Below, in pieces: positions 1 to 64,000 of a stretch of DNA of 64,000 bases (positions within the stretch are counted from its first letter, which is position 1; every line of letters starts with the position of its first letter). This DNA is from an uncultured Gammaproteobacteria bacterium. Its GTDB lineage: Bacteria; Patescibacteriota; Microgenomatia; UBA10105; UBA927. Below the pieces are notes generated by a model, which saw only the letters and a list, made by a program, of their open reading frames with translations, had not been told where the DNA came from and made no database searches. A program made the position numbers and the translations under genes. Location of the stretch: positions 17,877 through 81,876 of the forward strand of contig CAZVTT010000001.1 in the NCBI GenBank assembly GCA_964629685.1. Reading direction: 5' to 3'.

Positions 1-73
1 CAACCACACAAGACTATGCATCCACAGGAAAAAGACTCGCAGGGAGTATCACCGTTCTTCACAGCAAGAAGCA

Positions 74-1285
74 CTACCGCGGAGGAAATTTAATATGCAC
101 CACCATCGCATTACTGAAGTCAGACCCACCACCGGATCTAGTCGTAACGCCATTTTGCCGTAGCTGCAACGCTAACCAACGAGAAACGTCCGCATCCGTA
201 ATCTCTTTTTGCGTTTTGGCTCGTTCGTTTTTCATATAAAATTTACCACCCTCAACTTCGACGTGTTCGTACCCGAATTGCGCTGTAATATTTAGCGCGG
301 AATCCAAGCCCAGCTTCCGCGAGGCTTTATATAATTTTAGAGTAGTATCTATCCGGTCAATCCAATCTTTTACCTGCATTCCGGTACCCACGGAAGCGAT
401 AAAATCCGCACCTAAATCTGAGGCTGATCGAGACATGGTCTGTAGAAACCGGGTAGGATCGCCCGCAAGCAGAGCCGGGTCGAATCGCCAGGCAGTAAAC
501 AATGTTACCGGTGCTGCTTCTCCCCGTTTCTGTTTATCGCTTAATTGTTGCAGAAATTTAAGTCCGTCAGATTTAACAGTCCTGGCTATATTAAGCGGAA
601 TACCTGCTTCTCGCAGATATTGAAAATTCAGTTTGGCTAATTCCAATGCGGATTGATCAGTATCTACCAGTGTAATAGCTTTGGGTGCCCTATATACATA
701 TGCCACGTTCCCGTCATGTAGTTCTACTCGTCCGTGCATTCCAAAATCAAGTTCGCCTGAACTTGCTCCTAGCCCGACCTGCACCATGGTTTCCGGAGAC
801 TGGGAATATCTTCCTGTGGCACGCAGAATTTCTGTCTGACGGATCGCGTCACCAACCGCCACATCTACCTGCTGAAATGCAAATCGGTTCATCCGGTCTG
901 TATTACCTAAAAATTCCACCAATGCTCCGCTCGTTGCCGGAAGCATCATCTTCACCATCACAGACTGCATTTCATCGTTACTAATCACCGGCCGTGACCG
1001 CACCGTCCCGTCAGCGGCATCCACGACAAACACCCCACGGGAATGAAGATACGCGGCGTTAGCCAAATCTCCCATATCGGATTCCATCAACACTCCCTGC
1101 TGGTATCGACGAAACGCGAAAGTGGCTGTAGCAGCTTCCTGAGCAACTGAACCATTAAAATCCCTGACAGTATGGAGTAAATACAGCATTAACTCTTGAG
1201 GCTCCTGTGGCAGCATCCGTACCTCTGGGTGAGCAAGAATACGCTCACGGACGCCGAGCATGTGTTCAGTCTGATCGTCTGACAT
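74..1285 (-). CDS. hypothetical protein (403 aa), no motif recognised
   Basis: Long uninterrupted ORF with coding-like composition; no catalytic motif recognised by eye. Confidence 0.5.
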   Translation of the reverse strand: MSDDQTEHMLGVRERILAHPEVRMLPQEPQELMLYLLHTVRDFNGSVAQEAATATFAFRRYQQGVLMESDMGDLANAAYLHSRGVFVVDAADGTVRSRPVISNDEMQSVMVKMMLPATSGALVEFLGNTDRMNRFAFQQVDVAVGDAIRQTEILRATGRYSQSPETMVQVGLGASSGELDFGMHGRVELHDGNVAYVYRAPKAITLVDTDQSALELAKLNFQYLREAGIPLNIARTVKSDGLKFLQQLSDKQKRGEAAPVTLFTAWRFDPALLAGDPTRFLQTMSRSASDLGADFIASVGTGMQVKDWIDRIDTTLKLYKASRKLGLDSALNITAQFGYEHVEVEGGKFYMKNERAKTQKEITDADVSRWLALQLRQNGVTTRSGGGSDFSNAMVVHIKFPPR

Positions 1286-1349
1286 AGTACGTCTCTACTA
1301 TATCAAGTGTATTTCGCGAAATAAAACATCTACCAGCGGAAAACGGTAT

Positions 1350-2375
1350 TTATTTCAGCCGGCCGAAGAAGAGTTGCCCTGCAGCGGTTTGGTGCACCTT
1401 AGATATGATTACGGAAACATCCATACCCACTTTATCTTTTGCGCTATCAACGATCACCATGGTACCGTCAGCCAAATAGCCGACTCCCTGTTCCCGTTCT
1501 TTTCCTTCGTGGGTAATTTTTATCGTCAATTCTTCACCGGGAATAATGGACAATTTCAAAGCCTGCGTCAGATCGTTCACATTCATTACCTTAACCCCAT
1601 GTGCCCGGGCAAGCTGTGCCAAATTAAAATCAACTGTCATCAGTTTGGCTTTCCAGAATTTAGCCAGTCCCAATAATTTATGATCTACTTCTTTTACGTC
1701 TTCTACATCATCTTTTATGGTTCTGGTCTTTACTTGTTCATTGGCTTTCTGGGCTTTTAATTTCATAACTACTTCCAGTCCCCGCCTGCCTTTTGCTCTC
1801 CGCAGCGAATCGCTGCTATCGGCAATATGCTGCAACTCGCCCAGTACAAACTCCGGGATTAAAAGTGTGCCCGCCAAAAAATTACTGTTCACAATGGGAA
1901 GCAGTCTGCCATCCACTAAAACACTCGTATCTACCAGCATGAGGTTATTTCCTTCGGGCGTGGGAATCTCTTTAAAATCTTCCAAATCCACATCGCGGGA
2001 AAACGGCCGCATCTTTCCGATTGTGGAAAGACTTCGGACCACTTCAAAAGCCACCATCCTGGCAAACTCGGCAGGATTAGTCGGCTGTTTCGGTGAACCT
2101 GCCGGCGCCACTTTCCCATTCTGCGTAGCTTTCTGCATGCTGGTAAATGTCTTGGGGTCTATTATCTGCTCAGACTCGACCGGAGCCTTGCTTGCAGCTT
2201 TTGGAAGAAATTTCTGTTCAGTTTTCGGTTCGGTATTTGTCTCAGTCTTATGCTCAGTCGGAGCGGCTGTGGCAGCAGTCGTAGCCGATCGTTCTGCCTG
2301 CTTACGGTTAGATACCGGAGCAGCAGAACGAGGTGAATTCTGCTTTTTCATTCTAACTATTGTAGCATAAAACAC
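1350..2375 (-). CDS. PIN/TRAM domain protein (YacL-like), with low-complexity Ala/Thr/Lys-rich N-terminus
   Basis: Central PIN-like segment (VDTSVLVDGRL...ELQHIAD). C-terminal TRAM-like beta domain (GVGYLADGTMVIVDSAKDKVGMDVSVIISKVHQTAAGQLFFGRL). True start may be the internal Met (MKKQN). Confidence 0.6.
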   Translation of the reverse strand: MFYATIVRMKKQNSPRSAAPVSNRKQAERSATTAATAAPTEHKTETNTEPKTEQKFLPKAASKAPVESEQIIDPKTFTSMQKATQNGKVAPAGSPKQPTNPAEFARMVAFEVVRSLSTIGKMRPFSRDVDLEDFKEIPTPEGNNLMLVDTSVLVDGRLLPIVNSNFLAGTLLIPEFVLGELQHIADSSDSLRRAKGRRGLEVVMKLKAQKANEQVKTRTIKDDVEDVKEVDHKLLGLAKFWKAKLMTVDFNLAQLARAHGVKVMNVNDLTQALKLSIIPGEELTIKITHEGKEREQGVGYLADGTMVIVDSAKDKVGMDVSVIISKVHQTAAGQLFFGRLK

Positions 2376-2470
2376 CGATCTGAACCACCAAAAAAGGACC
2401 CGTTCTCCGTGCGTTCACGAATAAGGATCCTTGGGCAAATATCGTCAGTACAGTTCCGTCTCGCCTCAAA

Positions 2471-2563
2471 TTATCCCGGTCTTGGGAAAGGCCGGAATGA
2501 AGAGAGGCGAAACGGGGGCTGTCATGAAACAAAGACCGGATGGTCAATGTGTCGCCTCTCTTC
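2471..2563 (-). promoter_or_regulatory. conserved structured element, copy 1: 11-bp stem GAAGAGAGGCG/CGCCTCTCTTC plus conserved flanks. Lies in the 5' region of the PIN/TRAM gene
   Basis: Blocks TTATCCCGGTCTT, AAAGGCCGGAATGAAGAGAGGCG and CGCCTCTCTTC on the + strand. Near-identical blocks at 7502..7582. A second interleaved inverted repeat CCGGTCTT/AAGACCGG is present. Confidence 0.4.
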
Positions 2564-2583
2564 TTGGTGGTCTTCGATGTGTG

Positions 2584-2967
2584 TTAACGGCGATACTGCC
2601 CCAGATAGAGAAAAGTCAGAATCAAAGGGACAGACGAAAACATCGCCACGATGCCGGATGTAAGAACGATGCCGCCGGTATTTCCGAGGTAAAACAGCAC
2701 CAGATGTGCCGCCATCACCGAGAAAAGGACGAGCGCCAGTAGACCGGACAGGATGATGACATTGCTATTCTTCGGTTTCCCTATCACCGCGACAATCACC
2801 ACCGACTGGAAGACGAAGATAGTGATATAGGTGATAATGGCGTGGGTATTAGTGGTCAACCCGAATGTGTGCAGAATGGCAAGCATCAAGGCGATGGCTG
2901 CCGCGAGCAGAAGAGTGCGTTTCATGATGTAGCTCCTGTAAAAGTACGTTAGCGAGATTTGCAACAA
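2584..2967 (-). CDS. small integral membrane protein (about 4 TM), hypothetical
   Basis: 127 aa ORF with four hydrophobic stretches. Confidence 0.45.
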   Translation of the reverse strand: MLQISLTYFYRSYIMKRTLLLAAAIALMLAILHTFGLTTNTHAIITYITIFVFQSVVIVAVIGKPKNSNVIILSGLLALVLFSVMAAHLVLFYLGNTGGIVLTSGIVAMFSSVPLILTFLYLGQYRR

Positions 2968-3044
2968 CCATTATACTACTATAGGTCTTATTTGTCAAGC
3001 AAATCGAGGCTAATTTCTTCTTTTTTAGCTCACAAATCGCGAGT

Positions 3045-4808
3045 TTAGTGGTTACGGTGATATATCACATACGTTGGAAATTCATGCGAAATGGTAAAAA
3101 AACGCTCCATACCGATCCATGAGGGAGTTAAATCCACTAACCCAAAATACGGCAGCAACTGCCATTTTCGTTTCAGGATTACCCACTCTGCCCCACTATC
3201 CGCAATGATCTGAGCCATGGCACCATAATCCACCGGATATGTTCCCAACTGCAATTGCGAAAATGACAACGGATTTGTGCGTCCGGTTACGGCAAAAAAC
3301 GGGTCTTCTCCGGGCAAAAATGCTACCGGCTCATTTTTAGGAATGGTGGCATCGGCATACCGGAAAAGCTCTTCCATCTCCGTAATCCAGGTCCCATTTA
3401 CCGTTAAACCCCGTAATTTCCCGTCACGTGCAGTCTGCCTGGCGCCGTCCAGAGATACATACCGCTGGGCATCCTTCCGCAGTAAAGACATAGCCAGAAT
3501 TCCACAGAGGAACAAACTCCCCAACACGACGAAAACTGTCGTTTTCGTCGTCGGAAATATCCGTCTAAAGTCATGCACCGCAATAGCTGTCAAAATAACG
3601 AACAAAGGCCAAAGACCATAGGCAGAACCGACGACATGGTGCGATAAGTAGGTGGCATTAGCCGCCAAAACTATTGGCAACGGAATCAAAAACCCCAACA
3701 TGTGTGCTGATCTGGTAGTAACAAATCTGAACACCATTTGGATTATCGTAACAATATAAACACTGATAAATGCGTAAAGAACAATAATTGTATACAAATG
3801 TATTTCCGGAGCACGAATTACCAATAAATACATATAATGAATGACTACCGCCATCATCGCCAGAAAAATTCCCAATGACAGTATCCGGATTTTATGGGTA
3901 GCGGAAGGACCTGCATCGGAGCCGGCCATTTTTTTGACCAGCTCCAAACTCACTGCCCCCAGTAAAAATGCGGCAAAATGCAGTGAACCGTCCCGCAGTA
4001 AAGAAAAATACCGCAAATACTCTCCACGTATGGCTTTCAATTCAATTTCAGGCGATTTCATAACCCGGGGAAATTCGATAGTTTGCCGGATAAACGGCAT
4101 AAACGCCTGCTGACTAATCAACCATCCCACAAAAGCTGCCAACGTCAGTACGACCCCTCCGAAAAACACGATAAATAGCACGAAATCGTTTCGTTTTCGC
4201 CACCGGAGTGCCCATACCCCAACTACGGAAAAAAATCCCGCCAGGTATGCTGCACCGGTATTCTGCTTAAAAAAGACCGGCACGGTCGCCATCACGCCCA
4301 GCGGGACATACCACCACCACCGTCGTGGTCTGTCCGTAATCACCAAAAACAACCATATATGAAACACAATCGCTGCCACACACCAGATGTCATACAACGG
4401 AAACGGATAAATCACATGCCCGGTAAATAACAGTGGTAACAATAATGCGCCCTGAATGATCGGATCTTTTATAAATCGTTTAATGACAAAAAATGTGGTT
4501 ATGACGGTAAAAAACGACACGAACATACACGCAAACACTAAAGGTATATGCGAGTAGCCGCCATAAAGTTTCATTACGAAAGCTGTCAACAGATACGTTC
4601 CCGGAGTAAGTACCAGGAAAAAATCCCGATATGGCATCTGACCAAGAAAAATTCTGTATGCGTTTTCCACCTGATATGCATAATCTACCAGCGGCGTTGC
4701 AGTAAGCGATTGCCAGGCTGTCATCACGCCGGCAGCTAATCCCAGAACAAGTGTCAGTAAAAACGATTTAGTCGGACGGAGATGACGAAATGGTGTTGCG
4801 GACAGCAT
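3045..4808 (-). CDS. polytopic membrane protein, GT-C fold (ArnT/PMT-like) glycosyltransferase-like
   Basis: 587 aa with at least 10 predicted TM helices. Arg/Asp-containing first loop (YRDFF) and a large periplasmic C-terminal domain, typical of GT39/GT83-type enzymes. Assignment by architecture only. Confidence 0.4.
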   Translation of the reverse strand: MLSATPFRHLRPTKSFLLTLVLGLAAGVMTAWQSLTATPLVDYAYQVENAYRIFLGQMPYRDFFLVLTPGTYLLTAFVMKLYGGYSHIPLVFACMFVSFFTVITTFFVIKRFIKDPIIQGALLLPLLFTGHVIYPFPLYDIWCVAAIVFHIWLFLVITDRPRRWWWYVPLGVMATVPVFFKQNTGAAYLAGFFSVVGVWALRWRKRNDFVLFIVFFGGVVLTLAAFVGWLISQQAFMPFIRQTIEFPRVMKSPEIELKAIRGEYLRYFSLLRDGSLHFAAFLLGAVSLELVKKMAGSDAGPSATHKIRILSLGIFLAMMAVVIHYMYLLVIRAPEIHLYTIIVLYAFISVYIVTIIQMVFRFVTTRSAHMLGFLIPLPIVLAANATYLSHHVVGSAYGLWPLFVILTAIAVHDFRRIFPTTKTTVFVVLGSLFLCGILAMSLLRKDAQRYVSLDGARQTARDGKLRGLTVNGTWITEMEELFRYADATIPKNEPVAFLPGEDPFFAVTGRTNPLSFSQLQLGTYPVDYGAMAQIIADSGAEWVILKRKWQLLPYFGLVDLTPSWIGMERFFTISHEFPTYVIYHRNH

Positions 4809-4836
4809 AGCTCTTTCCGTAAAACGAACCTGCGGG

Positions 4837-6078
4837 TCAATATTTTACTTTTTTCGGAATAGGTATATTTTGATTTCGGCAAATCATGGCTACATTCCAG
4901 CACAACAAGCCCAGAATCGGAAATGCCTTGAGTATCATCTGATCAAATCGTTCCAACGGTTTATACAACCACTCCCACGACTCCGCCTCTTTAATAATAG
5001 ACTTCCAATACCGCTCTTTATTGGGGTTCCGACGCTGAACTACTGCCATTATTACAAAAATTACAAGCGTAGAAAGCCAAAACCACCGAATTTCGGCATG
5101 GGGAAATTCACGTTTAAATACGTCTATATCAGCCATGGTAAACGGCCGTTCGTCATGTGACCGGACGCTCGTTGCAATCCGCCGGTACACATTAATAATC
5201 GGATTGTAATGCAGCGGTTCCCACAGCACGAGTACTCCGGTCGGTTTTAAATATTTGTGTATTCCTGCCAGTGTCTTGGCTATATCGACATGATGAAATA
5301 CATTCCCGACATACACAATATCAAAGGAAGTTCCCGAAGGGAATTTCAATTGTTCCACCGAAGCCTGAACCGTACGGACCGAAACGTTGTAACGTTTGGC
5401 TAATCGCTGGACTACATCCAGCATGGGTTTTGATAAATCTACCGACGTCACCTTTGCACCCCGTAACGCAAAATAGACACTGGCTTCGCCCAGACCACAC
5501 CCTAAATCCAACACCCGCTTTCCCCGGATATCGGGCAACGACGCGTGAATAAAGCGTAACTCGGGCACGGTACAGACAGTATTACTGCGGACCACATCAA
5601 TGGTTTTCACATCAATACCTTCCGCCCAAACATCGGAAAGTTTTTCCTCATCTTCTATCTTGGCAATGGCCTGCTGACTAACAACCGTCGTGCTGCGGGA
5701 ACTCAGGGGAATATCCGCCAACCGGGCAATTGCACGAATCGTCTGTAAAAAAAATGCATCATTCTGTTTTCTGATGGCGTCTTCTCCAAACGGTAAATGC
5801 GTTTTTGCCTGTGCATCCCGGAATACTTCAGTATCTCCTCTGGTGTAATAGCGTACCGACTTCAGCGAAAATGTTGTAACGCCCCGTTTTGGGTATGTCC
5901 ATTTCACCCGGATAGTCTCACTATCAACGGGCGTAAACACGAATGAGTTCACAAATTTCTCCCAAACCTTATAGCGCTTTGGATCTATCTGCCTTTCCCG
6001 TTCTGCTAATCCTTTGGCTTGCAAGAGCAGGTGGTGAATAGCACTTTCAAAATATGGTTTCTTCGGCATAATTGTCAT
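4837..6078 (-). CDS. class I SAM-dependent methyltransferase with C-terminal membrane anchor
   Basis: Motif I VLDLGCGLGEASV. Acidic post-I SVDLS. Motif II/III IVYVGNVFHH...LKPTGVLVL. Hydrophobic helix near the C-terminus. Confidence 0.7.
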   Translation of the reverse strand: MTIMPKKPYFESAIHHLLLQAKGLAERERQIDPKRYKVWEKFVNSFVFTPVDSETIRVKWTYPKRGVTTFSLKSVRYYTRGDTEVFRDAQAKTHLPFGEDAIRKQNDAFFLQTIRAIARLADIPLSSRSTTVVSQQAIAKIEDEEKLSDVWAEGIDVKTIDVVRSNTVCTVPELRFIHASLPDIRGKRVLDLGCGLGEASVYFALRGAKVTSVDLSKPMLDVVQRLAKRYNVSVRTVQASVEQLKFPSGTSFDIVYVGNVFHHVDIAKTLAGIHKYLKPTGVLVLWEPLHYNPIINVYRRIATSVRSHDERPFTMADIDVFKREFPHAEIRWFWLSTLVIFVIMAVVQRRNPNKERYWKSIIKEAESWEWLYKPLERFDQMILKAFPILGLLCWNVAMICRNQNIPIPKKVKY

Positions 6079-6111
6079 TCTGAACTTGATTCAGAATCTC
6101 TCGTATAATTC

Positions 6112-7419
6112 TTATCCTTTATTTTTCTTTCTATTTTTACCATTTGTTGCTGACTTACCGTGTCCGGTTGCTTTGCGGAATCGTTGTTTCTTTTCGGTTT
6201 CCGCGAGGACAGTTTCCGCTGTAGAAACTAATTGTTCATACGTTAGGGGCCACGGTTTAGGGGGCGGCTTAGTTAAAAACGTCTGTATCCGCTGCAATTT
6301 AGCTTTCATAAACCGCATGGATATCGACATTTCCGGGTAACTCCCGTACATACACCCATGACAACCGCTGGTTATGGCGTACACGTCTTTTCTGAATACC
6401 TTGTCATAGTAGGCCTGGGGAAAATCATCCGCATATGTGTGCACCGACCGGGGTAACCGCCAGTCACAACACGGGGCAAAATCCCCGTTCGGCAGTACCG
6501 CAAAGTACAAATTAGGACTGTCACATACACCTTTATTTTTCCCTCTCCAGGTTGTCGGTTCATTCCGCACAAATCGCTTTATATCGTCCAGATACTGATC
6601 GCTGTCATACAGTAAAAATCCTGCTTCCCGCAGCGACCTCACGTTTTCAATTACCTCGTCAATTCCGGCAAATTCGTCCGGACGGAATCGTAAAGACTGG
6701 TCATATGTCCGAAAACCCAGCGGTTGAAAATGATCGGACACATGAATAGGCACCAGCGAGGTATACCATCCCACTCGGGTTCCGAAACGGATCACCCCTT
6801 CTATATCACGTAAATTATCCCGTTGCAGTACGCATCCGAACGATGCAAAGCTGTTTTCTTTAGGAAGATATTTAGAAAATATAGCGACAGACGCAAGCGC
6901 CCTGTTCCAGGAACGGACAAACCCGCCGTTAATTTCATCCTGAACCTGTGGTTTTAACGAATCAAGCGATATGGAAATATCATGACCGCCGTATTCTATG
7001 GATTTATGAATCTGTTCCTCTGTTGCCAGACCGTTTGTTTGCATGCGTACATGTATCCTCCGGGATTCAAACTCCCGGATTATTTCCGGCAAGTCCTGAC
7101 GTGTGTACGGTTCCCCACCGGTAAGCAACACCATTGCCACCCCAAGCTTGGCAAAATTTTCCGCTATACGTTTAATTTCTTCCAGGGTACACTCGCGCAT
7201 ATCCGCATTCGCGTAACGGATATTGCATTGTTTGCAGGTTAAATTACATCGCGCGGTGATATAAAACTGTACATACACCGGACGATCCTGTAATAACGAA
7301 GAACGGAGCAGCGTTCCCTGCGAAGTAAATGAAAAAAATCCTGACGGCCTCATAAGAACTGACTCATCATAAGCCGTACGGTTCACCTTGTAAACCCTGT
7401 TTATCCGCCTCCATTTCAC
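6112..7419 (-). CDS. radical SAM protein with SPASM/twitch-like C-terminal Cys cluster
   Basis: CNLTCKQC (Cx3Cx2C) followed by the GGEP glycine-rich motif. C-terminal CDSPNLYFAVLPNGDFAPCCDW...CHGCMYGSY auxiliary cluster cysteines. Confidence 0.75.
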   Translation of the reverse strand: MKWRRINRVYKVNRTAYDESVLMRPSGFFSFTSQGTLLRSSLLQDRPVYVQFYITARCNLTCKQCNIRYANADMRECTLEEIKRIAENFAKLGVAMVLLTGGEPYTRQDLPEIIREFESRRIHVRMQTNGLATEEQIHKSIEYGGHDISISLDSLKPQVQDEINGGFVRSWNRALASVAIFSKYLPKENSFASFGCVLQRDNLRDIEGVIRFGTRVGWYTSLVPIHVSDHFQPLGFRTYDQSLRFRPDEFAGIDEVIENVRSLREAGFLLYDSDQYLDDIKRFVRNEPTTWRGKNKGVCDSPNLYFAVLPNGDFAPCCDWRLPRSVHTYADDFPQAYYDKVFRKDVYAITSGCHGCMYGSYPEMSISMRFMKAKLQRIQTFLTKPPPKPWPLTYEQLVSTAETVLAETEKKQRFRKATGHGKSATNGKNRKKNKG

Positions 7420-7501
7420 AAAAAAGGCCCCGCATATACCGCATTGGTATAATTGGAGCCCTATTATCCGATAATATAAGAAAGTACGTAACCGCCCCTT
7501 A

Positions 7502-7582
7502 TTATCCCGATCCTTTTCGTAAAGACCGGAATGAAGAGAGGCGGTATACGGATTGGATTGGACATAAGGTCCACCCCTCTTC
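7502..7582 (-). promoter_or_regulatory. conserved structured element, copy 2 (stem GAAGAGGGGTGG/CCGCCTCTCTTC with G.U wobbles), upstream of the radical SAM gene
   Basis: Blocks TTATCCCGATCCTTTT and AAAGACCGGAATGAAGAGAGGCGG are 22/23 identical to copy 1. The partner strand CCACCCCTCTTC pairs only as minus-strand RNA (A-U to G.U and C-G to U.G changes). Confidence 0.4.
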
Positions 7583-7590
7583 GCAACGAA

Positions 7591-7938
7591 TCATGGAAAA
7601 ATCGGTAAAGCTTTATACGCAATTTGCCGTGCGTAAAAAAGGCACAGCAATCCGGTGGTAACCACAAAACCGATCGTGATACCGCTCCGGTAGGTTACGG
7701 GAAGCAGAAATTTTAACATCAAACCGAACGCAAGAACCACAAATCCGATTCCGCCTATGCGGATTGCCGCCGCAAAATATGGTGGCATTGGTGCCAGCCG
7801 GTGCAATATCGCCCGCAGTTCGCCGCCAAACAGCCGAATAAACAGCAAGGCAAACATGGCACCGATAAATATACCTCCTAACTGTTCAGTTCGGGGTGTT
7901 AATGGTATCCGGTAGAACTGTACAAACGCCAGCATCAT
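7591..7938 (-). CDS. small membrane protein, hypothetical
   Basis: 115 aa ORF with 3-4 hydrophobic helices; overlaps the next gene by 4 bp. Confidence 0.4.
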   Translation of the reverse strand: MMLAFVQFYRIPLTPRTEQLGGIFIGAMFALLFIRLFGGELRAILHRLAPMPPYFAAAIRIGGIGFVVLAFGLMLKFLLPVTYRSGITIGFVVTTGLLCLFYARQIAYKALPIFP

Positions 7939-8384
7939 GGATGTTTTTCCTTCCTGCCGAATTTATTGGCATACATCTGCATGACCAAGCCGATATTCAT
8001 CACGCCGCCGAACACGAGTCCGGTCAGAAACGAATTCGTCACGCTGAACAACATGAATATACCGATGACCGATATAACCATCCCGAATAACGACAAAGCT
8101 CCCCAGATTTCCTCAGAAAACCATGACTTGGCAATCCAACACATCCGAAGCGATAACGTAGCATAAACATAGGTTGCCACCATCGCCAGGACTACACCCG
8201 ACAATTGAGCGCTGTCTTTCAGGAGAAAAAATGCCACTACGAGGAATATCAACACAATGATGCGTTCACGCGGATAAAGGAATGTCCACAACGGACGTGC
8301 TGGCACGGATTGGGCGTGTTTTCGCATGATTCGATCCTCACTTTCAAGGTGCGACGTATTGTACGTCACGTTACAATCGGACAA
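7935..8384 (-). CDS. small membrane protein, hypothetical
   Basis: 149 aa ORF with 4 hydrophobic helices; 4-bp start/stop overlap with the downstream gene. Confidence 0.4.
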   Translation of the reverse strand: MSDCNVTYNTSHLESEDRIMRKHAQSVPARPLWTFLYPRERIIVLIFLVVAFFLLKDSAQLSGVVLAMVATYVYATLSLRMCWIAKSWFSEEIWGALSLFGMVISVIGIFMLFSVTNSFLTGLVFGGVMNIGLVMQMYANKFGRKEKHP

Positions 8385-8415
8385 TGGAGCTATTATACCC
8401 TATAAAACCGATATA

Positions 8416-9309
8416 TCACCGCTGCGAAATGGATTGATACAGAGAGAACATAACCGGTAACGATGAAGGCTGGGAAAATACGTGTACCAGCCGTAAACGA
8501 TCTTCGGGAGCAATCTGAGATACGTACTCCGCACGGGCATCCTGCAGCATCGTTAACGCCATAGGTGCAGTAGCACGAACATCGGCATAGGTAAGAGACG
8601 AAGCATCCTCACACAACGACTGCATCGCGTCCAACTCGCCTGTCTGCCGCAAGGCCGCCGTCATAGTACTTTCACAAGCATGTGTTAAATCGCTTTGCAC
8701 ATCAATAATGTCGTCAAACAGCTGCAAATTCGCCCCATACAGATATGCCAGTCTTCCTACCTGAAGTATTTCCCCATGATCCCGTTCCAGGAACAAGGCA
8801 GCCATTTGTGCGGAAGTAGCGGTCAAATATCCCGCTGCGTTTTCCCTCCAGGCCAACACTTCCGGAAATGGAAGCGTTTGCGCAGAATATCCGAACCGCG
8901 CCTGTAAATCATATTGTCGATACCGTTCAGCATTAACCAAAGAAAAAACTGCCAGTTTATACTCACGGCGTATCGGTGAGTCACAGACGGTCTGAATAAA
9001 TGAAGAAATAAGCGGTGACACGCTTTCATGCGTTTTAACCTCGCGGGGTGTTGGTAAACGCTCAAGCGAATCGGCCACATCATCATAAACTTGAAATAAA
9101 TTCACAAACCGACTCATCGTTTCCGGTAACCGGGTAGCCGAAACCGCAGTACGAGAAAGCCCCCACCTTCCCCGCAGCGCGTATAACCAAAAAGATGCCT
9201 GACGTTTCATCCGAAAGTCAGGGATATTCTCTTGGTAATTTCGCTTTTCCAGCATACCCATTACGCCGCCATATCCCATTGAGATTGCATTTTTTAATTC
9301 CGATAGCAT
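8416..9309 (-). CDS. isoprenoid (class I terpenoid) synthase-fold protein, putative
   Basis: Two Asp-rich motifs, YDDVAD (about residue 75) and FDDIIDVQSD (about residue 200), about 125 aa apart. This spacing matches polyprenyl/squalene-phytoene synthases. Otherwise unrecognised. Confidence 0.3.
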   Translation of the reverse strand: MLSELKNAISMGYGGVMGMLEKRNYQENIPDFRMKRQASFWLYALRGRWGLSRTAVSATRLPETMSRFVNLFQVYDDVADSLERLPTPREVKTHESVSPLISSFIQTVCDSPIRREYKLAVFSLVNAERYRQYDLQARFGYSAQTLPFPEVLAWRENAAGYLTATSAQMAALFLERDHGEILQVGRLAYLYGANLQLFDDIIDVQSDLTHACESTMTAALRQTGELDAMQSLCEDASSLTYADVRATAPMALTMLQDARAEYVSQIAPEDRLRLVHVFSQPSSLPVMFSLYQSISQR

Positions 9310-9606
9310 GCTGGAATTACACCATATTTCGCCTCAAAACTCAATTACTATAACGTATATATTATTTATTCATAAATATCATTATTTCCTATTTGAACTG
9401 TATTATTACTACTATTTCTTCGGATATGCTGGCAGTTTGACTTTTTACCTATCGTATGTTGTGATATTTACATGCTGAAAGTATTTTTTCCGCTCATGGT
9501 GCTTGTTTTTTTATTCCAAACCGCACACCCACTCCTGACATAAGGCTTCTTCGTTTGCCCGCACAGCCAATCTAAGGTATCCTCGTAATAAGGAAATGAG
9601 AGCGAA

Positions 9607-12558
9607 ATGCCGACAGAAAACCCAACTCCCGGTCAGGTAGATCAAGCCGAAACTAACCGCATCCTCAGTGATTTGGAAACCGTTACCGTACGTGACCAAC
9701 CATTAGACGCCAACGCACCGGAATATAAAACGCTCACCGGATTTTCCAATCCCCTAGTGCTCCAAGCAGCAGAAGCCGTACGCAAAGCCGTTATTGTGGA
9801 GAATACGGTATTTCTCCCGGATACGGATCACGATCAGGAAGACGTCAGATTTCAGACCCGCATGGTAGCGGCCGATGCACAAGCGTCCAGCGGCGTATTC
9901 TTATCATTCAAACGGTGGGCTCTGACGACCACTATTGCCCGTGCTACCAAACTTCATACCGGAGATAAATCATGGAGGAAGCTCATGGTGGAGGGTACCA
10001 ATAGTGCCATAAACAGAATTAAATCCATCAAAGAAACCGTCACCAGCCCAGCACATCCGTTTATTACGGAGTGGCGAAACAGACTCATGGCATGGCCGAA
10101 TATTATGATGGGAGATCCGGAAAAACGATTATTAGGCGCAGCAGGTGTATACGGTATTAGAATCCGTACGGAAGATTTAACCATCGGGACATTGGGCACA
10201 CCCTTAAATGAACATATACGATCGGAAACAAGCACACCGGCAGGGAGAGCCAGACTTCTTACATCTGCCACGCTTGCGGAAGCCACTGCCTTCCGCGGAA
10301 AAGCCAGCACGGTACTTTCTGCGGCAAAAGAATTTGTACGGTATTATGAAGGTGCCAATAAAACGAATCCAAAGGTCAGAATTATCTATCAACCTGCCAA
10401 TGGCAATGAACCACCGGCCAGATGGGTGCTGTCTACGAATAAAACATTCACCCAGGATACACGGGTACTCGAGGAATTTATCCGGTTCTGCGATATGCGT
10501 GGTGAAAATCCGCTCAGTGTTGCTACCGTCGACCGTACGGGTAATGGTACAGGGGAAATATTCGATAGTTTTTATTCCCCGGACGGTATACGGGTTAATT
10601 TTTACGACACAGATGGCCTTTCCTCTGTCCCCCTTGTCCGGAACGGCCAACTTATTTCGGATGCCGAACTCTATCATATATTCCTCAATCAGGAAAAAAA
10701 CGCACCTGACGCTCATCAGAAAGCACTCCGATCAGTTACCGCAAATGCATTTGATCGACTGGCATGGCTTCCCATGAATAACCCTATCGGACGGGCTGCA
10801 CTGCAACGATTTATAAAAAGCCCGATTTTTGCACCGACCCGCGATAGTTTTCTTTCCGTCAAACTGAGACAAAACAGACAGGATGAAAATATAGGCGAAT
10901 CCATGCATGTATTCGGTACTATCCGAGCCGTTACCATAGACGGAAATACCGGCGAATATATAAGTTACAATGCCCACGGTCAAAATGATGCCGGACCGGT
11001 ATTTGATGAGTATGTGCATCCGGGAGAAAACGCAGGAATTCTCTTTGACTTCGCCGCAATTGGAGATCGGCTTTTCGGTCTCGATGAGCCGGATGTACCG
11101 CTTCCGGTCAAAAAACTTTTCAGACATACCCAGGCTGATACGGTTTGTCGTCAGGTATTGGGTACAGAAAAACTGGATAACCCTACCCGGGTTATTGCTC
11201 TTGAACCGCTGGTGGTTGATACGAAAGCGCCGTTAACCGATGCCAGAAAAGCAGTAGATCAGGTTACCCGCAGACTCGTACGGGGAACCCGCACCGCGGA
11301 CACGACGGCATTATCAGGAGCAGAATTGAAAGCCATACAAAAATTCAGCCGGATTGGGGTAAATCCCCGGCTCACTATCGAACTAGCTGTATTGCAGACG
11401 TTATCGGAAATTGATGCGGAAATTGCTGACGTAGATCGCCCAATCACCCCCTGTCACCATGATCTTGTCAGTCATGAAGCGGCACTCCGTTTAGCCGTAT
11501 TACCTCAGGTCATCGGATATCAGCAAGAACAAGAACGGACAATTATGGCTATTCTCAACGGTGCCGATACCGCTAAAACGGTGGACCAACTACGTTCGTA
11601 TGTCGAAACGATAGTTGTGGAAACACACACCATGCGGCGGGATTTTGAACGTGCAGACCGCCCGTTACTCGTACATCAGGTTCTACGTGAAATATTCACT
11701 ACCAACGGGAAGGTACACGAAGCAGCATACAAAGATGTGAATTCAGAGAAATGGATGCAGGCAAAACAACGTATCTACCTTCGATATAATCACGTACCGG
11801 AAGGCGGGACCTGGACTGAACAACGGATTATGGATGGCAGGGGCCGCGCCTGGACCTACCGCAACGGCGATCTCGCCATACATGCCACGGATGGACAACT
11901 CGATCAGATCGTCGCCATTTGCATTGGCGGAGATCACGGAACTCATACCATGAGTAATTCGCGCGGAGAGCGGACAAGCGCAATTGCCAAAGCCGGTCAA
12001 ATGGTCTATCCGGAAGCAGCGAGTTTGTACACCGATACGGCGGCAATGTTTTCAGACGCCAGTTCCAAGGGCGACGGTTTACTGGAGTTAACTAACACCG
12101 GCGCGGATGGTCCGTACCGGATTGTTACGGCTATAAACCGCACAACGGACAGCACGGGAGGAGATGCGGCCAAATTATGTATGAGTATCCGCAGGGATGT
12201 TATCGTAAACCTACTGAACAAACGAGGCATATCCCAACCGAATGAAACGCAGATACAGCAGACTGCCGCCGAAATACGGTTACGGATAGATCGTGCCTAT
12301 AAAGATGTTCAACTCTTGTTCGCCACCTATGCGGAACTCTTTGATGACAGTGGAAAACCAAAAGACGCTGCCAAAACGAAGGAGATTCTGGCAGCTGCAA
12401 AAGTAGCAGGACAGACATACAGCGAACCTTATGCAGACCGCAACATCCCCCGCTTCCATGAACCGATTACTGCAACGCCGGTAGATACTGCCCGGGTAAA
12501 TTTGTATCGGATTTTTACCTCCGGATGGCGCGGACTCGGAAAAAAACCGAAACAGTAA
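9607..12558 (+). CDS. large hypothetical protein (983 aa), no recognisable domain
   Basis: Uninterrupted 2.95 kb ORF. AGGA 11 nt upstream of the ATG. No TM helix or signal peptide obvious. 3' end is 6 bp from the convergent radA stop. Confidence 0.6.
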   Translation: MPTENPTPGQVDQAETNRILSDLETVTVRDQPLDANAPEYKTLTGFSNPLVLQAAEAVRKAVIVENTVFLPDTDHDQEDVRFQTRMVAADAQASSGVFLSFKRWALTTTIARATKLHTGDKSWRKLMVEGTNSAINRIKSIKETVTSPAHPFITEWRNRLMAWPNIMMGDPEKRLLGAAGVYGIRIRTEDLTIGTLGTPLNEHIRSETSTPAGRARLLTSATLAEATAFRGKASTVLSAAKEFVRYYEGANKTNPKVRIIYQPANGNEPPARWVLSTNKTFTQDTRVLEEFIRFCDMRGENPLSVATVDRTGNGTGEIFDSFYSPDGIRVNFYDTDGLSSVPLVRNGQLISDAELYHIFLNQEKNAPDAHQKALRSVTANAFDRLAWLPMNNPIGRAALQRFIKSPIFAPTRDSFLSVKLRQNRQDENIGESMHVFGTIRAVTIDGNTGEYISYNAHGQNDAGPVFDEYVHPGENAGILFDFAAIGDRLFGLDEPDVPLPVKKLFRHTQADTVCRQVLGTEKLDNPTRVIALEPLVVDTKAPLTDARKAVDQVTRRLVRGTRTADTTALSGAELKAIQKFSRIGVNPRLTIELAVLQTLSEIDAEIADVDRPITPCHHDLVSHEAALRLAVLPQVIGYQQEQERTIMAILNGADTAKTVDQLRSYVETIVVETHTMRRDFERADRPLLVHQVLREIFTTNGKVHEAAYKDVNSEKWMQAKQRIYLRYNHVPEGGTWTEQRIMDGRGRAWTYRNGDLAIHATDGQLDQIVAICIGGDHGTHTMSNSRGERTSAIAKAGQMVYPEAASLYTDTAAMFSDASSKGDGLLELTNTGADGPYRIVTAINRTTDSTGGDAAKLCMSIRRDVIVNLLNKRGISQPNETQIQQTAAEIRLRIDRAYKDVQLLFATYAELFDDSGKPKDAAKTKEILAAAKVAGQTYSEPYADRNIPRFHEPITATPVDTARVNLYRIFTSGWRGLGKKPKQ

Positions 12559-12564
12559 ACACTG

Positions 12565-13872
12565 TTACAGAAGATACTTCGCACTTTGCGTGATACTAGA
12601 GATCTTGGGAGGAGCCAGTACCGTCGTAAAACCTAACCGTTTAGCTTCCTTACTGCGACGCTCACCCGAACCTATGGCGCGAACTTCGCCCAGTAGTCCC
12701 ATTTCACCAAACACTGCAGTATCTGATGCTATCGTTTTGTTTTTAAACGAAGACAGCACTGCCATCGCCACTGCCAAATCCGCTCCCGGTTCGGAAATTT
12801 TCAAACCCCCGCTCACATTCACAAATACATCAACTGACCCGAGCGGAACATTCAATCTTTTTTGCAAAATCGCCAATATTAACTGTAAACGGTTGTAGTC
12901 AAACCCATTAGCCACCCGTCGGGGAATGGCGAGTTGGCTGGGAACCGTTAACGCCTGAATTTCTACCAGCATGGGTCGGGTTCCCTCCATAATAACGGTG
13001 ACAATAGACCCGGGTACATTCTGTACCCTATCCTGCAAGAAAAGAGCTGAGGGATTGTTCACTTCTTTTAGTCCTTCGCCTTGCATGTCAAAAATACCCA
13101 CTTCTTCCACAGCACCAAATCTATTTTTTAACGTTCTGAGCACTCTGGCGGAAGCAAAGCGCTCTCCTTCTAAATACAGTACGGTATCCACCATGTGTTC
13201 CAGTATTTTCGGACCGGCAATGGTACCTTCCTTCGTTACATGACCGATTATAATCATGGGAATGCCTTTGTCTTTTGCTAACCCAACCAATTGCTCGGCG
13301 CTGTAGCGTATTTGTCCCACAGACCCGGCCATACCTTCCAAATTATCGGAAGAGAGCGTCTGGATTGAATCAACAATGACGAGAGGCAATTTTTCAGTAC
13401 TCTCAATCGCAGATCGAATCGACTCCACATTTGTTTCCGGCAGAATAATAATATTTTTTCCGTTAATTCCTAAACGCTCCGCCCTCAACTTCACCTGCTC
13501 CGCAGACTCTTCCCCGGAAATATATAATCCACCGACTTTACCGATAACGTGTAATAGCAATGTAGATTTTCCTATCCCGGGATCACCGGAAAGTAATATT
13601 ACCGACCCCGGAACAATACCCCCACCCACCACTCGATCAAACTCCCCGTACCCGCTCTGTAACCTCTGCTGTTCAATATGCTTCACTTCGGATAAACGCA
13701 CAGGTGCAACAACCGTTCTCCGAAATGATGTAGCTGCACCTTTGGTTCCCGGTTCAGGTTGCTTTACCGTTTCCACCAGACTACCCCAGTTGCCGCAGTT
13801 AGGGCATTTTCCGTACCATTGGGGTGTTTCATAGCTACACTGCTGACAGACAAAGGATGTTCGTTTCTTCAT
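12565..13872 (-). CDS. radA: DNA repair protein RadA (Sms)
   Basis: N-terminal C4 zinc finger CQQCSYETPQWYGKCPNCGNW. Walker A GDPGIGKST. KNRFG motif. Lon-like C-terminal domain. Confidence 0.9.
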   Translation of the reverse strand: MKKRTSFVCQQCSYETPQWYGKCPNCGNWGSLVETVKQPEPGTKGAATSFRRTVVAPVRLSEVKHIEQQRLQSGYGEFDRVVGGGIVPGSVILLSGDPGIGKSTLLLHVIGKVGGLYISGEESAEQVKLRAERLGINGKNIIILPETNVESIRSAIESTEKLPLVIVDSIQTLSSDNLEGMAGSVGQIRYSAEQLVGLAKDKGIPMIIIGHVTKEGTIAGPKILEHMVDTVLYLEGERFASARVLRTLKNRFGAVEEVGIFDMQGEGLKEVNNPSALFLQDRVQNVPGSIVTVIMEGTRPMLVEIQALTVPSQLAIPRRVANGFDYNRLQLILAILQKRLNVPLGSVDVFVNVSGGLKISEPGADLAVAMAVLSSFKNKTIASDTAVFGEMGLLGEVRAIGSGERRSKEAKRLGFTTVLAPPKISSITQSAKYLL

Positions 13873-14066
13873 AAACTGTTCCTCAACATCCTGTACCCTG
13901 AGTGCTCTCGAAGGGAAAGGATGTTCGTTTCTTCATAAACGTTCCTCAACATCCTGAACCCTGAGTGCTCTCGAAGGGAAAGGATGTTCTTTATAAACTG
14001 TTCCTCAACATCCTGAACCCTGAGTGCTCTCGAAGGGGAAAGGATGTTCTTTTCTTCATACAGGCA
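13852..14066. repeat. tandem direct repeat of about 62 bp, about 3.5 copies; unit 1 contains the radA start codon
   Basis: Unit AAAGGATGTTCGTTTCTTCATAAACTGTTCCTCAACATCCTGAACCCTGAGTGCTCTCGAAGGG repeated with 1-5 nt indels. Each unit contains the 8-bp inverted repeat AGGATGTT...AACATCCT. Confidence 0.8.
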
Positions 14067-14087
14067 CTATATCACAATAAACAATTC

Positions 14088-14732
14088 CTACCTGAGGATG
14101 GCATTCGTAAAATTCCACAAACCATGTGCCACACTTCCCGGCAAAATTGAACCGGTTAGCCACCGCACGCATCCGTGAATCAGACTCAGTACCAACAGTG
14201 TTGCGCTATACGATACCATAGCCTGCCAGGAATAATGAAACACAAAAATCATCAAGGGTACATGGAAGAAAACAAATAAACCCGAACTTAGCAGTAACGC
14301 CACGAACGATCCTTTTCCGGTTTCTTCAATTCTGGTAAAAAAGTATCCACGGAATACGAATTCCTCGATAAACCCGGTAGCCAACGACGTTAGTAACGCG
14401 AGGCCTATTCCCCCGCCATCCCTACCGCCGGGGATAGTACTCACGGCACCCTGCCGCAGGAAATGAATAAGTCCATTTTGGAGCATTAATATTACCCCTA
14501 TGCCAAGTCCTGCCAACACATATTTATACCAGTCCTTTTTGGCTAATGCCAGACTGGACCAGGACCGCCGCTCGACGATAAACACCATAACCGCTATCGG
14601 CGCCACCTGTAACAGCGGTTTAGCAATCAGTTCATCTACCCACACCGGAACAAAAAAAACTGCCCGGTATCCTGTCCAGATACCCAACAATACGGCAAAA
14701 ACCAACAAAATCCGCCACCAAGACGTACGCAT
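14088..14732 (-). CDS. CPBP family (CAAX-type) intramembrane metalloprotease
   Basis: EExxxR (IEEFVFRGYFF), FxxxH (FFHVP) and HxxxN (AHGLWN) motifs in TM helices. Confidence 0.75.
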   Translation of the reverse strand: MRTSWWRILLVFAVLLGIWTGYRAVFFVPVWVDELIAKPLLQVAPIAVMVFIVERRSWSSLALAKKDWYKYVLAGLGIGVILMLQNGLIHFLRQGAVSTIPGGRDGGGIGLALLTSLATGFIEEFVFRGYFFTRIEETGKGSFVALLLSSGLFVFFHVPLMIFVFHYSWQAMVSYSATLLVLSLIHGCVRWLTGSILPGSVAHGLWNFTNAILR

Positions 14733-14775
14733 TACATCTATGGTAATAGGTTTCCTGAAAATTGAATAGGGAATC

Positions 14776-15507
14776 TTATGCCACCGGAGCTAATATGAGT
14801 TGTTCCTGAAAAAATCCCAGCACACGGTACCCCAGTTTCGGGTATACCAGACATAAACCACTTTCCCGAATAGTAGCACGAAGCGTGGCAACGTCAGGAA
14901 GCGTATCCCCGTCCATTACAAGCGGAGGCTGTTGTAAATTTCCCAGCAAGTCATATACCGGATGGTCAGGCACCTGCTGCGGATAGTGGTCAAGCGCTTC
15001 GATAGTTTCGCCTGCTTTCCCGGGTGGATTCAGATAAAAATCTCCCTGCTGTTCCTGAACAAAATCATTAAACCGCTTGGTTACCTCCAGGGAAACGTGC
15101 ATAGTGCCCCGGCACAGCGGGGTACCGCAATAACAGGGATATTCGTCATCCTCATCGTCCGGCGGTTCCAGAAGATATTCGTATACCAGTTCTTCTCCGG
15201 GGAAAATTTTCCGCAACGTTACCACGATCATCCTATCTTTGTATGGATACAACGCGCAGTTCGGCATACATGCATGATTTATCAAATGCACACCTGACTG
15301 AGTATGATCAAACGGAATAATAAGGAGTTCATCGCTGTACTGCAGACTATACAGTCCGTACGTAGGATCATCCTCAGTATGATGAATCACTTTGCCGGTA
15401 TAGTCTCCGATTACGGCACCGGGATATATTTCGCGTGCTGCAAACACCCCCCGTCCACGATTAGGAGTCTTAGTAATCCGCCAAAATGATTCATCGAGCA
15501 GGAACAT
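14776..15507 (-). CDS. SET domain protein (putative protein-lysine methyltransferase)
   Basis: RGRGVFAAREIYPGAVIGDYTG. NHAC motif (INHACMPNC). ELVYEY. Post-SET Cys cluster CYCGTPLCRG. Confidence 0.75.
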   Translation of the reverse strand: MFLLDESFWRITKTPNRGRGVFAAREIYPGAVIGDYTGKVIHHTEDDPTYGLYSLQYSDELLIIPFDHTQSGVHLINHACMPNCALYPYKDRMIVVTLRKIFPGEELVYEYLLEPPDDEDDEYPCYCGTPLCRGTMHVSLEVTKRFNDFVQEQQGDFYLNPPGKAGETIEALDHYPQQVPDHPVYDLLGNLQQPPLVMDGDTLPDVATLRATIRESGLCLVYPKLGYRVLGFFQEQLILAPVA

Positions 15508-15518
15508 GATTTCGGATT

Positions 15519-16670
15519 TTACCGGTAGCCGATTGGTTTTTCGGTCAAGGCCAATGAGAGGCTGATCTTGCGCTTTTCAGGTTGAATATCCTCTATCGTA
15601 CAGGATACTTCGTCTCCTGCTTTAGGTTCTTCACCCGGCGCAACTTTACTGATATGAATCAGTCCTTCAATTCCTGGGCTTAACGAAACAAATATACCGT
15701 ATGGTGTAACCCTGGTAACCGTTCCTTTTACCTGACTTTCCTTTTCAAACATATCCAGAACGTGTTCCCATGGGTCCGGTAACAATTGTTTTAATGAAAG
15801 CGTTAATTTACCGGTATTGGCATCAATGCCGATAATTTTTACTTTCACGGAATCACCGATCTGAACATATTGTGCGGGATCTTCCACCTTCTCCCAGGCG
15901 ATTTCCGAAATATGAATCAAGCCTTCAATACTGTGCTCTTCTCCGTCTTTCGTAATCGTCAACTTGGCAAAGGCACCAAAAGGGACCACACCGGTAATTT
16001 GTGCCTGCATCGTTTCACCCACAGTTAACGCATCTAATACTTCCTTTTGCTTTGCGAAGGCATCCGCTTCCGCAATGGCACGTTGGGAAAATACTAAACG
16101 ATTACTGTCACGGTCTACTTCGATGACTTTAACCAATACCTTCCGGCCGCTCAGTTTATCCAACTGTTTACTCATGTTTGAGTCTAATTGGGATTGCGGG
16201 ATATACCCGCGCAGTCCACCGTAATCGACGAGTATACCGCCGCGTACGGGCTCTTTGAGTAACACGTCAACCGGTTCGCCGCTCTTCTGGTGATCGGCAA
16301 GCGTATTCCAGCGTTTTTCGAATATAAACCGACGCAGTGATAATACGGATTGTCCACGATCGTTTTCCGTCACGATTACCTGAGCCACGACACTATCGCC
16401 GGGCTTAAGAGACATAAGCATGTCTTTGTACGTTTCAAGTTCGCGATCTATAACGACGCCTTCGGATTTTCCGCCGATATCGACCAGAATTTCCCGTCCC
16501 GTTACTTTCGTAACGTTTCCTTCTACGACGTCTCCTTTCTTTAAGCCTTTGAGGTTATACCCGGTAGCCGAGAGGAGTTGTTCCATTGTTTCGGCTTCTA
16601 CCGTCTTTGGTGTTGCGGTTGTTACACCCTCCGCATCGGGTTTTTGATCAGACTTTACTTTTCTTGCCAT
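15519..16670 (-). CDS. rpsA: 30S ribosomal protein S1 (four S1 domains)
   Basis: Repeated S1 OB-fold signatures (GDVVEGNVTKV, GDSVVAQVIV, GETMQAQITGVVPFGAFAKL, VKGTVTRVTPYGIFVSL). Confidence 0.8.
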   Translation of the reverse strand: MARKVKSDQKPDAEGVTTATPKTVEAETMEQLLSATGYNLKGLKKGDVVEGNVTKVTGREILVDIGGKSEGVVIDRELETYKDMLMSLKPGDSVVAQVIVTENDRGQSVLSLRRFIFEKRWNTLADHQKSGEPVDVLLKEPVRGGILVDYGGLRGYIPQSQLDSNMSKQLDKLSGRKVLVKVIEVDRDSNRLVFSQRAIAEADAFAKQKEVLDALTVGETMQAQITGVVPFGAFAKLTITKDGEEHSIEGLIHISEIAWEKVEDPAQYVQIGDSVKVKIIGIDANTGKLTLSLKQLLPDPWEHVLDMFEKESQVKGTVTRVTPYGIFVSLSPGIEGLIHISKVAPGEEPKAGDEVSCTIEDIQPEKRKISLSLALTEKPIGYR

Positions 16671-16737
16671 TCATCAATACCTACCTTTCAATTAGGATGG
16701 ACGTATTATACACGAAGGAACGGATTCTACCAAACGT

Positions 16738-17733
16738 CTATGGCGTAGGGGTTGCGCTAAGGGATTCCGTCACCGTGGAAGTGGGAATTTCCACCTCCGG
16801 TAACTCATTTAACTGCTGTTTTAATTGATCCTGTAACTGTTTTTGTAACTGATCTTTTAACTCCTGTTGCAATTGATCCTGCAACTGTTTCCGTAAATCA
16901 GCCCGCAGTTGTTCAGCCACACTATCTGCATTCAACTGACTACTTCCGGAAGCGGTTGTTCCTATTTGTAACGAAACACCCCCGGTTAACAGATAGTCAA
17001 CTATATTTGCCCCTTCTGCTATATTTTTTACCTGAGTGGGTTTTTCCACGTTTATATTATCGTACTCATACGTTTGCGTGGTAATTAATCCGCCGAAACT
17101 TAAATCATCCCGGCGTAATAACAATTTGTCTTTATCAAACCAAAATATGCGCTTCGCCAAAGCATTTCCCGGTGCGGATTCCACATATTTATAACAGGTT
17201 AACGATCCACAGGCTTCTTCACCCTGACTCTCGTAAACCGATCCTTTTTTGGCTAATAATTCCGTTTTATAATCTTTCTGTACAAAGCCTGACTGCTTTT
17301 TCACTTCCGGAGTCACTTGTTGCTGCCACCATTTACTGTCCGTAGGGTCTTTAACGAAGATATCGTTGTCCCAAAAAACCGCCTCACTGATAATTGTATC
17401 TTTCGTTTTCTGCACCAACCGGACTCGAACGTCCGATCGGGTCCGTTCATAATCGGTTTGAATCGTCACAGCGGCATCTCCTTCACCAGTCCCGGATATA
17501 GTCCTGAAGGCCCGGGCATTAGCTTGAGCCACAAAATGCCGCTTTACATGGTCATCGGTAACAAAATCAAAATCTTTCGCAGACGCAACTGCCGGTAACG
17601 GCAACAATCGGGATATATCTACGTTTACTTTTCCTGACCGTACTAATACACCCGTACCCACAGCCAAAAATAGGAGTCCGACTATGATCAATGCTAATTT
17701 CCCAAATCCCGCGTTCCGAACATGAGCAGCCAT
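16738..17733 (-). CDS. membrane-anchored/secreted hypothetical protein with C-terminal QLQ-rich coiled-coil repeat
   Basis: N-terminal TM helix. C-terminus LRKQLQDQLQQELKDQLQKQLQDQLKQQL, encoded by an imperfect tandem DNA repeat at about 16795..16925. Confidence 0.5.
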   Translation of the reverse strand: MAAHVRNAGFGKLALIIVGLLFLAVGTGVLVRSGKVNVDISRLLPLPAVASAKDFDFVTDDHVKRHFVAQANARAFRTISGTGEGDAAVTIQTDYERTRSDVRVRLVQKTKDTIISEAVFWDNDIFVKDPTDSKWWQQQVTPEVKKQSGFVQKDYKTELLAKKGSVYESQGEEACGSLTCYKYVESAPGNALAKRIFWFDKDKLLLRRDDLSFGGLITTQTYEYDNINVEKPTQVKNIAEGANIVDYLLTGGVSLQIGTTASGSSQLNADSVAEQLRADLRKQLQDQLQQELKDQLQKQLQDQLKQQLNELPEVEIPTSTVTESLSATPTP

Positions 17734-17803
17734 ACATACATCATCTCGAAGGCGGAGGCAGGTGTCAATATATGGGGGAAATTATCGGATTATATCAACC
17801 ATT

Positions 17804-18160
17804 TTACGGGACGGGAGTAGGACTCACATGCTTATAACATTCGTTGTAACACGGTTGAAACCCGCCTTGAGGATTCTTCAGACAGGCATCTAGACATTTG
17901 GTCACTTCCGGATTTGGTGTCGGAGACGGTGTAGAAGTTACGGTTGTTTGAGCATTACCGGCAGTCGTGGGATCTAAAAGAACGGTAGGTGTAGGGGCAA
18001 ACCCGCTCGCACGACTACGGAAATCAAATAGACCACTGCTCTGATTTGCCCAGAGAATAACACCTACGGTTACCAACACCATCACCAAAAATAACAAAAA
18101 CAGAATTTTATTCGATTGTTCCTGCTGACCGCCGTCAATGTCTAACATAAATTCGCCCAA
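17804..18160 (-). CDS. small secreted Cys-containing protein, hypothetical
   Basis: 118 aa, N-terminal hydrophobic helix, Thr/Pro-rich linker, 4 Cys in the C-terminal 40 aa. Confidence 0.4.
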   Translation of the reverse strand: MGEFMLDIDGGQQEQSNKILFLLFLVMVLVTVGVILWANQSSGLFDFRSRASGFAPTPTVLLDPTTAGNAQTTVTSTPSPTPNPEVTKCLDACLKNPQGGFQPCYNECYKHVSPTPVP

Positions 18161-18332
18161 AAAGTACCTGTAGCATAGCGTGGATTGTAGTTAGCGTCAA
18201 ATAGCAACTATCACATAGACGTACGGATACGAATCTCAAAAACGGTAATACGTAACCGACCTCCTAACAGAAAAAGAACGTTAATCTATTTTAAAATTGC
18301 CGCCGGTCATTCATATACGATATACCTATACT

Positions 18333-19439
18333 ATGAAGATAGTATCCGGATTCATAACCGTACTTATATCACTGGGAATCGCTCTTGTTATTTCTTTCGC
18401 TATCATGGAATGGTATTTATCCCGGGTGCAGTACCAGCCACCGCCAATTGCCTGGAAATGGATCATTGGAGATACCACTCAACCCACTGAGTTTGACACC
18501 GATAATACTCTGATCTTCCGAACCAAAAAAAATATTCCCGGTGAAACCAACGACATGGGATTCAGGATGGATAATGACAACATACATAGTACGAATCTTA
18601 TTCTTGCAATCGGTGATTCATTTACCTACGGAGACTTCGTCACCAGAGAACACGCGTATCCCCAACAGTTAGCAGATATTCTGGCGTCAGAGGGATACGC
18701 ATATACTGTAGTAAATGCCGGTATAAACAGTTTTGGTCCGGATCAGGAATTGGAACTAACGAGAAATCTTGTAACCGTCGATCATATCGAACCTCAAATA
18801 GTCATTTGGCAACTGTTTTTGAATGATTTATCGGATACGGTTAAACATCCGTTATATATACCTCTCGGAAGAACAATGATAAAAATTCCTGCCTGGATCA
18901 ACAGTACCTATATCACAAAAAAAATCACCGGTATAATCCCCCGTTATCTCGCTCAATATAAAACCACGAGTTACCTGATTTACCAATTCAGTCAGTTAAA
19001 TACTGCATCATTTGCCGTGGGAAGTAATAAAAAATTATATCAGCAGAAAAAAATCAGCTTTCTTTTGCAGGAAATGGATACCTTATCACGAAATAATAAT
19101 TTTAAAGTTATTATCGTTCTGGCACCCCACCGGGGGGTATTACGACAAAATCCCGAAGCTACGGCTGAGTATCTATTTATGAAAAAACTACTTGAAGAAC
19201 AAACAGATTTTCCCGTTATCGACATGCATCAATATATAGCACAAATATCTGAAGCATCCGTCTCTGCGGGAATATCACCGAATCAGCCACTATTTAATTC
19301 CGATGAAGTTGAATCTCCCAATTACCCCTGGAAGCATTTAACAAAAGAAGGAAATACTCTACTGGCGCAAACTGTTTTTACCCAATTATTGCGGCATAAT
19401 CTGCTACAAAAAAACCGCTCCACGGTTCCCCAGCCTTGA
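18333..19439 (+). CDS. SGNH/GDSL-type hydrolase, membrane-anchored (paralog 1)
   Basis: Block I AIGDSFTYGDF with N-terminal TM anchor. The ORF track starts at TTG 18297; ATG 18333 (MKIVSGF...) is the more likely start. Confidence 0.6.
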   Translation: MKIVSGFITVLISLGIALVISFAIMEWYLSRVQYQPPPIAWKWIIGDTTQPTEFDTDNTLIFRTKKNIPGETNDMGFRMDNDNIHSTNLILAIGDSFTYGDFVTREHAYPQQLADILASEGYAYTVVNAGINSFGPDQELELTRNLVTVDHIEPQIVIWQLFLNDLSDTVKHPLYIPLGRTMIKIPAWINSTYITKKITGIIPRYLAQYKTTSYLIYQFSQLNTASFAVGSNKKLYQQKKISFLLQEMDTLSRNNNFKVIIVLAPHRGVLRQNPEATAEYLFMKKLLEEQTDFPVIDMHQYIAQISEASVSAGISPNQPLFNSDEVESPNYPWKHLTKEGNTLLAQTVFTQLLRHNLLQKNRSTVPQP

Positions 19440-19553
19440 GTTATCTTCCCGGTTCCTTGCGAAACAGGTATTGTCACCGCTAACGCGTTTCACTTCTGAG
19501 TTCGGAATGGGATCAGGTGGGACCACGTCGCTCCAAAGACTGGAGAACCCTAA
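19438..19553 (-). rRNA. rrf: 5S ribosomal RNA
   Basis: Minus-strand sequence GGTCCCACCTGATCCCATTCCGAACTCAGAAGTGAAACGCG matches the universal 5S core; boundaries approximate. Confidence 0.8.
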
Positions 19554-19705
19554 AGCGGTTCTCCTATCAATACACACAAACTCAACGATTACATTATATA
19601 TAAAAAGTAATTACACGTAAGGGATAATCCAATAGATTCCGTTACAACCAAAATTTCACCAGGAATCAAGAGTCCTTCACCAAATAATTGATTCAGGATT
19701 CCTTT

Positions 19706-22980
<3,275 letters not shown>

Positions 22981-23275
22981 AACAAAGGATCTGTCCTTCG
23001 CTTACGCTCAGGACCGAACCCTTGATCTTCCGGCGAAAAATTGTGCTGTAAGGGTGATCCATATGGATTACCCCTTACGATGCAACTACTTTTCAAAAAA
23101 ATTGAATTCACAAAAAAATCTACAATACAAGGAATTTCACCCTATTGTAGACAATCGTTGAGTTGTTAAAGTACTGCACTCACAATAATTGTTAAGTCGT
23201 TACATGGTTAAACTGTTAGCTGTCTTGCAACAGGTTAGCAATTTAGCCATTTAACAAAATAACAATTAATCCGTG

Positions 23276-23348
23276 TGGACCTGGGCGGAGTCGAACCGCC
23301 TACCTCTTCATTGCAAATGAAGCGTTCAACCAGGTAAACTTCAGGCCC
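23276..23348 (-). tRNA. tRNA-Ala (anticodon TGC)
   Basis: Minus-strand GGGCCTGAAGTTTACCTGGTTGAACGCTTCATTTGCAATGAAGAGGTAGGCGGTTCGACTCCGCCCAGGTCCA. G3:U70 identity pair. Anticodon loop TTTGCAA. T-arm GGTTCGACTCC. CCA not encoded. Confidence 0.9.
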
Positions 23349-23466
23349 TTCGTCGCTTCGCTCCTCAGGGCTAGCCCTGAACAAATTCTAATTCGTGAAG
23401 GGTAAACCCTTCGTTCATTCGAAAGGCCTTGATCCGGTTTGTTTCTGTCCAATATTGTTAAACGTG

Positions 23467-23502
23467 CAAAAAAAATAAAAAAACCCCGCTTGGTGCGGGG
23501 GG
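23467..23502 (-). terminator. rho-independent terminator downstream of the 1115 aa membrane-protein gene
   Basis: Minus strand: GC-rich hairpin CCCCGCACCAAGCGGGG followed by TTTTTTTATTTTTTTT. Confidence 0.65.
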
Positions 23503-23718
23503 CATAAAAGCACACTTCAAACAGAAGCTAATCCGTGCGCAATCGAACAGTAGTTGTGCTTGGATTCAAAAAAATTTGTTTGCTTCTCATGTAGTAAAGT
23601 TGTGCTCGGTCCGTAGAAAGTATATTATCCACGGTCAATGCCCTGCATCAAAGGCAAAAGCTATTGTAATACCTGCGTAAATTCTTGTCAATACAATAAA
23701 TGAGACAATTTTATTGAT

Positions 23719-26700
23719 TTACCGTTTCTTTTTCATGGATCTCAGAAAACGTGGCACCGAAATAACCAATCCACCGAGAAACACAACAATATTCAGTAAG
23801 ATAAACACCGTTACCATTCCGCCTCCGGAAAGCAGGCTTAAGCCGAAACTACCTCCACCGTACGATGAATATCCCATTGGTGTACCCATATTTAACGATC
23901 CTCCACCGGTAATTGCTCCCATAGCCGGATTGGCTATTCCACTGGATTTAAACTCCATAGTGTTTAACGAATTTGTACTAAACATATCCATCATGGGCGC
24001 AGTATTCGTTATGCGCAGCGGCATAACCGGCATAACCGGGGGCTGCACGGAATCCGTTTCATATCTTCCGGTACCCTGGGACTGTTGATCTAACTGCATT
24101 TGCTGAATCGAATTTACCAAAGCCAGACTAGAAGAAAATGGCGTCACAATCCCGGCCGCCTGAGCTTGACTATTAAATGCATCCAATTTCGGAATATCTG
24201 CCCAGAGATCTCCTCCGGAATATAAGCGAATACCGGCGTAAATGGCTTGTTTTACTGAAATAGCTTCCTCCGGACTCACGCTCTCCCGCTTTTCGGGCAA
24301 AGGATTAGTTGGTTTTACTATATTCGTCCCTAAACCCTGAAACGAACCCTGAGATATCGGGGAACCCTGACTCCGTAACCAAAACCACCCGTTTCTGGCC
24401 AATTCACCCTCACCTAACCGTTTGGGTAAACGATAATACGCCTCGGCTAAACTATCTACTACCGTGCCACCACTCGCAAGAAGTGACGTCGTTACGGTAT
24501 CCGGATAAGTAGGAATCTTTCCGTACACATGATAAATAAATACCGGCTGATTCAGCCGAACTCCCCGCTCGTCTGCAGAATCGGTAAAAATTGGTTGCGT
24601 ATTTCCGGTCAGCAGAATTACTGCATCATAATTCTTGGCTATTGTCTGTAAGTCCGACAGCGTCGGCGGCAATCCAAAAAAGGCTTTTGGCGGAATAAAC
24701 GAACCTTTCGTTAACGGTATTAAATCGCTTATCCCGCTATTATTGGCATAATACACATCGGCCATCCCACCCTGTAGGAACGTTTCATTGTCCTTAAACA
24801 ATTTTTCCAAGTAACCGGTTAACACCTTACTGTTTGCGGCCGAAATATCTATAACCAAGGCCAATGATTTGTCCGATCTCTGGGGCAAGACCTTAGCCTG
24901 ACCCGCACATACGTTGGTTTTATCATCAAACCCGAACGTTACCGCTACTCCCCCAAATGTCTGCGTACCGAATTTAACTTGGTCATTACAATATGCCATG
25001 CGTTGCGCGGTATCAGGAATTATGCTGTTTTCCTGATCCACTGCCAATATTTTTCCATTTACGGTAGCCGTCTGTTTCAAATTCAGCTCCGTCATATTCT
25101 GCTTTTTACTGAACGCAGGAAGCGGAATTCCAGACCAGCCTACCGGGGTCACATAGGTAAACCGTACTTTTTGGTTCCGACCATTTAACGTCGTGCGGTC
25201 ATTCGTCCCGGGAATTGGAAACACCCGTAAGCGATATTGTCTGGGTCCGACCTGTTCAATGAGCGCCGGATCACGTCTGCGTACCAATTGTTGTTCGTAT
25301 GTTCTGCGCGCGGCACCGCGAGGGGCAATTTGTCCCTGATATTCAAGCTCAGGACCTAAATCCAAATCCGTAACTACCGCGTCAGCCGGAAGCGAAAACT
25401 CATAAATTACTTCCTGCTCGGTAGAAGTAGTATTTCGATACTCCTCTTCATAAGTAACTGTCGCAAATAGACTTGTCTGTCCCGTTACGGCAGAAATCTG
25501 TCTGGTCACAATTTCTACATTTTTGGAGCTGGGTACTGTAGCTGAAATGGTCGTACCGAACGGTACGCCGTATACTGCCTGGTAATTCGTATACAGTTGT
25601 TCTGCCGTTACTCCGTAGGATTTATATACAAATGGTGATGCGAGTGAATAGAAAATTGATTCCAACCCCTTTGCCACACTCTCGGGGAGATGTAATTTAT
25701 TCCTGTACTGCGCAGACAGCCACGTATCTCCATCTTTAAACGGATACTGTGCCGAAAGCGTACTCCACTCCGTAATTGCCGATCCGACCTCTTTTTCCTT
25801 ACCTGTCAGCAGTACTGCTTTCTCCATTTTATCCGTAAACGTACCTGCATCATGGAACGTGGCCAATGCCTTGAGTAACGCGCTGGAAGAAGAGAACAGT
25901 GAACCCACAAAAACCAACGTTAACACGGCAAAAGGTATTCCCGCCCATATAACAGCTGTCCGTTTTGAATATTTCGCAGCTACTGTTTTGCCGGCCTTCC
26001 ACACTAATAGTCCCAGCAATACCGGCAATGCAAACGGTACAATACTCAGGAACAGTCCGCCAAATAAACCCAATGCGGAAAATAAAAGTGTTAATGCAGT
26101 CCCAAAAGAAAATGCCGGCGTCCTGGGATATGTCGGCAACATCAGATCGCCGGATGAGAAAGGCGGGCGAATTACCCAGCGGAATGAATCGATAGCAGCG
26201 GTAAAAATAGAAGAAACCAAAAGCGGTAGTACCAAAAGTAATAATAAGCTTAAATACCCTACCACTACAAAAGCAAACGAACGCAAGAGCAACCCCCAAC
26301 GCGATTCGCCGCTTTTTTCCTCTGAGGTTATGAATACAAGCGGCAACGATAATCCAAAAAGCCAAAACAATCCCAAAGAGGAAGGCAGACTTGGCATAAA
26401 CATTACCGGCAACGTCAGAACAACCAGAGGAACTTCACCCCAGAATAAAATTTTTCCCAGTAATCCCGGATGCGTATATAACTTCCCGCGGATTACGATA
26501 AAAAGACACACGTACGGCAACAACAATAAGATCAGACCGGCCAGCAGATTCGCGGATGGCTGTTGTACAAGCGTACTTCTTCCCACGGAATTAAACGAGG
26601 CGGATAACAGATAAGGTATAAACGTCAAACCCAAAAAAATGTTATAAATTCCGAATAATCCGTTATAAATCCAAAACAGTACCGCTGAGAATGAAAACGG

Positions 26701-27066
26701 CGGCGTAAATCCGGGAATTATTCCGGGAGTATTCCGCATATCCTCGCGTACGGGGACCTGAGTGCTTTCCGTGTGGGATATCGCTTCGATAATAACCTGA
26801 CGGGCTAGAGATGCTGCCTCGTCCTTAAAGCCGCTGGGTGTCACATCCTTTCCTTCGCTCACAAGATGTACGGTACCGCTTTGTTCATCAACTACCGGAG
26901 TAGTACTAATGGGAGCTTTGGGGTATTTTCTGGTGTATTCCGAAATAATCCGACTATGAATCAGCCCCAATATATCGGAGTGCCTTATCCCTTTTCCTAA
27001 AGCAATGTCGAGCAATGCTGCAAATTCACTTGGCATAAAACGGCCTACGTAGTGTGAGTATAACAC
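23719..27066 (-). CDS. large polytopic membrane protein with extracytoplasmic domain (possible VIT/vWA-like region) and C-terminal TM anchor
   Basis: 1115 aa. About 10 TM helices in the N-terminal 420 aa. Long soluble segment. Gly-rich tail then a final TM helix plus KKKR. The VIT/vWA resemblance (EFSLPADAVVTDLDL...; LALVIDISAANS) is tentative. Confidence 0.45.
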   Translation of the reverse strand: MLYSHYVGRFMPSEFAALLDIALGKGIRHSDILGLIHSRIISEYTRKYPKAPISTTPVVDEQSGTVHLVSEGKDVTPSGFKDEAASLARQVIIEAISHTESTQVPVREDMRNTPGIIPGFTPPFSFSAVLFWIYNGLFGIYNIFLGLTFIPYLLSASFNSVGRSTLVQQPSANLLAGLILLLLPYVCLFIVIRGKLYTHPGLLGKILFWGEVPLVVLTLPVMFMPSLPSSLGLFWLFGLSLPLVFITSEEKSGESRWGLLLRSFAFVVVGYLSLLLLLVLPLLVSSIFTAAIDSFRWVIRPPFSSGDLMLPTYPRTPAFSFGTALTLLFSALGLFGGLFLSIVPFALPVLLGLLVWKAGKTVAAKYSKRTAVIWAGIPFAVLTLVFVGSLFSSSSALLKALATFHDAGTFTDKMEKAVLLTGKEKEVGSAITEWSTLSAQYPFKDGDTWLSAQYRNKLHLPESVAKGLESIFYSLASPFVYKSYGVTAEQLYTNYQAVYGVPFGTTISATVPSSKNVEIVTRQISAVTGQTSLFATVTYEEEYRNTTSTEQEVIYEFSLPADAVVTDLDLGPELEYQGQIAPRGAARRTYEQQLVRRRDPALIEQVGPRQYRLRVFPIPGTNDRTTLNGRNQKVRFTYVTPVGWSGIPLPAFSKKQNMTELNLKQTATVNGKILAVDQENSIIPDTAQRMAYCNDQVKFGTQTFGGVAVTFGFDDKTNVCAGQAKVLPQRSDKSLALVIDISAANSKVLTGYLEKLFKDNETFLQGGMADVYYANNSGISDLIPLTKGSFIPPKAFFGLPPTLSDLQTIAKNYDAVILLTGNTQPIFTDSADERGVRLNQPVFIYHVYGKIPTYPDTVTTSLLASGGTVVDSLAEAYYRLPKRLGEGELARNGWFWLRSQGSPISQGSFQGLGTNIVKPTNPLPEKRESVSPEEAISVKQAIYAGIRLYSGGDLWADIPKLDAFNSQAQAAGIVTPFSSSLALVNSIQQMQLDQQSQGTGRYETDSVQPPVMPVMPLRITNTAPMMDMFSTNSLNTMEFKSSGIANPAMGAITGGGSLNMGTPMGYSSYGGGSFGLSLLSGGGMVTVFILLNIVVFLGGLVISVPRFLRSMKKKR

Positions 27067-27186
27067 GAATATACTCCTATCAGAAAAACGATAATGAGGG
27101 AGAGAAACGTAACGACAAATGTAGAATCATACCCCACGGGTAATATCAGATAGCAACAACATTACCCGTGGTACGGAAAATACGAG

Positions 27187-27483
27187 TTAATCAATCTGAA
27201 TTCTTTGTTGTTTAAGCCACTCTATGATCGGATCATGAAAATCGGTAGTGCGGTAAAGAGGTTTCCCGGCGCGGATACCGAACAGAACGGCTGTCGGAAC
27301 ATCCAGTCCTTGTTCATAGTGGTATCCCCACGTTCTTTCGAGTCCCCATACCGATTCCCGCCGGACTTCAACTTCAATCACAGCGCAGTGCTGTCCCCCG
27401 TCGAAAAACTTCCACTGAATCCGCAGATTGTCACTCACGGTGTGAGTCCCAGTTTGTGTCGGCTGACCTTGTGCAAATTTCAT
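27187..27483 (-). CDS. hypothetical protein (98 aa)
   Basis: ORF with coding-like composition; no motif recognised. Confidence 0.35.
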   Translation of the reverse strand: MKFAQGQPTQTGTHTVSDNLRIQWKFFDGGQHCAVIEVEVRRESVWGLERTWGYHYEQGLDVPTAVLFGIRAGKPLYRTTDFHDPIIEWLKQQRIQID

Positions 27484-27558
27484 AGCCTGCTCCTGTCGAA
27501 CGTACGATAATTTTTTTCAGGGCCAAACCCCGTGCTCATCCAACGGACGAACCTCCCT

Positions 27559-27578
27559 GTACATATATATATGTACAA
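27559..27578. promoter_or_regulatory. perfect 20-bp palindrome TGTACATATATATATGTACA in a divergent intergenic region
   Basis: Palindrome between divergently oriented genes (27483 minus start, 27734 plus start); candidate operator. Confidence 0.3.
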
Positions 27579-27733
27579 AGACGTCCGCCCGTTGCTCTCC
27601 CTCATTATGGAAAAGTGCGTACTATAGCACAGTCAAAGCTAACATTAACTGCTATAGGTTGCCTGAAGTGTACAAAATATGGTTGTTCGCGTCAAACTGA
27701 GCTAATTCACTGACACGGTATAATACCGACAGA

Positions 27734-28720
27734 ATGAAATTCATTCGGGAAAAAATTGCCGTTATCGTTACCGCTTTACTACTTTCATTAGGAATTATTT
27801 CCCTGGCTTTAGTTCAATACGCACATAAACCGGAAACAAAAACACCGGTAACAATTACCAATATACCGTCAAATGCATATACATTCGCAACGCCGGATAA
27901 AATCTTTAAATACTTCTTCGAACCTACGCCGAATACGGATATTACCTGGACGCCTGACTGGTTGGCGACACCGATAGTAAATCATATAAATAGCGACACT
28001 ATTCACGATACCCGTGAATTTTCGCCGAATAAAAAAACCGGTATATACCGTATTGTTACTATCGGAGATTCCTTTACATTCGGACAGTTCGTCCGCAGCG
28101 AGGAAAACTATTCTTCACGACTGGAAGTGCTACTGAACTCATCTCTCAAATGTCCGGGTATATCCGGTTATGAAGTTATTAATCTGGGTGTCTATGGCTA
28201 CGACGTTACGTATAGCATGGAACGTCTTAAACGACGCGGATTAAAATATACCCCGGATCTGGTGATATATCTGGTAAACGAATGGAACATTACCTCGCTC
28301 AACGAACAACGCATTCCGCTTCAGGAATATCTGAATACTAAAGGTATTTTAACGTACGATCCGAACAACCAGAAAATTAACCCTGCGGTCATTTTAGCCA
28401 TAGAAGCGGTGCGAAAAACTATGGGTATTACTACAATTGTAAATACACACGCACAGGCCATAGACTCATTGCGTCAACTCTATCGCGGCCCGATGATAGT
28501 CATCAGTAAACATTTTCCCGATAAATCATTGAATGAATTTCTCACAAAGGAAACGCAAAAAAATTCCATCATATACGACGATCTTGGCAATATCCTGGAC
28601 GATCCGCAGTCTTTATTAGCGGATCGACACCCGAATGCATTGGGTCACTCACGTATTGCCGGAGCTGTCCGGAAATCTATTACTTCACACATACTGACTG
28701 CCTGTGTTAGCACCCGTTAA
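27734..28720 (+). CDS. SGNH/GDSL-type hydrolase, membrane-anchored (paralog 2)
   Basis: Block I TIGDSFTFGQF; N-terminal TM anchor; same architecture as 18333..19439. Confidence 0.6.
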   Translation: MKFIREKIAVIVTALLLSLGIISLALVQYAHKPETKTPVTITNIPSNAYTFATPDKIFKYFFEPTPNTDITWTPDWLATPIVNHINSDTIHDTREFSPNKKTGIYRIVTIGDSFTFGQFVRSEENYSSRLEVLLNSSLKCPGISGYEVINLGVYGYDVTYSMERLKRRGLKYTPDLVIYLVNEWNITSLNEQRIPLQEYLNTKGILTYDPNNQKINPAVILAIEAVRKTMGITTIVNTHAQAIDSLRQLYRGPMIVISKHFPDKSLNEFLTKETQKNSIIYDDLGNILDDPQSLLADRHPNALGHSRIAGAVRKSITSHILTACVSTR

Positions 28721-30108
28721 TACTGCCATACTAAGCGTCCGGAACGTGTGGCTTGGTCCAGTGTTGCAAGAATGTTTTCGACAATGAGTTGATCACCCTG
28801 CCGCGTGGTATGTCCGAATATTCCGGCAAAATGATCATAAAAATACTCTTCAAATGCACCCTGCTGCAGAGCCGCCTCAAAATTTTTTTCATTCTCCACA
28901 AATAGAATTTCGTCTTGATTGGGGAAATATTCCCGTATGGTTTTAACATCCATCCGGGGATATTGCATCGCCACATGCACGGCACCGGTATCACGGATCA
29001 TTTTTGATATTTCGGTATAGTGATATGCCGTAAGCGCAGGTACTTCCCTTCCTGATACGGGGACTAGCAGGGGTTCTTGACGTGCATTAACCGTGCCTAA
29101 CCGTCGTTTTATTTCGGTATCGGATAATCCAAGTTTTGCGTAAACCCGCACCAATTGCTGCAACACCGTATCGGGTGCATCAGGGACAGTCAGGGAAGAC
29201 TCCAATAATGTACGTGCCTCGGCAAGTTGATTATCCCGTTCATAATACTCTGCCAGCGTTACACTAAACTCAGCACTTACCGTGGCCAAAGACAAGTGCT
29301 CTGAAACCAGCTTACCGGCACGTTGCATATCGTTTTTCCGCAGTGACAGTTGCAGTAACCCGTTCACTACCCGGGGACTGGCCGATGCTTCCCGGTACGC
29401 CACGGCAAATTGCTCTTCCGCCGGTTCAAACTGATTTTTTTCCAAATACAGCCATCCTAACCGTATCCGTACCGCCGTTTCGCACTGCTGTGCACATACA
29501 TTAAGATAATGCGTTATGGCTCCGTTCATATCTCCATTGGCCCTGAACTGATCCTCAATTACAACCTCTTCAGGAGAGATATCCCGGACCACCGGTTCCG
29601 AAATCCAAGAGCGCACCTGTTCCGTTCCCATGTGTGAAGACGGGGTGAACCGTTCTGCCAGATACTTCACCAGTTTGTATATTCTAAAATCGGTTAACAA
29701 TAAACGCACTTCGGATTGCCAATTTTTTTCATACCGGAAAAACAATGTCCCGTCATTAATTCCCATCATGGTAATTACCATTTGTGGTCTGTACTTCCGC
29801 AATAACTCAGGTAACCTCGCTGTTATATACGCAGTATTCGTACCTCCCAATCCCTCATTTATTACCGTAAACGGTACCGTAGGATATGCGGCAAGCAATC
29901 GTTCCGCCAGTTGTTTCCCCCAGGAAGTAAATACCGAAGACGTCGTCGATTCCCCTATCAACAGTACGGTATACCCGTCTGGGGTTTTCCTATTCCGGTC
30001 ATGGTAGTAAGAAATCACCCAACCGGATACCCGCAGGAGAATTTCCAGAATAATCAGCGAGAGAATAAAACTGGTGCCGAGAATGGCTATAATCTTTCGC
30101 ATATTCAA
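28717..30108 (-). CDS. membrane-anchored SGNH-like hydrolase domain fused to TPR-like repeats (paralog 3)
   Basis: N-terminal TM. LLIGESTTSS block-I-like motif and MMGINDG block. C-terminal half is helical and repeat-like (TPR-type). Confidence 0.45.
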   Translation of the reverse strand: MNMRKIIAILGTSFILSLIILEILLRVSGWVISYYHDRNRKTPDGYTVLLIGESTTSSVFTSWGKQLAERLLAAYPTVPFTVINEGLGGTNTAYITARLPELLRKYRPQMVITMMGINDGTLFFRYEKNWQSEVRLLLTDFRIYKLVKYLAERFTPSSHMGTEQVRSWISEPVVRDISPEEVVIEDQFRANGDMNGAITHYLNVCAQQCETAVRIRLGWLYLEKNQFEPAEEQFAVAYREASASPRVVNGLLQLSLRKNDMQRAGKLVSEHLSLATVSAEFSVTLAEYYERDNQLAEARTLLESSLTVPDAPDTVLQQLVRVYAKLGLSDTEIKRRLGTVNARQEPLLVPVSGREVPALTAYHYTEISKMIRDTGAVHVAMQYPRMDVKTIREYFPNQDEILFVENEKNFEAALQQGAFEEYFYDHFAGIFGHTTRQGDQLIVENILATLDQATRSGRLVWQY

Positions 30109-30124
30109 TCGTATATACCTGCGC

Positions 30125-30898
30125 CTACGCTATTTTTTCGGCTGCATTTAACAGAGGAACTGCAAAATCATTTACGATAGCACCTATCATATTCCCTTTA
30201 TGCAATACGGATAAAGCACCGGGAATTTCAAATACAAAAGCCCGTTCTACTCTGGCGGCACCACGGTATCCTAAATCTACCGCATGATTTTCGAATGTCG
30301 TATCATAATGCCCCAGCGCCGGTACGAGGCAATACCCGTTATCGACATAATTTTTCAGTTCCGGATCATCTTCTCCGGAATGAAACGCATAACCTAAATT
30401 ACTCAAACGACCCATCAGTCGCTGCCGGCATTCATTGACGATATCGTCCAGAGGAGTTGGAGCCTCCGTTCTCGGCGTATCATAAAAGTAAAACGGAAAT
30501 TCATGGTCTATATGAAATGAAAATACATAGCGTATGGGAAACTTATCTATAGCCTGGCGCAGTAATTGGGCACGGGGATAAACAGGCATGCTCATCGGTT
30601 CGGGAAACGCACGGTTTAAATCTACTCCGGCATATCCGCGTGTTCCGGCAGTAATCGCTTCCGGATTTGCCCGAAAAATCCGCAGGTGTGATTGTGTAAG
30701 CGATCGGTCCATCACCGCACTATTCAGGTGATGTCGTAACCGCCCAATCACTCCGAATTCATCACCATGTATACCGGAGATAAACAATGCTCCCGGAGGC
30801 TTTCCGGTTTGAAAAACCTCATACTCTAACCGTTGTCCGTTAAGATGCTCGAACCGGTTCGCAATAAAACCTAAACTACTGGTTTCAAACTCCCGCAT
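30125..30898 (-). CDS. succinylglutamate desuccinylase/aspartoacylase (AstE/AspA, M14-like) family zinc hydrolase
   Basis: Zinc-binding-like GIHGDEFGV and the DLNRAF motif characteristic of the AstE_AspA family. Confidence 0.5.
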   Translation of the reverse strand: MREFETSSLGFIANRFEHLNGQRLEYEVFQTGKPPGALFISGIHGDEFGVIGRLRHHLNSAVMDRSLTQSHLRIFRANPEAITAGTRGYAGVDLNRAFPEPMSMPVYPRAQLLRQAIDKFPIRYVFSFHIDHEFPFYFYDTPRTEAPTPLDDIVNECRQRLMGRLSNLGYAFHSGEDDPELKNYVDNGYCLVPALGHYDTTFENHAVDLGYRGAARVERAFVFEIPGALSVLHKGNMIGAIVNDFAVPLLNAAEKIA

Positions 30899-30941
30899 AC
30901 CGGCGCAGTATAAGCCGTTTCCGCGGGAGAAACAATTGTAC

Positions 30942-32297
30942 TCAGGTCACCACACGGAACACAGTATTGCTGGAGTTTACCAGTCGCCGCAGTGCCACGA
31001 TAAAAGCGGCTTTCCGCATATCCGTTTTGTACTCTTTGGCAGTATCCCAGACAGCTGTTGTGGCTTTTTCCATCTTTACGGTTAACCGCTCATGTACCTC
31101 TTCTTTTGACCAATGCTGATTATTTAGATTTTGTTCCCATTCAAAACAGGAAACGGTAACACCACCGCTGTTACTCAAGATATCCGGTACCACCACCGTC
31201 TTTTTGGCAAACAAAATGTCATCCGCTTCCGTAGTCGTCGGTCCGTTTGCCATTTCCAGAATAATTTTTGCCTTAATATCCGCAGCATTCTTCACGGTAA
31301 TCACATTTTCCAATGCCGAAGGCACGAGTATATCCACAGGTAACGTCAATAATTCTTCATTGGATATAGGCTTTCCTTTAGACAAATCACAAACTGAACC
31401 GGAACAGTAACAACCTGCCAAATATCCGTTTTTCCGTTTACACGCAGCGGTAAGTTCGGGATTAATACCTTCAGGAACGTGAATGCCCCCTCTACTGTCG
31501 GAAACTGCTACCACTCGGATACCCATTTCCGCCAAAAAATTAGTAACGTTATACCCGACATTTCCAAATCCCTGTACGGCTGCAGTTAGCCCTTCAGGCT
31601 GTATCTTCAACATGTTAAGCACGGAACGGAGCGCTATTGCTCCTCCTTTTCCGGTAGCTTCTTCCCTTCCTTCACTCCCACCCTCTTCAATTCGTTTACC
31701 GGTAAAGGTTCCCGTCAGCCGTGCCAGCATATGTGTGGGTAAATCCGATTGTCTTTTTTTGTATTCCAAAAACTCATCCAACATCCAGCCCATTATGACG
31801 CCATTTGTGTTTACATCCGGTGCAGGCACATCCAGATCCGGACCGATTACGTCGGCAATTGCCCGCACATAGGCACGCGACAACCGTTCCAATTCTCCGG
31901 TTGATAGTGTTTTAGGATCCACGCTTACGCCGCCTTTTCCGCCCCCCAAAGGAAGATCTACCACAGCACATTTCATTGCCATCCAAAATGATAGTGCTTT
32001 AACTTCATCCACATCCACCTCCGGATGAAACCGGATACCACCTTTATACGGACCACGAAAATTGTTGTATTGCACTCTAAATCCATGAAACATCTGCAGT
32101 GACCCATCATCACGACTTACCGGTACCATCACATCCACCATACGCATGGGTTGTTGGAGAACGGCCAACGTGCGCCGTATCTGTTCCGCTTCTACCGCGG
32201 AAGCTCCCGCAAACAAATACTCTACTGCCCGTTCGAGCTGAACTAAAGCCGTCTGAAATGGATTAACTGATTGCATATGCTCCTCCTCTACTACCAT
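30942..32297 (-). CDS. gdhA: glutamate dehydrogenase (Glu/Leu/Phe/Val dehydrogenase family)
   Basis: Catalytic Lys motif LPLGGGKGGV. Dinucleotide-binding GFGNVG. Overall GDH length. Confidence 0.9.
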   Translation of the reverse strand: MVVEEEHMQSVNPFQTALVQLERAVEYLFAGASAVEAEQIRRTLAVLQQPMRMVDVMVPVSRDDGSLQMFHGFRVQYNNFRGPYKGGIRFHPEVDVDEVKALSFWMAMKCAVVDLPLGGGKGGVSVDPKTLSTGELERLSRAYVRAIADVIGPDLDVPAPDVNTNGVIMGWMLDEFLEYKKRQSDLPTHMLARLTGTFTGKRIEEGGSEGREEATGKGGAIALRSVLNMLKIQPEGLTAAVQGFGNVGYNVTNFLAEMGIRVVAVSDSRGGIHVPEGINPELTAACKRKNGYLAGCYCSGSVCDLSKGKPISNEELLTLPVDILVPSALENVITVKNAADIKAKIILEMANGPTTTEADDILFAKKTVVVPDILSNSGGVTVSCFEWEQNLNNQHWSKEEVHERLTVKMEKATTAVWDTAKEYKTDMRKAAFIVALRRLVNSSNTVFRVVT

Positions 32298-32424
32298 AAC
32301 AAAATACTGTTTTCAGGTTTTGACAAAGCACTGACATATTTACAGAAAGGGATAATACATCCTGTACTCTCATTTCCACTGCAGAACAGTAAACAACCAT
32401 ACCGTTCGGAAACGAACGTGAGGA

Positions 32425-33153
32425 TTAATCGTAGAACAATTCCGTTTTTATTTGGGAACGGGGCACCCCGAGAGATTCCAATTGCGGTATAACTTCCGAC
32501 ACCATTTGTCCGGCACCGCATAAGTAAAAATCACAATTCTTCAAATCCCCGACTTCACTATATATATGTGCCGTTACCCGACCCCTCATGCCTTGCCATT
32601 GTTCAGACGGCTGTGACAAAGTTATATGGAAAGAAAAATTCGGATGTGTTTCGGCCAACCGGGCAAATTCGGTAGCGAGAAAAATATCTTCTTCATGCCG
32701 GAGTCCCCAGAATATTTCCAACGGCGTAGTACCGCCTTTCGCCAAATAATCCAAAATCATGGAACGGAACGGTGCTATTCCTGTGCCCGTGGCGACAAAG
32801 ACTTTTTTTCTGGTACTTTCCGCATCAAATGAAAATACTCCCAGCGGTGCCATAAATAGTGCAGTATCCCCGACCTGACGCTCCAGCATCCACTTGGACC
32901 CCGGACCTCCGGGCATCACGTCATAATAAATAGTTAATGCCGTGGTTTCCTGTGGTGGAGAGCCTATGGAAATAGCTCTGTTAATTCCTTCCGCCACGTA
33001 TATCATCAAATTCTGACCGGGACGGAATGTAATAACGCTCGGTTCTTTCAGAGTAAATACGGCACGGTAAACCCGAGCGCTGATTTTCTCTTTTTCGCTC
33101 AACACGGCACTAAACTTTTGGGGTTTTATCCGTGGTACATCCATACCTGTCAC
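32425..33153 (-). CDS. FNR-like FAD/NAD(P)-binding oxidoreductase (ferredoxin-NADP reductase fold)
   Basis: FAD motif RAISIGS (RxYS-type) and NAD(P) motif VFVATGTGIAPF. Stop overlaps the trxB start. Confidence 0.7.
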   Translation of the reverse strand: MTGMDVPRIKPQKFSAVLSEKEKISARVYRAVFTLKEPSVITFRPGQNLMIYVAEGINRAISIGSPPQETTALTIYYDVMPGGPGSKWMLERQVGDTALFMAPLGVFSFDAESTRKKVFVATGTGIAPFRSMILDYLAKGGTTPLEIFWGLRHEEDIFLATEFARLAETHPNFSFHITLSQPSEQWQGMRGRVTAHIYSEVGDLKNCDFYLCGAGQMVSEVIPQLESLGVPRSQIKTELFYD

Positions 33154-34181
33154 TACTCTTGTTCAGCGAGCCAGGTTTGGACATCAATTGCTGACATGCA
33201 TCCGAAACCTGCAGCCGTAATGGCTTGTTTGTATCTGGCGTCGTGGACATCACCCGCAGTAAAAATACCGGGAATGTTAGTTTTCGTAAAATATTTTAGT
33301 CCGCCTTTTTCATCACGCTCTTCTTCGCGCAGCACATACCCATGACTGTCCGTATGCAAATCCGTAAATACTTTGGTATTCGGATCTAAACCTATGGCCA
33401 CGAATACACCGATCCTGGGTAGCAACCACTGTGTTTCGGACTGTTTCGTCCCGCCGAATTTTTTCACTAATTCATCAAAGTTCTGTACGTTTTGTTTAGG
33501 AGAAATAGCTGTCGTTTCCAGTATCATTCCCGTTAAGTTAGGTTCGCCTACCAAATCAACTACCCGGGTGTTATACAGAAATCTAACCTGTTTTAAAGCG
33601 CTTACTTTTTCCTGCATTGCCTGTTGCGCCCTAAACTCATCACGACGGTGTATCAGAATAACGTCAGGACTTACCTTCGCGATTACCTGCGTTTCTTCCA
33701 TAGCGGTGTCCCCGCCACCTACAACTGCTACCGGTTTCCCCCGGAAAAAAAACGCATCGCAGGGAGCACAGGAAGAAACACCATGTCCGCGTAATCGGGC
33801 TTCACTGGGTACACCCAACCATCGTGTATCCGCGCCGGTAGCCACTATTACTGTTTTTCCCCGAACGGTTTGTCCATCTTCCAGAGTTACGGTAAATGGT
33901 TTTTTATCCGTTTGTAATCCCGTGGCCTGCAGATCAAGAATTGGCACACCCAGATGCGTCACATGGTCACGCATATTCTTCATCAGCTGCGGTCCCATGA
34001 TTTGCCCCATTCCGGGGAAATTTTCCACTTCAGTTGTCAGCTGCAGTTGTCCACCCCATGTCTTCCCAGCCACTAATATGGTCGATAATCCAAACCGCTG
34101 ACAATAAATGGAAGCAGTTAACCCTGCAGGTCCCGAACCGAGAATAACCACGTCAAATAGTGTTTTATTATCTTGTGCCAT
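33153..34181 (-). CDS. trxB: thioredoxin-disulfide reductase
   Basis: FAD GxGxxG VVILGSGPAGLTA. Redox CxxC (SCAPCDA). Second Rossmann motif VAVVGGGDTAME. Confidence 0.85.
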   Translation of the reverse strand: MAQDNKTLFDVVILGSGPAGLTASIYCQRFGLSTILVAGKTWGGQLQLTTEVENFPGMGQIMGPQLMKNMRDHVTHLGVPILDLQATGLQTDKKPFTVTLEDGQTVRGKTVIVATGADTRWLGVPSEARLRGHGVSSCAPCDAFFFRGKPVAVVGGGDTAMEETQVIAKVSPDVILIHRRDEFRAQQAMQEKVSALKQVRFLYNTRVVDLVGEPNLTGMILETTAISPKQNVQNFDELVKKFGGTKQSETQWLLPRIGVFVAIGLDPNTKVFTDLHTDSHGYVLREEERDEKGGLKYFTKTNIPGIFTAGDVHDARYKQAITAAGFGCMSAIDVQTWLAEQE

Positions 34182-34193
34182 TTCCCTCCTCGG

Positions 34194-34535
34194 TTAATTA
34201 GACAGTTTACTTAACTCGCTGGCAAGCGTTTCTTTGCTCTGTAGCCCGATAAATTGTTTTACGACTGTTCCGTTTTTAAAAATCATAATCGTCGGAATAG
34301 ACATCACGCCGAATTTCTGTGCCATGTTGGGATTTTCATCCACGTTCAATTTTCCTATCACGGCTTTCCCGGCGTACGTTTTAGCCAATTCATCCACAAT
34401 CGGCCCTTGCACCTGACACGGTGTACACCAAACCGCCCAGAAGTCGACCAGCACCGGTTTATCATTTTGTAACACCTCTTTTTCAAAGTTTTGATCGGTA
34501 ATTACTACATCTGCCATACATGCTCCTTTCACCAA
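34194..34535 (-). CDS. trxA: thioredoxin
   Basis: VLVDFWAVWCTPCQ active-site motif (WCxPC), about 110 aa. Confidence 0.9.
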   Translation of the reverse strand: MVKGACMADVVITDQNFEKEVLQNDKPVLVDFWAVWCTPCQVQGPIVDELAKTYAGKAVIGKLNVDENPNMAQKFGVMSIPTIMIFKNGTVVKQFIGLQSKETLASELSKLSN

Positions 34536-34682
34536 AAATGCTTATATACCATAAACCCGATTTTCTTAACTGTCAATGATAGTAACGGGTGAATTTGCTA
34601 AACGGATTACCTCATAATATCCGGGAAAGCAATCCGCTGATTGTCTTCGACTTACGCAGCAATTTAACAGTTTAACAAAAAT

Positions 34683-35225
34683 CTATTCCATCGTCTGTTC
34701 GGGGCCGTAATCACGATAATAATCGATAAAATCGCTTAGTTCCCTGTCATTAAATGTATGCCAAACTTCCATATGTCGCCAGGCGGTAGCAACAATATGC
34801 GCCTGCAAACTGCTGCGGGGAATAACTATCAATTTATGCAATCGTTTTCGGTTTGCCAAGTCCGTCAGTTGTTGCTGTAATTTACGACACGAATCGTCTT
34901 CCCATACTGCGCAGGTATAATAAATAATCACATACCCATGTTCCAATGAATGCAGTAATTCCCCATCGCTCCGTGGTTCGGAATAAATTCCGGAATTCAC
35001 CCAGGTTAGTACGTGCGGGCCGGAAGTTGGCGGACTGCTGTTGTACCCGAACGATGCCACAACTTCTGCCGATACGTGTTCCTGTCCCTGATCGGAATAT
35101 GAAATTCCCGGTTTCGGTACGGAAACATAGTGACCAAAAATGATACCGATTCCCAAGACAAAAGTAATAAGTATTATCTTCCACATACCCGTAGTATGGT
35201 AACGCCTATACCGGTTTCTAAACAC
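34683..35225 (-). CDS. membrane-anchored DUF3105-like protein, hypothetical
   Basis: N-terminal TM; conserved HSLEHGYVIIYY-type block. Confidence 0.35.
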   Translation of the reverse strand: MFRNRYRRYHTTGMWKIILITFVLGIGIIFGHYVSVPKPGISYSDQGQEHVSAEVVASFGYNSSPPTSGPHVLTWVNSGIYSEPRSDGELLHSLEHGYVIIYYTCAVWEDDSCRKLQQQLTDLANRKRLHKLIVIPRSSLQAHIVATAWRHMEVWHTFNDRELSDFIDYYRDYGPEQTME

Positions 35226-35351
35226 CTCGCAATCATGTCTTTTGTCAGAATCATAAAAATAGACTATTTTATTTATTCGATAAAATAAGTTAATTCTTTA
35301 ATTTTCGAATAATATTTGTATACACATATATTGTCCGGAAATATCGGGAAA

Positions 35352-36062
35352 CTACGCGGCCTGAGCAAAATGCTGCATCACAGCCTCCACCGTGGTATCC
35401 GAAATGGCGTGCGTAAGGCTTGCTACCCTCATTACATTTGGGTGTAGCGTTAACTCTTCATGTGAATACAGCAACCCATTTGTCAGATCCTGAAGTAACA
35501 CCACAAACACCCGTTCCCTATCGACTTCCGCAACGGCAAAAGCATCCGGAGGATTATCTTCAAAGTGTACGACATAAGCGGTATCCCGCAACACTTCACG
35601 AATCCCGCCCGCTTTACTGAGATGCGGATCTATTCCGTCGGGACGAAATACTGATTTTTCACGATCAAACATGGTATCTACACCTGCATTCCGCAATCCT
35701 TCCCAGGTGGTCTGTACCCAACTGGGGTGAAACAGGCGCGCGGTATTAAACACCATACGGTGATCCGATACTCCCAATTGCTCCAAATGCGGATGCATTA
35801 AATTGGGCCAAATACGCATGAGCAACGGAATATTAGGTGCCGGCGGCTCCATTTTTACATAGAATAATGCGGCCTTTTCGAATGGGGTTAATTCCCGCCC
35901 GGTACTTACCCGGACAACTTCTGTTTCAGGTGAGGATATTCCGAACCCGGTCTTCCGCATAACGGATTCTATAGACGAAGCAACGTGTACCGGAATCTGA
36001 GAAAAAATTACCCCGTCCAAATCAAAAGAACTCGTAAAGAATGGCCGATGTTCAGCTGTCAT
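35352..36062 (-). CDS. HAD-superfamily-like hydrolase, putative
   Basis: Motif I FDLDGVIF; candidate motif IV FEDNPPD. Weak. Confidence 0.35.
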   Translation of the reverse strand: MTAEHRPFFTSSFDLDGVIFSQIPVHVASSIESVMRKTGFGISSPETEVVRVSTGRELTPFEKAALFYVKMEPPAPNIPLLMRIWPNLMHPHLEQLGVSDHRMVFNTARLFHPSWVQTTWEGLRNAGVDTMFDREKSVFRPDGIDPHLSKAGGIREVLRDTAYVVHFEDNPPDAFAVAEVDRERVFVVLLQDLTNGLLYSHEELTLHPNVMRVASLTHAISDTTVEAVMQHFAQAA

Positions 36063-36191
36063 AATGTATTCTTGATTACATTTAACGGTAGTATACAGAA
36101 TTACTGGCTAAATTCAATCATTTAGGCCTTTATAATAATCCATTTACCGTTACTGCAGATCTGGTGATATAATCACATAATCGGAGTATTT

Positions 36192-36620
36192 ATGAGAATA
36201 TTTTTTGGCGGTCCGCTTACGGACCTCACACATAAAGACGCAACCAAAGAGTTTTATAAGAAACTGGCAGACGTCGCTACTGCCAACGGCTGTGAATATT
36301 ATTGGGCATTTATGCGGGGTACGGATCCGGAAGAAAATCCCGATGTGCCTGCATCACGTGTTTATCAAATTGATACCTACGAATTAGAAAAAAGTGACGT
36401 CATGATTGCCTATGTCGGTGAACCATCAACCGGTACGGGTCAGGAAATAGAGTATGCCCGGGATAGAAATATTCCGGTGTATTTACTGTTTGAAAAAGAT
36501 AAACGGATAAGCCGCATGCTGCTCGGTGCGCCGAATGTAAAGGGTACCCTAGAATTTTCCGACGAAGCGGATGCACTCGCACAACTTGATACTCTTCTTA
36601 AAACGCTAAAGGCTGCGTAA
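36192..36620 (+). CDS. nucleoside 2-deoxyribosyltransferase-like protein
   Basis: MRIFFGGPL N-terminus and conserved ...GTGQEIEYA block typical of PF05014. Confidence 0.55.
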   Translation: MRIFFGGPLTDLTHKDATKEFYKKLADVATANGCEYYWAFMRGTDPEENPDVPASRVYQIDTYELEKSDVMIAYVGEPSTGTGQEIEYARDRNIPVYLLFEKDKRISRMLLGAPNVKGTLEFSDEADALAQLDTLLKTLKAA

Positions 36621-36625
36621 GTTTA

Positions 36626-37102
36626 CTATTGTCCTTCAGCAACTTTTGGGGTAACAATTCCGGTAGTACGCTGAATGAACCCCAGGACGCCTTCAACAAA
36701 CGCATACGCCCCTTTTGCCATGCCAAAATCGCGTAACTGAGATCGAAATCCATCAAATGTTTTTACAAATCGCCGCATTTCCGGATCAACTGTAGCGCCG
36801 CCCACGATGGCGTGCGTAGTTACCGTTTTCGTTTCGGTACTTCCGTCAATTTCCGTCACGGTAACGGTTGTCGTGGCACCGTCCGGAGAAACAAAAGTCC
36901 TGGTCTCACTTGGGAGAGTATCCGCTTCAGGGTTCTCTGTAAATTCAGCCTCCGCAACAGTCGTATCTCCCTGCACCATTCCATGTTCAGATGGAGACCG
37001 CCAAAACGGCAGAATAGTACCGACTAATAACACTATCAGCAGTATCCCCCACGCTGCAGTCAAACGCGAAAAAAAATGATTATTAGAGGCAGGTGTAATC
37101 AT
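36626..37102 (-). CDS. secreted Thr-rich hypothetical protein
   Basis: N-terminal TM/signal; Thr/Val-rich low-complexity middle. Confidence 0.4.
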   Translation of the reverse strand: MITPASNNHFFSRLTAAWGILLIVLLVGTILPFWRSPSEHGMVQGDTTVAEAEFTENPEADTLPSETRTFVSPDGATTTVTVTEIDGSTETKTVTTHAIVGGATVDPEMRRFVKTFDGFRSQLRDFGMAKGAYAFVEGVLGFIQRTTGIVTPKVAEGQ

Positions 37103-37136
37103 GGATACTAAAACTAGATTAACATAAATTAAGACA

Positions 37137-38111
37137 TTACTTAGCTCTATAAGGAGCTAACAAAAACCGTAAGAACTCAACTTTAGGACGAATAACGTTT
37201 CCTTCCGAATCGTATTTTATTTGAGCTTTCTGCGGCATTAAACCCACGGAATATATTCCGTAATAATCTCGATTTATATCTGGGAAACCTGCATTGCATG
37301 AATCGTCAGCTTCAAAATCGTAATAATACCGACCTGTTAATTCTGATTCTACCCCGGTTTTTTCTGAATAATACCGAATATCAAATTGAGTTCGGATCTT
37401 TCCCCGACCACTTAAGTACGTTGATACTGTTAACATTACTGGCATATCAACACTTACTGAATCGTGCTTAGGTAAAAAATTTTCAGTAACCGAGCTTACT
37501 CTTTTCATAGTCGTGCAACCATCGGCATTTCGAAACAGTCGTATTGAGCGTCTATCCTGACCTCCGAACTCCCACCTAAACCATTGATTATAGTATATAT
37601 TCAGATTTACAAACAGGCTCTCTCTGGGAATAAATTCTATCGAGAAAACCGAGCTTCCTAAACACGCAGACTTGTATACAAACCGTGCGTCACGCTTACG
37701 TGGAGAAATAGGCAAGGTCGCTATACTACCAATGAATAATAGACTCGACAAATCGTCCCAATTTTCCGATGTAATCGGTAACCAATCTTTCGTGTAACAA
37801 CTATTCCGTAAGTCCGAAATTAACCCATCCGATTGAGACAGACTGCTACTGTCAGTCTCTCCATTTACTTCGCCGATCATATTCCCGGGTGCTGGTGTTG
37901 ACTCTATGCCATTCGTAGGTTCGTTTTTGGTATTACCAAGTAGATAAAGTTCTTTAGCAGCTAATAAATTGGGAGCAAAAACGATTAACAGTAAAACTAA
38001 CGAAACTATTCCAACGATAAATACACCTATGGGTTTTTTACAAAGCGAAGTAATTTTCCTTTGTAATAAACGTTTTGGAACTTTGAAGGGGTCGGTGTCG
38101 GGCGGGCTCAT
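37137..38111 (-). CDS. membrane-anchored hypothetical protein (324 aa)
   Basis: Single N-terminal TM; no recognised domain; AT-rich codon usage. Confidence 0.45.
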   Translation of the reverse strand: MSPPDTDPFKVPKRLLQRKITSLCKKPIGVFIVGIVSLVLLLIVFAPNLLAAKELYLLGNTKNEPTNGIESTPAPGNMIGEVNGETDSSSLSQSDGLISDLRNSCYTKDWLPITSENWDDLSSLLFIGSIATLPISPRKRDARFVYKSACLGSSVFSIEFIPRESLFVNLNIYYNQWFRWEFGGQDRRSIRLFRNADGCTTMKRVSSVTENFLPKHDSVSVDMPVMLTVSTYLSGRGKIRTQFDIRYYSEKTGVESELTGRYYYDFEADDSCNAGFPDINRDYYGIYSVGLMPQKAQIKYDSEGNVIRPKVEFLRFLLAPYRAK

Positions 38112-38116
38112 AAAGG

Positions 38117-38920
38117 TTACATAATTGCCTCTGCGGTGTAAGTCACTCCATTTTTTTCTACAGAAGCGCCTTTCTTAATGTCCAATAGGATATCACCCAA
38201 TTCAGAATTTGCCCCGTATACCTTACCCACAAGGTTTTTACCTTTGTAATCATATGGGACTATCATCACCACTTTATAAATAATCCCACCATTTTTTTCT
38301 TTTACTAACAGTAACATTTTTTTGTTAATGTTTATTTTTTTGTCGAAATGATTATCGTCCTGAATTAACATCTGATTGATATAGCTACTCAAATCACTGT
38401 ATTCAAAAGTATGTTCATTACCTTTTGATTCCCGTAATAACCTTGAATAATAATTCTTTAACACGTTCGCAAATGCCATGGTGGTGTAGTAGTATTCCTT
38501 TTCGGCTATTGGAGATACAGTGTCCTGGAGCAATTCGACCATCGCATCGAGTAGTTTTACATTTTCAACAGTGGCCTCTTCGGTAATAAGAGTTACAAAT
38601 ACCGATCGAATGGAATCAATTTTATCAGCAACCGACGCCGGAATATCTTTCGAATTTGCTCGTTCTAAGAAGGCAGTAGATTCCTTCCTGAAAAAACTGA
38701 GTATTTCCGTATACTTTGGACTCTTTTTTTCTAATGCTTCCTGAATTTCATCAGTTAACCATTGTTCTCCTGCTTTCTCAGCAAGCCTAGACAATGTATT
38801 AATATGAACTAAAACTGCAATTGGATCCTTAGTTTTTGTAATGAAAACAACTTTTTTATCAGTAAGACTTCCTACTACATTCGACAATTGATCTCGTAAT
38901 TCTCGCATTCCCATTTTCAT
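38117..38920 (-). CDS. hypothetical protein (267 aa)
   Basis: ORF in an AT-rich stretch; no motif recognised. Confidence 0.45.
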   Translation of the reverse strand: MKMGMRELRDQLSNVVGSLTDKKVVFITKTKDPIAVLVHINTLSRLAEKAGEQWLTDEIQEALEKKSPKYTEILSFFRKESTAFLERANSKDIPASVADKIDSIRSVFVTLITEEATVENVKLLDAMVELLQDTVSPIAEKEYYYTTMAFANVLKNYYSRLLRESKGNEHTFEYSDLSSYINQMLIQDDNHFDKKININKKMLLLVKEKNGGIIYKVVMIVPYDYKGKNLVGKVYGANSELGDILLDIKKGASVEKNGVTYTAEAIM

Positions 38921-38974
38921 GTAAACAAGTGTACCATAATAAGTATAGATTTACAATGTACATATGTGTACTCA

Positions 38975-39814
38975 TTAATTAATTTCAAACACCACCGGGT
39001 AATGATCGGAAGCGGTATCAAACACTCCTCCCCGTGGTACATGTACGTCAGTCAAATACAGATCAGGAGTATGATACACGTAATCTATTCGGAATAATGA
39101 TGATGGCACCCATATGGGAAAGTCTTCCAACTGTTTTGTCGGAAAAGTTTTATGTTCTGCATGAGTAGCACTTACAAATCCCGCCGCTTCCAACAGTCGC
39201 AACGGTTCCCAATATTCCCGTTCTCCCAAAAAATTCCGCAGCGTAGGATGCAGCGCTTGCAGACGAAGGAATAAAGATCCAATCTTAGACATATATCCAT
39301 AGTCTTGAATAGCAATAGTATTCATATCTCCCATAATAATAGTTTTTTGTCTTGAGGCTATTTTTACCAATGCGGAAATCTGGGCGGCTCGGGTTTTCCA
39401 ACGGATATCATCAAGATATACCACATAAATGGACACTGTTCCCTGCGGCGTCGGTGTAGTTATCTTTAAGCAATTTCTATTATCCAGCCGTACTGTTTCA
39501 AACGTAGTTCCCGCTACGGACGTTACCGCGGCTATTCCGTTATCGGACGAATCTGCCATAAGTCGCGAGTCTTCCAGAGCAATACTAGCGGCTCGGTGAT
39601 ATCCAAATAGGTCTGCTACTTGCGCTTCCCCATATATGTCCTTCCAACGGAACGTATCTATAAGCCCCACCGTGTTTGCATTGAGTTTGCTTATCGCCTG
39701 TCGGAGCAAAGACAACCGCTCGGGAGTTTTTGATATGCGATTATATCGTTCAAATCCCCCGGCCATAATGTTGTACACGGCAAATTTCATATCGGTTAAC
39801 AGTACATCAACCAT
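38975..39814 (-). CDS. endonuclease/exonuclease/phosphatase (EEP) family protein
   Basis: N-terminal ...VYNIMAG..., C-terminal SDHYPVVFEI catalytic His motif. Confidence 0.7.
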   Translation of the reverse strand: MVDVLLTDMKFAVYNIMAGGFERYNRISKTPERLSLLRQAISKLNANTVGLIDTFRWKDIYGEAQVADLFGYHRAASIALEDSRLMADSSDNGIAAVTSVAGTTFETVRLDNRNCLKITTPTPQGTVSIYVVYLDDIRWKTRAAQISALVKIASRQKTIIMGDMNTIAIQDYGYMSKIGSLFLRLQALHPTLRNFLGEREYWEPLRLLEAAGFVSATHAEHKTFPTKQLEDFPIWVPSSLFRIDYVYHTPDLYLTDVHVPRGGVFDTASDHYPVVFEIN

Positions 39815-39892
39815 TTAATCATACCGGCGATACAACCACCAAGAGAAACCGGAAGGAAATTTAAAGAAGGGAATGAAACGAAGTCATCAGTG

Positions 39893-40582
39893 TTATTTTT
39901 TTACTTCAGACTCCAGTTTCTTTTGATCATGAACAATCAGAAGCCGTCCACGATAGCTGATCAGTTCTTTGCGCAGCAACTCTTCTACCTGTAAACTCGC
40001 AGTTTCCCTGGTAGATCCGATCCAGGCGGCAATTTCTCTGTGTGTTAAATGCAACACTATTCCCTTCCCCTGGGGATCAGTTTCGGCAAAGTTAGTACAG
40101 TAATAAATAAGGAGTTTAACTGTTTTAATGTATGCCGATTCCAATACTAAATCTTCCATCCGTTTCAATAGTCCGCTCGCTCCGCACAACAATCGGCTGG
40201 TTAAGTCATAGAGTACTTCCGGATGTATCTTCATCATCTGCATCACTTCAGCTCTGGGCGCACGGAATAATTCAACAGGAGTCATGGCTTCAAAGGTATA
40301 TCTGTTCGGCGTATCGTTAATTGCCCATGTCATGGGGAAAAATGAACCGGGTTTAAACACGTGCATGACGAGCATTTCACCTGTTTCCGTCACGTTTACC
40401 TGACGCACAAATCCTTGAGTAAGATAAAAAATACCGGGAGGAGGATCTTCAGCACGCACAATCACTTCTCCACGTTTATACCGTAGTTTCGTAAATGCCG
40501 AAAAAAAAGTATCGAGTACACCGCGCAGCGGTTTTTCTGAATCGCTCTTCATAATAAATTCATGAGGTCGTACGCTTCTCAC
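39893..40582 (-). CDS. Crp/Fnr family transcriptional regulator
   Basis: cNMP-binding beta-roll (GEVIVRAEDPPPGIFYLTQGFV) and C-terminal HTH (LTHREIAAWIGSTRETASLQVEEL). Confidence 0.75.
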   Translation of the reverse strand: MRSVRPHEFIMKSDSEKPLRGVLDTFFSAFTKLRYKRGEVIVRAEDPPPGIFYLTQGFVRQVNVTETGEMLVMHVFKPGSFFPMTWAINDTPNRYTFEAMTPVELFRAPRAEVMQMMKIHPEVLYDLTSRLLCGASGLLKRMEDLVLESAYIKTVKLLIYYCTNFAETDPQGKGIVLHLTHREIAAWIGSTRETASLQVEELLRKELISYRGRLLIVHDQKKLESEVKK

Positions 40583-40632
40583 TATACAAATTTCTCACGT
40601 TTCTTCTGTAATGTATCGTACATAACACAAGA

Positions 40633-41106
40633 ATGAAAGATCCGATACTGCATCCACCTATGAAAAATTCAGCCATTTTTTCACCGAAACTGCTTAACCG
40701 GTTTATTTTCATACTAGCCATTGCCGGTATACTCATGGCTGCCTACGTGAGCCAGAGCTTTCTGCGGCAATCGTCTATATTGTGCGTAAATAGTGGCTGT
40801 GAGCTGGTCCGGAAAAACCCGGCAAGTTATATTTTTGGTATTCCCGTACCCGTATTTGGCTTAATCGGTTACACGGGTATTGCCATACTCTCATTCCTCC
40901 GTACCACCACATCTTCCCCCATCCTATTACGGGGGATTGTCGGAATGGCCACGTTCGGAGTATTATTTGTAAGCTGGTTCACATTTACTGAGATTACCGT
41001 TATCAAAGCAGTGTGCACCTGGTGTGCAATCTCGGCTATTGCCATGGGACTGATTTTCAGTTGCAGTATCATTAGTCTACGAAAAGAAAGGAAGCCTTCT
41101 GTCTAA
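40633..41106 (+). CDS. vitamin K epoxide reductase (VKOR) family membrane protein
   Basis: Loop Cys pair (CVNSGC) and TM CxxC (CTWC) in a 4-5 TM protein. Confidence 0.7.
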   Translation: MKDPILHPPMKNSAIFSPKLLNRFIFILAIAGILMAAYVSQSFLRQSSILCVNSGCELVRKNPASYIFGIPVPVFGLIGYTGIAILSFLRTTTSSPILLRGIVGMATFGVLFVSWFTFTEITVIKAVCTWCAISAIAMGLIFSCSIISLRKERKPSV

Positions 41107-41149
41107 GTCCGCTATTTGCCGCACAATTCGGCAAGGTGGAGCAGAAGCA

Positions 41150-41782
41150 ATGTATATGAAATTAAGCACAGAATCTAAACTGCTCCTCGCCATGGTTGTC
41201 GGCACAATCGCCATTGTCGGAATAGCGATCGTCGCCTTTTCCCGACCGGCAGCTACCTATACCCGTGCGGATATGATTCCGGCTACAGCCCAAATACGCG
41301 GTAACAAAGACGCAAAAGTATACCTGGTAGAATTTTCGGATTTTCAATGCCCCGCCTGTGCGGGTTTTGCTCCCCTGGTGGAAGATATTGTTAAACAAAA
41401 TACCGATAATCTCACGTTCGTATACCGCCATTTCCCGTTAGACCAACATCCGTTTGCAGAACGCATGGCAATAGCTGCAGAAGCAGCCGGACGCCAGGGT
41501 AAATTTTGGGAGATGGGAATACTCTTATTTAATAACCAGGAAAATATGAGCGATGATACTATTACGCAACTTGCCAGCGACTTGAAATTAAATATGGATC
41601 AATTTGCCAAAGATCGCGCGGATTCGGCAATCAAAGACATAGTATTAGCGGATAAAGCGGCAGGAATGAGGTTCGGCGTTGATGCTACGCCGACATTCTA
41701 CCTGAATGGCCAAAAACTCACCCTGACTACCCAAGCCGACCTAAAGGCACAAGTCGAAGCGGCCATAAAACAAAATCAATAA
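41150..41782 (+). CDS. DsbA-like thiol:disulfide oxidoreductase (thioredoxin fold)
   Basis: FSDFQCPACAGF CxxC; signal-anchor N-terminus. Confidence 0.75.
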   Translation: MYMKLSTESKLLLAMVVGTIAIVGIAIVAFSRPAATYTRADMIPATAQIRGNKDAKVYLVEFSDFQCPACAGFAPLVEDIVKQNTDNLTFVYRHFPLDQHPFAERMAIAAEAAGRQGKFWEMGILLFNNQENMSDDTITQLASDLKLNMDQFAKDRADSAIKDIVLADKAAGMRFGVDATPTFYLNGQKLTLTTQADLKAQVEAAIKQNQ

Positions 41783-41857
41783 TCAGCATACCGTCTTCCG
41801 TTCCACCGCACTACTGGTGTATGCTAATCCTATAATCGTTTGTGAGGGAGGTCCATC

Positions 41858-42619
41858 ATGTTTGATTTATCCGGAAAAGTTGCTCTGGTAACAGGAGCCA
41901 GCAGTGGCATCGGCCGTGCCTGTGTCGTTGCGCTAGCAAAACAGGGAGCAAAAGTGGCGGCAGCAGCTCGTCGGATGGATAAACTGGCTGTACTCGCAGA
42001 TGAATTAACACAGAAAGGCCATGAAGTAATTCCGGTCCCCATGGATGTTACCAAGCTGGAGGAAATTACTGAAGGTGTCAGCCAGGTTGCATCCCATTTC
42101 GGCCGTATAGACATTCTGGTAAACAACGCAGGCATAGGAGCAGCTAAACCATCATTGGAAATGACGGAAGCTGATTGGGATACGGTATTGGATACGAACC
42201 TTAAAGGCTATTTTTTTGTTGCACAAGCGGCTGCTAAGGAAATGGTCAAAAACCGTTGGGGTAGAATAATAAATATTACTTCAATTTTAAGCGGTGGAGT
42301 CGGCTCCGGATTTCCCCAAGTCCCCCACTATTGTGCCAGCAAAGGTGGGATTGTGGCGTTAACGGAATCGCTGGCGCTTGAATTTGCCTCACAAGGAATA
42401 CTGGTTAATGCTATCGGTCCCGGGTTTATAGATACGGATATGACTATGCAAATAAAAGAAAATCCCACCATGTTTCAGTCGCTGCTCAACCGGATAGCAC
42501 TAAAGCGTTTCGGCCGCCCCGACGAAATCGCTTCACTCGTAACGTTTTTAGCCAGTGAAGAAGCCAGCTACATCACCGGTGTCACCATCTACGCGGACGG
42601 TGGGTGGACAGCCGCATAA
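41858..42619 (+). CDS. SDR family oxidoreductase (FabG-like)
   Basis: TGASSGIGRA cofactor motif; NNAG; catalytic YCASK. Confidence 0.85.
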   Translation: MFDLSGKVALVTGASSGIGRACVVALAKQGAKVAAAARRMDKLAVLADELTQKGHEVIPVPMDVTKLEEITEGVSQVASHFGRIDILVNNAGIGAAKPSLEMTEADWDTVLDTNLKGYFFVAQAAAKEMVKNRWGRIINITSILSGGVGSGFPQVPHYCASKGGIVALTESLALEFASQGILVNAIGPGFIDTDMTMQIKENPTMFQSLLNRIALKRFGRPDEIASLVTFLASEEASYITGVTIYADGGWTAA

Positions 42620-42622
42620 CAT

Positions 42623-43336
42623 ATGAATGTTTCGTCGAAAGCCAGTAACGTATACATCACATATATCAATGGTCTTCGACTCATCAGTAAACACTACCGG
42701 ATTCCGGCAGTCGGTTTAGGATTAACACTATTTATCCAGCTTACCGATGCATTTCCGTATTTTGTCTGGCTAGGTGTACTGGTAGGCATATATCAGACTA
42801 TATACACCTTTGCCTTGCCAAAATTACTTGATCTGGCGGAAACGACAGGGCTAACGGGAAATGACATACTCTACATTCCCCTTACAATTCTTCGCCGGAC
42901 GTGGCTACAGGGGATACTCCTTTTCGGTGTAACAATGATTCTTGTCTTCTCGTTTGTTGTTTTCGCGAAATCTACGAATGTTTTTCTTTCCGACGGAGCA
43001 GTACTGCTCCTGCTTATCGGTATTAGCGGCTGCGCCGCCTGTTTAGCCTATACACCTGTATTTGTGTCACTCTTTGAACAATCGTTGCTGAGCGGAATTC
43101 GTCTAAGTATAAAATACGCCATTCGTCACAAGTATATGACCGGCATATTTTTTGTCATCACGGTACTGGCTATGATTCCTGCTGCGTTCGGTATAACTTC
43201 CCGTATTTGGCTCATATTCCAACAGATTGTCATCCAATTCATCGCGTATGTACTTACCGCTAGTGCCTACATATATATCACGCAGAATTCAGATACTCGC
43301 CAATCTCCCACTGTTCCATCAAACGGCAAACATTGA
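42623..43336 (+). CDS. polytopic membrane protein, hypothetical
   Basis: 237 aa, about 6 hydrophobic helices. Confidence 0.45.
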   Translation: MNVSSKASNVYITYINGLRLISKHYRIPAVGLGLTLFIQLTDAFPYFVWLGVLVGIYQTIYTFALPKLLDLAETTGLTGNDILYIPLTILRRTWLQGILLFGVTMILVFSFVVFAKSTNVFLSDGAVLLLLIGISGCAACLAYTPVFVSLFEQSLLSGIRLSIKYAIRHKYMTGIFFVITVLAMIPAAFGITSRIWLIFQQIVIQFIAYVLTASAYIYITQNSDTRQSPTVPSNGKH

Positions 43337-43345
43337 CAACAATTT

Positions 43346-44224
43346 TTGGCACCCATATACTTTGCCAAATACATGTCAAAATCAAAAAAATCTCTACCGA
43401 CTGACCATCACCTTACTCCTATTCGCGTCCCCACCAACGACAATCCACTATTAAGAAAAACACTTGGGCTGATTAATTCCCACGAAGAAATAAAAACACT
43501 ATGGAAAGTATTAAACGTTAACGCCATTGACCGCTTAGGGATGACGGATCACGGTCCGGTCCATTTCCAAATCGTAGCCAATATCGGATTGCGCCTTACC
43601 CGCATTCTGGCGAAAAATAACATCGAAATGTCCATCACGAAAAACTTTCAGCTTTCACACGAATATGCCGAACTGGTTGTTTTACTAGCCTGTCTGCTGC
43701 ATGATTTGGGGATGTCCATTAATCGTGCCGGACATGAAGAATTCAGCATCATTTTAGCCAATACGCTCCTCCGCGAAATACTTGATTTTCTCCCTATAAC
43801 CGAACGAACCATCGTCATATCCGAAACACTGCATGCCATTATCAGCCATAGGCGCAACGGACATCCCATTACCGTCGAAGGCGGAATTGTTCGGGTAGCA
43901 GATGCACTGGATATGAGTCAGGGTCGATCACGTATTCCCTACGAAGCAGGTGCTGTCGATATTCACTCATTGTCTGCTTATGCCATAGAAAACGTCGAAA
44001 TAACCGAAGGTACTAACACACCAATTCAGATTACTATCCAGATGAATAATTCGTCGGGTATATTTCAGGTTGATGAACTACTCAGAGAAAAACTGACAGG
44101 TTCCGGCATAGAACGGTATATTGCCGTCAAAGCACAAGTCAAAGGTAAGACTGAAAAAAAACTGCTTAAGGAATTTACTATCAGTATGAGTCAGGCAGAA
44201 AAACCCAGGATAACCTCGGAGTAA
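43346..44224 (+). CDS. HD-domain phosphohydrolase
   Basis: H...HD pattern (HGPVHFQ...LLHDLGM...H). Confidence 0.6.
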   Translation: MAPIYFAKYMSKSKKSLPTDHHLTPIRVPTNDNPLLRKTLGLINSHEEIKTLWKVLNVNAIDRLGMTDHGPVHFQIVANIGLRLTRILAKNNIEMSITKNFQLSHEYAELVVLLACLLHDLGMSINRAGHEEFSIILANTLLREILDFLPITERTIVISETLHAIISHRRNGHPITVEGGIVRVADALDMSQGRSRIPYEAGAVDIHSLSAYAIENVEITEGTNTPIQITIQMNNSSGIFQVDELLREKLTGSGIERYIAVKAQVKGKTEKKLLKEFTISMSQAEKPRITSE

Positions 44225-44228
44225 CCGT

Positions 44229-44990
44229 TTAAAGATATAACGCCACCGTCATATTCCAGAACACGTGTACCAGTATTGGCGCTACCAATGACCCGGTATA
44301 AAAATACACGATACAATTTGCCATTGCGAGCACAAAATCAGTAGCAAAAAAGAGTACCAGCGTTAGCCCCTGGAATTTTAATGACGTTACCAAAATGGGA
44401 ACGTGCAGGAGCATAAAGAGTAAAGCTGATATCAACGAAGCTTTCGGAAGACTTTTTGTTTTTTCCAATATCCGGCTGAATAAAAATCCGCGGCTCAATA
44501 GCTCTTCCGAATATGCAGTAGCAATGGATATCACAATCAGGAAAAAACCATACTGCTTAAACGCTTCAATGGGATTTACGGATACCTTTCCGTATTTAAC
44601 ATAATTTGCCAGAATTCCTTCAAGCGCAAATACCATTCCGAATCCCAAACCCACATAGACGGCCTTAAAAAACTTCTTTTTCGTAATACCGATACTTTCC
44701 AGGCTACGTTTTTCATGACGCAGTACATACCAAAGCACCGGAGCTACAAAAACCAAAGGTTTAGCCACAAATTCATCGACCCATTCAGGAAGTTTTAAGA
44801 AGTACCGGTACAGACTCCAAATAAGCAGTATCCATCCCCACAGCTGATACGGTGTAAATTCAAATTTCGGTTTTGCCTTTGTATCAGTGACTGCTTTTGC
44901 TGCCATACAGTTGGATAAATACGTATGTCCGTAAAAGATACGTACAACTAGTGTTAAAAAATCACGTCTGTATCTACGATAACGCTCCAC
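44229..44990 (-). CDS. CPBP family (CAAX-type) intramembrane metalloprotease, second copy
   Basis: EELLSRGFLF, FMLLHVP, HVFWNM motifs. Real start possibly an internal Met (MAAKAV). Confidence 0.65.
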   Translation of the reverse strand: MERYRRYRRDFLTLVVRIFYGHTYLSNCMAAKAVTDTKAKPKFEFTPYQLWGWILLIWSLYRYFLKLPEWVDEFVAKPLVFVAPVLWYVLRHEKRSLESIGITKKKFFKAVYVGLGFGMVFALEGILANYVKYGKVSVNPIEAFKQYGFFLIVISIATAYSEELLSRGFLFSRILEKTKSLPKASLISALLFMLLHVPILVTSLKFQGLTLVLFFATDFVLAMANCIVYFYTGSLVAPILVHVFWNMTVALYL

Positions 44991-45007
44991 CGGGGTTATG
45001 GCAAGAG

Positions 45008-45505
45008 TTAAAGTGCATGTACTTGCGGATGTACATTCGTCTCACGAACTGCCTGTTCCATGGCATCGGAAATATTTTGAATCAGCAACATAGCCTGATC
45101 GCGGCTGAGCGCACGATAGTTATGCGGAAAATAGTGAAAAACCAGATTTCTGGATTCTTTCCAGGTATGCCATAACCGGGTTGCTAAATCTTTACTGTAG
45201 CGTGACTGCAGTTGCGCGTAAGCACTGCGTGGTCCAAGTCTGTTGGCAAGCGTTGGACTCAGTGCTTTTCCGATCCTGAAATGTTCACTTTTGTAATCTT
45301 CTTCGGTAATAATCCCCACGTCCCGTAAAAGCTGTTTCATAAATCCTTCATACATTTTTGCAAACGGAAAAACCAAATAGGAGTAATCCGTAGGTTCCGG
45401 ATTTACGTGGTGTGAACTATCATTTACCAAAAATTCACCATCACCCGCCAATATTCTCTGTTGGGGACTCATGTACTGCCATAAGACAGAAGATTTCGGA
45501 ATCAT
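45008..45505 (-). CDS. hypothetical protein (165 aa)
   Basis: ORF; 4-bp overlap with the upstream membrane-protein gene. Confidence 0.4.
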   Translation of the reverse strand: MIPKSSVLWQYMSPQQRILAGDGEFLVNDSSHHVNPEPTDYSYLVFPFAKMYEGFMKQLLRDVGIITEEDYKSEHFRIGKALSPTLANRLGPRSAYAQLQSRYSKDLATRLWHTWKESRNLVFHYFPHNYRALSRDQAMLLIQNISDAMEQAVRETNVHPQVHAL

Positions 45506-45978
45506 CGCAACCCACCTACCACAAACAGCAGACTCTGAATCAGAAAGAGCAATACAAACCCACCGGATATTATCCGTTGTACTTCAGGTTTTACTTGTAT
45601 GGCAATAAGTCTATACCAACTGTCCATATTTTTCCTAAGTTGCCACTCCCCCAACTGCCAAAGGATAATATTTAGCGATAAACTTAACACTAATCCCACG
45701 GCAATAAGACTGTCGGAAGAGGTAACCAAAAACGTACTTACTACTCCCAAACCGGCTGCAAAGAGTATGCTGCGGAATGGTGAAGGATCCAGCTTAAAAA
45801 ATACTTCCGCCGCATCCATAAAAAACAACCCGATTACTCCGCCGATCAGAAAATATACGGTTCCGAGTTGCGGAGACAATTGCCATTTCACTAATGCAAC
45901 CATAAGGAGATATACGAAGGGAAGAACGAGTAACACCGGAGGTCGCCGTTTAATAATTGTCAGCAATGTTTTATACAT
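45502..45978 (-). CDS. membrane protein, hypothetical
   Basis: 4 TM helices. The track ORF extends to 46101 but that part overlaps acyP, so the internal Met (MYKTLL) is used as start. Confidence 0.4.
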   Translation of the reverse strand: MYKTLLTIIKRRPPVLLVLPFVYLLMVALVKWQLSPQLGTVYFLIGGVIGLFFMDAAEVFFKLDPSPFRSILFAAGLGVVSTFLVTSSDSLIAVGLVLSLSLNIILWQLGEWQLRKNMDSWYRLIAIQVKPEVQRIISGGFVLLFLIQSLLFVVGGLR

Positions 45979-45997
45979 AACCTTGGGCCTGTTGATA

Positions 45998-46282
45998 CTA
46001 TACCACGCTAAACTCACTAAATTCACCACTCGGCCGTATCCATTCCGTTTGCACCTGTTCCACCCAGGAAACTTCGGGACCGTGCTGACAACGGGAGACA
46101 AACTGTAACAAATCCGCTTTTTTACCTTCCGCCACTATTTCTACGGTTCCGTCTTCACGATTCGTTACCCATCCGGTAAGTAATAGTGTTCGTGCCTGCT
46201 TTCTGGTCCAGGAACGGAATCCCACGCCCTGAACCGTACCGGTCACAATCATATGCACGCGCTGCATATTATTTTCGTTCAT
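45998..46282 (-). CDS. acyP: acylphosphatase
   Basis: VTGTVQGVGFR signature, about 90 aa. Confidence 0.8.
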   Translation of the reverse strand: MNENNMQRVHMIVTGTVQGVGFRSWTRKQARTLLLTGWVTNREDGTVEIVAEGKKADLLQFVSRCQHGPEVSWVEQVQTEWIRPSGEFSEFSVV

Positions 46283-46568
46283 AACCCGTTCCCTGCCCCT
46301 CTTCCGTTCCGTCTTTCCCGCTCCGCAGTTGTTTCATCTTCCACATAAACAAACGCGCCTTACTATTTGCCCGAGAGTCTATCGCGAATGATAGCGCTTT
46401 TTGTAATATCGCCCGCGGTACGGTTTTGGCAAGGCGAATATATAACGCTTTATGTTTATGATCCCCCAACTGCTCGGATAAATAAATACCGTACGACTGA
46501 AACTCCCGGGAAATATACTTGTCTTCAATCGGATTAAACTTTTTTAAAACTGAACCAATGGAGTCCAT
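46269..46568 (-). CDS. hypothetical protein (99 aa)
   Basis: ORF overlapping the acyP start by 14 bp; no motif. Confidence 0.35.
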   Translation of the reverse strand: MDSIGSVLKKFNPIEDKYISREFQSYGIYLSEQLGDHKHKALYIRLAKTVPRAILQKALSFAIDSRANSKARLFMWKMKQLRSGKDGTEEGQGTGYERK

Positions 46569-46605
46569 AACGAACGTGTTAACGACGGTTAAATTCGGTA
46601 GTCAT

Positions 46606-47196
46606 TTAATTATACCTATTCATCGCTCTGTCTATGCCTTCTGTTATTGCCATTTGCACCGCATCCGTAGCGTGGTGAATCAACTTCCGCATTTCCCCGG
46701 CTTCATGGTCGGTAAACTTTGACAGAACATATTTAATAACCGTCCGGTGTTGCATCACGCGATCGGGATGTTCGGGATCTGTTTCCTTTCCCCGCCCGAT
46801 GCCTAATCTAAACCGCAGAAATGCGTCCGTACCTACCTGCTCTATTATTGATTCCACACCGTTATGCCCACCAGCGCTTCCGCCAAATCGTATTCTGATT
46901 TTGCCTAACGGCAAATCCAGATCATCGTGAATTACCCATAAATCCGACGCATCCGATTTATAGTAACCAAGCAGTTTCTGTACTGCCATACCGGAATTGT
47001 TCATAAATGTTTTCGGCTTCACGAAAATATCTTCCCCTACCTTGGTTATTACGGCGTTTGCACGTTTATCTTCCTGCCAGAGTACACTGGTTGTACTCAA
47101 CTCTTTTATTACGTGATCAACCACCATAAAACCCATGTTGTGACGGGTATCTTCGTACTGATCACCGGGGTTACCAAGTCCGACAATGAGCTTCAT
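46606..47196 (-). CDS. pth: peptidyl-tRNA hydrolase
   Basis: MKLIVGLGNPG...RHNMGF N-terminal signature. Confidence 0.9.
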   Translation of the reverse strand: MKLIVGLGNPGDQYEDTRHNMGFMVVDHVIKELSTTSVLWQEDKRANAVITKVGEDIFVKPKTFMNNSGMAVQKLLGYYKSDASDLWVIHDDLDLPLGKIRIRFGGSAGGHNGVESIIEQVGTDAFLRFRLGIGRGKETDPEHPDRVMQHRTVIKYVLSKFTDHEAGEMRKLIHHATDAVQMAITEGIDRAMNRYN

Positions 47197-47232
47197 AACA
47201 GTATTGTAGCATCTTCAGTTTCACGCTCCACG

Positions 47233-47288
47233 AAAACGGGTGAATAACGTATCCCGAGTTTGGATAAATTATTCACCCGTTTTTTTTA
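47233..47288 (-). terminator. long hairpin (13-bp stem) flanked by T/A runs, downstream of the 47299..47637 gene; bidirectional terminator-like
   Basis: AACGGGTGAATAA...TTATTCACCCGTT followed by T8 on the + strand and preceded by AAAA. Confidence 0.45.
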
Positions 47289-47298
47289 TTGCGAATAC

Positions 47299-47637
47299 TT
47301 ACTTCAATTTTGCCAACTGTTTCTGTGCTAAATCTCCGACATACGGAAGTTTATACATCTCACCCTGAAATGCTTTCCACATTAATACTATCCAAAGTAT
47401 AAATGCGACAAAACTTAATAAGAGTCCTACTAACCACCCGAGAATCGGAATAAATCCCAAGGCAATATTGGCAATAAAGACACCTCCGAACAGAATAGTC
47501 GACTGCATTGCATGGAAACGGACAAATTTACTCTGTTTTTCCACCAACAGGATAATAATTCCGGTAACAAATCCCAGCAAGTACGACGCAGCTGCCATGA
47601 GGTTTTCTGAACCTTTTGCTTCGGCCATCGTCCTCAC
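47299..47637 (-). CDS. small membrane protein, DUF4870-like
   Basis: 3 TM helices; conserved HAMQS motif. Confidence 0.45.
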   Translation of the reverse strand: MRTMAEAKGSENLMAAASYLLGFVTGIIILLVEKQSKFVRFHAMQSTILFGGVFIANIALGFIPILGWLVGLLLSFVAFILWIVLMWKAFQGEMYKLPYVGDLAQKQLAKLK

Positions 47638-48026
47638 CTCCTTCTCACACTAAAACAATACCGACTTCTACAATACCGAGTGCAATTCGGCAAATAATTC
47701 CGGACTGTTTACACTCAATCGAGCATAAACCGGTCCTTACCTTTTCATACAACGTGTCTGCTAAGGTAGCTACCCTGCACCGTATGGTGCGGGGTCGATG
47801 TCTGCTGAATGTACGATATCACGGACAATAAAAATGAGTCAATGATGAATACCACAATTCCCTGGTATACCAGTTAAGCTCCCTTAAATTACCGCTATAT
47901 GCTGTCTATACCATCTTGACAAGCAACCCGTCATATCGTATACCTGACATAAATCCGTATGAATGATTACACTTGTATTACTGACAAAATACATGACAAT
48001 CTCATTGTATCAAGGATTTTACGCTC

Positions 48027-48051
48027 AATCCGCTTGGTTGCGGGTTTTTTT
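48027..48051 (+). terminator. intrinsic terminator-like hairpin plus T7 on the + strand at the end of a 400 bp ORF-free region
   Basis: AATCCGCTTGGTTGCGGGTTTTTTT. Confidence 0.4.
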
Positions 48052-48069
48052 ATATAAAAAAACAGATTA

Positions 48070-48098
48070 TTGACACAGGGTAGTATAAGTAATATTAT
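48070..48098 (+). promoter_or_regulatory. sigma70-like promoter for the 48110 operon; transcript predicted near-leaderless
   Basis: TTGACA, 17 nt spacer, TATTAT. -10 ends 11 nt before the ATG. Confidence 0.4.
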
Positions 48099-48109
48099 AG
48101 GTTTAATAT

Positions 48110-50503
48110 ATGACGGAACGTGACCTTCCCAATACCGACGGCAACGAACAGGGCGTAAAAAACCCTAGCCTACGAAATCTAGGTCGACGTTTCATCGACA
48201 CAATTCGGGAGACGCATCAGGATAGTCAAACTGGTGCTGATCAATTTGCTGCGGCATTAGGCAATGTAGCAGACAGAATGTTTGCCAAAGCGGAAGACTA
48301 TGAAGGGGTTGAGGCGATCTCTCCCAGTAAACGCTGGATGGTTACCGGAATAGTAGGAGCAATCAGGCAGGTTGGAGAATTTTTCGCAAACGCGAGTGAA
48401 GACGCACAGCAGGAAGAATCCACACCGAGTGCGCTCGATAACTTTTTAAATAGACCTATCCCCATGAGAGTTGCCCGTGTTTACGCGCCAATCGCTGCAG
48501 GATTTACGATGCTATTCGGACCACGCATTTTCGGCGGACTGCATACCGCTGAAGCGCAGGAAGCTCCCATTAATTTCGGTTTCTCGAATGTGGTACCTGA
48601 TATTACAATCACCGCTGATGAACGAACTGCTTTAGCAGTATTACGCGGAGAAGTTACACCTGGAGTGCGCATGCCTGTTCCACTCGGAGTGCAACCGGAA
48701 TATAGCTACACCTCTACCGGTGCAATCGTTAATTTAACCAATTTTGTTGATATTCCTAATAGTAGTACCGATTTTGCCCGTCTTATGACCGGTACCAGCA
48801 GGCGGGAATTTACCATTCCGGGATTTGCAGACAACGCAACCCTCCCCGTCCGCAATATGTTTCACTTGCTTGGTGAAATCGAATCACAAAATACCGAACA
48901 GTGGAGTTCAAGAACCGACGACGCTCCTATTCCCAATAGATTTGCTTCTTTAGTATTAAAAGCTAAAGACAACGATGCAGGAACAACCACTTCTGTTACT
49001 GCCGAAATTGTCGTCGGTGACCAACCAATTACATTAAATTTCCGTCGGGACGGCGAAAATAGAGTACTTAACTTTACACCGGGATCTCGATTAACACTTA
49101 ATCCGGAAGATGGTACCTTCCGCTATATTAAAGCTTCTCTGGCGAACGGATTTAACGTCGATACTGTAGATGTTAATACTACTATGCGGGAAGCGTTGGC
49201 GAACTTTACTCTGGTCGGGAGTAATCAGCCGGCAACGGTAGATGCACCGATAAATACCCCGGCACTTATCGAACAATTTAACAATACCTTGCAGTCAATC
49301 GTCATTTCCAGTCCTGAAGGGATTGGATCATTAAGCTTTCGACGGCTACCGACTACTGTCGAATCCGGGACACGGTTCCGGAGTTCACCGGATCGTTCAG
49401 GCGGAGATGCAAATGTTGTAGGTACATACGTACCTGCTCAGGGAGATGTATTATCGCCCCAGCAACCGGTAACAGCAGCAGACTTTATGGGTTCAGATGC
49501 ATATTGGCAACTCCGTCGCGCCTATCCGGGTCTCGGCGTTGATCAGAACGGATTAATGCAAGTAACGATTGATGCGTATGATGAAAACAATCCCGACAGA
49601 TACTGGCATTTATTTACGAACGAAGTTGAAGACACACTCAATTTAGTCTGGTTCAGAAGTGACAAGGTAAATGTTAACCCCAGCAGTGCTGTGGTTCAGG
49701 AAATCCCCACGCCGGTTGCCGTGGCCATGGCACCGGAACTTTCCGCTTCAGGTGCACTGGGTATGGCTTATTCCGAAGAAAGATTATATGGTGGTGGACA
49801 AGTTTATACAATTGCATTTAACGGCAATAACATATATGAACCTCCGCTTGAAGATCCGGCAGTTACCGATATATTAGAAATTCCACAAACAAACGCGCAA
49901 TGGCTTTCTACTCCCCGGGACATAATGTATACAGAATCCGGACAAGAACGATTCGCCCCCCTTGGTTTAATCGGATACTATGAAATTAACAACAATATTT
50001 TTGCAATATTACCTATAAAGGTAACCAGCGTTCTTCGGAGACCTTATGCAGGAAGAGGTGGTGCTGGAGATAGGGTGTTGACCTTCGAAATCCCGACCGC
50101 TGGTGGCACAATTTCAGTAGCCCAATCACTCAGTGACCGCATTAGAAACGATCCGGGTCAATCACCGACGAGGAAACCCGATGCAATCTTTACGCCGAAC
50201 GCTCAAATTATTGAACGATTATTAAACTCAACAATCGACACACCACTTCCTATCGGTGATGTACTTCCATTTGTTACAAGTAACCCCAATAATCCCGAAG
50301 GTTTCGAACCGGAAGAAGAAATTACATACCTGCAACAAAGTGCAGAAAGTGATCGTATGATCTACGTCTCAATGATGGTTTCTGCTCAGGGAAGCCGATT
50401 GCCAAATGATATTCTTAGAATTGTAGAAAACCAACCACCCAGAGTTTCCGGGGTACAGGTTGATACATCGTTGGAAATGACCGGCTATCTCCGCTTCCGT
50501 TAA
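48110..50503 (+). CDS. large hypothetical protein (797 aa), one internal hydrophobic helix, no recognised domain
   Basis: 2.4 kb ORF, first of three co-directional genes. Confidence 0.55.
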   Translation: MTERDLPNTDGNEQGVKNPSLRNLGRRFIDTIRETHQDSQTGADQFAAALGNVADRMFAKAEDYEGVEAISPSKRWMVTGIVGAIRQVGEFFANASEDAQQEESTPSALDNFLNRPIPMRVARVYAPIAAGFTMLFGPRIFGGLHTAEAQEAPINFGFSNVVPDITITADERTALAVLRGEVTPGVRMPVPLGVQPEYSYTSTGAIVNLTNFVDIPNSSTDFARLMTGTSRREFTIPGFADNATLPVRNMFHLLGEIESQNTEQWSSRTDDAPIPNRFASLVLKAKDNDAGTTTSVTAEIVVGDQPITLNFRRDGENRVLNFTPGSRLTLNPEDGTFRYIKASLANGFNVDTVDVNTTMREALANFTLVGSNQPATVDAPINTPALIEQFNNTLQSIVISSPEGIGSLSFRRLPTTVESGTRFRSSPDRSGGDANVVGTYVPAQGDVLSPQQPVTAADFMGSDAYWQLRRAYPGLGVDQNGLMQVTIDAYDENNPDRYWHLFTNEVEDTLNLVWFRSDKVNVNPSSAVVQEIPTPVAVAMAPELSASGALGMAYSEERLYGGGQVYTIAFNGNNIYEPPLEDPAVTDILEIPQTNAQWLSTPRDIMYTESGQERFAPLGLIGYYEINNNIFAILPIKVTSVLRRPYAGRGGAGDRVLTFEIPTAGGTISVAQSLSDRIRNDPGQSPTRKPDAIFTPNAQIIERLLNSTIDTPLPIGDVLPFVTSNPNNPEGFEPEEEITYLQQSAESDRMIYVSMMVSAQGSRLPNDILRIVENQPPRVSGVQVDTSLEMTGYLRFR

Positions 50504-50590
50504 GAATTTTAAACCCATTCCAATCCATTCTTTGATTGACAATTCCATTCAGTTTAGTACGATGAATATAGGTGTAGTGTTACCGTATTT

Positions 50591-51205
50591 ATGCAGTTTA
50601 CCTTTCGCAATAGATCAGCGTATTTGTTAGTGGTTCTTCTCGGCATAGTTGTATTAATTGTCGCTATCCTGCTTGTTTATACCCAATCACAACTCGCGCT
50701 AACCCAAAAGGTTACCACACCCCCGGCTTCCGATTTAGCACCAGCCGATACGAATTCACCACTACAAACAGTGAAATTCGCAAACGGACGGGCATCATCA
50801 AGCTTGGCTGTAGAATTTTTGGAAAAACCACGTCTCTTAGGAAAAACATATATCGCCAAAGCCACAATACCCATTGGGGAACAGTCGACAAAATTTGACG
50901 TAATTATCGGCGGTTCTGATGGACAATCAGCCAGTGGAACCTGTGATTACATCAAAAAACAAAGTATGTTTAGCGGAAACAGTTCATATTTCCATGAACC
51001 AACCAGCCAATTAGCCGATAAAATTAAGCCCGGCGTTAAAGCACTACTGCAAATTAATCATGCTAACGCTACCGAAGAAGAATGGAAACGAAATCCCGGA
51101 TTAATAGCAATGGAACGTATTTTTACAGCAGCAAAAGATAATAAGTCACTTACTGGTATTACGAGCATAGTCCCGGATGAATTCTGTATCGCGAATCCTT
51201 TATGA
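50591..51205 (+). CDS. membrane-anchored hypothetical protein (204 aa)
   Basis: N-terminal TM; stop overlaps the next start. Confidence 0.5.
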   Translation: MQFTFRNRSAYLLVVLLGIVVLIVAILLVYTQSQLALTQKVTTPPASDLAPADTNSPLQTVKFANGRASSSLAVEFLEKPRLLGKTYIAKATIPIGEQSTKFDVIIGGSDGQSASGTCDYIKKQSMFSGNSSYFHEPTSQLADKIKPGVKALLQINHANATEEEWKRNPGLIAMERIFTAAKDNKSLTGITSIVPDEFCIANPL

Positions 51206-53499
51206 AACGTATCCTTTTCTATATTTTGGGATTTACTGCACTAAGTGTAGGATATTTCATTTATCCCAGCCCGGTTCAAGCTGAAGTATGTTGGACACAG
51301 CGGGTAATCAACCAACATCGGTGCACCTCAAATAACCCGCTGCAGAATGGTTGTATCAGATGGAGGGCTCAAGCAATTTATAATGGTGGATGTTCGGCTG
51401 AAAGTACATCTGGGTCAGGTGCTGCTAAATCCAGTTGTGAAGCCGCTTGCAGCGGTCCATATGCCGGAGATGCATGCTATGGAGCATATTGTGTCGACTA
51501 CGGACCAACTACCACTCCCTATTACACATGTGAAGTTGAAAATTTTGTCGCCTCCTGCAATCCTGAACCAGCCTGTAATGCTATCGGAAATATCGTAAAT
51601 TGCAATGTCAATTATAATGGCTCAGCGTGTACTAATAATTCCCAAACATTAACGTACGGATGTTGGGGTCCGGGAAATCCAACTGGCATACCGGGTAACT
51701 GTGGCAATGGCGTTTGTGGATCTGGTGAAACTTGTACAAACTGTCCTTCCGACTGTGGTGCATGCTGCGGAAATGGTAATTGCGGAGGAACCGAAAGTTG
51801 CTCTACGTGTGCTGCAGACTGTGGAAGCTGTCCACCGACGTGTGGAAACGGAAGCTGTGAAGGAACGGAAAGTTGCAGCACGTGCTCTCAGGACTGCGGA
51901 AGTTGCTGGCAGACACCGACACCCACCAATCCCCCGGCAAATACTCCGACTCCATGGTGTGGCAACGGGTCTTGCAGTAGTGGTGAAAATTGCACGAATT
52001 GTGCGGTTGACTGTGGCAATTGTCCTGTAGATACGCCGACACCTACGCCCACCCCTGCAGTTGGCCAGTGCTCTGCTCCCGCACCGAGAGATCCTCCTAC
52101 TTCACAATGTGCAGCCTGTCCCAGTTGTAACGGGAATATTACCTGGTCATGGGATACTGTTGCCGGAGCGCTGGAATACGAACTGGCAATACTCGATAGT
52201 TCTAACGCATTGGTAGTTGATTTCGGCTGGCAAAGTGCAGCAACATATGATTGCGATTCTGATAGTATTTGCAGCTACACCACACCGCTCCCTCCGGGAA
52301 CATATAAGTCCAGACTCAGGGCGAGAGGTTCATGCACCATTTCATCCTTTTCATATTCTAACGAATACACACTAAACATCTGCTCAGGAACGATCAGCGC
52401 AATCGGGAAAGAGATAGACTCCAGCGCAACAAGCTGTGATGACGTAAATCTCAGTAATGATTATGTATCTCCAATCACGTTTGATTTGTCTCCGAGCGTA
52501 CTACCCGGTTCCCAAATTCAGACGGGATCAGATTATGTTACATGGACCGATGTTAATCCGGGAACGTATACACTTTCCGTTTCCCCTCCTTCCGGATACG
52601 TGGTCAAATTCATGTGCTGGCAGCGATCTTTCACATCGCCGCTTACCGGCGACGGTCCGTCCGCAAGCCTGGTAAATGGAGAATCCCTCACTTGGTATGG
52701 CATCGGACTCTCACTGGGGACTCCGTGGGTCCAAACAGAAGGCGGCGATGTCTTAGTTGCCACGAATATTCAGGCACACTTGGCAGATACGGTTGTTCCG
52801 CGCGAATTTAATACCGCCGGAACTGCCGGCGGGTATCCGGGTGTAGTAAGTTACGGCACCTCATACGATTTTAATCCCCTCTCAACCGATACCGGTAGCA
52901 ACTTGGTTTCAGCCAACGGGTGGCTGGTCCGTGAATCAAGTCTGCCGATGTATTCCAAGGACTGGTATAACACTTTCGCACAGAAGTATGACTTAAGCGG
53001 GAACTCGCAAAGCTATACGGGACCGGCAGAACCGGCAAGCAGTGCTGTGCCGTATTATGTAAACGGTAACACCAGCGTCGGGAACTGGACAGTAGGAAAC
53101 GGTGAGAATATAGTGCTCTTCGTAAACGGCGATCTCTCGATTACCGGCACTATTACCACGTCCGGGACCGGATTTGTGGCCTTCATTGTCAGCGGAGATA
53201 TAAGTGTCGCCTCAACCGTAGGGGTAGCATACACCTCAAGTGTTCCCTCACTTGAAGGACTCTATGTTACCAACGGCACATTCTCAACCGGCACCAGTCA
53301 GCTGGGTGTACAACGCCTGGTTACACACGGAACATTTATAGCAAACGCATTTCAGTTACAACGTGATCTGGCGACTGCAGGCGGGGGTCAAAACCATACG
53401 ACGGCATCCGAACTCTTTACGTACGACCCGCAACTTATGTTCAATATGCCGGATGAATTCCGTGATATCCGGCTTAAATGGGAAGAAACCGCTCCGTAG
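51202..53499 (+). CDS. secreted Cys-rich repeat protein (765 aa), hypothetical surface protein
   Basis: Signal peptide. Five tandem about 24-aa modules CGNGxCxxGExCxxCxxDCGxC (DNA about 51700..52023) separated by TPTP linkers. Beta-rich C-terminal 450 aa. Confidence 0.55.
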   Translation: MKRILFYILGFTALSVGYFIYPSPVQAEVCWTQRVINQHRCTSNNPLQNGCIRWRAQAIYNGGCSAESTSGSGAAKSSCEAACSGPYAGDACYGAYCVDYGPTTTPYYTCEVENFVASCNPEPACNAIGNIVNCNVNYNGSACTNNSQTLTYGCWGPGNPTGIPGNCGNGVCGSGETCTNCPSDCGACCGNGNCGGTESCSTCAADCGSCPPTCGNGSCEGTESCSTCSQDCGSCWQTPTPTNPPANTPTPWCGNGSCSSGENCTNCAVDCGNCPVDTPTPTPTPAVGQCSAPAPRDPPTSQCAACPSCNGNITWSWDTVAGALEYELAILDSSNALVVDFGWQSAATYDCDSDSICSYTTPLPPGTYKSRLRARGSCTISSFSYSNEYTLNICSGTISAIGKEIDSSATSCDDVNLSNDYVSPITFDLSPSVLPGSQIQTGSDYVTWTDVNPGTYTLSVSPPSGYVVKFMCWQRSFTSPLTGDGPSASLVNGESLTWYGIGLSLGTPWVQTEGGDVLVATNIQAHLADTVVPREFNTAGTAGGYPGVVSYGTSYDFNPLSTDTGSNLVSANGWLVRESSLPMYSKDWYNTFAQKYDLSGNSQSYTGPAEPASSAVPYYVNGNTSVGNWTVGNGENIVLFVNGDLSITGTITTSGTGFVAFIVSGDISVASTVGVAYTSSVPSLEGLYVTNGTFSTGTSQLGVQRLVTHGTFIANAFQLQRDLATAGGGQNHTTASELFTYDPQLMFNMPDEFRDIRLKWEETAP

Positions 53500-53636
53500 G
53501 ATCCCCTGCTAAACTGTTAAATGGGTACACAGCTAAACTAAATTGCCGGTAGATGATTGTTGATTGCTGGTTGATAATGGCTACGCTGTTGAACTGTTTA
53601 TTAACAGCTAACAATTAACCAGTAGCAATGTAAGAA

Positions 53637-54503
53637 TTATCCGCCAATCCCAAGGGTATGACCGAGTATTTTTGCGACCTCGAGGAGACCATATACCGCT
53701 AAACCTATGAACGCAATGGTTCCGAAATATGATACGTATTCATTCTTAACGACCTTAATGGTATGCGCAGGGGAAATAAACAACGCGATGTTTAATAGTG
53801 TGTGTGCCAGTATTACTCCTACCGAAAACCCAAATAGGTTCACGATATTAAACAATGGCACGTAGCCGGCAAAATCATCCAGACCAAGTATAAACGGAAT
53901 GGAAAAAGACAAAACCGCTAGCCCTTTCCAGGACAATCCCTCTACGCCTTTAAGCTTTGATCCCACATCCGGCAATACCCTGCGCACAATTGGCCCCACT
54001 ATTTTTAACACCACATCTAAAAACAAATGGGTTATTTTATACAAAAATCGCTTTACTCCCCCGCTCCCTTCCCAATGAGCAATATGCTCCATACCGCCAT
54101 GAGCAAGCTCAAACAGAACCAATGATGCTAAAAACACCATTAACGCCAACAGTAAATCGATATTCCTGAAAAATGTCCAAAGGATGATGACGATAATAGT
54201 GCCGAGAGCATTCCCTAAAGCCGTACCTATTTCCAATGCCACCCGATTACGCCAACCGGGATATACCGCCATTAGCCTACCCATAAATATGGCAAAATCT
54301 ATCGCTGTCTTTAAGTAAATGGTCACACCAATAATCACATCTATCGGCCTGATTGCAAGCAGAATTGGTTGACCGAGGGGTAAAAGATTTAGACCGGAGA
54401 TAAGCGCGGCCAATATGCCAATCAGCGCACTCATTATTACCACCGTTAACCCTAATGGGATTGCTTGCGACAATGCCGGCGACCTATCAATTGCGGAAAT
54501 CAT
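53637..54503 (-). CDS. polytopic membrane protein, hypothetical
   Basis: 288 aa, 7-8 hydrophobic helices. Confidence 0.45.
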   Translation of the reverse strand: MISAIDRSPALSQAIPLGLTVVIMSALIGILAALISGLNLLPLGQPILLAIRPIDVIIGVTIYLKTAIDFAIFMGRLMAVYPGWRNRVALEIGTALGNALGTIIVIILWTFFRNIDLLLALMVFLASLVLFELAHGGMEHIAHWEGSGGVKRFLYKITHLFLDVVLKIVGPIVRRVLPDVGSKLKGVEGLSWKGLAVLSFSIPFILGLDDFAGYVPLFNIVNLFGFSVGVILAHTLLNIALFISPAHTIKVVKNEYVSYFGTIAFIGLAVYGLLEVAKILGHTLGIGG

Positions 54504-54568
54504 ATCTTTTGGTTATACGATATTTAAACCGGAGTATCAACCTACCGGGCTAAATATTTACCGATAGT

Positions 54569-55933
54569 TCAAAAAATTCGCAATTGTTCTTTGGATGCAT
54601 CCACGAGTGGTTTTTCTTCATCATCACGCCAAAGTTTTACTACACCGAATACCCCATCATATCCCGGATCTATCACGATATCTCCACGCCGGACCTTGGT
54701 GATACCTGCTCCTATTCTTTCCCCTGCTATGGTTTTTATCTCTGCTACAGAAGCTTTGAGCAACACAGTAAACTCACCCGCAAAATGATCAACCAATGCC
54801 TGATACGGTTTCTGCACTTTGGGACTCGTAACGGGCGAACCGAGACATTCCGCAATAATTTCCTGCAGCGGTACCAACATCACGTATGGTGGACGCTCCG
54901 GGTAGCGCTTACTGTAAAACACGCTAACTTCCTCCGCTAACCCATATATACTGTTCGTTGCTTTCATTTCCAAATCAAGTTCGCCTTCACTCCGTGCAGC
55001 TAACTCCTCAACCCGCTGCAATACTCCTTGTGTTAACGGCTTCCCGCATACCGGACAAGTTGTCCCGTTTGCTTTGGTATCTTCCGGATTCCAGCGGATA
55101 TTGCAACTCCGGTGACCGGTAAAATGATACTTCCCTTCTTCCGGATAAAATTCGATGGTATACGCAATAGAATTTTTGGAACTATCTTTCCTGAGAAACG
55201 GAGCGGATATGGCTTCGTAAAGCGCTGTATACGTCATTTCCCGTAAATCAAATACTGTAGCCTCCCTACCTAACTTAGGACCGCTATGCGCATCGGAAAA
55301 AGAAACGATCGCCCGATGATCGAGTTCTGCTATTTGCCAGTTCATGGCCGGATTACTTGATAATCCGGTTTCTATAGCATAAATACGATCAGCATACGGC
55401 CCAAAGGCCTCGGTTAAACTATCAAACCCGGACATACTCCCGTACAAAGAAAACCATGGTGTCCAGGCATGCGCAGGAATAACGAGAGCTTTGGGTTCGA
55501 TGGTAAAAACCAGTTCTGCCACCTGAATATTGGTCAACCCGATAATAGGACGGCCATCGGACAACAGATTACAACCTTGCTTTGTCATTTCCTTATTAAT
55601 CTTCATAGCCGAATCCAACGTCGGTACCCAAATCAACGTGTGCACCCGTCGTCCTTTTCCATTTTGGGAATAAATACAGCTTACCTCCGTTGCCAGGAGA
55701 TAGAACGGTGAATCTTGTTCTGCTGCTTCCTGCTTTAGCTTAAGAAAACCGGTTCCCAATTCCACCAAATGCTCCTGAATTTCTTTCATCCAGAGCGGAT
55801 GTGTCCAGTCCCCTGTAGCAATAAGCCCAATCCCTTTCCGTTTGGCCCACAGGGATAAATTGGGAATAGTCATTTCTTTGGAAACGGCCCTCGCAAAACG
55901 GGAATGAAGTTGTAAATCAGCAATTACGTACAT
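54569..55933 (-). CDS. endonuclease Q (EndoQ/TIGR00375)-like PHP-domain nuclease with C4 zinc finger
   Basis: N-terminus MYVIADLQLHSRFARAVSKEMT...ATGD resembles the archaeal EndoQ N-terminus. Zn ribbon CPVCGKPL...; recalled from memory, not aligned. Confidence 0.5.
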   Translation of the reverse strand: MYVIADLQLHSRFARAVSKEMTIPNLSLWAKRKGIGLIATGDWTHPLWMKEIQEHLVELGTGFLKLKQEAAEQDSPFYLLATEVSCIYSQNGKGRRVHTLIWVPTLDSAMKINKEMTKQGCNLLSDGRPIIGLTNIQVAELVFTIEPKALVIPAHAWTPWFSLYGSMSGFDSLTEAFGPYADRIYAIETGLSSNPAMNWQIAELDHRAIVSFSDAHSGPKLGREATVFDLREMTYTALYEAISAPFLRKDSSKNSIAYTIEFYPEEGKYHFTGHRSCNIRWNPEDTKANGTTCPVCGKPLTQGVLQRVEELAARSEGELDLEMKATNSIYGLAEEVSVFYSKRYPERPPYVMLVPLQEIIAECLGSPVTSPKVQKPYQALVDHFAGEFTVLLKASVAEIKTIAGERIGAGITKVRRGDIVIDPGYDGVFGVVKLWRDDEEKPLVDASKEQLRIF

Positions 55934-56005
55934 ATATTCACCGTACGGCGGTTAGCGGGTTACATAAAAATAATTTTAGCGTATTCCGACAAATTATTTT
56001 TACTT

Positions 56006-56824
56006 TTAACCGAATAAATCCTGAACGAGTTGACGAATCTGTTGTTCAAACTGCTTAATGGGTATTGGTTTCGATTTCGGCTTACCGTACCAGTGTCCAC
56101 CCATAATATACCCAGGCACGGACCGGGGAGCTTTACCGGTAAAAAGAATAGAGAACGTCACTTTGGTGTAAGTAGAAACCAACTTGAGTTTCCGTTCGTG
56201 CCGAAACCGTCGCAACGAAAACACATACAATGTCTCCCGCAACATATCCATGGGAATCCCCAAAGCAAAAATCCGGTTACTGAAATCATAATCCTCTCCC
56301 CAGGCGAGAGATTCATCGTATCCCTTTACCGTTGTAAAGACATCACGACGTACGCATGCCAGCGGACCGGGCGCTACCGGACGTTTAATCCTGATTGCTC
56401 CTTCATACAGCAAATTAGCCAACAATGTCACAATAGCATCACCGTTTTCCTCAGTATCCGGACGACACCAGGTCGTAAATAACTTAGGATGTTTAGCCCG
56501 GATAAAATGATCAAGTCTATCAAAAAAATACGGTAACAGAACGCTGTCGGCATCGATAAACAGTAACCATTCCCCACTGGCACGGGTTGCGCCTAAATTA
56601 CGCTGTTTCGGTAAGCCGGGCGGATTACTATCGATTATCTGAAGTCCGGGAAGCTTCGGTATGAATGTTTTGGCCAACTTCACCGTTTGATCCTTCGAGT
56701 GGCCATCCACTACAATAACCTCTACGTCCTTACGTTTTATGACAGCCAAAGAATGTAAAAGTCTTGGTAAAAACTTTTCCTCGTTCAGGGTAGGAATAAT
56801 CACTGAATACCGTATTTTTTTCAT
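56006..56824 (-). CDS. family 2 glycosyltransferase
   Basis: YSVIIPTLNEE...VIVVDGHSKDQT. Start set at the internal Met (MKKIRY) because the extended ORF overlaps the divergent gene. Confidence 0.65.
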   Translation of the reverse strand: MKKIRYSVIIPTLNEEKFLPRLLHSLAVIKRKDVEVIVVDGHSKDQTVKLAKTFIPKLPGLQIIDSNPPGLPKQRNLGATRASGEWLLFIDADSVLLPYFFDRLDHFIRAKHPKLFTTWCRPDTEENGDAIVTLLANLLYEGAIRIKRPVAPGPLACVRRDVFTTVKGYDESLAWGEDYDFSNRIFALGIPMDMLRETLYVFSLRRFRHERKLKLVSTYTKVTFSILFTGKAPRSVPGYIMGGHWYGKPKSKPIPIKQFEQQIRQLVQDLFG

Positions 56825-56890
56825 AGGTGGATGCATTATACGGCATTCTATGGCCCAGCGCCCAGCTTCGTATATAATAAACCAAACAAT

Positions 56891-57646
56891 ATGACACAAA
56901 AACCTAAAATATCCGTTGTAATCCCGGCATATAACGAAGAGCATTATCTTCCTACGTGTTTGGAGAGTCTAAAAAAGCAAACATTTACCGATTTCGAAAT
57001 AGTGGTAGTAGACAACAACTCGACGGATAAAACAGCCGACATAGCACGTGCATTCGGCGCCCGCGTGGTGAAGGAAACAATACAGGGAATGACACCGGCA
57101 CGGGAGCGGGGGTTCCGTGAAGCCAGGGCAGATATAATAGCAAGGACGGACGCCGACTCAACCGTCTATCCTGATTGGCTTGAACAAATAGATAAAGCCT
57201 TTCATAAATACCCGCAAGCCGTGGCTGTTACCGGATCTTTCCGTTCTCCTGACCCCGATGTACCGAATCGTTTTTTTGAGTATTATATCCGGCTTTATAC
57301 CCGTTTTACCCGGATGCTAACCGGTCACATGCATTTGCACGGACCGAATATGGCGCTCAGAAAATCTGCCTGGGAAAAAATACATGTCCATATGGATGAT
57401 ACGTTGGTACATGAAGATGTAGATCTCGCCTGTCATCTGGCCGAGGTAGGAGAAATAATCTTTGTACCGGAAATAATCACCACGTACTCATTACGAAGAC
57501 TTAAACAACGGTTTTGGTTTACGCTTGGAGAATATTTTGTCCGCTATATCCGTACCATCCGACTACACGGCCATGCCCACAGTCTGATAAGTATCAGGCG
57601 GCGTCTAAGTATGACTTCACGTGCGCGACGGCCAACTCGGGAGTAA
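56891..57646 (+). CDS. family 2 glycosyltransferase
   Basis: ISVVIPAYNEE...VVVDNNSTDKT; DAD motif. The track start 56831 is possible, but ATG 56891 fits the GT2 N-terminus. Confidence 0.7.
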   Translation: MTQKPKISVVIPAYNEEHYLPTCLESLKKQTFTDFEIVVVDNNSTDKTADIARAFGARVVKETIQGMTPARERGFREARADIIARTDADSTVYPDWLEQIDKAFHKYPQAVAVTGSFRSPDPDVPNRFFEYYIRLYTRFTRMLTGHMHLHGPNMALRKSAWEKIHVHMDDTLVHEDVDLACHLAEVGEIIFVPEIITTYSLRRLKQRFWFTLGEYFVRYIRTIRLHGHAHSLISIRRRLSMTSRARRPTRE

Positions 57647-58355
57647 AAAAACACCAATTATGATGTCCGGTCTCATACTGAAGCGAAGCGCCGGGTATTA
57701 CCTTTTTCAGATATTCTGCATAACTCACCGGAAATAACTCATCCCCGGTTGCCCATAAAATCAATACAGGAGCTTTCACAGCCTTTAGCGTCGGATTATT
57801 TCCATACAAATTTTTGTTTATGATTAATGATAGGCGCGGCAGCACATAAACTTTCCGGACAAAGCTTAAAATAAAATCCCTGGCCAGACGTACCGGCAAT
57901 GTTTGTTTCAGCATAACCATTCCCATCACGGTTTTTGCAAACACGTTGTATAACAACTTCCACCAGGGAATATCCAAAGGCACACCGGCAGGATTAATTG
58001 CTATCACTTTCGTCACTCTGTCACTGGTTGCAGCTATGCCGATACCTATTCCCCCACCGAACGAATGGCCTACTACGGCAACGTGTGTCAATTTCATCAA
58101 TTTCAAAAATTCGTCCATATATCCTGCATAAGCCGAGAAATCCCACACAGCGGGTGGAGCATCCGCAGTTCCGAACCCGGGCACCTGAGGGGCATACACC
58201 GTGTAAAATCTTGCTAATTCATCTATCAGCGGTTTATACGTTCGCGGTGTAACGCCAAGTCCGTGAATAAATAATAATGGAGACCCATGACCCACTTTTA
58301 TATAGTAGCTATCAATCCCGCGGATGCTGAAATCATACTTCCTGTAACTATCCAT
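57594..58355 (-). CDS. alpha/beta hydrolase
   Basis: HGLG oxyanion motif and GHSFGG nucleophile elbow. Confidence 0.7.
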   Translation of the reverse strand: MDSYRKYDFSIRGIDSYYIKVGHGSPLLFIHGLGVTPRTYKPLIDELARFYTVYAPQVPGFGTADAPPAVWDFSAYAGYMDEFLKLMKLTHVAVVGHSFGGGIGIGIAATSDRVTKVIAINPAGVPLDIPWWKLLYNVFAKTVMGMVMLKQTLPVRLARDFILSFVRKVYVLPRLSLIINKNLYGNNPTLKAVKAPVLILWATGDELFPVSYAEYLKKVIPGASLQYETGHHNWCFFTPELAVAHVKSYLDAA

Positions 58356-58504
58356 GATATAAATTCAACCGTTCCGCGCGACTTCACCTACTGCGGAATA
58401 TTACGGTAGATTATTATAGCAATAAAAATTGCTCAGCCCAATATTTACCTTCCGAAGAATATTTCTGCTATCTCCCAGTAAGGAAGACATCCGTAGAGAA
58501 AAAA

Positions 58505-60259
58505 CTAGTTTTTATTGACTGTAGCGCTTAGCTGATTCTGATACATTTGTGTTAACTCCGTTACGGTCGTGGCTTGTTCGGGATTTTTATCATGCCTTTC
58601 GCGCACTAAACGCGGAAAGCGCACGGCATAACCTGCTCCGTGTGAAGGGGATTTTGTAAGGTCATCACCGGCAATTTCCACCACAAGCATCGGTTTTAGC
58701 CAGACATCCGGCTCCAGCATGGCACTAACTTCAGGATATTCTGACGGGCGCACGGTAGTTTTATGCGTATTAAAATCCTTCACCAATGCTTTCCACTGCT
58801 CATCACTAACTCCCGTGCCGACTTTTGTTACGGAAAGGAATGTGTCTCCGGAACGGACACCTACCAAAAATGCTCCTATCCCGAATGTCGACCGTTTACC
58901 TTCCCCGCGGTAATACCCCATAACCACGGTATCTATCGTATCCGTTAACTTACCGGTTTTCCCTTCCTCTTCCTTAAACTTTACCCAGCTGTATCCCCGC
59001 CTTCCCGGTTCATAGGGACTTTGCCACTTTTTAATAACCACCCCTTCCAATCCTGCTTTTATTTGTTGATCGTGATATGAGCGGATAGTAGCGGCGCTAT
59101 CTGTCACGATTTGTGGAGAAATCTCAAGCACGGTCCCCGGCTTAATAACGGCAGAAAGCTGCTCCCGTCTTTGCGATAAGGGAAGGGAAAGCAAATCCTT
59201 ACCGTCCCGGTATACCATGTCAAAAACAAAAAATTTTAACGGTACGGCAGCCTGCGTTTCAGCAATGTTATGTTTCCGCTTCCGGGTGGTGGTCGCCTGA
59301 AATGAAGCAATGGTACCCGTTTTCGGATCTATTCCCACAGCTTCACTATCCAAAATAAGTTCGTCCGCGCGTACCTGAGACGCAATCGTATGCAGTTCCG
59401 GAAACATTCCCGTCGTATTTTCCAGATTTCGTGAATACGTTCTGATTGTGTCCTGCGGACCGGAAAATCCTTTCTTCCGATAATGGATCTGGACCCTAAC
59501 CCCATCATACTTCGGTTCCACTGACACTGTCCCCATTTTCTCAATCATCTCATCCGCAGTAGGCAAACGCTGACACAAGGATGCCAAAATAGGTGCACCA
59601 ATCCGGGCATGAACATGAGTGATTCCATCCAACCCTTTCGATTTAACCGCTTCGGCTATCAGTCCAATATCCGGCAACACGCTGTAGGCGGCTTCCAATT
59701 GATCCCGCAACGTTTTGTCTCCCGTTATCATCCACGATAAGGCATCTAGAATGGTCATATCCGAAAATCCTAACCGTAACTTATCCAACGGAATCCGCAC
59801 GAGGTATCGGGCCGCTAACGGATCGACATGTAGCAACAAATCGGATAATAAACCCACTTTTTTGTCTTGGGATCCTTCACCGGTTATATGCGCTATATCC
59901 GATAATTTGGCAAATACGTCGCCCACCGAGAGCCCGGATTTATGCGGTATAAATTTTCCCTGATGGTATATTGCTTCCGCAGCGGTACCCAGGTCGCCGA
60001 CCTTCCGGAATTCCGACAGTACATGCTGGGTGTCAACCGTATACGCCTGCGCAATAGCCCGCACCATAAACTTGTCGGCTATACCGAATTCTATAGCTTC
60101 ATAAAGCGGAACTACCCTCCCCTGCAGCAGATAACAAATCTTACCTATTTCCCCGGCAGTAGCCTGTCTAAAAATTCCCGCCAATTGTTCGGTCATAGCC
60201 AAACGGGAATTTGTTTGTTCCAGCACTTGAAAATATTGAGCGAGGCGTTCGAACGTCAT
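58505..60259 (-). CDS. ATP-dependent DNA ligase (Lig1/archaeal-type)
   Basis: Adenylation motif EPKYDGVR; motifs III/IV/V recognisable; about 580 aa three-domain length. Confidence 0.85.
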   Translation of the reverse strand: MTFERLAQYFQVLEQTNSRLAMTEQLAGIFRQATAGEIGKICYLLQGRVVPLYEAIEFGIADKFMVRAIAQAYTVDTQHVLSEFRKVGDLGTAAEAIYHQGKFIPHKSGLSVGDVFAKLSDIAHITGEGSQDKKVGLLSDLLLHVDPLAARYLVRIPLDKLRLGFSDMTILDALSWMITGDKTLRDQLEAAYSVLPDIGLIAEAVKSKGLDGITHVHARIGAPILASLCQRLPTADEMIEKMGTVSVEPKYDGVRVQIHYRKKGFSGPQDTIRTYSRNLENTTGMFPELHTIASQVRADELILDSEAVGIDPKTGTIASFQATTTRKRKHNIAETQAAVPLKFFVFDMVYRDGKDLLSLPLSQRREQLSAVIKPGTVLEISPQIVTDSAATIRSYHDQQIKAGLEGVVIKKWQSPYEPGRRGYSWVKFKEEEGKTGKLTDTIDTVVMGYYRGEGKRSTFGIGAFLVGVRSGDTFLSVTKVGTGVSDEQWKALVKDFNTHKTTVRPSEYPEVSAMLEPDVWLKPMLVVEIAGDDLTKSPSHGAGYAVRFPRLVRERHDKNPEQATTVTELTQMYQNQLSATVNKN

Positions 60260-60275
60260 GGTTGATAACAGGCAG

Positions 60276-60461
60276 TTATCGGATCACGAAAAAATATACT
60301 CCCGCAATGAGGATCAAAAATAATATACCAAAACCTAAAATAATATTACCGCTGGGATCATGTTTACTTACCTTCGCCGCTCCCTGCGCTACAACCACGA
60401 GCGCAAATATCGTGGGAATGACCAGTAACACGTACGTTAACCCGGGGCTAGAAAAATCCAT
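60276..60461 (-). CDS. small 2-TM membrane protein, hypothetical
   Basis: 61 aa, two hydrophobic helices, wedged between the Fic and ligase genes. Confidence 0.35.
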   Translation of the reverse strand: MDFSSPGLTYVLLVIPTIFALVVVAQGAAKVSKHDPSGNIILGFGILFLILIAGVYFFVIR

Positions 60462-60464
60462 ACA

Positions 60465-61541
60465 TTAAGTCTTCAGAATATATCGGACACCTTTAGTCGT
60501 ACCATCCTTTTTAACTATACCTTTTTTAATCAGGTCCTTCAATTCACGCAGCACTGTATCTTCCGAAATCATCGGAAATAATTCAAAAAACGATTTATTC
60601 TGGAGGAAACCATTCTCCTGTATGAATTCCATTATTTTTATTTGCCGTTCTGACAATGTAAGCTGTTGGCCTCCAAGTGTTTTTTTAATCTTTAAATCCG
60701 TAGATATGGATTTCACTTTTTCCTTAACCCGATTTAACTCGATTGCCAGTCCTTCGGAAAAATATTCCAGCCACCGGGTAAGATTTCCATCTAACTTAGC
60801 CACACTCTGTAGTGCTTCATAGTATTGGACGGGTTCCCGATCATAATGTTCTTCCAAAGAAAAAAACCGTTTTACATCATAGCCACCCTGAAACAACATC
60901 AGAATGGCAATAGCCCGTGCTACCCGCCCATTTCCGTCGAGGAAAGGATGAATCCGCACCAGTTCATAATGCACGATTCCGGCTTTCAGAACCGGATGTA
61001 CGTGTTCCTCGTTGGTATTATTTACCCAGTGAACAAAATCCGCCATCAGAAACTGTACTTCCAGTGCGGGAGGAGGACGAAATGTAATTTCCCCGGTCTG
61101 ACTATTTCTCACAACTACAGAGGCAGTTCGGTACTGTCCGACGGCATGGTCGGGCAGAATCCGGTGCACGGTAAGGGCATGAACATGTTTGACTACTTCT
61201 TCGGTAATATCGGGCTTTTCATACTCAGTTATAAACTTTAAAACGTTCCGATAATTCAACACTTCCTGAATATCACGTTCCCGCGCTACCACGTTGCCTC
61301 CCGAAAGCACTTTATCGGCTTCCGTATAATTCAAGCCGTTCCCTTCCAGATGTGTGCCGTGATAAGCAGAACGCACGAGAGCTTCTTCCCGGAATTTTGC
61401 TTCCCAAGCGGGAACGAGTGGTGCATTTTCGATTATTTCCTTAGCTGCTTCAATTCTCCCGATGGTGCGGAGAATAGTATTGGTAATAGCAAATGTTGGT
61501 TCGGTCATACCGTATTCCTCAATGACAATAGATAGCTTCAC
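60465..61541 (-). CDS. Fic family protein (AMPylase-type) with C-terminal winged-helix
   Basis: HPFLDGNGRVARA Fic motif. Confidence 0.8.
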   Translation of the reverse strand: MKLSIVIEEYGMTEPTFAITNTILRTIGRIEAAKEIIENAPLVPAWEAKFREEALVRSAYHGTHLEGNGLNYTEADKVLSGGNVVARERDIQEVLNYRNVLKFITEYEKPDITEEVVKHVHALTVHRILPDHAVGQYRTASVVVRNSQTGEITFRPPPALEVQFLMADFVHWVNNTNEEHVHPVLKAGIVHYELVRIHPFLDGNGRVARAIAILMLFQGGYDVKRFFSLEEHYDREPVQYYEALQSVAKLDGNLTRWLEYFSEGLAIELNRVKEKVKSISTDLKIKKTLGGQQLTLSERQIKIMEFIQENGFLQNKSFFELFPMISEDTVLRELKDLIKKGIVKKDGTTKGVRYILKT

Positions 61542-61671
61542 TCGTTATAATAGCCCCATAAGACAATAAAATCAATATTTACGGTATCTGCAATTATATT
61601 GTCACAACAATCTATTTATTATAAGTGAGAATAATAAACGCAAATATACCCGTAAAATACCCGCAAAAAAT

Positions 61672-63096
61672 ATGGCATTTGGAGCAGAACTTGCTGATTC
61701 AATACCTCTATTCGGAACAGTACGCCATGTTCTGGCAAGTCTGCTTTTGTCGTATTTCCGTTTTTGGGCACGACTGGCAATAAACATGCATACACCGACG
61801 GTGATCGGCATTGCGGGCGCAGTCGGAAAATCTACCGCCAGACAAGCCCTTTACGCTGTTTTAAAAGGATATAAACCGACCAAAATGATCGAAGGCAACT
61901 CCGAAACCGGCATTCCTTTGGGTATACTGGGGTTCTTCCCTGTTACCTATGGCGCATCCGAATGGCTCTCCTTTGTAATACTGGCACCATTCAGGCTTCA
62001 ATACCTAAAACTTACGGATTATCTTTTGGTAGAAATGGGAATAGATGGTCCTTTCCCACCAAAAAATATGGAATACCTCTTAACTATTATTAAACCGCAT
62101 GTTGCCATACTGCTTAATGAAAGTCCTGCTCATGTGGGAAATTATGAAAAAGCACTACCGGGCAAAGGCATTGGTCTGTCCGACAGTGAAAAACTCGACC
62201 GCATAATGAAACTCATCACCCGGGATGACGGGAAAATTATTACCGACTCACAGTGCCGGCTGGGAATTACCAACGCAGATGATCCCTACATTCAATCACT
62301 CATCATTAAACCGAATGAAAATACGTTAGTACCGATATATACTTTCGGATCAGGAAAGGAAAATACCGTATCATACGGCGGACATACTATCGCAAATGAA
62401 CAGACAACATTCACGTATCTGTTAAATCAACCGCAATCCTCAACTGAAGTTACCATTACCTTTAAAAATATTGCCTTGCCGCAGGAAACCCAATCTCTTT
62501 TTGCAGCCGTCATTTTGGCTGCTCAGCATATTGGCGTCCCCATGGAACACATAGCCAAATCGCTGGAACAGGGATTAACCCTTCCACCGGGAAGAGGCAG
62601 TATATTCCGCGGCATCAAAGGATCAGAAATTATTGATTCCACCTATAACGCCTCCAGTGCGTCCGTACTTTCGTATCTCGGTTACCTTAAAACACTCAAA
62701 GATCAATCCAGCCGTCCGACCGTGTTCCTGTTTGGCGATATGAAAGAGCTAGGTCAGGCTGGTGCAATAGAACACGAGAAAATAGCTTCACACATGATCG
62801 GAGTCGTAGATTATCTGTATTGCGTGGGTGAACTTACGCAACAATACGTACTTCCCTTCGCTCATAAACACAAAAATTCATTTAAAGATATTCGCTGGTT
62901 CAGCACCAGCCGGGAAGCCGGCATGGCTATGGAAGAACTACTCCCGGAGTCTGCATTAGTACTTGCCAAAGGTTCTCAATTACTGGAAGAGGCTCTTAAA
63001 TTCATATTGGCAGACCCTGCAGATTCAAAAAGACTTTGCCGCCAGGACGCGTTCTGGAAACAGGCCAAATTTACGAGGGGAAGCTGGGTGGAATAG
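61672..63096 (+). CDS. murF: Mur ligase family protein, MurF-like
   Basis: P-loop IGIAGAVGKST, then GNSETGIPL; DSTYNAS block. 3' end overlaps the convergent RDD gene by 26 bp. Confidence 0.55.
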   Translation: MAFGAELADSIPLFGTVRHVLASLLLSYFRFWARLAINMHTPTVIGIAGAVGKSTARQALYAVLKGYKPTKMIEGNSETGIPLGILGFFPVTYGASEWLSFVILAPFRLQYLKLTDYLLVEMGIDGPFPPKNMEYLLTIIKPHVAILLNESPAHVGNYEKALPGKGIGLSDSEKLDRIMKLITRDDGKIITDSQCRLGITNADDPYIQSLIIKPNENTLVPIYTFGSGKENTVSYGGHTIANEQTTFTYLLNQPQSSTEVTITFKNIALPQETQSLFAAVILAAQHIGVPMEHIAKSLEQGLTLPPGRGSIFRGIKGSEIIDSTYNASSASVLSYLGYLKTLKDQSSRPTVFLFGDMKELGQAGAIEHEKIASHMIGVVDYLYCVGELTQQYVLPFAHKHKNSFKDIRWFSTSREAGMAMEELLPESALVLAKGSQLLEEALKFILADPADSKRLCRQDAFWKQAKFTRGSWVE

Positions 63097-63640
63097 TATA
63101 ATTTGGCTGCTCGGAAAGTTGCATCGCGGGATACGACGTTTCATCAATAATCCGGATTAATTCTCCCGCACGCGTTTTTACCACAAACGTTTTAGCTAAT
63201 TTGTCATGCCAGGCCTGCTGATGCTGATCGCGTAACGCCCACAGGAATCCGATTCCGAACGGAAACGTAGACAACAATTTCCCTATACACTCCCGTAAGA
63301 AAGCGGTTTTACCGTCAGGAGAATCGTATACTCTGGTTACTACGCGCATTCTCATCACTTGCTTACCGGCGGTAGCCCCTACCCACCAAACCAGTAAAAA
63401 ATTATAAAAAACTCCCGTTACCAAATAAATACTTAAAAATAATACTTCATTCGGCGACGTTACCATCCGCAAACCGGAAATAACGACTCCTGTCCAAAGC
63501 AATAACACTCCTTCATCTATGAGTCTTGCTACCAACCTTTCCGGTATGGAGGCATGTTTATAGGAACGTGGTTGTACAATATCCATAACGCTTAGTCTAT
63601 TATAACAGCGTTGAAAACGAAGAAAGTAAGAAGACAGCAT
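63071..63640 (-). CDS. RDD family membrane protein
   Basis: N-terminal RLVARLIDEGVLL RDD signature plus 3 TM helices. Confidence 0.6.
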   Translation of the reverse strand: MLSSYFLRFQRCYNRLSVMDIVQPRSYKHASIPERLVARLIDEGVLLLWTGVVISGLRMVTSPNEVLFLSIYLVTGVFYNFLLVWWVGATAGKQVMRMRVVTRVYDSPDGKTAFLRECIGKLLSTFPFGIGFLWALRDQHQQAWHDKLAKTFVVKTRAGELIRIIDETSYPAMQLSEQPNYTIPPSFPS

Positions 63641-63643
63641 TAA

Positions 63644-64000
63644 TTAACGACTGCTCAAAGCGTGCCTGGCGGCAGCAAATTCATCCCAAGGAACTTCACC
63701 GTTTCCGTAATTCATTGATTTCTCATGACTCTTACCGGTAAGTATTACTACATCTCCCTTCCGGGCAATTCGTATTGCACTGGTAATGGCAGTTACGCGG
63801 TCCGGAATTACAACCAACACCTTCTGACCTTTCTTTATAGTATCTAACTCGGTCGGATTTTTTCTTACCCGACCGGCAGGGATGCCAGCCGCAATTTGTT
63901 CAATTATTGCTGCTGCGGATTCAGTACGCGGATCTTCGCTGGTAAGGATCATAATATCCGCGTATTTAGCAGACTGTTCTCCCATAAGCGGACGCTTACT
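63644..64000 (-). CDS. Mur ligase C-terminal domain (MurE-like), partial; gene continues beyond the window edge
   Basis: ...DRVTAITSAIRIARKGDVVILTGKSHE... matches the Mur ligase C-terminal GKGHE block. Reading frame stays open upstream of the annotated Met to position 64000. Confidence 0.6.
   Translation of the reverse strand, partial: SKRPLMGEQSAKYADIMILTSEDPRTESAAAIIEQIAAGIPAGRVRKNPTELDTIKKGQKVLVVIPDRVTAITSAIRIARKGDVVILTGKSHEKSMNYGNGEVPWDEFAAARHALSSR

Follow-up and report, generated by a model that had tools for sequence, protein, structure and literature searches.

A conserved structured RNA element, best read as a 3'-end module of small-membrane-protein units, in a few closely related candidate-phyla-radiation bacteria

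The stretch of DNA analysed here, referred to as the window, is 64,000 nucleotides long. On its minus strand lie two genes for small membrane proteins of different families, called A and B, and behind the stop codon of each gene stands one copy of a repeated element. Copy 1 is followed on the same strand by a gene for a PIN/TRAM protein and copy 2 by a radical SAM operon. Homologues of the radical SAM and PIN/TRAM proteins are named "Patescibacteria group bacterium" and "Candidatus Gottesmanbacteria". Judged from such homologues, the neighbouring proteins place the window in Patescibacteria, and the four lineages treated below look Gottesmanbacteria-like. The features are as follows; the promoters, the terminators and the status of 3' UTR are sequence predictions throughout.

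2970..2998, minus strand: predicted promoter of the copy-1 unit, TTGACA-17-TATAAT, 12/12 consensus matches
2584..2925, minus strand: gene for a 113-aa small membrane protein (family A), Shine-Dalgarno (SD) sequence CAGGAG, stop codon 20 nt before the purine arm
2553..2563, minus strand: copy 1, purine arm GAAGAGAGGCG, SD-like, 5' strand of helix A
2534..2545, minus strand: copy 1, P0, GACC-AUCC-GGUC, from predicted folds
2499..2509, minus strand: copy 1, invariant core CGCCUCUCUUC, the strand common to helix A and P1 of hairpin B
2456..2515, minus strand: copy 1, hairpin B, with P1 GUUUCGCCUC/GAGGCGAGAC, a partly paired internal loop and P2 CCGGCCUU/AAGACCGG, from MFE and covariation
2390..2432, minus strand: copy 1, predicted two-tier terminator, outer stem AAGGAUCC/GGGUCCUU, inner stem UUCGUG/CACGGA, U6
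2359..2367, minus strand: candidate extended -10 TGCTACAAT, 7 nt before the PIN/TRAM ATG (2351-2349), found by eye and not called by the scan
7591..7938, minus strand: gene for a 115-aa small membrane protein (family B), second gene of a two-gene unit, stop codon 8 nt before the arm
7571..7582, minus strand: copy 2, purine arm GAAGAGGGGUGG, with G-U and U-G wobbles
7560..7572, minus strand: copy 2, P0, GGAC-CUUAU-GUCC, from predicted folds
7533..7543, minus strand: copy 2, invariant core CGCCUCUCUUC, by sequence match
7485..7551, minus strand: copy 2, hairpin B, with P1 CGUA-U-ACCGCCUC / GGGGCGGU-UACG and P2 CCGGUCUUU/AAGGAUCGG
7420..7462, minus strand: copy 2, predicted two-tier terminator, outer stem GGGCUCC/GGGGCCU, inner stem UAUACC/GGUAUA, U6
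7366..7394, minus strand: promoter-like site of the radical SAM operon, TTTACA-17-TATGAT, 10/12 matches, past the copy-2 terminator

The two minus-strand units (copy 1 ~2390-2563, copy 2 ~7420-7582) are direct repeats 5,034 bp apart with a gene block between them. They are ~70% alike overall, yet share an identical 18-mer, CGCCTCTCTTCATTCCGG, which occurs exactly twice on the minus strand of the window (2492-2509 and 7526-7543); with up to 3 mismatches allowed, 0.05 matches would be expected by chance. A repeat search of the window recovered both shared blocks (D4 and D14) as well as the inverted repeat of copy 1 (I4). A preliminary description of this DNA had reported near-identical blocks in two minus-strand intergenic regions, and all the items described are present in the sequence. 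It had put their limits at 2471-2563 and 7502-7582; the repeat itself is there, but its homologous span is longer, ~170-200 nt from just past the upstream stop codon to the T-run. No third copy was found in the 64-kb window, either with an nhmmer profile built from the two copies or with covariance model R1. A candidate at 27507-27597 (-) was rejected as an unrelated hairpin (E = 0.13). This hairpin is long, its apex (GGGCGGACGUCUUUGUACAUAUAUAUAUGUACAGGGAGGUUCGUCCGUU) is (AU)n-rich, and it belongs to the leader of a 98-aa ORF (27187-27483).

Comparison with known families was negative. Rfam 15 at gathering thresholds gave only 23S rRNA, 5S rRNA and one tRNA in the whole window, and in the two regions at E <= 10 it gave only microRNA and snoRNA noise of 11-17 bits vs gathering scores of 39-80. 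The Rfam check proposed in the preliminary description thus brought no known element in either region. In the region 19428-23348 (minus strand) the 23S rRNA match spans 3,276 nt vs a model of 2,925 positions, ~350 nt extra, and the gene probably carries an insertion or intron. The tRNA and the 5S rRNA adjoin the 23S rRNA and there is no 16S rRNA in the window; the rRNA operon appears to be split.

Homologues of the element were obtained by protein-guided retrieval, not by exact-pattern scans. In related metagenome assemblies four further copies were found, giving six distinct sequences from four lineages, which form two paralogue groups, PIN-type (n=4) and rSAM-type. The locus closest to the window, L052 (PIN/TRAM 99% identical), has a variant of copy 1. 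L041 (92% identical) has one copy, upstream of PIN/TRAM; L042 (78% identical), syntenic with the window, carries both. The element is absent beside PIN/TRAM homologues at 66-74% identity (L044, L045, L060), beside radical SAM orthologues at 78-80% identity, and from the short intergenic gaps of the radical SAM homologue loci L005-L012. In slightly more distant relatives the gaps upstream of the radical SAM and PIN/TRAM orthologues measure 12-73 nt. A covariance-model search of the related loci confirmed the absence in distant relatives and added no copies. The search for further instances and covariation in relatives, also suggested beforehand, yielded the four additional copies, and the six sequences show two-sided changes in hairpin B and in the terminator.

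Wider scans gave no further homologue. In the GTDB representative genomes the pattern TCTTCATTCCGGN{6,24}CGGGATAA had 28 matches, all without the flanking core and about the number expected by chance as estimated by hand; the pattern was too specific because CGGGATAA is poorly conserved. A three-block pattern had a single match in the JGI metagenomes, inside a eukaryotic kinase ORF, and the scan of IMG/VR gave six unrelated hairpins. Five viral contigs of IMG/VR (L046-L049 and L051) have a 65-nt hairpin in common, whose arms match AAGAGRGRYG and CGCCTCTCTTC. It was considered as a homologue and set aside as a chance resemblance, its nhmmer E of ~0.2 being insignificant. The element is a real structured RNA that has not been described before, and its known range is limited to a few close relatives among the candidate-phyla-radiation bacteria.

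Read 5' to 3' on the minus strand, the module consists of the stop codon, the purine arm, a small hairpin P0, hairpin B, a linker, and a two-tier GC-rich hairpin followed by U6. The arm is SD-like (GAAGAGRGRYG or AAGAGRGRYG) and begins 8-20 nt past the upstream stop codon in 6/6 copies. P0 follows it directly with 4 bp, GACC/GGUC in the PIN-type and GGAC/GUCC in the rSAM-type copies, and the P0 of copy 1 is present in every computed fold. The pyrimidine core CGCCUCUCUUC, 11 nt long, is the same in each of the six sequences. On its 3' side come P2, an A-rich variable strand and then the sequence GRGGCG. All invariant bases lie in the arm, the core or the GRGGCG strand, and each strongly conserved base is accounted for by one of two helical arrangements, A or B.

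In helix A the arm pairs with the core. In copy 1 this joins GAAGAGAGGCG (2563-2553) to CGCCUCUCUUC (2509-2499) by 11 Watson-Crick pairs around a 43-nt loop. In copy 2 it joins GAAGAGGGGUG(G) (7582-7571) to (C)CGCCUCUCUUC, the strands being GAAGAGGGGUGG/CCGCCUCUCUUC, by 12 pairs, one of them G-U and one U-G, around a loop of 26 nt, or 28 nt when counted as in copy 1. This bears out the helix of 11-12 bp with a loop of 26-43 nt that had been described. Over the six sequences 97% of the cells of helix A are paired. Two-sided changes were found in 0/11 pairs, the only changes being A-U to G-U and C-G to U-G, and the helix is beyond the reach of covariation testing because one of its strands never varies. 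The wobbles of copy 2 are therefore as reported, but they are one-sided changes against an invariant 3' strand and not compensatory ones. The same description had noted a second, interleaved repeat, CCGGTCTT (2538-2531) with AAGACCGG (2483-2476), which is indeed present in copy 1. In L041, however, its 3' strand has changed together with the local P2 partner (CCGGAUUU/AAAUCCGG) and the upstream CCGGUCUU is unchanged. As far as the aligned sequences tell, CCGGTCTT/AAGACCGG is not a maintained pairing.

In hairpin B the same core pairs with GRGGCG to form P1, with covarying extensions, and P2 adds a second stem. In an alignment made with MAFFT only, 87% of its cells are paired and 9/21 pairs show two-sided changes. 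The covariation score is 0.384 vs 0.183 +/- 0.041 in shuffled alignments, a value reached by 0/500 shuffles. For hairpin B and the terminator together in the covariance-model alignment (A11), which was fitted to the structure itself, 91.9% of cells are paired, 18/34 pairs are compensatory and the score is 0.445 vs 0.207 +/- 0.030 (0/500 reach it); all these covariation statistics are inflated because the six sequences are related and come from four close lineages and two paralogue groups. Slid controls for the same structures gave covariation of at most 0.14, and RNAalifold predicted the same helices independently. In the terminator the outer stem is 100% paired with 4/8 pairs compensatory and the inner stem has 5/6 compensatory, so that two-sided changes occur in 9/14 pairs of the two stems. 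A GC-rich two-tier hairpin directly followed by U6, the form of an intrinsic terminator, stands in 6/6 copies; the simple scan did not call these terminators because the loop is longer than 8 nt. Fold z-scores against shuffles are -7.3 and -5.1 for the two window copies. The strand test counted 18 G-U vs 3 A-C, the latter being G-U on the opposite strand, and therefore the minus strand of the window is the folding strand. The earlier claim of a conserved RNA structure on the minus strand, and not a DNA site, is borne out by the folds kept in six homologues, the covariation and the strand-specific G-U pairs.

Helix A and hairpin B are mutually exclusive because both use the core. With folds constrained to one or the other, A and B lie 3-7 kcal/mol apart in predicted energy in every copy, near-isoenergetic, and the partition function at equilibrium prefers B for four copies and A for the other two. 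The alternative-structure arrangement noted earlier is thus real in both the constrained folds and the partition function. The terminator hairpin stays intact in all six sequences whether the fold is forced to A or to B. The 3' strand of the internal loop varies among the copies (GAUAAUUU, AAAGUUU, AAUAAUCG, AUGAAG), and no conserved unpaired ligand pocket is left.

The position of the element with respect to transcription was examined next to the two upstream genes. The perfect promoter predicted before the family-A gene recurs identically ahead of the orthologous gene in L041 (9209-9237) and L042 (5324-5352); orthologues of family A are P0242, P0243 and L042:5401-5724. This perfect sigma-70 consensus in three lineages, placed before an orphan membrane protein of 107-114 aa, implies, if the prediction holds, very high expression of the gene. 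The two-gene unit of family B has a promoter-like site at 8419-8392 (-), and its family-B protein has an orthologue, 51% identical, at L042:507-857. Family A has no Pfam, NCBIfam, PHROG or PADLOC match, and for the small proteins as a whole PHROGs and PADLOC gave none. Between families A and B no homology was detectable (BLASTP E > 4; hhalign probability 0.7%), for which reason a co-duplication of gene and UTR was rejected. The promoter scan predicted no promoter-like site in the interval from the upstream ORF to the element. Compared with L052, the window shows 56-76% nucleotide identity in the family-A coding region and the spacer from stop codon to arm; the identity is back to 96% from ~2558, within the arm (2563-2553), and stays high beyond. 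With so hypervariable a stretch upstream, a conserved promoter just before the element is therefore unlikely.

Downstream of both copies other promoter-like sequences are found. In the window, L052, L041 and L042 alike, exactly 7 nt separate TGnTACAAT from the ATG of PIN/TRAM, and an extended -10 so close to the ATG implies a separate, near-leaderless PIN/TRAM transcript. The PIN/TRAM (YacL-like) gene has no SD sequence in these same four loci; its mRNA is probably leaderless. The -10 region before the radical SAM operon, TAT(A)GATGAGT, recurs in L042. Taken together, the predicted promoters, the position of the arm relative to the stop codon and the identity boundary with L052 assign the element to the 3' UTR of the unit that precedes it. 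It is best read, on these predictions, as a 3' UTR or operon-end module of the upstream small-membrane-protein units and not as a riboswitch leader.

Some further observations were made on the surroundings. The family-A gene is a hotspot of divergence from L052 (compared over 2560-2860, minus strand), with 92-96% identity on both flanks. The family-A proteins of the two are 68% identical and the adjoining PIN/TRAM proteins 99%, which suggests allelic replacement or diversifying selection. Bounded by a 297-aa polyprenyl-synthase-like gene on one side and the family-A gene on the other, the interval 3045-8384 (-) forms a variable island. Two small membrane genes, radical SAM, a methyltransferase and a 587-aa membrane protein occupy it in the window and L042; the same interval in L041 (8105-9061) has a single unrelated ORF of 318 aa. 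In more distant relatives RadA directly adjoins PIN/TRAM (L044).

Several other explanations of the element have to be weighed. The preliminary description took it as a riboswitch or expression platform for the PIN/TRAM and radical SAM genes. In its general form this would be a cis-acting 5' leader, a riboswitch or an attenuator controlled by protein or RNA, with A and B as its platform. Mutually exclusive helices do stand upstream of an intrinsic terminator in an intergenic region, a same-strand gene follows both window copies, and in the lack of an Rfam match a new class is formally possible. However, neither A nor B overlaps the terminator, and therefore the predicted folds contain no antiterminator. 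Both downstream genes have promoter-like sequences of their own past the terminator, kept in relatives. The arm begins 8-20 nt past a stop codon with hypervariable sequence upstream, which leaves no room for a conserved promoter. The internal loop with its variable 3' strand offers no conserved ligand pocket. The two genes, for an RNase-like PIN/TRAM protein and a radical SAM enzyme, are functionally unrelated, and their orthologues (radical SAM at 78-80%, PIN/TRAM at 66-74%) do without the element. The riboswitch reading fails five defining features and is disfavoured; a leader of any such kind is improbable, and the PIN/TRAM or radical SAM genes should not be annotated with a riboswitch. As the main rival to the reading preferred below, the copies could be sibling sRNAs derived from the 3' UTR and ended by the terminator, released by processing of the upstream mRNA or made from an undetected internal promoter. 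The C/U-rich 11-mer would then be an anti-SD seed for target mRNAs, and the purine arm an internal decoy masking it in the unprocessed mRNA. A conserved short core with a diverged remainder is typical of sibling sRNAs with a shared seed, and these paralogues, though diverged to ~70% overall, have the 18-mer unchanged between the window copies and the 11-mer unchanged in all six sequences. The invariance goes beyond what pairing needs, a strong terminator hairpin forms the 3' end, and the core is complementary to GAGG-type SDs such as CAGGAG, GUGAGGA and GGAAGGA before genes here. Against this, the seed is base-paired in both predicted conformers, only UCUUCAU lying in the internal loop of B. 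Core-complementary sites in the 64-kb window number 13 vs 10.3 expected, which is no enrichment, and neither a processing site nor, by promoter scan, an internal promoter was identified. We regard the sRNAs as rather unlikely.

A coding function is also conceivable: the conserved block would encode a short peptide, which in copy 1 would read M-TAPVS-PLFIPAFPKTGII and in copy 2 MSNPIRIPPLFIPVFTKRIGIIRGGYVLSYIIG, and the purine arm would be its ribosome-binding site (RBS). The frame PLF(I/M)P(A/V)F is open in 4/6 copies, copy 2 has a well-spaced SD and AUG, and both substitutions between the window and L052 within the frame are synonymous. But a 1-nt deletion shifts the frame in L041, and L042_rSAM has RTL for PAF, CUG for AUG and an extra 1-nt shift before the core. 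In both of these copies the frame runs through without a stop before the end of the terminator. The AUG of the PIN-type copies lacks an SD and stands 30 nt away from the arm, and the changes that break the frame keep the P2 pairing. With the PLFIPAFP frame broken or rewritten in 2/6 copies and its start and SD inconsistent, a conserved small ORF was rejected, and the peptide is very improbable. As elements of the DNA itself, the repeats might be recombination sites or ends of a mobile cassette carrying the radical SAM, methyltransferase and membrane genes, REP-like hairpins, or an operator. As direct repeats, with 5,034 bp from one to the other, they enclose a gene block, and in L041 the block is missing, with the 318-aa ORF between the same flanking genes instead. 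Yet both copies are at orthologous positions in L042, whose PIN/TRAM is only 78% identical, and therefore they are old and stable. L041 is not a simple excision product either, because it keeps family A and not family B. The neighbouring ORFs scanned include no transposase, integrase or reverse transcriptase. The G-U pairing is strand-specific, the spacing of the helix arms ranges from 28 to 45 nt, unlike a dimeric operator, and there are no other copies in the 64 kb or the related loci. A DNA-level role is accordingly the least credible of these, being extremely improbable. Known elements were considered one by one and rejected: integron attC, REP and IS200/IS605 (no such genes nearby and two copies only, with no attC R-box or REP GTAG seen by eye); a diversity-generating retroelement with TR/VR (copy differences not adenine-specific, no reverse transcriptase among the ORFs scanned); a signal for frameshifting or read-through where the upstream gene stops (inspection by eye showed no slippery heptamer); and a K-turn in the internal loop (no GA on the 5' strand).

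Our preferred reading is that of a lineage-specific module forming the 3' untranslated end of strongly promoted units, with a two-state fold in cis set by terminating ribosomes. As a whole it is put forward tentatively, as a possibility that comes close to an even chance without reaching it. The module would terminate and insulate the upstream unit. The trio of arm, core and GRGGCG partner would act in cis as a two-state fold, set by ribosomes finishing translation a short way before it. With a ribosome or 30S subunit held at the stop codon or on the SD-like arm, the arm would stay unpaired and the compact hairpin B would be favoured; an mRNA that is not translated would take up helix A, leaving the GRGGCG strand free. 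The choice between A and B may alter nuclease access and in this way tie the lifetime of the mRNA to its translation. The same module stands behind two small-protein families without detectable homology, that is, independently of the coding sequence. In the PIN-type copies (n=4) the arm lies 14-20 nt past the stop codon, outside the direct footprint of a terminating ribosome. The invariance of the 11-mer, exceeding the needs of pairing alone, hints at recognition in trans. It is distinctly unlikely that both functions are combined in a new class of bacterial 3'-UTR riboregulator, a bistable switch of an SD mimic and an anti-SD mimic which is read by terminating ribosomes and also releases sibling sRNAs whose invariant anti-SD seed targets other RBSs. 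If true, Patescibacteria (CPR) would have in this combination their first described RNA-based post-transcriptional circuit.

The reduced genomes of CPR bacteria have few recognisable regulators, and to our knowledge almost nothing is known about regulation at the RNA level in CPR/Patescibacteria. Structured and constrained 3' UTRs are poorly catalogued in bacteria. The present element is a clean example: its 11-mer does not vary, two helices compete for it, the terminator covaries, and the whole is kept at two paralogous positions in four lineages. Should a role in translation sensing or as sRNA prove true, gene control in these uncultivated organisms would become accessible to experiment. At present the motif is narrow, confined to its lineage and of a general kind already known, and the practical outcome is the correction of a riboswitch annotation for the PIN/TRAM or radical SAM genes.

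When compared with known systems, the module belongs to none of them by sequence or by the defining features tested. Type I toxin mRNAs are controlled by fold-back, as in the fbi-tac of hok/sok and in SD-sequestering elements. A small hydrophobic protein, a strong promoter and long-range SD-like and anti-SD-like pairings are found here as well, but the proteins are large, 107-116 aa, and the SD-like arm is not the gene's own RBS. Promoter scans of the window and L041 found no antisense promoter or antitoxin RNA. With riboswitch and attenuator platforms the element shares helices that exclude each other, are similar in energy and precede an intrinsic terminator; it differs in having the terminator outside the switch, no aptamer-like core, no promoter before the element, and promoter-like sequences downstream. 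Sibling and 3'-UTR-derived sRNAs with shared seeds include OmrA/B and, with C-rich seeds, RsaE/RoxS. An identical short core with a diverged rest, a terminator hairpin and an SD-complementary pyrimidine motif liken our element to these, unlike which its core is predicted to be paired in both conformers. Pairing within one mRNA is known from S. aureus icaR, in which a motif of the 3' UTR pairs with the SD in the 5' UTR of the same mRNA (PMC3868564), and from the 5'/3'-UTR interaction of B. subtilis hbs (PMC5737220). Pairing of the icaR type with the 5' UTR or RBS of the upstream genes was rejected: for the core +/-5 nt RNAduplex gave -7.6 to -10.2 kcal/mol, energies equal to the shuffled means, with 42-64% of shuffles equal or better. 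Unlike icaR, the core has its partner, the SD-like arm, inside the 3' UTR itself, and there is no sequence homology. Like icaR and hbs, the units studied here have a long structured 3' UTR (170-200 nt) with a C/U-rich, anti-SD-like motif, and by this likeness a role linking the fate of the mRNA to its translation is plausible.

Follow-up and report, generated by a model that had tools for sequence, protein, structure and literature searches.

What do six adjacent genes for a glycosyltransferase, a methyltransferase, a radical SAM enzyme, two small membrane proteins and an isoprenoid-synthase-like protein do, and do they all belong to one pathway? These genes occupy positions 3045-9309 of the window, by which we mean the whole 64-kb stretch of DNA analysed here. 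An initial annotation had read them as a membrane-associated lipid or glycan tailoring pathway. Our analysis supports the glycan-tailoring part of this reading, most likely in the form of a module that acts through polyprenyl-phosphate-linked sugars, while the grouping of all six genes into a single pathway does not hold. All six open reading frames are present on the minus strand at the coordinates given, and public data contain homologues of every one. Instead of the several 4-bp overlaps noted before, a single pair of genes overlaps in this way (7935-7938), and the remaining intergenic gaps measure 28, 33, 31-88 and 237 nt.

Comparison with related genomes identifies a five-gene island of 5.4 kb (window 3037-8415) that comprises the radical SAM, methyltransferase and GT-C trio together with the genes for the two small membrane proteins. 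In one relative (L092), all five genes are found together. In a closer relative (L085), one unrelated gene replaces the island, and identity to the window is 95% for the flanking RadA protein and 92% for the flanking PIN/TRAM protein. Presence of the island thus differs between close relatives, and the island behaves as a block. Its three-gene core consists of a radical SAM enzyme with a twitch-like cysteine set, a membrane-anchored class I methyltransferase and a GT-C-fold glycosyltransferase.

The sixth gene (8416-9309, minus strand) lies outside the island and encodes a protein of 297 residues with two conserved Asp-rich motifs (D76/D77/D80 and D199/D200/D203/D207), here called the DD protein. 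The terpenoid-synthase fold expected from these motifs is borne out by modelling: the AF2 model (pLDDT 91.3) is predicted to have a trans-prenyl synthase fold, and each of the 50 listed Foldseek matches either is an isoprenoid prenyl-chain synthase or has one as its core (for example, 1wy0, E 1.2e-4, TM 0.54). Similarly to the trans-isoprenyl diphosphate synthases of PF00348 (FPPS, GGPPS), the modelled protein is all-helical with two Asp-rich motifs, and its QxxDDxxDxxxD motif aligns with their second motif, the only region in which the family profile matches prenyl synthases in the PDB (3nf2, E 9e-6). It differs from them in its PF00348 score (21.6 bits, under the gathering score of 27), in the tiny size of its family (2 matches among 5.8 billion proteins; about 11 representatives among 1.84 billion) and in lacking, as judged by eye, an evident RRG after the first motif, an evident KT motif and, behind the second motif, evident GK...K basic residues.

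In a six-gene pathway, the DD protein would make a special polyprenyl carrier or lipid that the radical SAM enzyme and the methyltransferase modify and the GT-C enzyme uses. Adjacency, common direction and the predicted isoprenoid-synthase fold all fit this idea, as does the location of the DD gene in a more divergent stretch (65% identity) between RadA and PIN/TRAM (92-95%). However, none of the 81 radical SAM loci that we compared besides the window's own (82 in all) carries a DD homologue, L085 carries the DD gene but not the island, a more distant homologue (P0147) is surrounded, in an unrelated setting, by hydrolase and toxin-antitoxin genes, and the upstream genes are set apart from the radical SAM gene by a promoter-like site and a hairpin that resembles a terminator. 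Because co-occurrence fails, the six-gene pathway is largely refuted, and we consider it improbable. Given its absence from the other loci, its island-free occurrence in L085 and the context of P0147, the DD protein shows no link to the module and does not belong to it; it is an independent, highly divergent enzyme of predicted isoprenoid-synthase fold at the edge of a variable region.

The hairpin belongs to a non-coding leader of 237 nt (7354-7590, minus strand) that runs from the small-protein genes to the radical SAM gene, and it agrees with the structured RNA-like element previously proposed at this place. The leader contains an 11-bp helix followed by the terminator-like hairpin with a U-run at its end, folds with an MFE of -80.9 kcal/mol (z = -3.4) and, in a scan for promoters and terminators, includes the promoter-like site at 7394..7366. 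It matches no family in Rfam and is conserved in L092, where one both-sides change preserves a pair of the terminator stem, a weak sign from a comparison of two sequences. Because the leader ends in a terminator-like hairpin and U-run, the six genes are divided into two or more transcription units.

The radical SAM gene (6112-7353, minus strand) encodes 413 residues from a conserved ATG at 7353. The listed frame extends to a GTG at 7419, but homologues begin at the ATG and the DNA upstream of it aligns as non-coding, identifying the ATG as the true start. Assignment to the radical SAM superfamily is firm (PF04055, E 3.3e-24, above the gathering score). Identity of the protein to its homologues is 47-80% across more than 10 phyla and 64-79% to 14 aligned members from several phyla, and C36/C40/C43 and C277/C296/C331/C334 are invariant in 79/79 sequences. 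The first three form the CX3CX2C core shared with the twitch enzymes MoaA and BtrN; the last four lie in a CX12GX4CC...CX2C pattern, whose CX12GX4C...CX2C set suffices for one auxiliary cluster. Thus, of the SPASM/twitch-type cluster initially suggested, the twitch-like part stands, whereas the full SPASM motif is incomplete and no SPASM profile matches; a match to HpnH/DUF3463 was likewise not found. MoaA is the top sequence match and the best NCBIfam match (79.6 bits versus a cut-off of 284), but the enzyme scores far under every curated family cut-off, and its similarity to twitch enzymes covers only about the N-terminal 140 residues; for the C-terminal half, sequence searches of the PDB and Pfam gave no relative. 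Among solved structures, the closest relatives are MoaA, GDGT-MAS and BlsE, enzymes with small-molecule or lipid substrates; SkfB and PqqE, which modify peptides, score lower. By sequence, the enzyme therefore resembles small-molecule enzymes.

Many SPASM/twitch radical SAM enzymes mature peptides, and the protein has weak NCBIfam matches to peptide maturases, so that the module might instead mature a peptide or protein (RiPP-like or by radical protein modification) with a small open reading frame as substrate. We hold this to be highly improbable: no SPASM profile matches, the sole small open reading frames encode conserved polytopic membrane proteins, the 82 loci show no recurrent gene that resembles a precursor, and the conserved context is glycan synthesis.

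The methyltransferase gene (4837-6078, minus strand) encodes 413 residues, of which 190-285 match PF08241 (E 2e-22). Towards the C-terminus, a pair of hydrophobic segments at about 328-346 and 382-400 is conserved across 60 family members, in agreement with the earlier description of a membrane-anchored class I enzyme, and their conservation fits a membrane-bound substrate. The N-terminal domain (about residues 1-175) is family-specific and found no relative in a PDB sequence search; in NCBIfam, no equivalog scores above its cut-off. An anchored methyltransferase would also suit modification of a membrane lipid in place of a sugar, for instance by Tes- or GDGT-MAS-like C-C bond formation or lipid methylation, and the N-terminal part of the radical SAM enzyme weakly matches both Tes (50 bits) and GDGT-MAS (7tol, E 8e-11). 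These matches, however, are confined to the generic radical SAM core and far under cut-offs (50 versus 450 bits), and the conserved neighbours of the pair are glycosyltransferases and sugar enzymes, with lipid-synthesis genes not among them, making a lipid substrate a poor candidate in our estimation.

The third core gene (3045-4808, minus strand) encodes a polytopic membrane protein of 587 residues with a C-terminal alpha/beta domain, for which Pfam, NCBIfam and PDB sequence searches all gave no match. Its family (c17) has 24 homologues, in which D42, Y45, D62, Y139-D140 and K181-Q182 are invariant. The AF2 model (pLDDT 89.2, pTM 0.91) supports the GT-C-type glycosyltransferase proposed initially: all 14 PDB matches found by Foldseek at E <= 0.001 are GT-C enzymes, namely STT3, AglB, DPY19, ArnT and AftA (E 1e-6 to 6e-4), with modest TM-scores of 0.32-0.49 to the solved structures. 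To our knowledge, every GT-C enzyme characterised so far takes its sugar from a lipid-linked donor. The family adjoins the radical SAM-methyltransferase pair in nine loci; its gene sits between the two in L097 and right after the radical SAM gene, before GtrB and the methyltransferase gene, in L080. Family members are also found without the pair (P0142 and P0127, within the 5 kb viewed on each side).

Across the 81 other loci, a methyltransferase homologue is near the radical SAM gene in 72: in 63, it follows immediately downstream in the same orientation, and in nine more it is close by; five of the nine loci without it end at a contig edge. The two genes are contiguous or overlapping in contigs of Methylovulum, Opitutaceae and Patescibacteria. 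They are a conserved unit, followed here by the GT-C-fold membrane protein. A full-length polyprenyl-phosphate glycosyltransferase of the GtrB/ArnC/PgfS type (GT2) is encoded within 7 kb in 62/81 loci; in 55, it shares the strand and is no more than 1.5 kb away. GtrA-like genes lie between GtrB and the radical SAM gene in 10 loci and adjoin GtrB in one more, and other neighbours match PMT_2, DUF2142 or YfhO, although only 10 of 50 large membrane neighbours match known GT-C Pfam families. The loci lie within surface-polysaccharide gene clusters. Because it adjoins enzymes of lipid-linked sugars in many phyla, the pair probably makes an unusual surface sugar.

Together with the predicted GT-C fold, this tight linkage leads us to favour, with modest confidence, a model based on gene linkage and family knowledge whereby the radical SAM enzyme and the methyltransferase tailor a polyprenyl-phosphate-linked sugar before its transfer by the GT-C enzyme, in a decorated version of three-component extracytoplasmic glycosylation. 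[quoted passage not shown] The 64-kb window has no recognisable flippase and no GtrB-type GT2; because of the latter, we assume that donor synthesis is encoded elsewhere in the genome. The lipid-linked sugar would then be tailored by the cytoplasmic radical SAM enzyme and the membrane-tethered methyltransferase; at an unactivated carbon, the radical enzyme could oxidise, epimerise or deoxygenate the sugar, and methylation could precede or follow this step. The tailored donor would be flipped across the membrane, and the GT-C enzyme would pass the modified sugar to an acceptor in the cell envelope.

Alternatively, the pair might modify a soluble nucleotide-sugar precursor, and GtrB would subsequently load the sugar, already modified, onto polyprenyl phosphate, with the remaining steps unchanged from our favoured model. 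One of the closest solved relatives is BlsE, the sugar-modifying radical SAM enzymes that we know of (DesII, BtrN, AprD4 and BlsE) have soluble substrates, and many of the loci include genes of nucleotide-sugar metabolism (DegT, SDR epimerases and NTP_transferase). Yet a methyltransferase acting on a soluble substrate would have no obvious need of its conserved membrane anchor, the minimal trio in Patescibacteria comes without nucleotide-sugar genes, and the pair often follows GtrB and GtrA in gene order. We therefore regard this alternative as rather unlikely.

Tailoring of a lipid-linked sugar has precedents: the ORF13 epimerase and DprE1/E2 are cytoplasmic and remodel an undecaprenyl-phosphate-linked sugar before flipping (Kelly et al. 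2024, PMC11127046). Among the closest known systems are the three-component GtrA/GtrB/GtrC systems, including those in which auxiliary epimerases serve the addition of pentofuranoses (described in the same paper). The loci described here share with these systems the GT-C-fold final transferase (as predicted), the GtrB-type enzyme, sometimes with GtrA, and the surface-polysaccharide setting. They differ in their auxiliaries, a radical SAM enzyme and a membrane-anchored methyltransferase, a pair for which we found no description among curated families, solved structures or the literature searched; moreover, the window lacks GtrB and GtrA components, and the 587-residue protein matches no GT-C profile of Pfam or NCBIfam.

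Over their full length, the GT2s beside the pair align with PgfS (E 4e-75), their best NCBIfam match, and with ArnC (E 1e-39 to 1e-52). The streptococcal Pgf O-glycosylation machinery (PgfS, PgfM1, PgfE and PgfM2) combines a GtrB-like synthase with an epimerase and large polytopic membrane transferases. The GT2 score remains under the PgfS cut-off (253 versus 500 bits), and the Pgf system has neither a radical SAM enzyme nor a methyltransferase and serves other acceptors in other organisms. BtrN, for its part, functions in a sugar-related context similar to that of the radical SAM enzyme here. In the Arn pathway (ArnC/ArnD/ArnE-F/ArnT), which adds L-Ara4N to lipid A, the sugar is modified while lipid-linked (by ArnD), as we propose here, and ArnT is a GT-C-fold transferase. 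The tailoring enzymes are entirely different, with no homologues of ArnA, ArnB or ArnD here, and the GT2s score under the ArnC equivalog cut-off (135-176 versus 529 bits).

A further likeness to the Arn pathway is the adjacency of genes for two small membrane proteins, reminiscent of ArnE/F; the proteins here have no detectable similarity to any family. We speculate that these two island members may take part in donor flipping or act as accessory subunits. The first (7591-7938, minus strand; 115 residues, about three TM segments) has no family match, no similarity to GtrA and no counterpart in JGI metagenomes, and it is 50% identical to a protein of 116 residues at the same position in L092. 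The second (7935-8327, minus strand; four TM segments), also without a match in family searches, is listed as a frame of 149 residues extending to 8384, but probably starts at the ATG at 8327, giving 130 residues, the same length as in a gene call from the same species; it is 40% identical to an L092 protein of 124 residues that starts at the equivalent of M20.

The radical SAM enzyme (6112-7353, minus strand) and the class I methyltransferase (4837-6078, minus strand; 413 aa) encoded in the window form a conserved unit. In 63 of the 81 other radical SAM loci, the gene immediately downstream on the same strand encodes a homolog of the methyltransferase, and nine more loci have one at another place; of the nine loci with no such homolog, five end at a contig edge. 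Methyltransferase-GT2 fusions of 590-840 aa called in high-GC loci are over-extended ORFs and not genuine. With one genome scanned per species, 118 relatives of the radical SAM enzyme were recovered, and 80 loci were retained at 47-80% identity, the closest named locus (80%) being that of a Candidatus Woesebacteria MAG. This match and the enlarged 23S rRNA described below make it probable that the window derives from a Patescibacteria (CPR) genome. A protein search gave 1,485 sequences at E <= 1e-10, the best 120 of which, as listed, are 64-100% identical, and in an alignment of 14 members drawn from several phyla, column identity averages 70%. The loci occur in more than ten phyla, among them Patescibacteria, Verrucomicrobiota (many Opitutaceae), Alpha-, Beta-, and Gammaproteobacteria (the proteobacterial carriers including Pelagibacter, SAR86, Methylovulum, and Neptuniibacter), Bacteroidota, Planctomycetota, Chloroflexota, Acidobacteriota, Elusimicrobia, Bdellovibrionota, Myxococcota, Chlorobiaceae, and Clostridia. 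Carriers of the pair include CPR bacteria, SAR11, SAR86, Opitutaceae, methanotrophs, Planctomycetota, and Chloroflexota. At 47-80% identity of its radical SAM member across this range, the pair is conserved yet uncharacterized. Its distribution is patchy and falls inside variable polysaccharide loci, a pattern that fits horizontal spread and surface diversification.

Placement of the enzyme in the radical SAM superfamily comes from PF04055 (86.4 bits against a gathering threshold of 29.5; E 3.3e-24) and from C36, C40, and C43 of the CX3CX2C motif, which are invariant in 79 of 79 sequences. C277, C296, C331, and C334 are equally invariant (79/79), and C295 and C174 are kept in 78 and 76 of the 79. 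The initial annotation had seen a SPASM/twitch-type auxiliary Cys cluster here. The full SPASM domain is defined by the seven-Cys motif CX9-15GX4C...CX2CX5CX3C...C, of which the twitch domain is a truncated version with one cluster. The C-terminal pattern of our enzyme is CX12GX4CC...CX2C; lacking the CX5CX3C part, it falls short of a full SPASM motif, and Pfam reports PF04055 and Fer4_12 as the only domains and no SPASM domain. The twitch part of the proposal fits the sequence, and a reasonable reading is that the enzyme carries a single, twitch-like auxiliary cluster. The suggested check against HpnH/DUF3463 gave no support for that family, HpnH being missing from the best 25 of 80 NCBIfam matches and DUF3463 from the Pfam matches.

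None of these 25 NCBIfam matches reaches its own cut-off. The best one listed, MoaA (GTP 3',8-cyclase), scores 79.6 bits where 284 are needed and covers residues 49-165 only, and we rejected this assignment as well as that to Tes/GDGT-MAS (50.3 bits against 450, N-terminal core only). Solved relatives, namely MoaA, GDGT-MAS, and BlsE, match approximately the first 140 residues only (PDB 7tol, E 8e-11, residues 20-130 only), and a sequence search found no PDB relative of the C-terminal half. Similarity to the generic radical SAM core is the one point in favor of a Tes-like role in lipid synthesis, which is at odds with the conserved gene context and which we regard as very improbable. A RiPP role, for which the same generic similarity is the sole basis and which clashes with the same context, seems to us scarcely conceivable. 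The methyltransferase matches PF08241 (80.1 bits against 21.2; E 2e-22; core residues 190-285) and PF13649 (73.6 against 27), with no specific NCBIfam equivalog above cut-off. Together with two hydrophobic C-terminal segments conserved in its family, the PF08241 match bears out its description as a membrane-anchored class I methyltransferase. Its N-terminal domain is family-specific and has no PDB relative that we could find.

In the window, the pair belongs to a replaceable island. All six minus-strand ORFs of the initial annotation were recovered: the 587-aa ORF (3045-4808), the methyltransferase, the radical SAM ORF (listed as 435 aa, 6112-7419), a 115-aa ORF (7591-7938), an ORF listed as 149 aa (7935-8384), and a 297-aa ORF (8416-9309). 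The true start of the radical SAM gene is the ATG at 7353, where the starts of homologs coincide and close to which, at 7355, DNA similarity to L092 begins, while the 149-aa ORF probably starts at the ATG at 8327. None of the six proteins reaches an NCBIfam equivalog cut-off, and the 587-aa, 115-aa, and 149-aa ORFs match no Pfam or NCBIfam family. In L085, a contig with RadA and PIN/TRAM proteins 95% and 92% identical to those of the window, the gene order is RadA, the gene for the 297-aa DDxxD protein (65%), an unrelated 318-aa gene, a small protein (68%), and PIN/TRAM, and its DNA runs collinear with that of the window as far as 8701 and resumes at 3036. The stretch between 3037 and approximately 8415, with its five genes, is therefore a replaceable island. 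A contig of the same species (L088) has the gene order of the window, and L092, whose radical SAM enzyme is 85% identical, encodes a 124-aa protein (40% identical to the 149-aa ORF), a 116-aa protein (50% to the 115-aa ORF), the radical SAM enzyme, the methyltransferase, and the counterpart of the 587-aa protein (44%), followed by the shared downstream small protein, PIN/TRAM, CorA, and an amine oxidase.

The DDxxD gene is not part of this unit. Conserved co-occurrence of all six genes had been predicted, and what we find is that a DDxxD homolog is absent from all 81 other radical SAM loci and that L085 retains the gene where the island is missing. Because synteny shows the DDxxD gene to be independent of the island, and with a lone 4-bp overlap (7935-7938) where several had been claimed and a structured 237-nt gap that contains a terminator-like hairpin, a six-gene operon was rejected. 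Given the failure of the co-occurrence test, the original idea of a six-gene pathway for a lipid carrier is likewise very unlikely. The protein itself was proposed to be isoprenoid-synthase-like, with two DDxxD motifs, and the motifs and the fold hold: its AF2 model (pLDDT 91.3) gives 50 listed Foldseek hits, each an isoprenoid prenyl-chain synthase or a protein that includes such a core (best hit the GGPPS 1wy0, E 1.2e-4, TM 0.54), and D76/D77/D80 and D199/D200/D203 are conserved. PF00348 stays under its threshold (21.6 against 27 bits) and covers only the second DDxxD region (residues 148-207), the family profile aligns with PDB synthases only around this second motif, and PF00494 (squalene/phytoene synthase) does not match the protein, a single remote family member giving a sub-threshold match (E 0.003). 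Of the basic positions known to contact IPP and the allylic diphosphate (GGKRxR, RRG, KT, and GKxxxxD...K), by-eye reading of the alignment finds R46 nearly invariant, with RRG after the first motif, KT, and GK...K not evident. We therefore file the protein as sharing the predicted isoprenoid-synthase fold, its status as a prenyl diphosphate synthase being not proven. It represents a very small and highly divergent family, with two matches in 5.8 billion proteins and 11 representatives in 1.84 billion; a more distant relative (P0147) is surrounded by hydrolase and toxin-antitoxin genes.

ORFs called and clustered in 82 loci, including the window, place the pair beside a polyprenyl-phosphate glycosyltransferase. 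In 62 of the 81 other loci, a full-length GT2 (approximately 315 aa, with a pair of TM helices at its C terminus) is encoded no more than 7 kb away, and in 55 it is found on the same strand at a distance of up to 1.5 kb. Over their whole length, representatives align with PgfS (E 4e-75) and with ArnC (E 1e-39 to 1e-52), with scores under the equivalog cut-offs, and by sequence this GT2 belongs to the GtrB/ArnC class. GtrA-like genes lie between GtrB and the radical SAM gene in ten loci and adjoin GtrB in one further locus. The majority architecture is GtrB-(GtrA)-radical SAM-methyltransferase or radical SAM-methyltransferase-GtrB. In a second architecture, found in the window, L003, L005, and L007 (Patescibacteria-like), L065 and L072 (Chloroflexota), and L017, the pair is accompanied by the family of the 587-aa protein with no adjacent GtrB. 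L083 combines the radical SAM gene with that family and has no methyltransferase homolog in the locus. An Epimerase+adh_short fusion of approximately 564 aa (36/82 loci, e.g., L066 6470-8164), with only generic SDR matches in NCBIfam, and a 307-aa methyltransferase (Methyltransf_23; 25/82, e.g., L037 4492-5415), with no NCBIfam match, often form a pair alongside GtrB-radical SAM-methyltransferase, which points to a more extensive tailoring pathway in many bacteria. An example with GtrA is Neptuniibacter sp. SY11_33 (NZ_CP180543.1, approximately 655-676 kb), where the genes are arranged as Mem_c10-SDR-SDR-MT307-GtrB-GtrA-rSAM-MT. Other recurrent companions are DegT aminotransferases, hexapeptide acetyltransferases, and ABC-transporter ATPases. 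In Opitutaceae and other Verrucomicrobiota, two to three tandem ORFs of approximately 800-1040 aa precede the radical SAM gene (L036 1717-7709; L034 1846-9956; L015, L020, L030); those scanned (two from L036, and L034) have no Pfam match.

The 587-aa protein is, on the evidence of its predicted structure, a GT-C enzyme, as the initial annotation had it. The AF2 model (pLDDT 89.2, pTM 0.91) consists of a helical membrane domain and a C-terminal alpha/beta domain, and all 14 Foldseek PDB hits at E <= 0.001 are GT-C proteins, each at probability 1.00 (STT3, AglB, DPY19, ArnT, and AftA), with modest TM-scores of 0.32-0.49; PMTs and AftD come below these top hits, and transporters appear at chance level only. 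No Pfam, NCBIfam, or PDB sequence match ties it to the described GT-C families PMT, PMT_2, ArnT/GT83, STT3, YfhO, or DUF2142. An identical protein is encoded on an NCBI contig that carries this locus, and 24 homologs at 24-44% identity share invariant D42, Y45, D62, Y139-D140, and K181-Q182; D42 and D62 lie just after TM1 and are inferred to be catalytic. The gene of this GT-C family lies between the radical SAM gene and a short methyltransferase gene in L097 and right after the radical SAM gene, before GtrB and the methyltransferase, in L080. Large polytopic membrane proteins are frequent neighbors of the pair in other loci. Some of these neighbors match PMT_2, DUF2142, DUF6798, or YfhO and most match no Pfam family, only 10 of 50 matching GT-C Pfam families. 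Profile-profile comparison linked the window protein to two other clusters only, by weak collinear signals (68% and 54% probability). That all form one family with the window protein was rejected, as an iterative HMM search never exceeded nine loci. We also rejected an obligate association of this family with the pair, since two of three extra homologs (P0142, P0127) have no radical SAM gene in the 5 kb shown per side. L095 (1-8391) carries five ORFs of approximately 543-578 aa on both strands, with no Pfam match, beside DegT, acetyltransferase, and epimerase genes; one is homologous to the window protein, and the 5 kb shown per side contain no radical SAM gene.

No GtrB-type enzyme was found in the 64-kb window. 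Two GT2 ORFs, 56006-56944 (minus strand) and 56831-57646 (plus strand), share, as listed, 114 nt in a head-to-head overlap. TIGR04283 is the NCBIfam family that they match best, at a score below its cut-off. Neither is of the GtrB type, so a role as donor synthase for the island is improbable. Neither small membrane protein is a recognizable GtrA, SMR, or MATE-type flippase or matches a Pfam or NCBIfam family, assignment to GtrA was rejected (hhalign probability up to 3%), and a metagenome scan yielded no relatives of the 115-aa protein. By position only, the two are candidates for the flippase.

The donors of GT-C enzymes are linked to polyprenyl-(di)phosphate and are used on the outer side of the membrane, polyprenyl-phosphate-monosaccharides are made on its inner side by GtrB/ArnC enzymes, and radical SAM enzymes depend on cytoplasmic SAM and a reductant. 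The most economical reading of the gene content is that the pair would serve as a tailoring step in a glycosylation route of the three-component type: the radical SAM enzyme and the membrane-tethered methyltransferase would modify a carrier-bound sugar prior to flipping, and the GT-C enzyme would then transfer the tailored sugar. We speculate that the radical reaction might be a dehydrogenation as in BtrN, a deoxygenation, a C-C bond formation, or an epimerization, the last possibly with a Cys hydrogen donor such as C174. It is tempting, although we hold it only tentatively, to see in the pair an unrecognized radical tailoring step that acts directly on polyprenyl-phosphate-linked sugars and yields a new class of modified surface sugars. 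The two enzymes would then be the fourth and fifth components added to GtrB/GtrA/GT-C systems, and the sugars might be C-methylated, deoxygenated, or epimerized at unactivated carbons. Alternatively, the pair could act on a nucleotide sugar ahead of GtrB; the membrane anchor of the methyltransferase and the minimal trio both oppose this, and we consider it unlikely.

To our knowledge, carrier-bound sugars are remodeled by flavin or NAD oxidoreductases, epimerases, and deformylases, and ArnD is one precedent for modification at this stage. Action of a radical SAM enzyme at the carrier step, if true, would be new chemistry for envelope glycan synthesis. The logic of tailoring the carrier-bound sugar before flipping underlies the auxiliary epimerases described by Kelly et al. 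(PMC11127046) that act on undP-ribofuranose, such auxiliaries being, as these authors note, otherwise unknown in O-antigen side-chain systems. DprE1/E2 offers a further precedent for remodeling of a carrier-linked sugar. The systems of Kelly et al. use epimerases as auxiliaries, whereas the module here has a radical SAM enzyme and a methyltransferase. Gtr-type three-component systems share the GT-C fold with the window, which, in contrast, has no recognizable GtrB or flippase. Searches of Pfam-A, NCBIfam 20.0, and the PDB gave no specific family for the radical SAM enzyme, the N-terminal domain of the methyltransferase, or the GT-C protein, and a full-text literature search, with subscription-only papers outside its coverage, did not find a radical SAM enzyme described with GtrB or GT-C systems. 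Many CPR bacteria live attached to host cells, so the strain-variable island in which the module sits may alter the surface that CPR cells present. Three carriers are isolates (Neptuniibacter sp. SY11_33, Pelagicoccus mobilis KCTC 13126, and Opitutaceae bacterium D2-102), making genetics and glycan analysis feasible.

The structured RNA-like element reported ahead of the radical SAM gene is real as a folded leader of 237 nt (7354-7590, minus strand; z = -3.4). It contains an 11-bp helix (AAGAGGGGUGG/CCGCCUCUCUU), a terminator-like hairpin with a U-run, and a promoter-like site, and it is kept in L092, where, in the two sequences compared, a change on both sides preserves one pair of the terminator stem. 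A permissive Rfam search of the leader gave chance-level matches only and no family, and a known riboswitch was dropped for this reason. The leader could be an attenuator or a riboswitch-like element.

Finally, we note several features around the island. A 983-aa ORF (9607-12558, plus strand) between RadA and the DDxxD gene, with no Pfam or NCBIfam match, is missing in L085 and present in same-species contigs, which makes it the second indel of this variable region. A 403-aa ORF (74-1285, minus strand) has a weak spermine-synthase-like match (E 0.016) and no counterpart in the L085 gene list. In the rRNA region (19428-23348, minus strand), the 23S rRNA, flanked by 5S rRNA and tRNA-Ala, measures 3276 nt against a 2925-nt model, with an insertion of approximately 350 nt; because the whole 64 kb has no 16S rRNA match, the 16S gene may be unlinked. 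Ahead of the probable start of the 149-aa ORF, a block of 67 nt (8334-8400, minus strand) shows 88% conservation in L092, and a perfect sigma-70 consensus (TTGACA-17-TATAAT; 2970-2998, minus strand) upstream of a gene for a 127-aa membrane protein is 97% conserved in the same contig.

Follow-up and report, generated by a model that had tools for sequence, protein, structure and literature searches.

A candidate lineage-specific cell-envelope cassette in Microgenomates-type CPR bacteria

Introduction

[quoted passage not shown] The locus considered here, part of a stretch of 64,000 nucleotides that was analysed as a whole (hereafter the window), raises the question of whether three adjacent genes, designated A, B and C, constitute a functional unit of the cell envelope or are simply neighbours. 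A preliminary description had seen in them a dedicated surface apparatus expressed as one operon; the extracytoplasmic appearance of all three products and the conservation of gene order have stood up to analysis, while the single operon and the details of the cysteine modules have not. The reading that we favour, with a probability of about one half, is that of a lineage-specific cell-envelope cassette of Microgenomates-type CPR (Gottesmanbacteria and relatives), encoding three extracytoplasmic proteins and probably a surface-displayed binding module.

For A, B and C nothing exceeded the threshold in Pfam, NCBIfam, PHROGs, PADLOC or PDB sequences, which agrees with the initial impression that no enzymatic domain is recognisable, and extends it to domains of any other kind; among Pfam and NCBIfam families this includes wall-anchoring domains. 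Similarly, the A family (A itself having no Pfam match), the B family and the C-terminal domain of C found no counterpart in PDB sequence and profile searches. The earlier statement that the trio matches no known system holds only in part, since C makes use of known folds, namely Ig-like domains and a solenoid of the IBP/ComZ type.

Gene organisation and putative transcription units

The three open reading frames are co-directional and have precisely the lengths reported previously (Table 1), although the epithet 'giant' is overstated for proteins of 80-87 kDa. As to their spacing, B and C overlap by 4 bp (ATGA, the stop of B lying over the start of C), and A and B are separated by a gap of 87 bp.

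Table 1. Coordinates of the genes, putative control sites and protein regions of the cassette within the window
Feature	Position	Strand	Description
Terminator-like hairpin then T-run	48027..48046	+	directly upstream of P_A; 7-bp stem, 4 GC pairs
Promoter-like site P_A	48070..48098	+	TTGACA-17 nt-TATTAT; 11/12 consensus positions
Gene A	48110-50503	+	797 aa ORF
Promoter-like site P_BC	50536..50563	+	TTGACA-16 nt-TACGAT in A-B gap; 10/12 match
Gene B	50591-51205	+	204 aa ORF
Gene C	51202-53499	+	765 aa ORF
C, Sec-type signal peptide	51202..51282	+	residues 1-27, predicted cleavage VQA-EV
C, N-terminal Cys-rich domain	51283..51699	+	residues 28-166, 14 Cys; motif VCWTQRVINQHRC
C, four Cys modules	51700..52023	+	22 residues, six Cys: CGNGxC(x5)ExCxxCxxDCGxC
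C, two Ig-like beta-sandwich domains	52132..52716	+	residues ~311-392, ~395-505
C, conserved C-terminal domain	52717..53499	+	residues ~506-765; triangular beta-solenoid + conserved tail

The promoter-like site P_A, one of only five with at least 11 of 12 matches when both strands of the 64 kb are counted, leaves 11 nt between its end and the ATG of A, so that the leader would be very short if transcription of A starts where the position of P_A suggests. Its -35 and its -10 block (TATAAGTnATATTATAGGTT) are kept in a related locus, L003, in which the intergenic DNA around them has diverged, in keeping with the initial assignment of a strong sigma70-like promoter with an almost leaderless start. 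The terminator-like hairpin that precedes it, whose stem arms and T-run are likewise kept in L003 while the loop differs, may insulate the cassette against upstream transcription. Within the otherwise diverged A-B spacer of L003, the TTGAC and GTTTAGTACGATG of the second site, P_BC, are also retained. Since two conserved promoter-like sites precede A and the B-C pair respectively, transcription of all three genes as a single operon from one promoter, as originally proposed, is not supported; the sequence points rather to a layout in which A is probably transcribed alone and B and C form a translationally coupled pair.

Protein C: a cysteine-rich stalk and a beta-solenoid

The signal peptide recognised at the outset is of the Sec type, with VQA preceding the predicted cleavage after residue 27, and the hydrophobic N-terminus is kept across the C family. 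The protein contains 48 Cys in total. The N-terminal Cys-rich domain is of a type that co-occurs with the window type of B protein; it is poorly modelled by AF2 (pLDDT 30-45), as more generally are residues 20-300 and 527-585. The small modules that follow (residues 167-188, 189-210, 214-235 and 253-274) number four, each with 22 residues and six Cys, in place of the five copies of 24 residues and eight Cys counted previously. Neither are they all joined by Thr-Pro linkers: modules 1 and 2 abut and only 3 residues separate modules 2 and 3, Thr/Pro-rich sequence being confined to the linker joining module 3 to module 4 and to the segment that follows module 4. The DNA copies share only ~76% column identity and a tandem-repeat finder reports no array, which indicates that the repeats are old; a recent expansion of the modules was rejected on the latter ground.

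This module, for which there is neither a PDB match nor a solved structure, is common to many unrelated secreted proteins of Myxococcota, Patescibacteria and DPANN, and is widespread and promiscuous rather than specific to the cassette. The Myxococcus cysteine-rich repeat (DUF4215, PF13948; TIGR02232) likewise consists of short tandem Cys-rich modules in large secreted proteins, and PF13948 is present in several proteins that share the module of the window, but the module of C itself matches neither PF13948 nor TIGR02232, nor any other Pfam or NCBIfam family, at E <= 1.

The C-terminal half is beta-rich, as had been described. In the predicted structure it comprises two Ig-like domains of the CnaA/CnaB or SdrD-B type and a triangular right-handed beta-solenoid of the IBP/ComZ type, the latter within the conserved C-terminal domain by which the C family is recognised. 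Ig-like domains are shared with Gram-positive sortase pilins and MSCRAMMs (BcpA, S. sanguinis pilins, SdrD, UafA), but C, which ends in RLKWEETAP, lacks an LPXTG-type sorting signal and a C-terminal TM segment, no sortase was seen near the cassette and the stalk of C has the small six-Cys modules in addition.

The solenoid resembles that of the DUF3494/type-1 ice-binding proteins (FfIBP 4NU2, ColAFP 3WP9, AnpIBP 7BWX, SfIBP 6BG8), and C could therefore be taken for a true ice-binding or antifreeze protein, a reading that we find scarcely credible. In hmmscan at E <= 1 only DUF7305, Y_Y_Y and DUF2572 are listed for C, and PF11999 (DUF3494) is absent, as it is for 14 family members. The long helix that lies against one face of the IBP solenoid is not confidently modelled in C, in which the helices of the region are short (565-568, 582-585, 588-595) and fall in a low-confidence part of the model, and C has an extra conserved tail of ~45 residues that ends W-x-E-x-A-P at the C-terminus. 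The family derives largely from groundwater and sediment Patescibacteria MAGs, and ComZ has the same fold without ice binding (PMC6561018); both the habitat and this precedent argue against ice binding. A distant relationship to DUF7305, a family for which a literature search gave no papers, is possible: residues 618-696 of C score 21.5 bits (E 2.4e-4), below the gathering threshold of 27 bits, and 7 of the 14 family members match at E <= 0.01 (best 3.3e-5). Because a search of viral folds in BFVD gave only generic Fn3/Ig matches, we discarded a phage origin.

A solenoid of this kind is also found in the tip minor pilins ComZ (Thermus thermophilus) and cyanobacterial PilX, in which IBP-like solenoids are apical adhesive domains (PMC6561018; bioRxiv 10.64898/2026.02.12.705559). 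By this likeness the locus could encode a non-canonical type IV pilus tip for DNA capture or attachment, with C as the apical solenoid and B as a divergent pilin-like subunit. Such a tip seems very improbable here: the signal peptide of C is of the Sec type and not a prepilin leader, and the solenoid of C, rather than being set between the last strands of a pilin fold, follows the two Ig-like domains at the C-terminus; A, B and C do not match N_methyl (PF07963); the prepilin motif G[FMILVY][TS][LIVM][ILVM]E occurs in no ORF of the window or of 57 loci; and the neighbourhood of the cassette showed no pil genes.

Proteins A and B

Protein B is a bitopic membrane protein, its strong TM helix at about residues 10-32 confirming the membrane anchor proposed earlier, and by the positive-inside rule its orientation would be N-in. 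The ectodomain of about 170 aa has two invariant Cys (C118, C199). An N-terminal helix together with a small disulfide-bonded domain is what a pilin-like view of B draws upon. Homologues occupy the same position in L003 and in two further loci, L004 and L005.

Protein A is acidic (pI 4.6), Cys-free and contains 1.1% Lys. A conserved N-terminal extension, predicted to be helical (residues 1-118), is followed by a signal-peptide-like stretch (residues 119-149: MRVAR, a hydrophobic stretch, then AEA-QEA) and, beyond residue 149, by a mixed beta/alpha region; the AF2 model, from a 4-sequence alignment, is unusable (pLDDT 39). The single hydrophobic helix noted previously corresponds to residues ~124-144 and is present, but weak (Kyte-Doolittle below 1.3), and because the AEA-QEA that follows is conserved, the segment more closely resembles the h-region of a long signal peptide. 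As a Tat substrate A is not apparent, GRRFIDT at residues 25-31 having no hydrophobic stretch after it. An exhaustive HMMER search among 1.84 billion (1.84e9) representatives found 3 relatives, which makes A nearly an ORFan, and word-index searches with A and B gave near-identical or close relatives only.

Taken together, the signal peptide and 48 Cys of C, the TM helix and ectodomain Cys of B and the signal-like segment of A give all three products an extracytoplasmic look. Export of A is further supported by the proteins found in its position at other loci, of which seven or so have RRxFL(K) Tat-type motifs and three or so have lipoboxes, while one group (cA0) has a single internal TM segment. 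In Pfam, 20 such A-position and 10 B-position proteins gave only one weak, sub-threshold match, to TAT_signal (L004_D).

The properties of A bear on another reading, in which A is the abundant, lattice-forming protein of an S-layer or envelope lattice, fixed to the membrane or wall by B and/or C in the manner of the two-component SlaA/SlaB of the Sulfolobales. This reading draws on A being large, acidic, Cys-free and fast-evolving, with a strong promoter and a short leader. We consider it unlikely. Conservation is confined to C and does not extend to A, and the A-position proteins differ so much in length (300 to 1100 aa) and topology (Tat, lipoprotein or internal-TM) that a single lattice protein is difficult to see in them. 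With its very low Lys and high Arg content, A has a composition atypical for S-layer proteins; neither SLH nor any other anchoring domain was detected in A, B or C; there is no sequence homology to SlaA/SlaB, and B has an N-terminal TM helix and no evident coiled coil. A literature search for Gottesmanbacteria together with S-layer gave no papers.

Conservation and divergence of the cassette

Genomes were scanned for the C family, as defined by the C-terminal domain, with a 5-sequence alignment, and members were found mainly in Gottesmanbacteria/Patescibacteria MAGs. At 21 of 29 non-redundant loci a small N-terminal-TM protein is among the two ORFs upstream of C (background 9.5% per gene, binomial P = 2e-10), being absent there in the other 8, and a protein of at least 300 aa is among them in 18 of 29; the small TM protein usually adjoins a large exported protein. 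B and C overlap or abut in many loci. In L004 and L005 the genes that flank the trio differ from those of the window, which shows that the three genes move together or persist together; the check on synteny suggested in the preliminary description is thus answered in its favour, the arrangement being kept in distant genomes with different neighbours.

Within this conserved order the proteins diverge. Identity to the closest relative is 40% for A (the L003 orthologue), 44% for B and 65% for C, as against 67-96% for flanking genes, which fits exposed proteins, and A and B evolve much faster than the genes around them. By sequence, the B-position proteins form at least 9 clusters, between which profile-profile comparison detects almost no similarity, and the A-position proteins form at least 12; hhalign probabilities between A clusters and between B clusters are all below 45%, except for a remote link between the cluster of the window's B (B1) and the L011/L032/L045 group (83%). 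That these are the same three genes in each locus consequently rests on position, size and topology and not on proven homology. The type of B tracks that of the N-terminal domain of C, while the types of A are shuffled.

One could therefore regard A, B and C as three independent secreted or membrane proteins, adjacent by descent in one lineage and without joint function. The A- and B-position proteins are, as stated, mostly not demonstrably homologous between loci and A has its own conserved promoter; in addition, unrelated genes downstream of the cassette are also syntenic in several loci, so that a slow pace of genome rearrangement in a single lineage could account for part of the synteny. 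Nevertheless, the enrichment of the small TM protein upstream of C, the ATGA overlap of B and C here with its counterparts elsewhere, and the retention of the trio between different flanks in L004 and L005 make an absence of joint function distinctly unlikely.

The surroundings suggest a further possibility, that the solenoid of C serves as a wall anchor comparable to SLH or CWB domains by binding the cell's own envelope glycopolymer, the product of Wzm/Wzt and Bac_transf, such that the Cys-rich N-terminal part is exposed and functional. C is conserved at the solenoid and variable at the N-terminus, the usual pattern of a conserved anchor and a variable exposed domain, and in 13 loci genes for polysaccharide export and initiation, namely a Wzm/Wzt-like ABC exporter and a Bac_transf phosphoglycosyl transferase, immediately precede the cassette. 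Likewise, one subfamily of PilX solenoids, for which recognition of EPS has been proposed, has its gene in a polysaccharide (hps) locus (bioRxiv 10.64898/2026.02.12.705559). However, neither Bac_transf nor Wzm/Wzt is found next to the cassette in the window, L003 or L004, and the Cys modules, Thr/Pro linkers and Ig-like domains resemble a stalk and not a functional head. We regard such an anchor as unlikely.

Discussion

On the best reading the cassette is neither a pilus nor a demonstrated S-layer, but probably an attachment module of a lineage-specific kind. The genomic context fits an envelope function as well: the polysaccharide genes described above precede the cassette in 13 loci, and 5-10 kb downstream of it the window has two GT2 genes and a Mur-ligase-like gene. 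In the mechanism that we envisage, C would be exported through Sec and become oxidised to form a disulfide-rich rod, CPR bacteria being known to encode MdbA/VKOR for extracytoplasmic disulfides (bioRxiv 10.1101/335083). This rod would consist of the N-terminal Cys-rich domain, the four six-Cys modules, the Thr/Pro linkers and the two Ig-like domains, and would display at its end the conserved triangular beta-solenoid, a fold that serves as binding head in ice-binding proteins and in the pilus-tip pilins ComZ and PilX, provided that the solenoid end of C is the distal one. B, made in step with C by virtue of their own promoter and the ATGA coupling, would serve to tether C at the membrane or to assemble it there, most probably via the N-terminal domain of C, while A, being fast-evolving, acidic, Cys-free and exported, could be the exposed or variable partner. 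The three proteins may form a physical complex, and the ligand could be a glycan, some other cell or the wall polymer of the cell itself; the earlier notion of adhesion or host attachment in an episymbiont is purely conjectural.

A more specific version, which we consider unlikely, would be a pilus-independent surface apparatus of the Microgenomates, in which B is the tether, C a disulfide-stapled stalk with a ComZ/PilX-type solenoid and A, hypervariable and sometimes duplicated, the source of specificity. It would capture extracellular DNA or polymers or attach a partner cell, and would amount to a 'split', Sec/Tat-exported analogue of a pilus tip, previously undescribed.

The CPR/Patescibacteria represent a large share of bacterial diversity and their lineage-specific families are mostly non-cytoplasmic, yet how these cells make contact with surfaces, hosts or nutrients is largely unexplained. 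In this context the cassette is a concrete and recurrent candidate, which combines a solenoid with the fold of an adhesive or binding head, a tightly coupled membrane partner and a rapidly diversifying exported protein. The analysis has further brought to light a six-Cys module that is widespread although unannotated, together with an IBP-like fold outside an ice-binding context. Should A, B and C prove to form one complex, it would represent a new class of surface module in Gram-positive-like envelopes without sortase, LPXTG or SLH anchoring.

Gene layout and promoters

The three co-directional ORFs A, B and C recognised in the preliminary description of this DNA are real (Table). The promoter proposed ahead of A likewise holds: it is an 11/12-type site, one of five with a match of at least 11/12 on both strands of the whole window, and in the alignment with L003, the closest relative, the conserved islands upstream of A are a hairpin with T-run, the -35 element, the block TATAAGTnATATTATAGGTT and the ATG. 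The accompanying view of a single operon, by contrast, needs correcting. B and C are joined by an ATGA overlap, 87 bp separate A from B, and in this spacer TTGAC and GTTTAGTACGATG of a second promoter-like site are kept in L003, the remainder having diverged. Given this second site, the unit appears to consist of two parts: gene A under a promoter of its own, and B-C, translationally coupled, under another. Since no terminator is predicted between A and B, read-through from A into B-C is possible.

Table. Features of the window and Tat-type motif proteins at related loci
Feature	Sequence	Position	Strand	Remark
Gene A	window	48110-50503	+	ORF, 797 aa
Gene B	window	50591-51205	+	ORF, 204 aa
Gene C	window	51202-53499	+	ORF, 765 aa
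Promoter-like site TTGACA-17-TATTAT	window	48070-48098	+	11 nt before ATG of A
Second promoter-like site	window	50536-50563		A-B spacer; 10/12 match
Two GT2 glycosyltransferase genes	window	56006-57646		downstream of cassette
Mur-ligase-like gene	window	61672-63096		downstream of cassette
983-aa ORF	window	9607-12558	+	second large uncharacterised protein
5S rRNA	window	19428-19544	-	ribosomal RNA region 19428-23348
23S rRNA	window	19706-22981	-	
tRNA-Ala(TGC)	window	23275-23348	-	ribosomal RNA region 19428-23348
TTGACA-17-TACAAT site	window	~23691		
1115-aa ORF	window	23719-27066	-	VIT (vault inter-alpha-trypsin) domain, residues 524-625
454-aa protein	window	54569-55933	-	L002 orthologue with MJ0043_C domain (precomputed Pfam hits)
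Three-domain ATP-dependent DNA ligase	window	58505-60259	-	584 aa
Fic-domain protein	window	60465-61541		near DNA ligase gene
A-position protein, Tat-type motif	L004	12702-14651		
A-position protein, Tat-type motif	L014	6637-8628		
A-position protein, Tat-type motif	L028	3093-4043		
A-position protein, Tat-type motif	L032	2902-4752		
A-position protein, Tat-type motif	L054	565-1497		
A-position protein, Tat-type motif	L057	479-1444		

Architecture of the three proteins

Export signals are present on A, B and C, as had been claimed. In B a strong TM helix at the N-terminus precedes an ectodomain of ~170 residues with two invariant Cys, the only ones of the protein; from the Arg residues ahead of the helix, B is probably N-in. 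A, which is acidic (pI 4.6), Cys-free and Lys-poor, begins with a conserved, predicted helical extension of 118 residues, followed by a signal-peptide-like segment (M119-RVAR, a hydrophobic stretch and AEA/QEA, the motif AEAQEAP being invariant in close relatives) and ~650 residues of mixed structure; the AF2 model of A is unusable (pLDDT 39). An S-layer made of A is an unlikely reading. Exhaustive HMMER searching of 1.84 billion representative proteins recovered only three relatives of A. Identity to the closest relative is 40% for A, 44% for B and 65% for C, and 67-96% for twelve flanking genes, compared as proteins.

C, with 48 Cys, comprises a Sec-type signal peptide (predicted cleavage VQA/EV after residue 27), a Cys-rich N-terminal domain, Cys modules with Thr/Pro linkers and a beta-rich C-terminal half, and is a disulfide-rich modular rod with an IBP/ComZ-type solenoid at its end. 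True ice binding by this solenoid protein is highly improbable. The repeated Cys-rich module of the preliminary description is present, in four copies of 22 residues with six Cys each (residues 167-188, 189-210, 214-235 and 253-274) rather than five of 24 residues with eight. Column identity among the DNA copies is just ~76%, and no tandem-repeat array was reported over them; the repeats are therefore old, and it is at the protein level that they are maintained. The module is not specific to C, and ~60 proteins of unrelated architectures (DsbA-like proteins included) from Myxococcota, Patescibacteria and DPANN archaea match C over this region only. Two database proteins with the same module, P0042 and P0063 (1158-1238 aa), are DsbA/thioredoxin-domain proteins termed 'protein-disulfide isomerase', and a third, P0017, pairs it with an N_methyl domain of prepilin type; the module thus moves between secreted proteins of many kinds.

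Searches with A, B and C gave nothing above threshold in Pfam, NCBIfam, PHROGs and PADLOC, nor did the PDB when queried by sequence or by profile, and none of the three has a name in any public source. Judged by the defining sequence features, C belongs to none of DUF3494, DUF7305, the LPXTG pilins and the SLH proteins; built from known folds, it may be likened to a modular adhesin. A and B are without relatives among known systems. A non-canonical pilus-tip complex is very unlikely and fails the tests that define a pilus: A, B and C have neither prepilin leader nor N_methyl match, the pilin motif is absent from the window and 57 loci, and the solenoid of C is not inserted in a pilin fold.

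The C family and its synteny

The family is defined by the C-terminal domain of C (W-V-Q-T-x-G-G ... W-x-E-x-A-P, at the very C-terminus), and pattern scans recovered 14 genome and 36 metagenome loci. Named genomes are mostly Candidatus Gottesmanbacteria or unclassified Patescibacteria, a few MAGs carrying the labels Chloroflexi, Anaerolineae or 'Gammaproteobacteria' (binning labels as deposited). From 54 loci with a C-like gene we obtained 42 non-redundant C proteins, for 29 of which 2.5 kb or more of the DNA upstream is available. In 21 of these 29 the two upstream same-strand ORFs include one for a 150-345-aa protein whose N-terminus forms a TM helix (background 9.5% per gene; binomial P = 2e-10), and in 18 also one for a protein of 300 aa or more, the order being usually A-B-C and sometimes B-A-C. 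In L004 and L005 the trio is kept while its flanking genes are entirely different. The claim of a conserved surface-type cassette is thereby upheld; the evidence for A, B and C acting as one system is purely positional, and that they are mere neighbours with no joint function is quite unlikely.

By sequence, the B-position proteins form at least nine clusters and the A-position proteins at least twelve; those of other loci have no Pfam match, and the only link from profile-profile comparison is between the window B group and one other group (83% probability). The type of B goes with that of the C N-terminal domain (the window type together in 4/4 loci), and A types occur in changing combinations with B types. 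B and C are tightly coupled, a small TM protein and a large exported partner are conserved in position, and A and B diverge fast.

Tat-type RRxFL(K) motifs, lipoboxes or a single internal TM segment mark many A-position proteins as exported or membrane-anchored. Motifs such as TRRGFLK, SRRNFLKF and TRREFLKL occur in several, some plus a lipobox, which implies export of folded proteins in those CPR-type genomes. Duplicates of A-position genes also occur: A-like paralogues follow C in L004 (7299-14651; 628 and 649 aa, 24% identical) and L017 (7471-12019; 354 and 358 aa, 82% identical), and two tandem A-position copies lie upstream of C in L039 (571-3859).

Envelope genes and other neighbours

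A divergent Wzm/Wzt-like ABC exporter (ABC2_membrane + ABC_tran) and a Bac_transf phosphoglycosyl transferase are encoded directly upstream of the cassette at 13 loci (L005, L009, L010, L011, L013, L014, L015, L019, L021, L032, L040, L042, L045). Six of them have a gene for an uncharacterised 460-aa protein downstream of the cassette, followed where inspected (L009, L010, L014) by a MurD-like ligase gene. The window is without Bac_transf.

Elsewhere in the window, the 23S rRNA spans 3276 nt against a 2925-nt model and so probably carries ~350 nt of insertions; the 16S rRNA appears unlinked within the window, a protein gene taking its place as the next feature upstream. The 1115-aa VIT-domain protein is probably extracytoplasmic, and the TTGACA-17-TACAAT site lies past the 3' end of its ORF, not upstream of its start. 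Neither the 983-aa ORF nor the 454-aa protein has a Pfam match at E <= 0.001.

Proposed function

In the reading with the best support, to which we give a probability of about one half, the cassette is an extracytoplasmic, envelope-associated binding module. B would tether or assemble C at the membrane, most plausibly via the co-varying N-terminal domain of C; the Cys modules, Thr/Pro linkers and Ig-like domains of C would form a wall-spanning stalk and its solenoid the binding head, A being the putative exposed, diversifying partner. MdbA/VKOR-type machinery for extracytoplasmic disulfides is present in CPR bacteria (bioRxiv 10.1101/335083). The opposite orientation, in which the solenoid anchors C to the cell's own glycopolymer, has an outside chance. 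Host attachment by an episymbiont, the example offered in the preliminary description, would be a conjectural use of the cassette.

As far as the profile libraries and literature searched show, the cassette has not previously been described as a recurrent unit; its kind, a secreted modular surface protein with partners, is already known, and we do not rate it as categorically new. With its proposed function and the clear handle that its structure offers, the cassette represents a solid, testable part of the dark matter of CPR bacteria.
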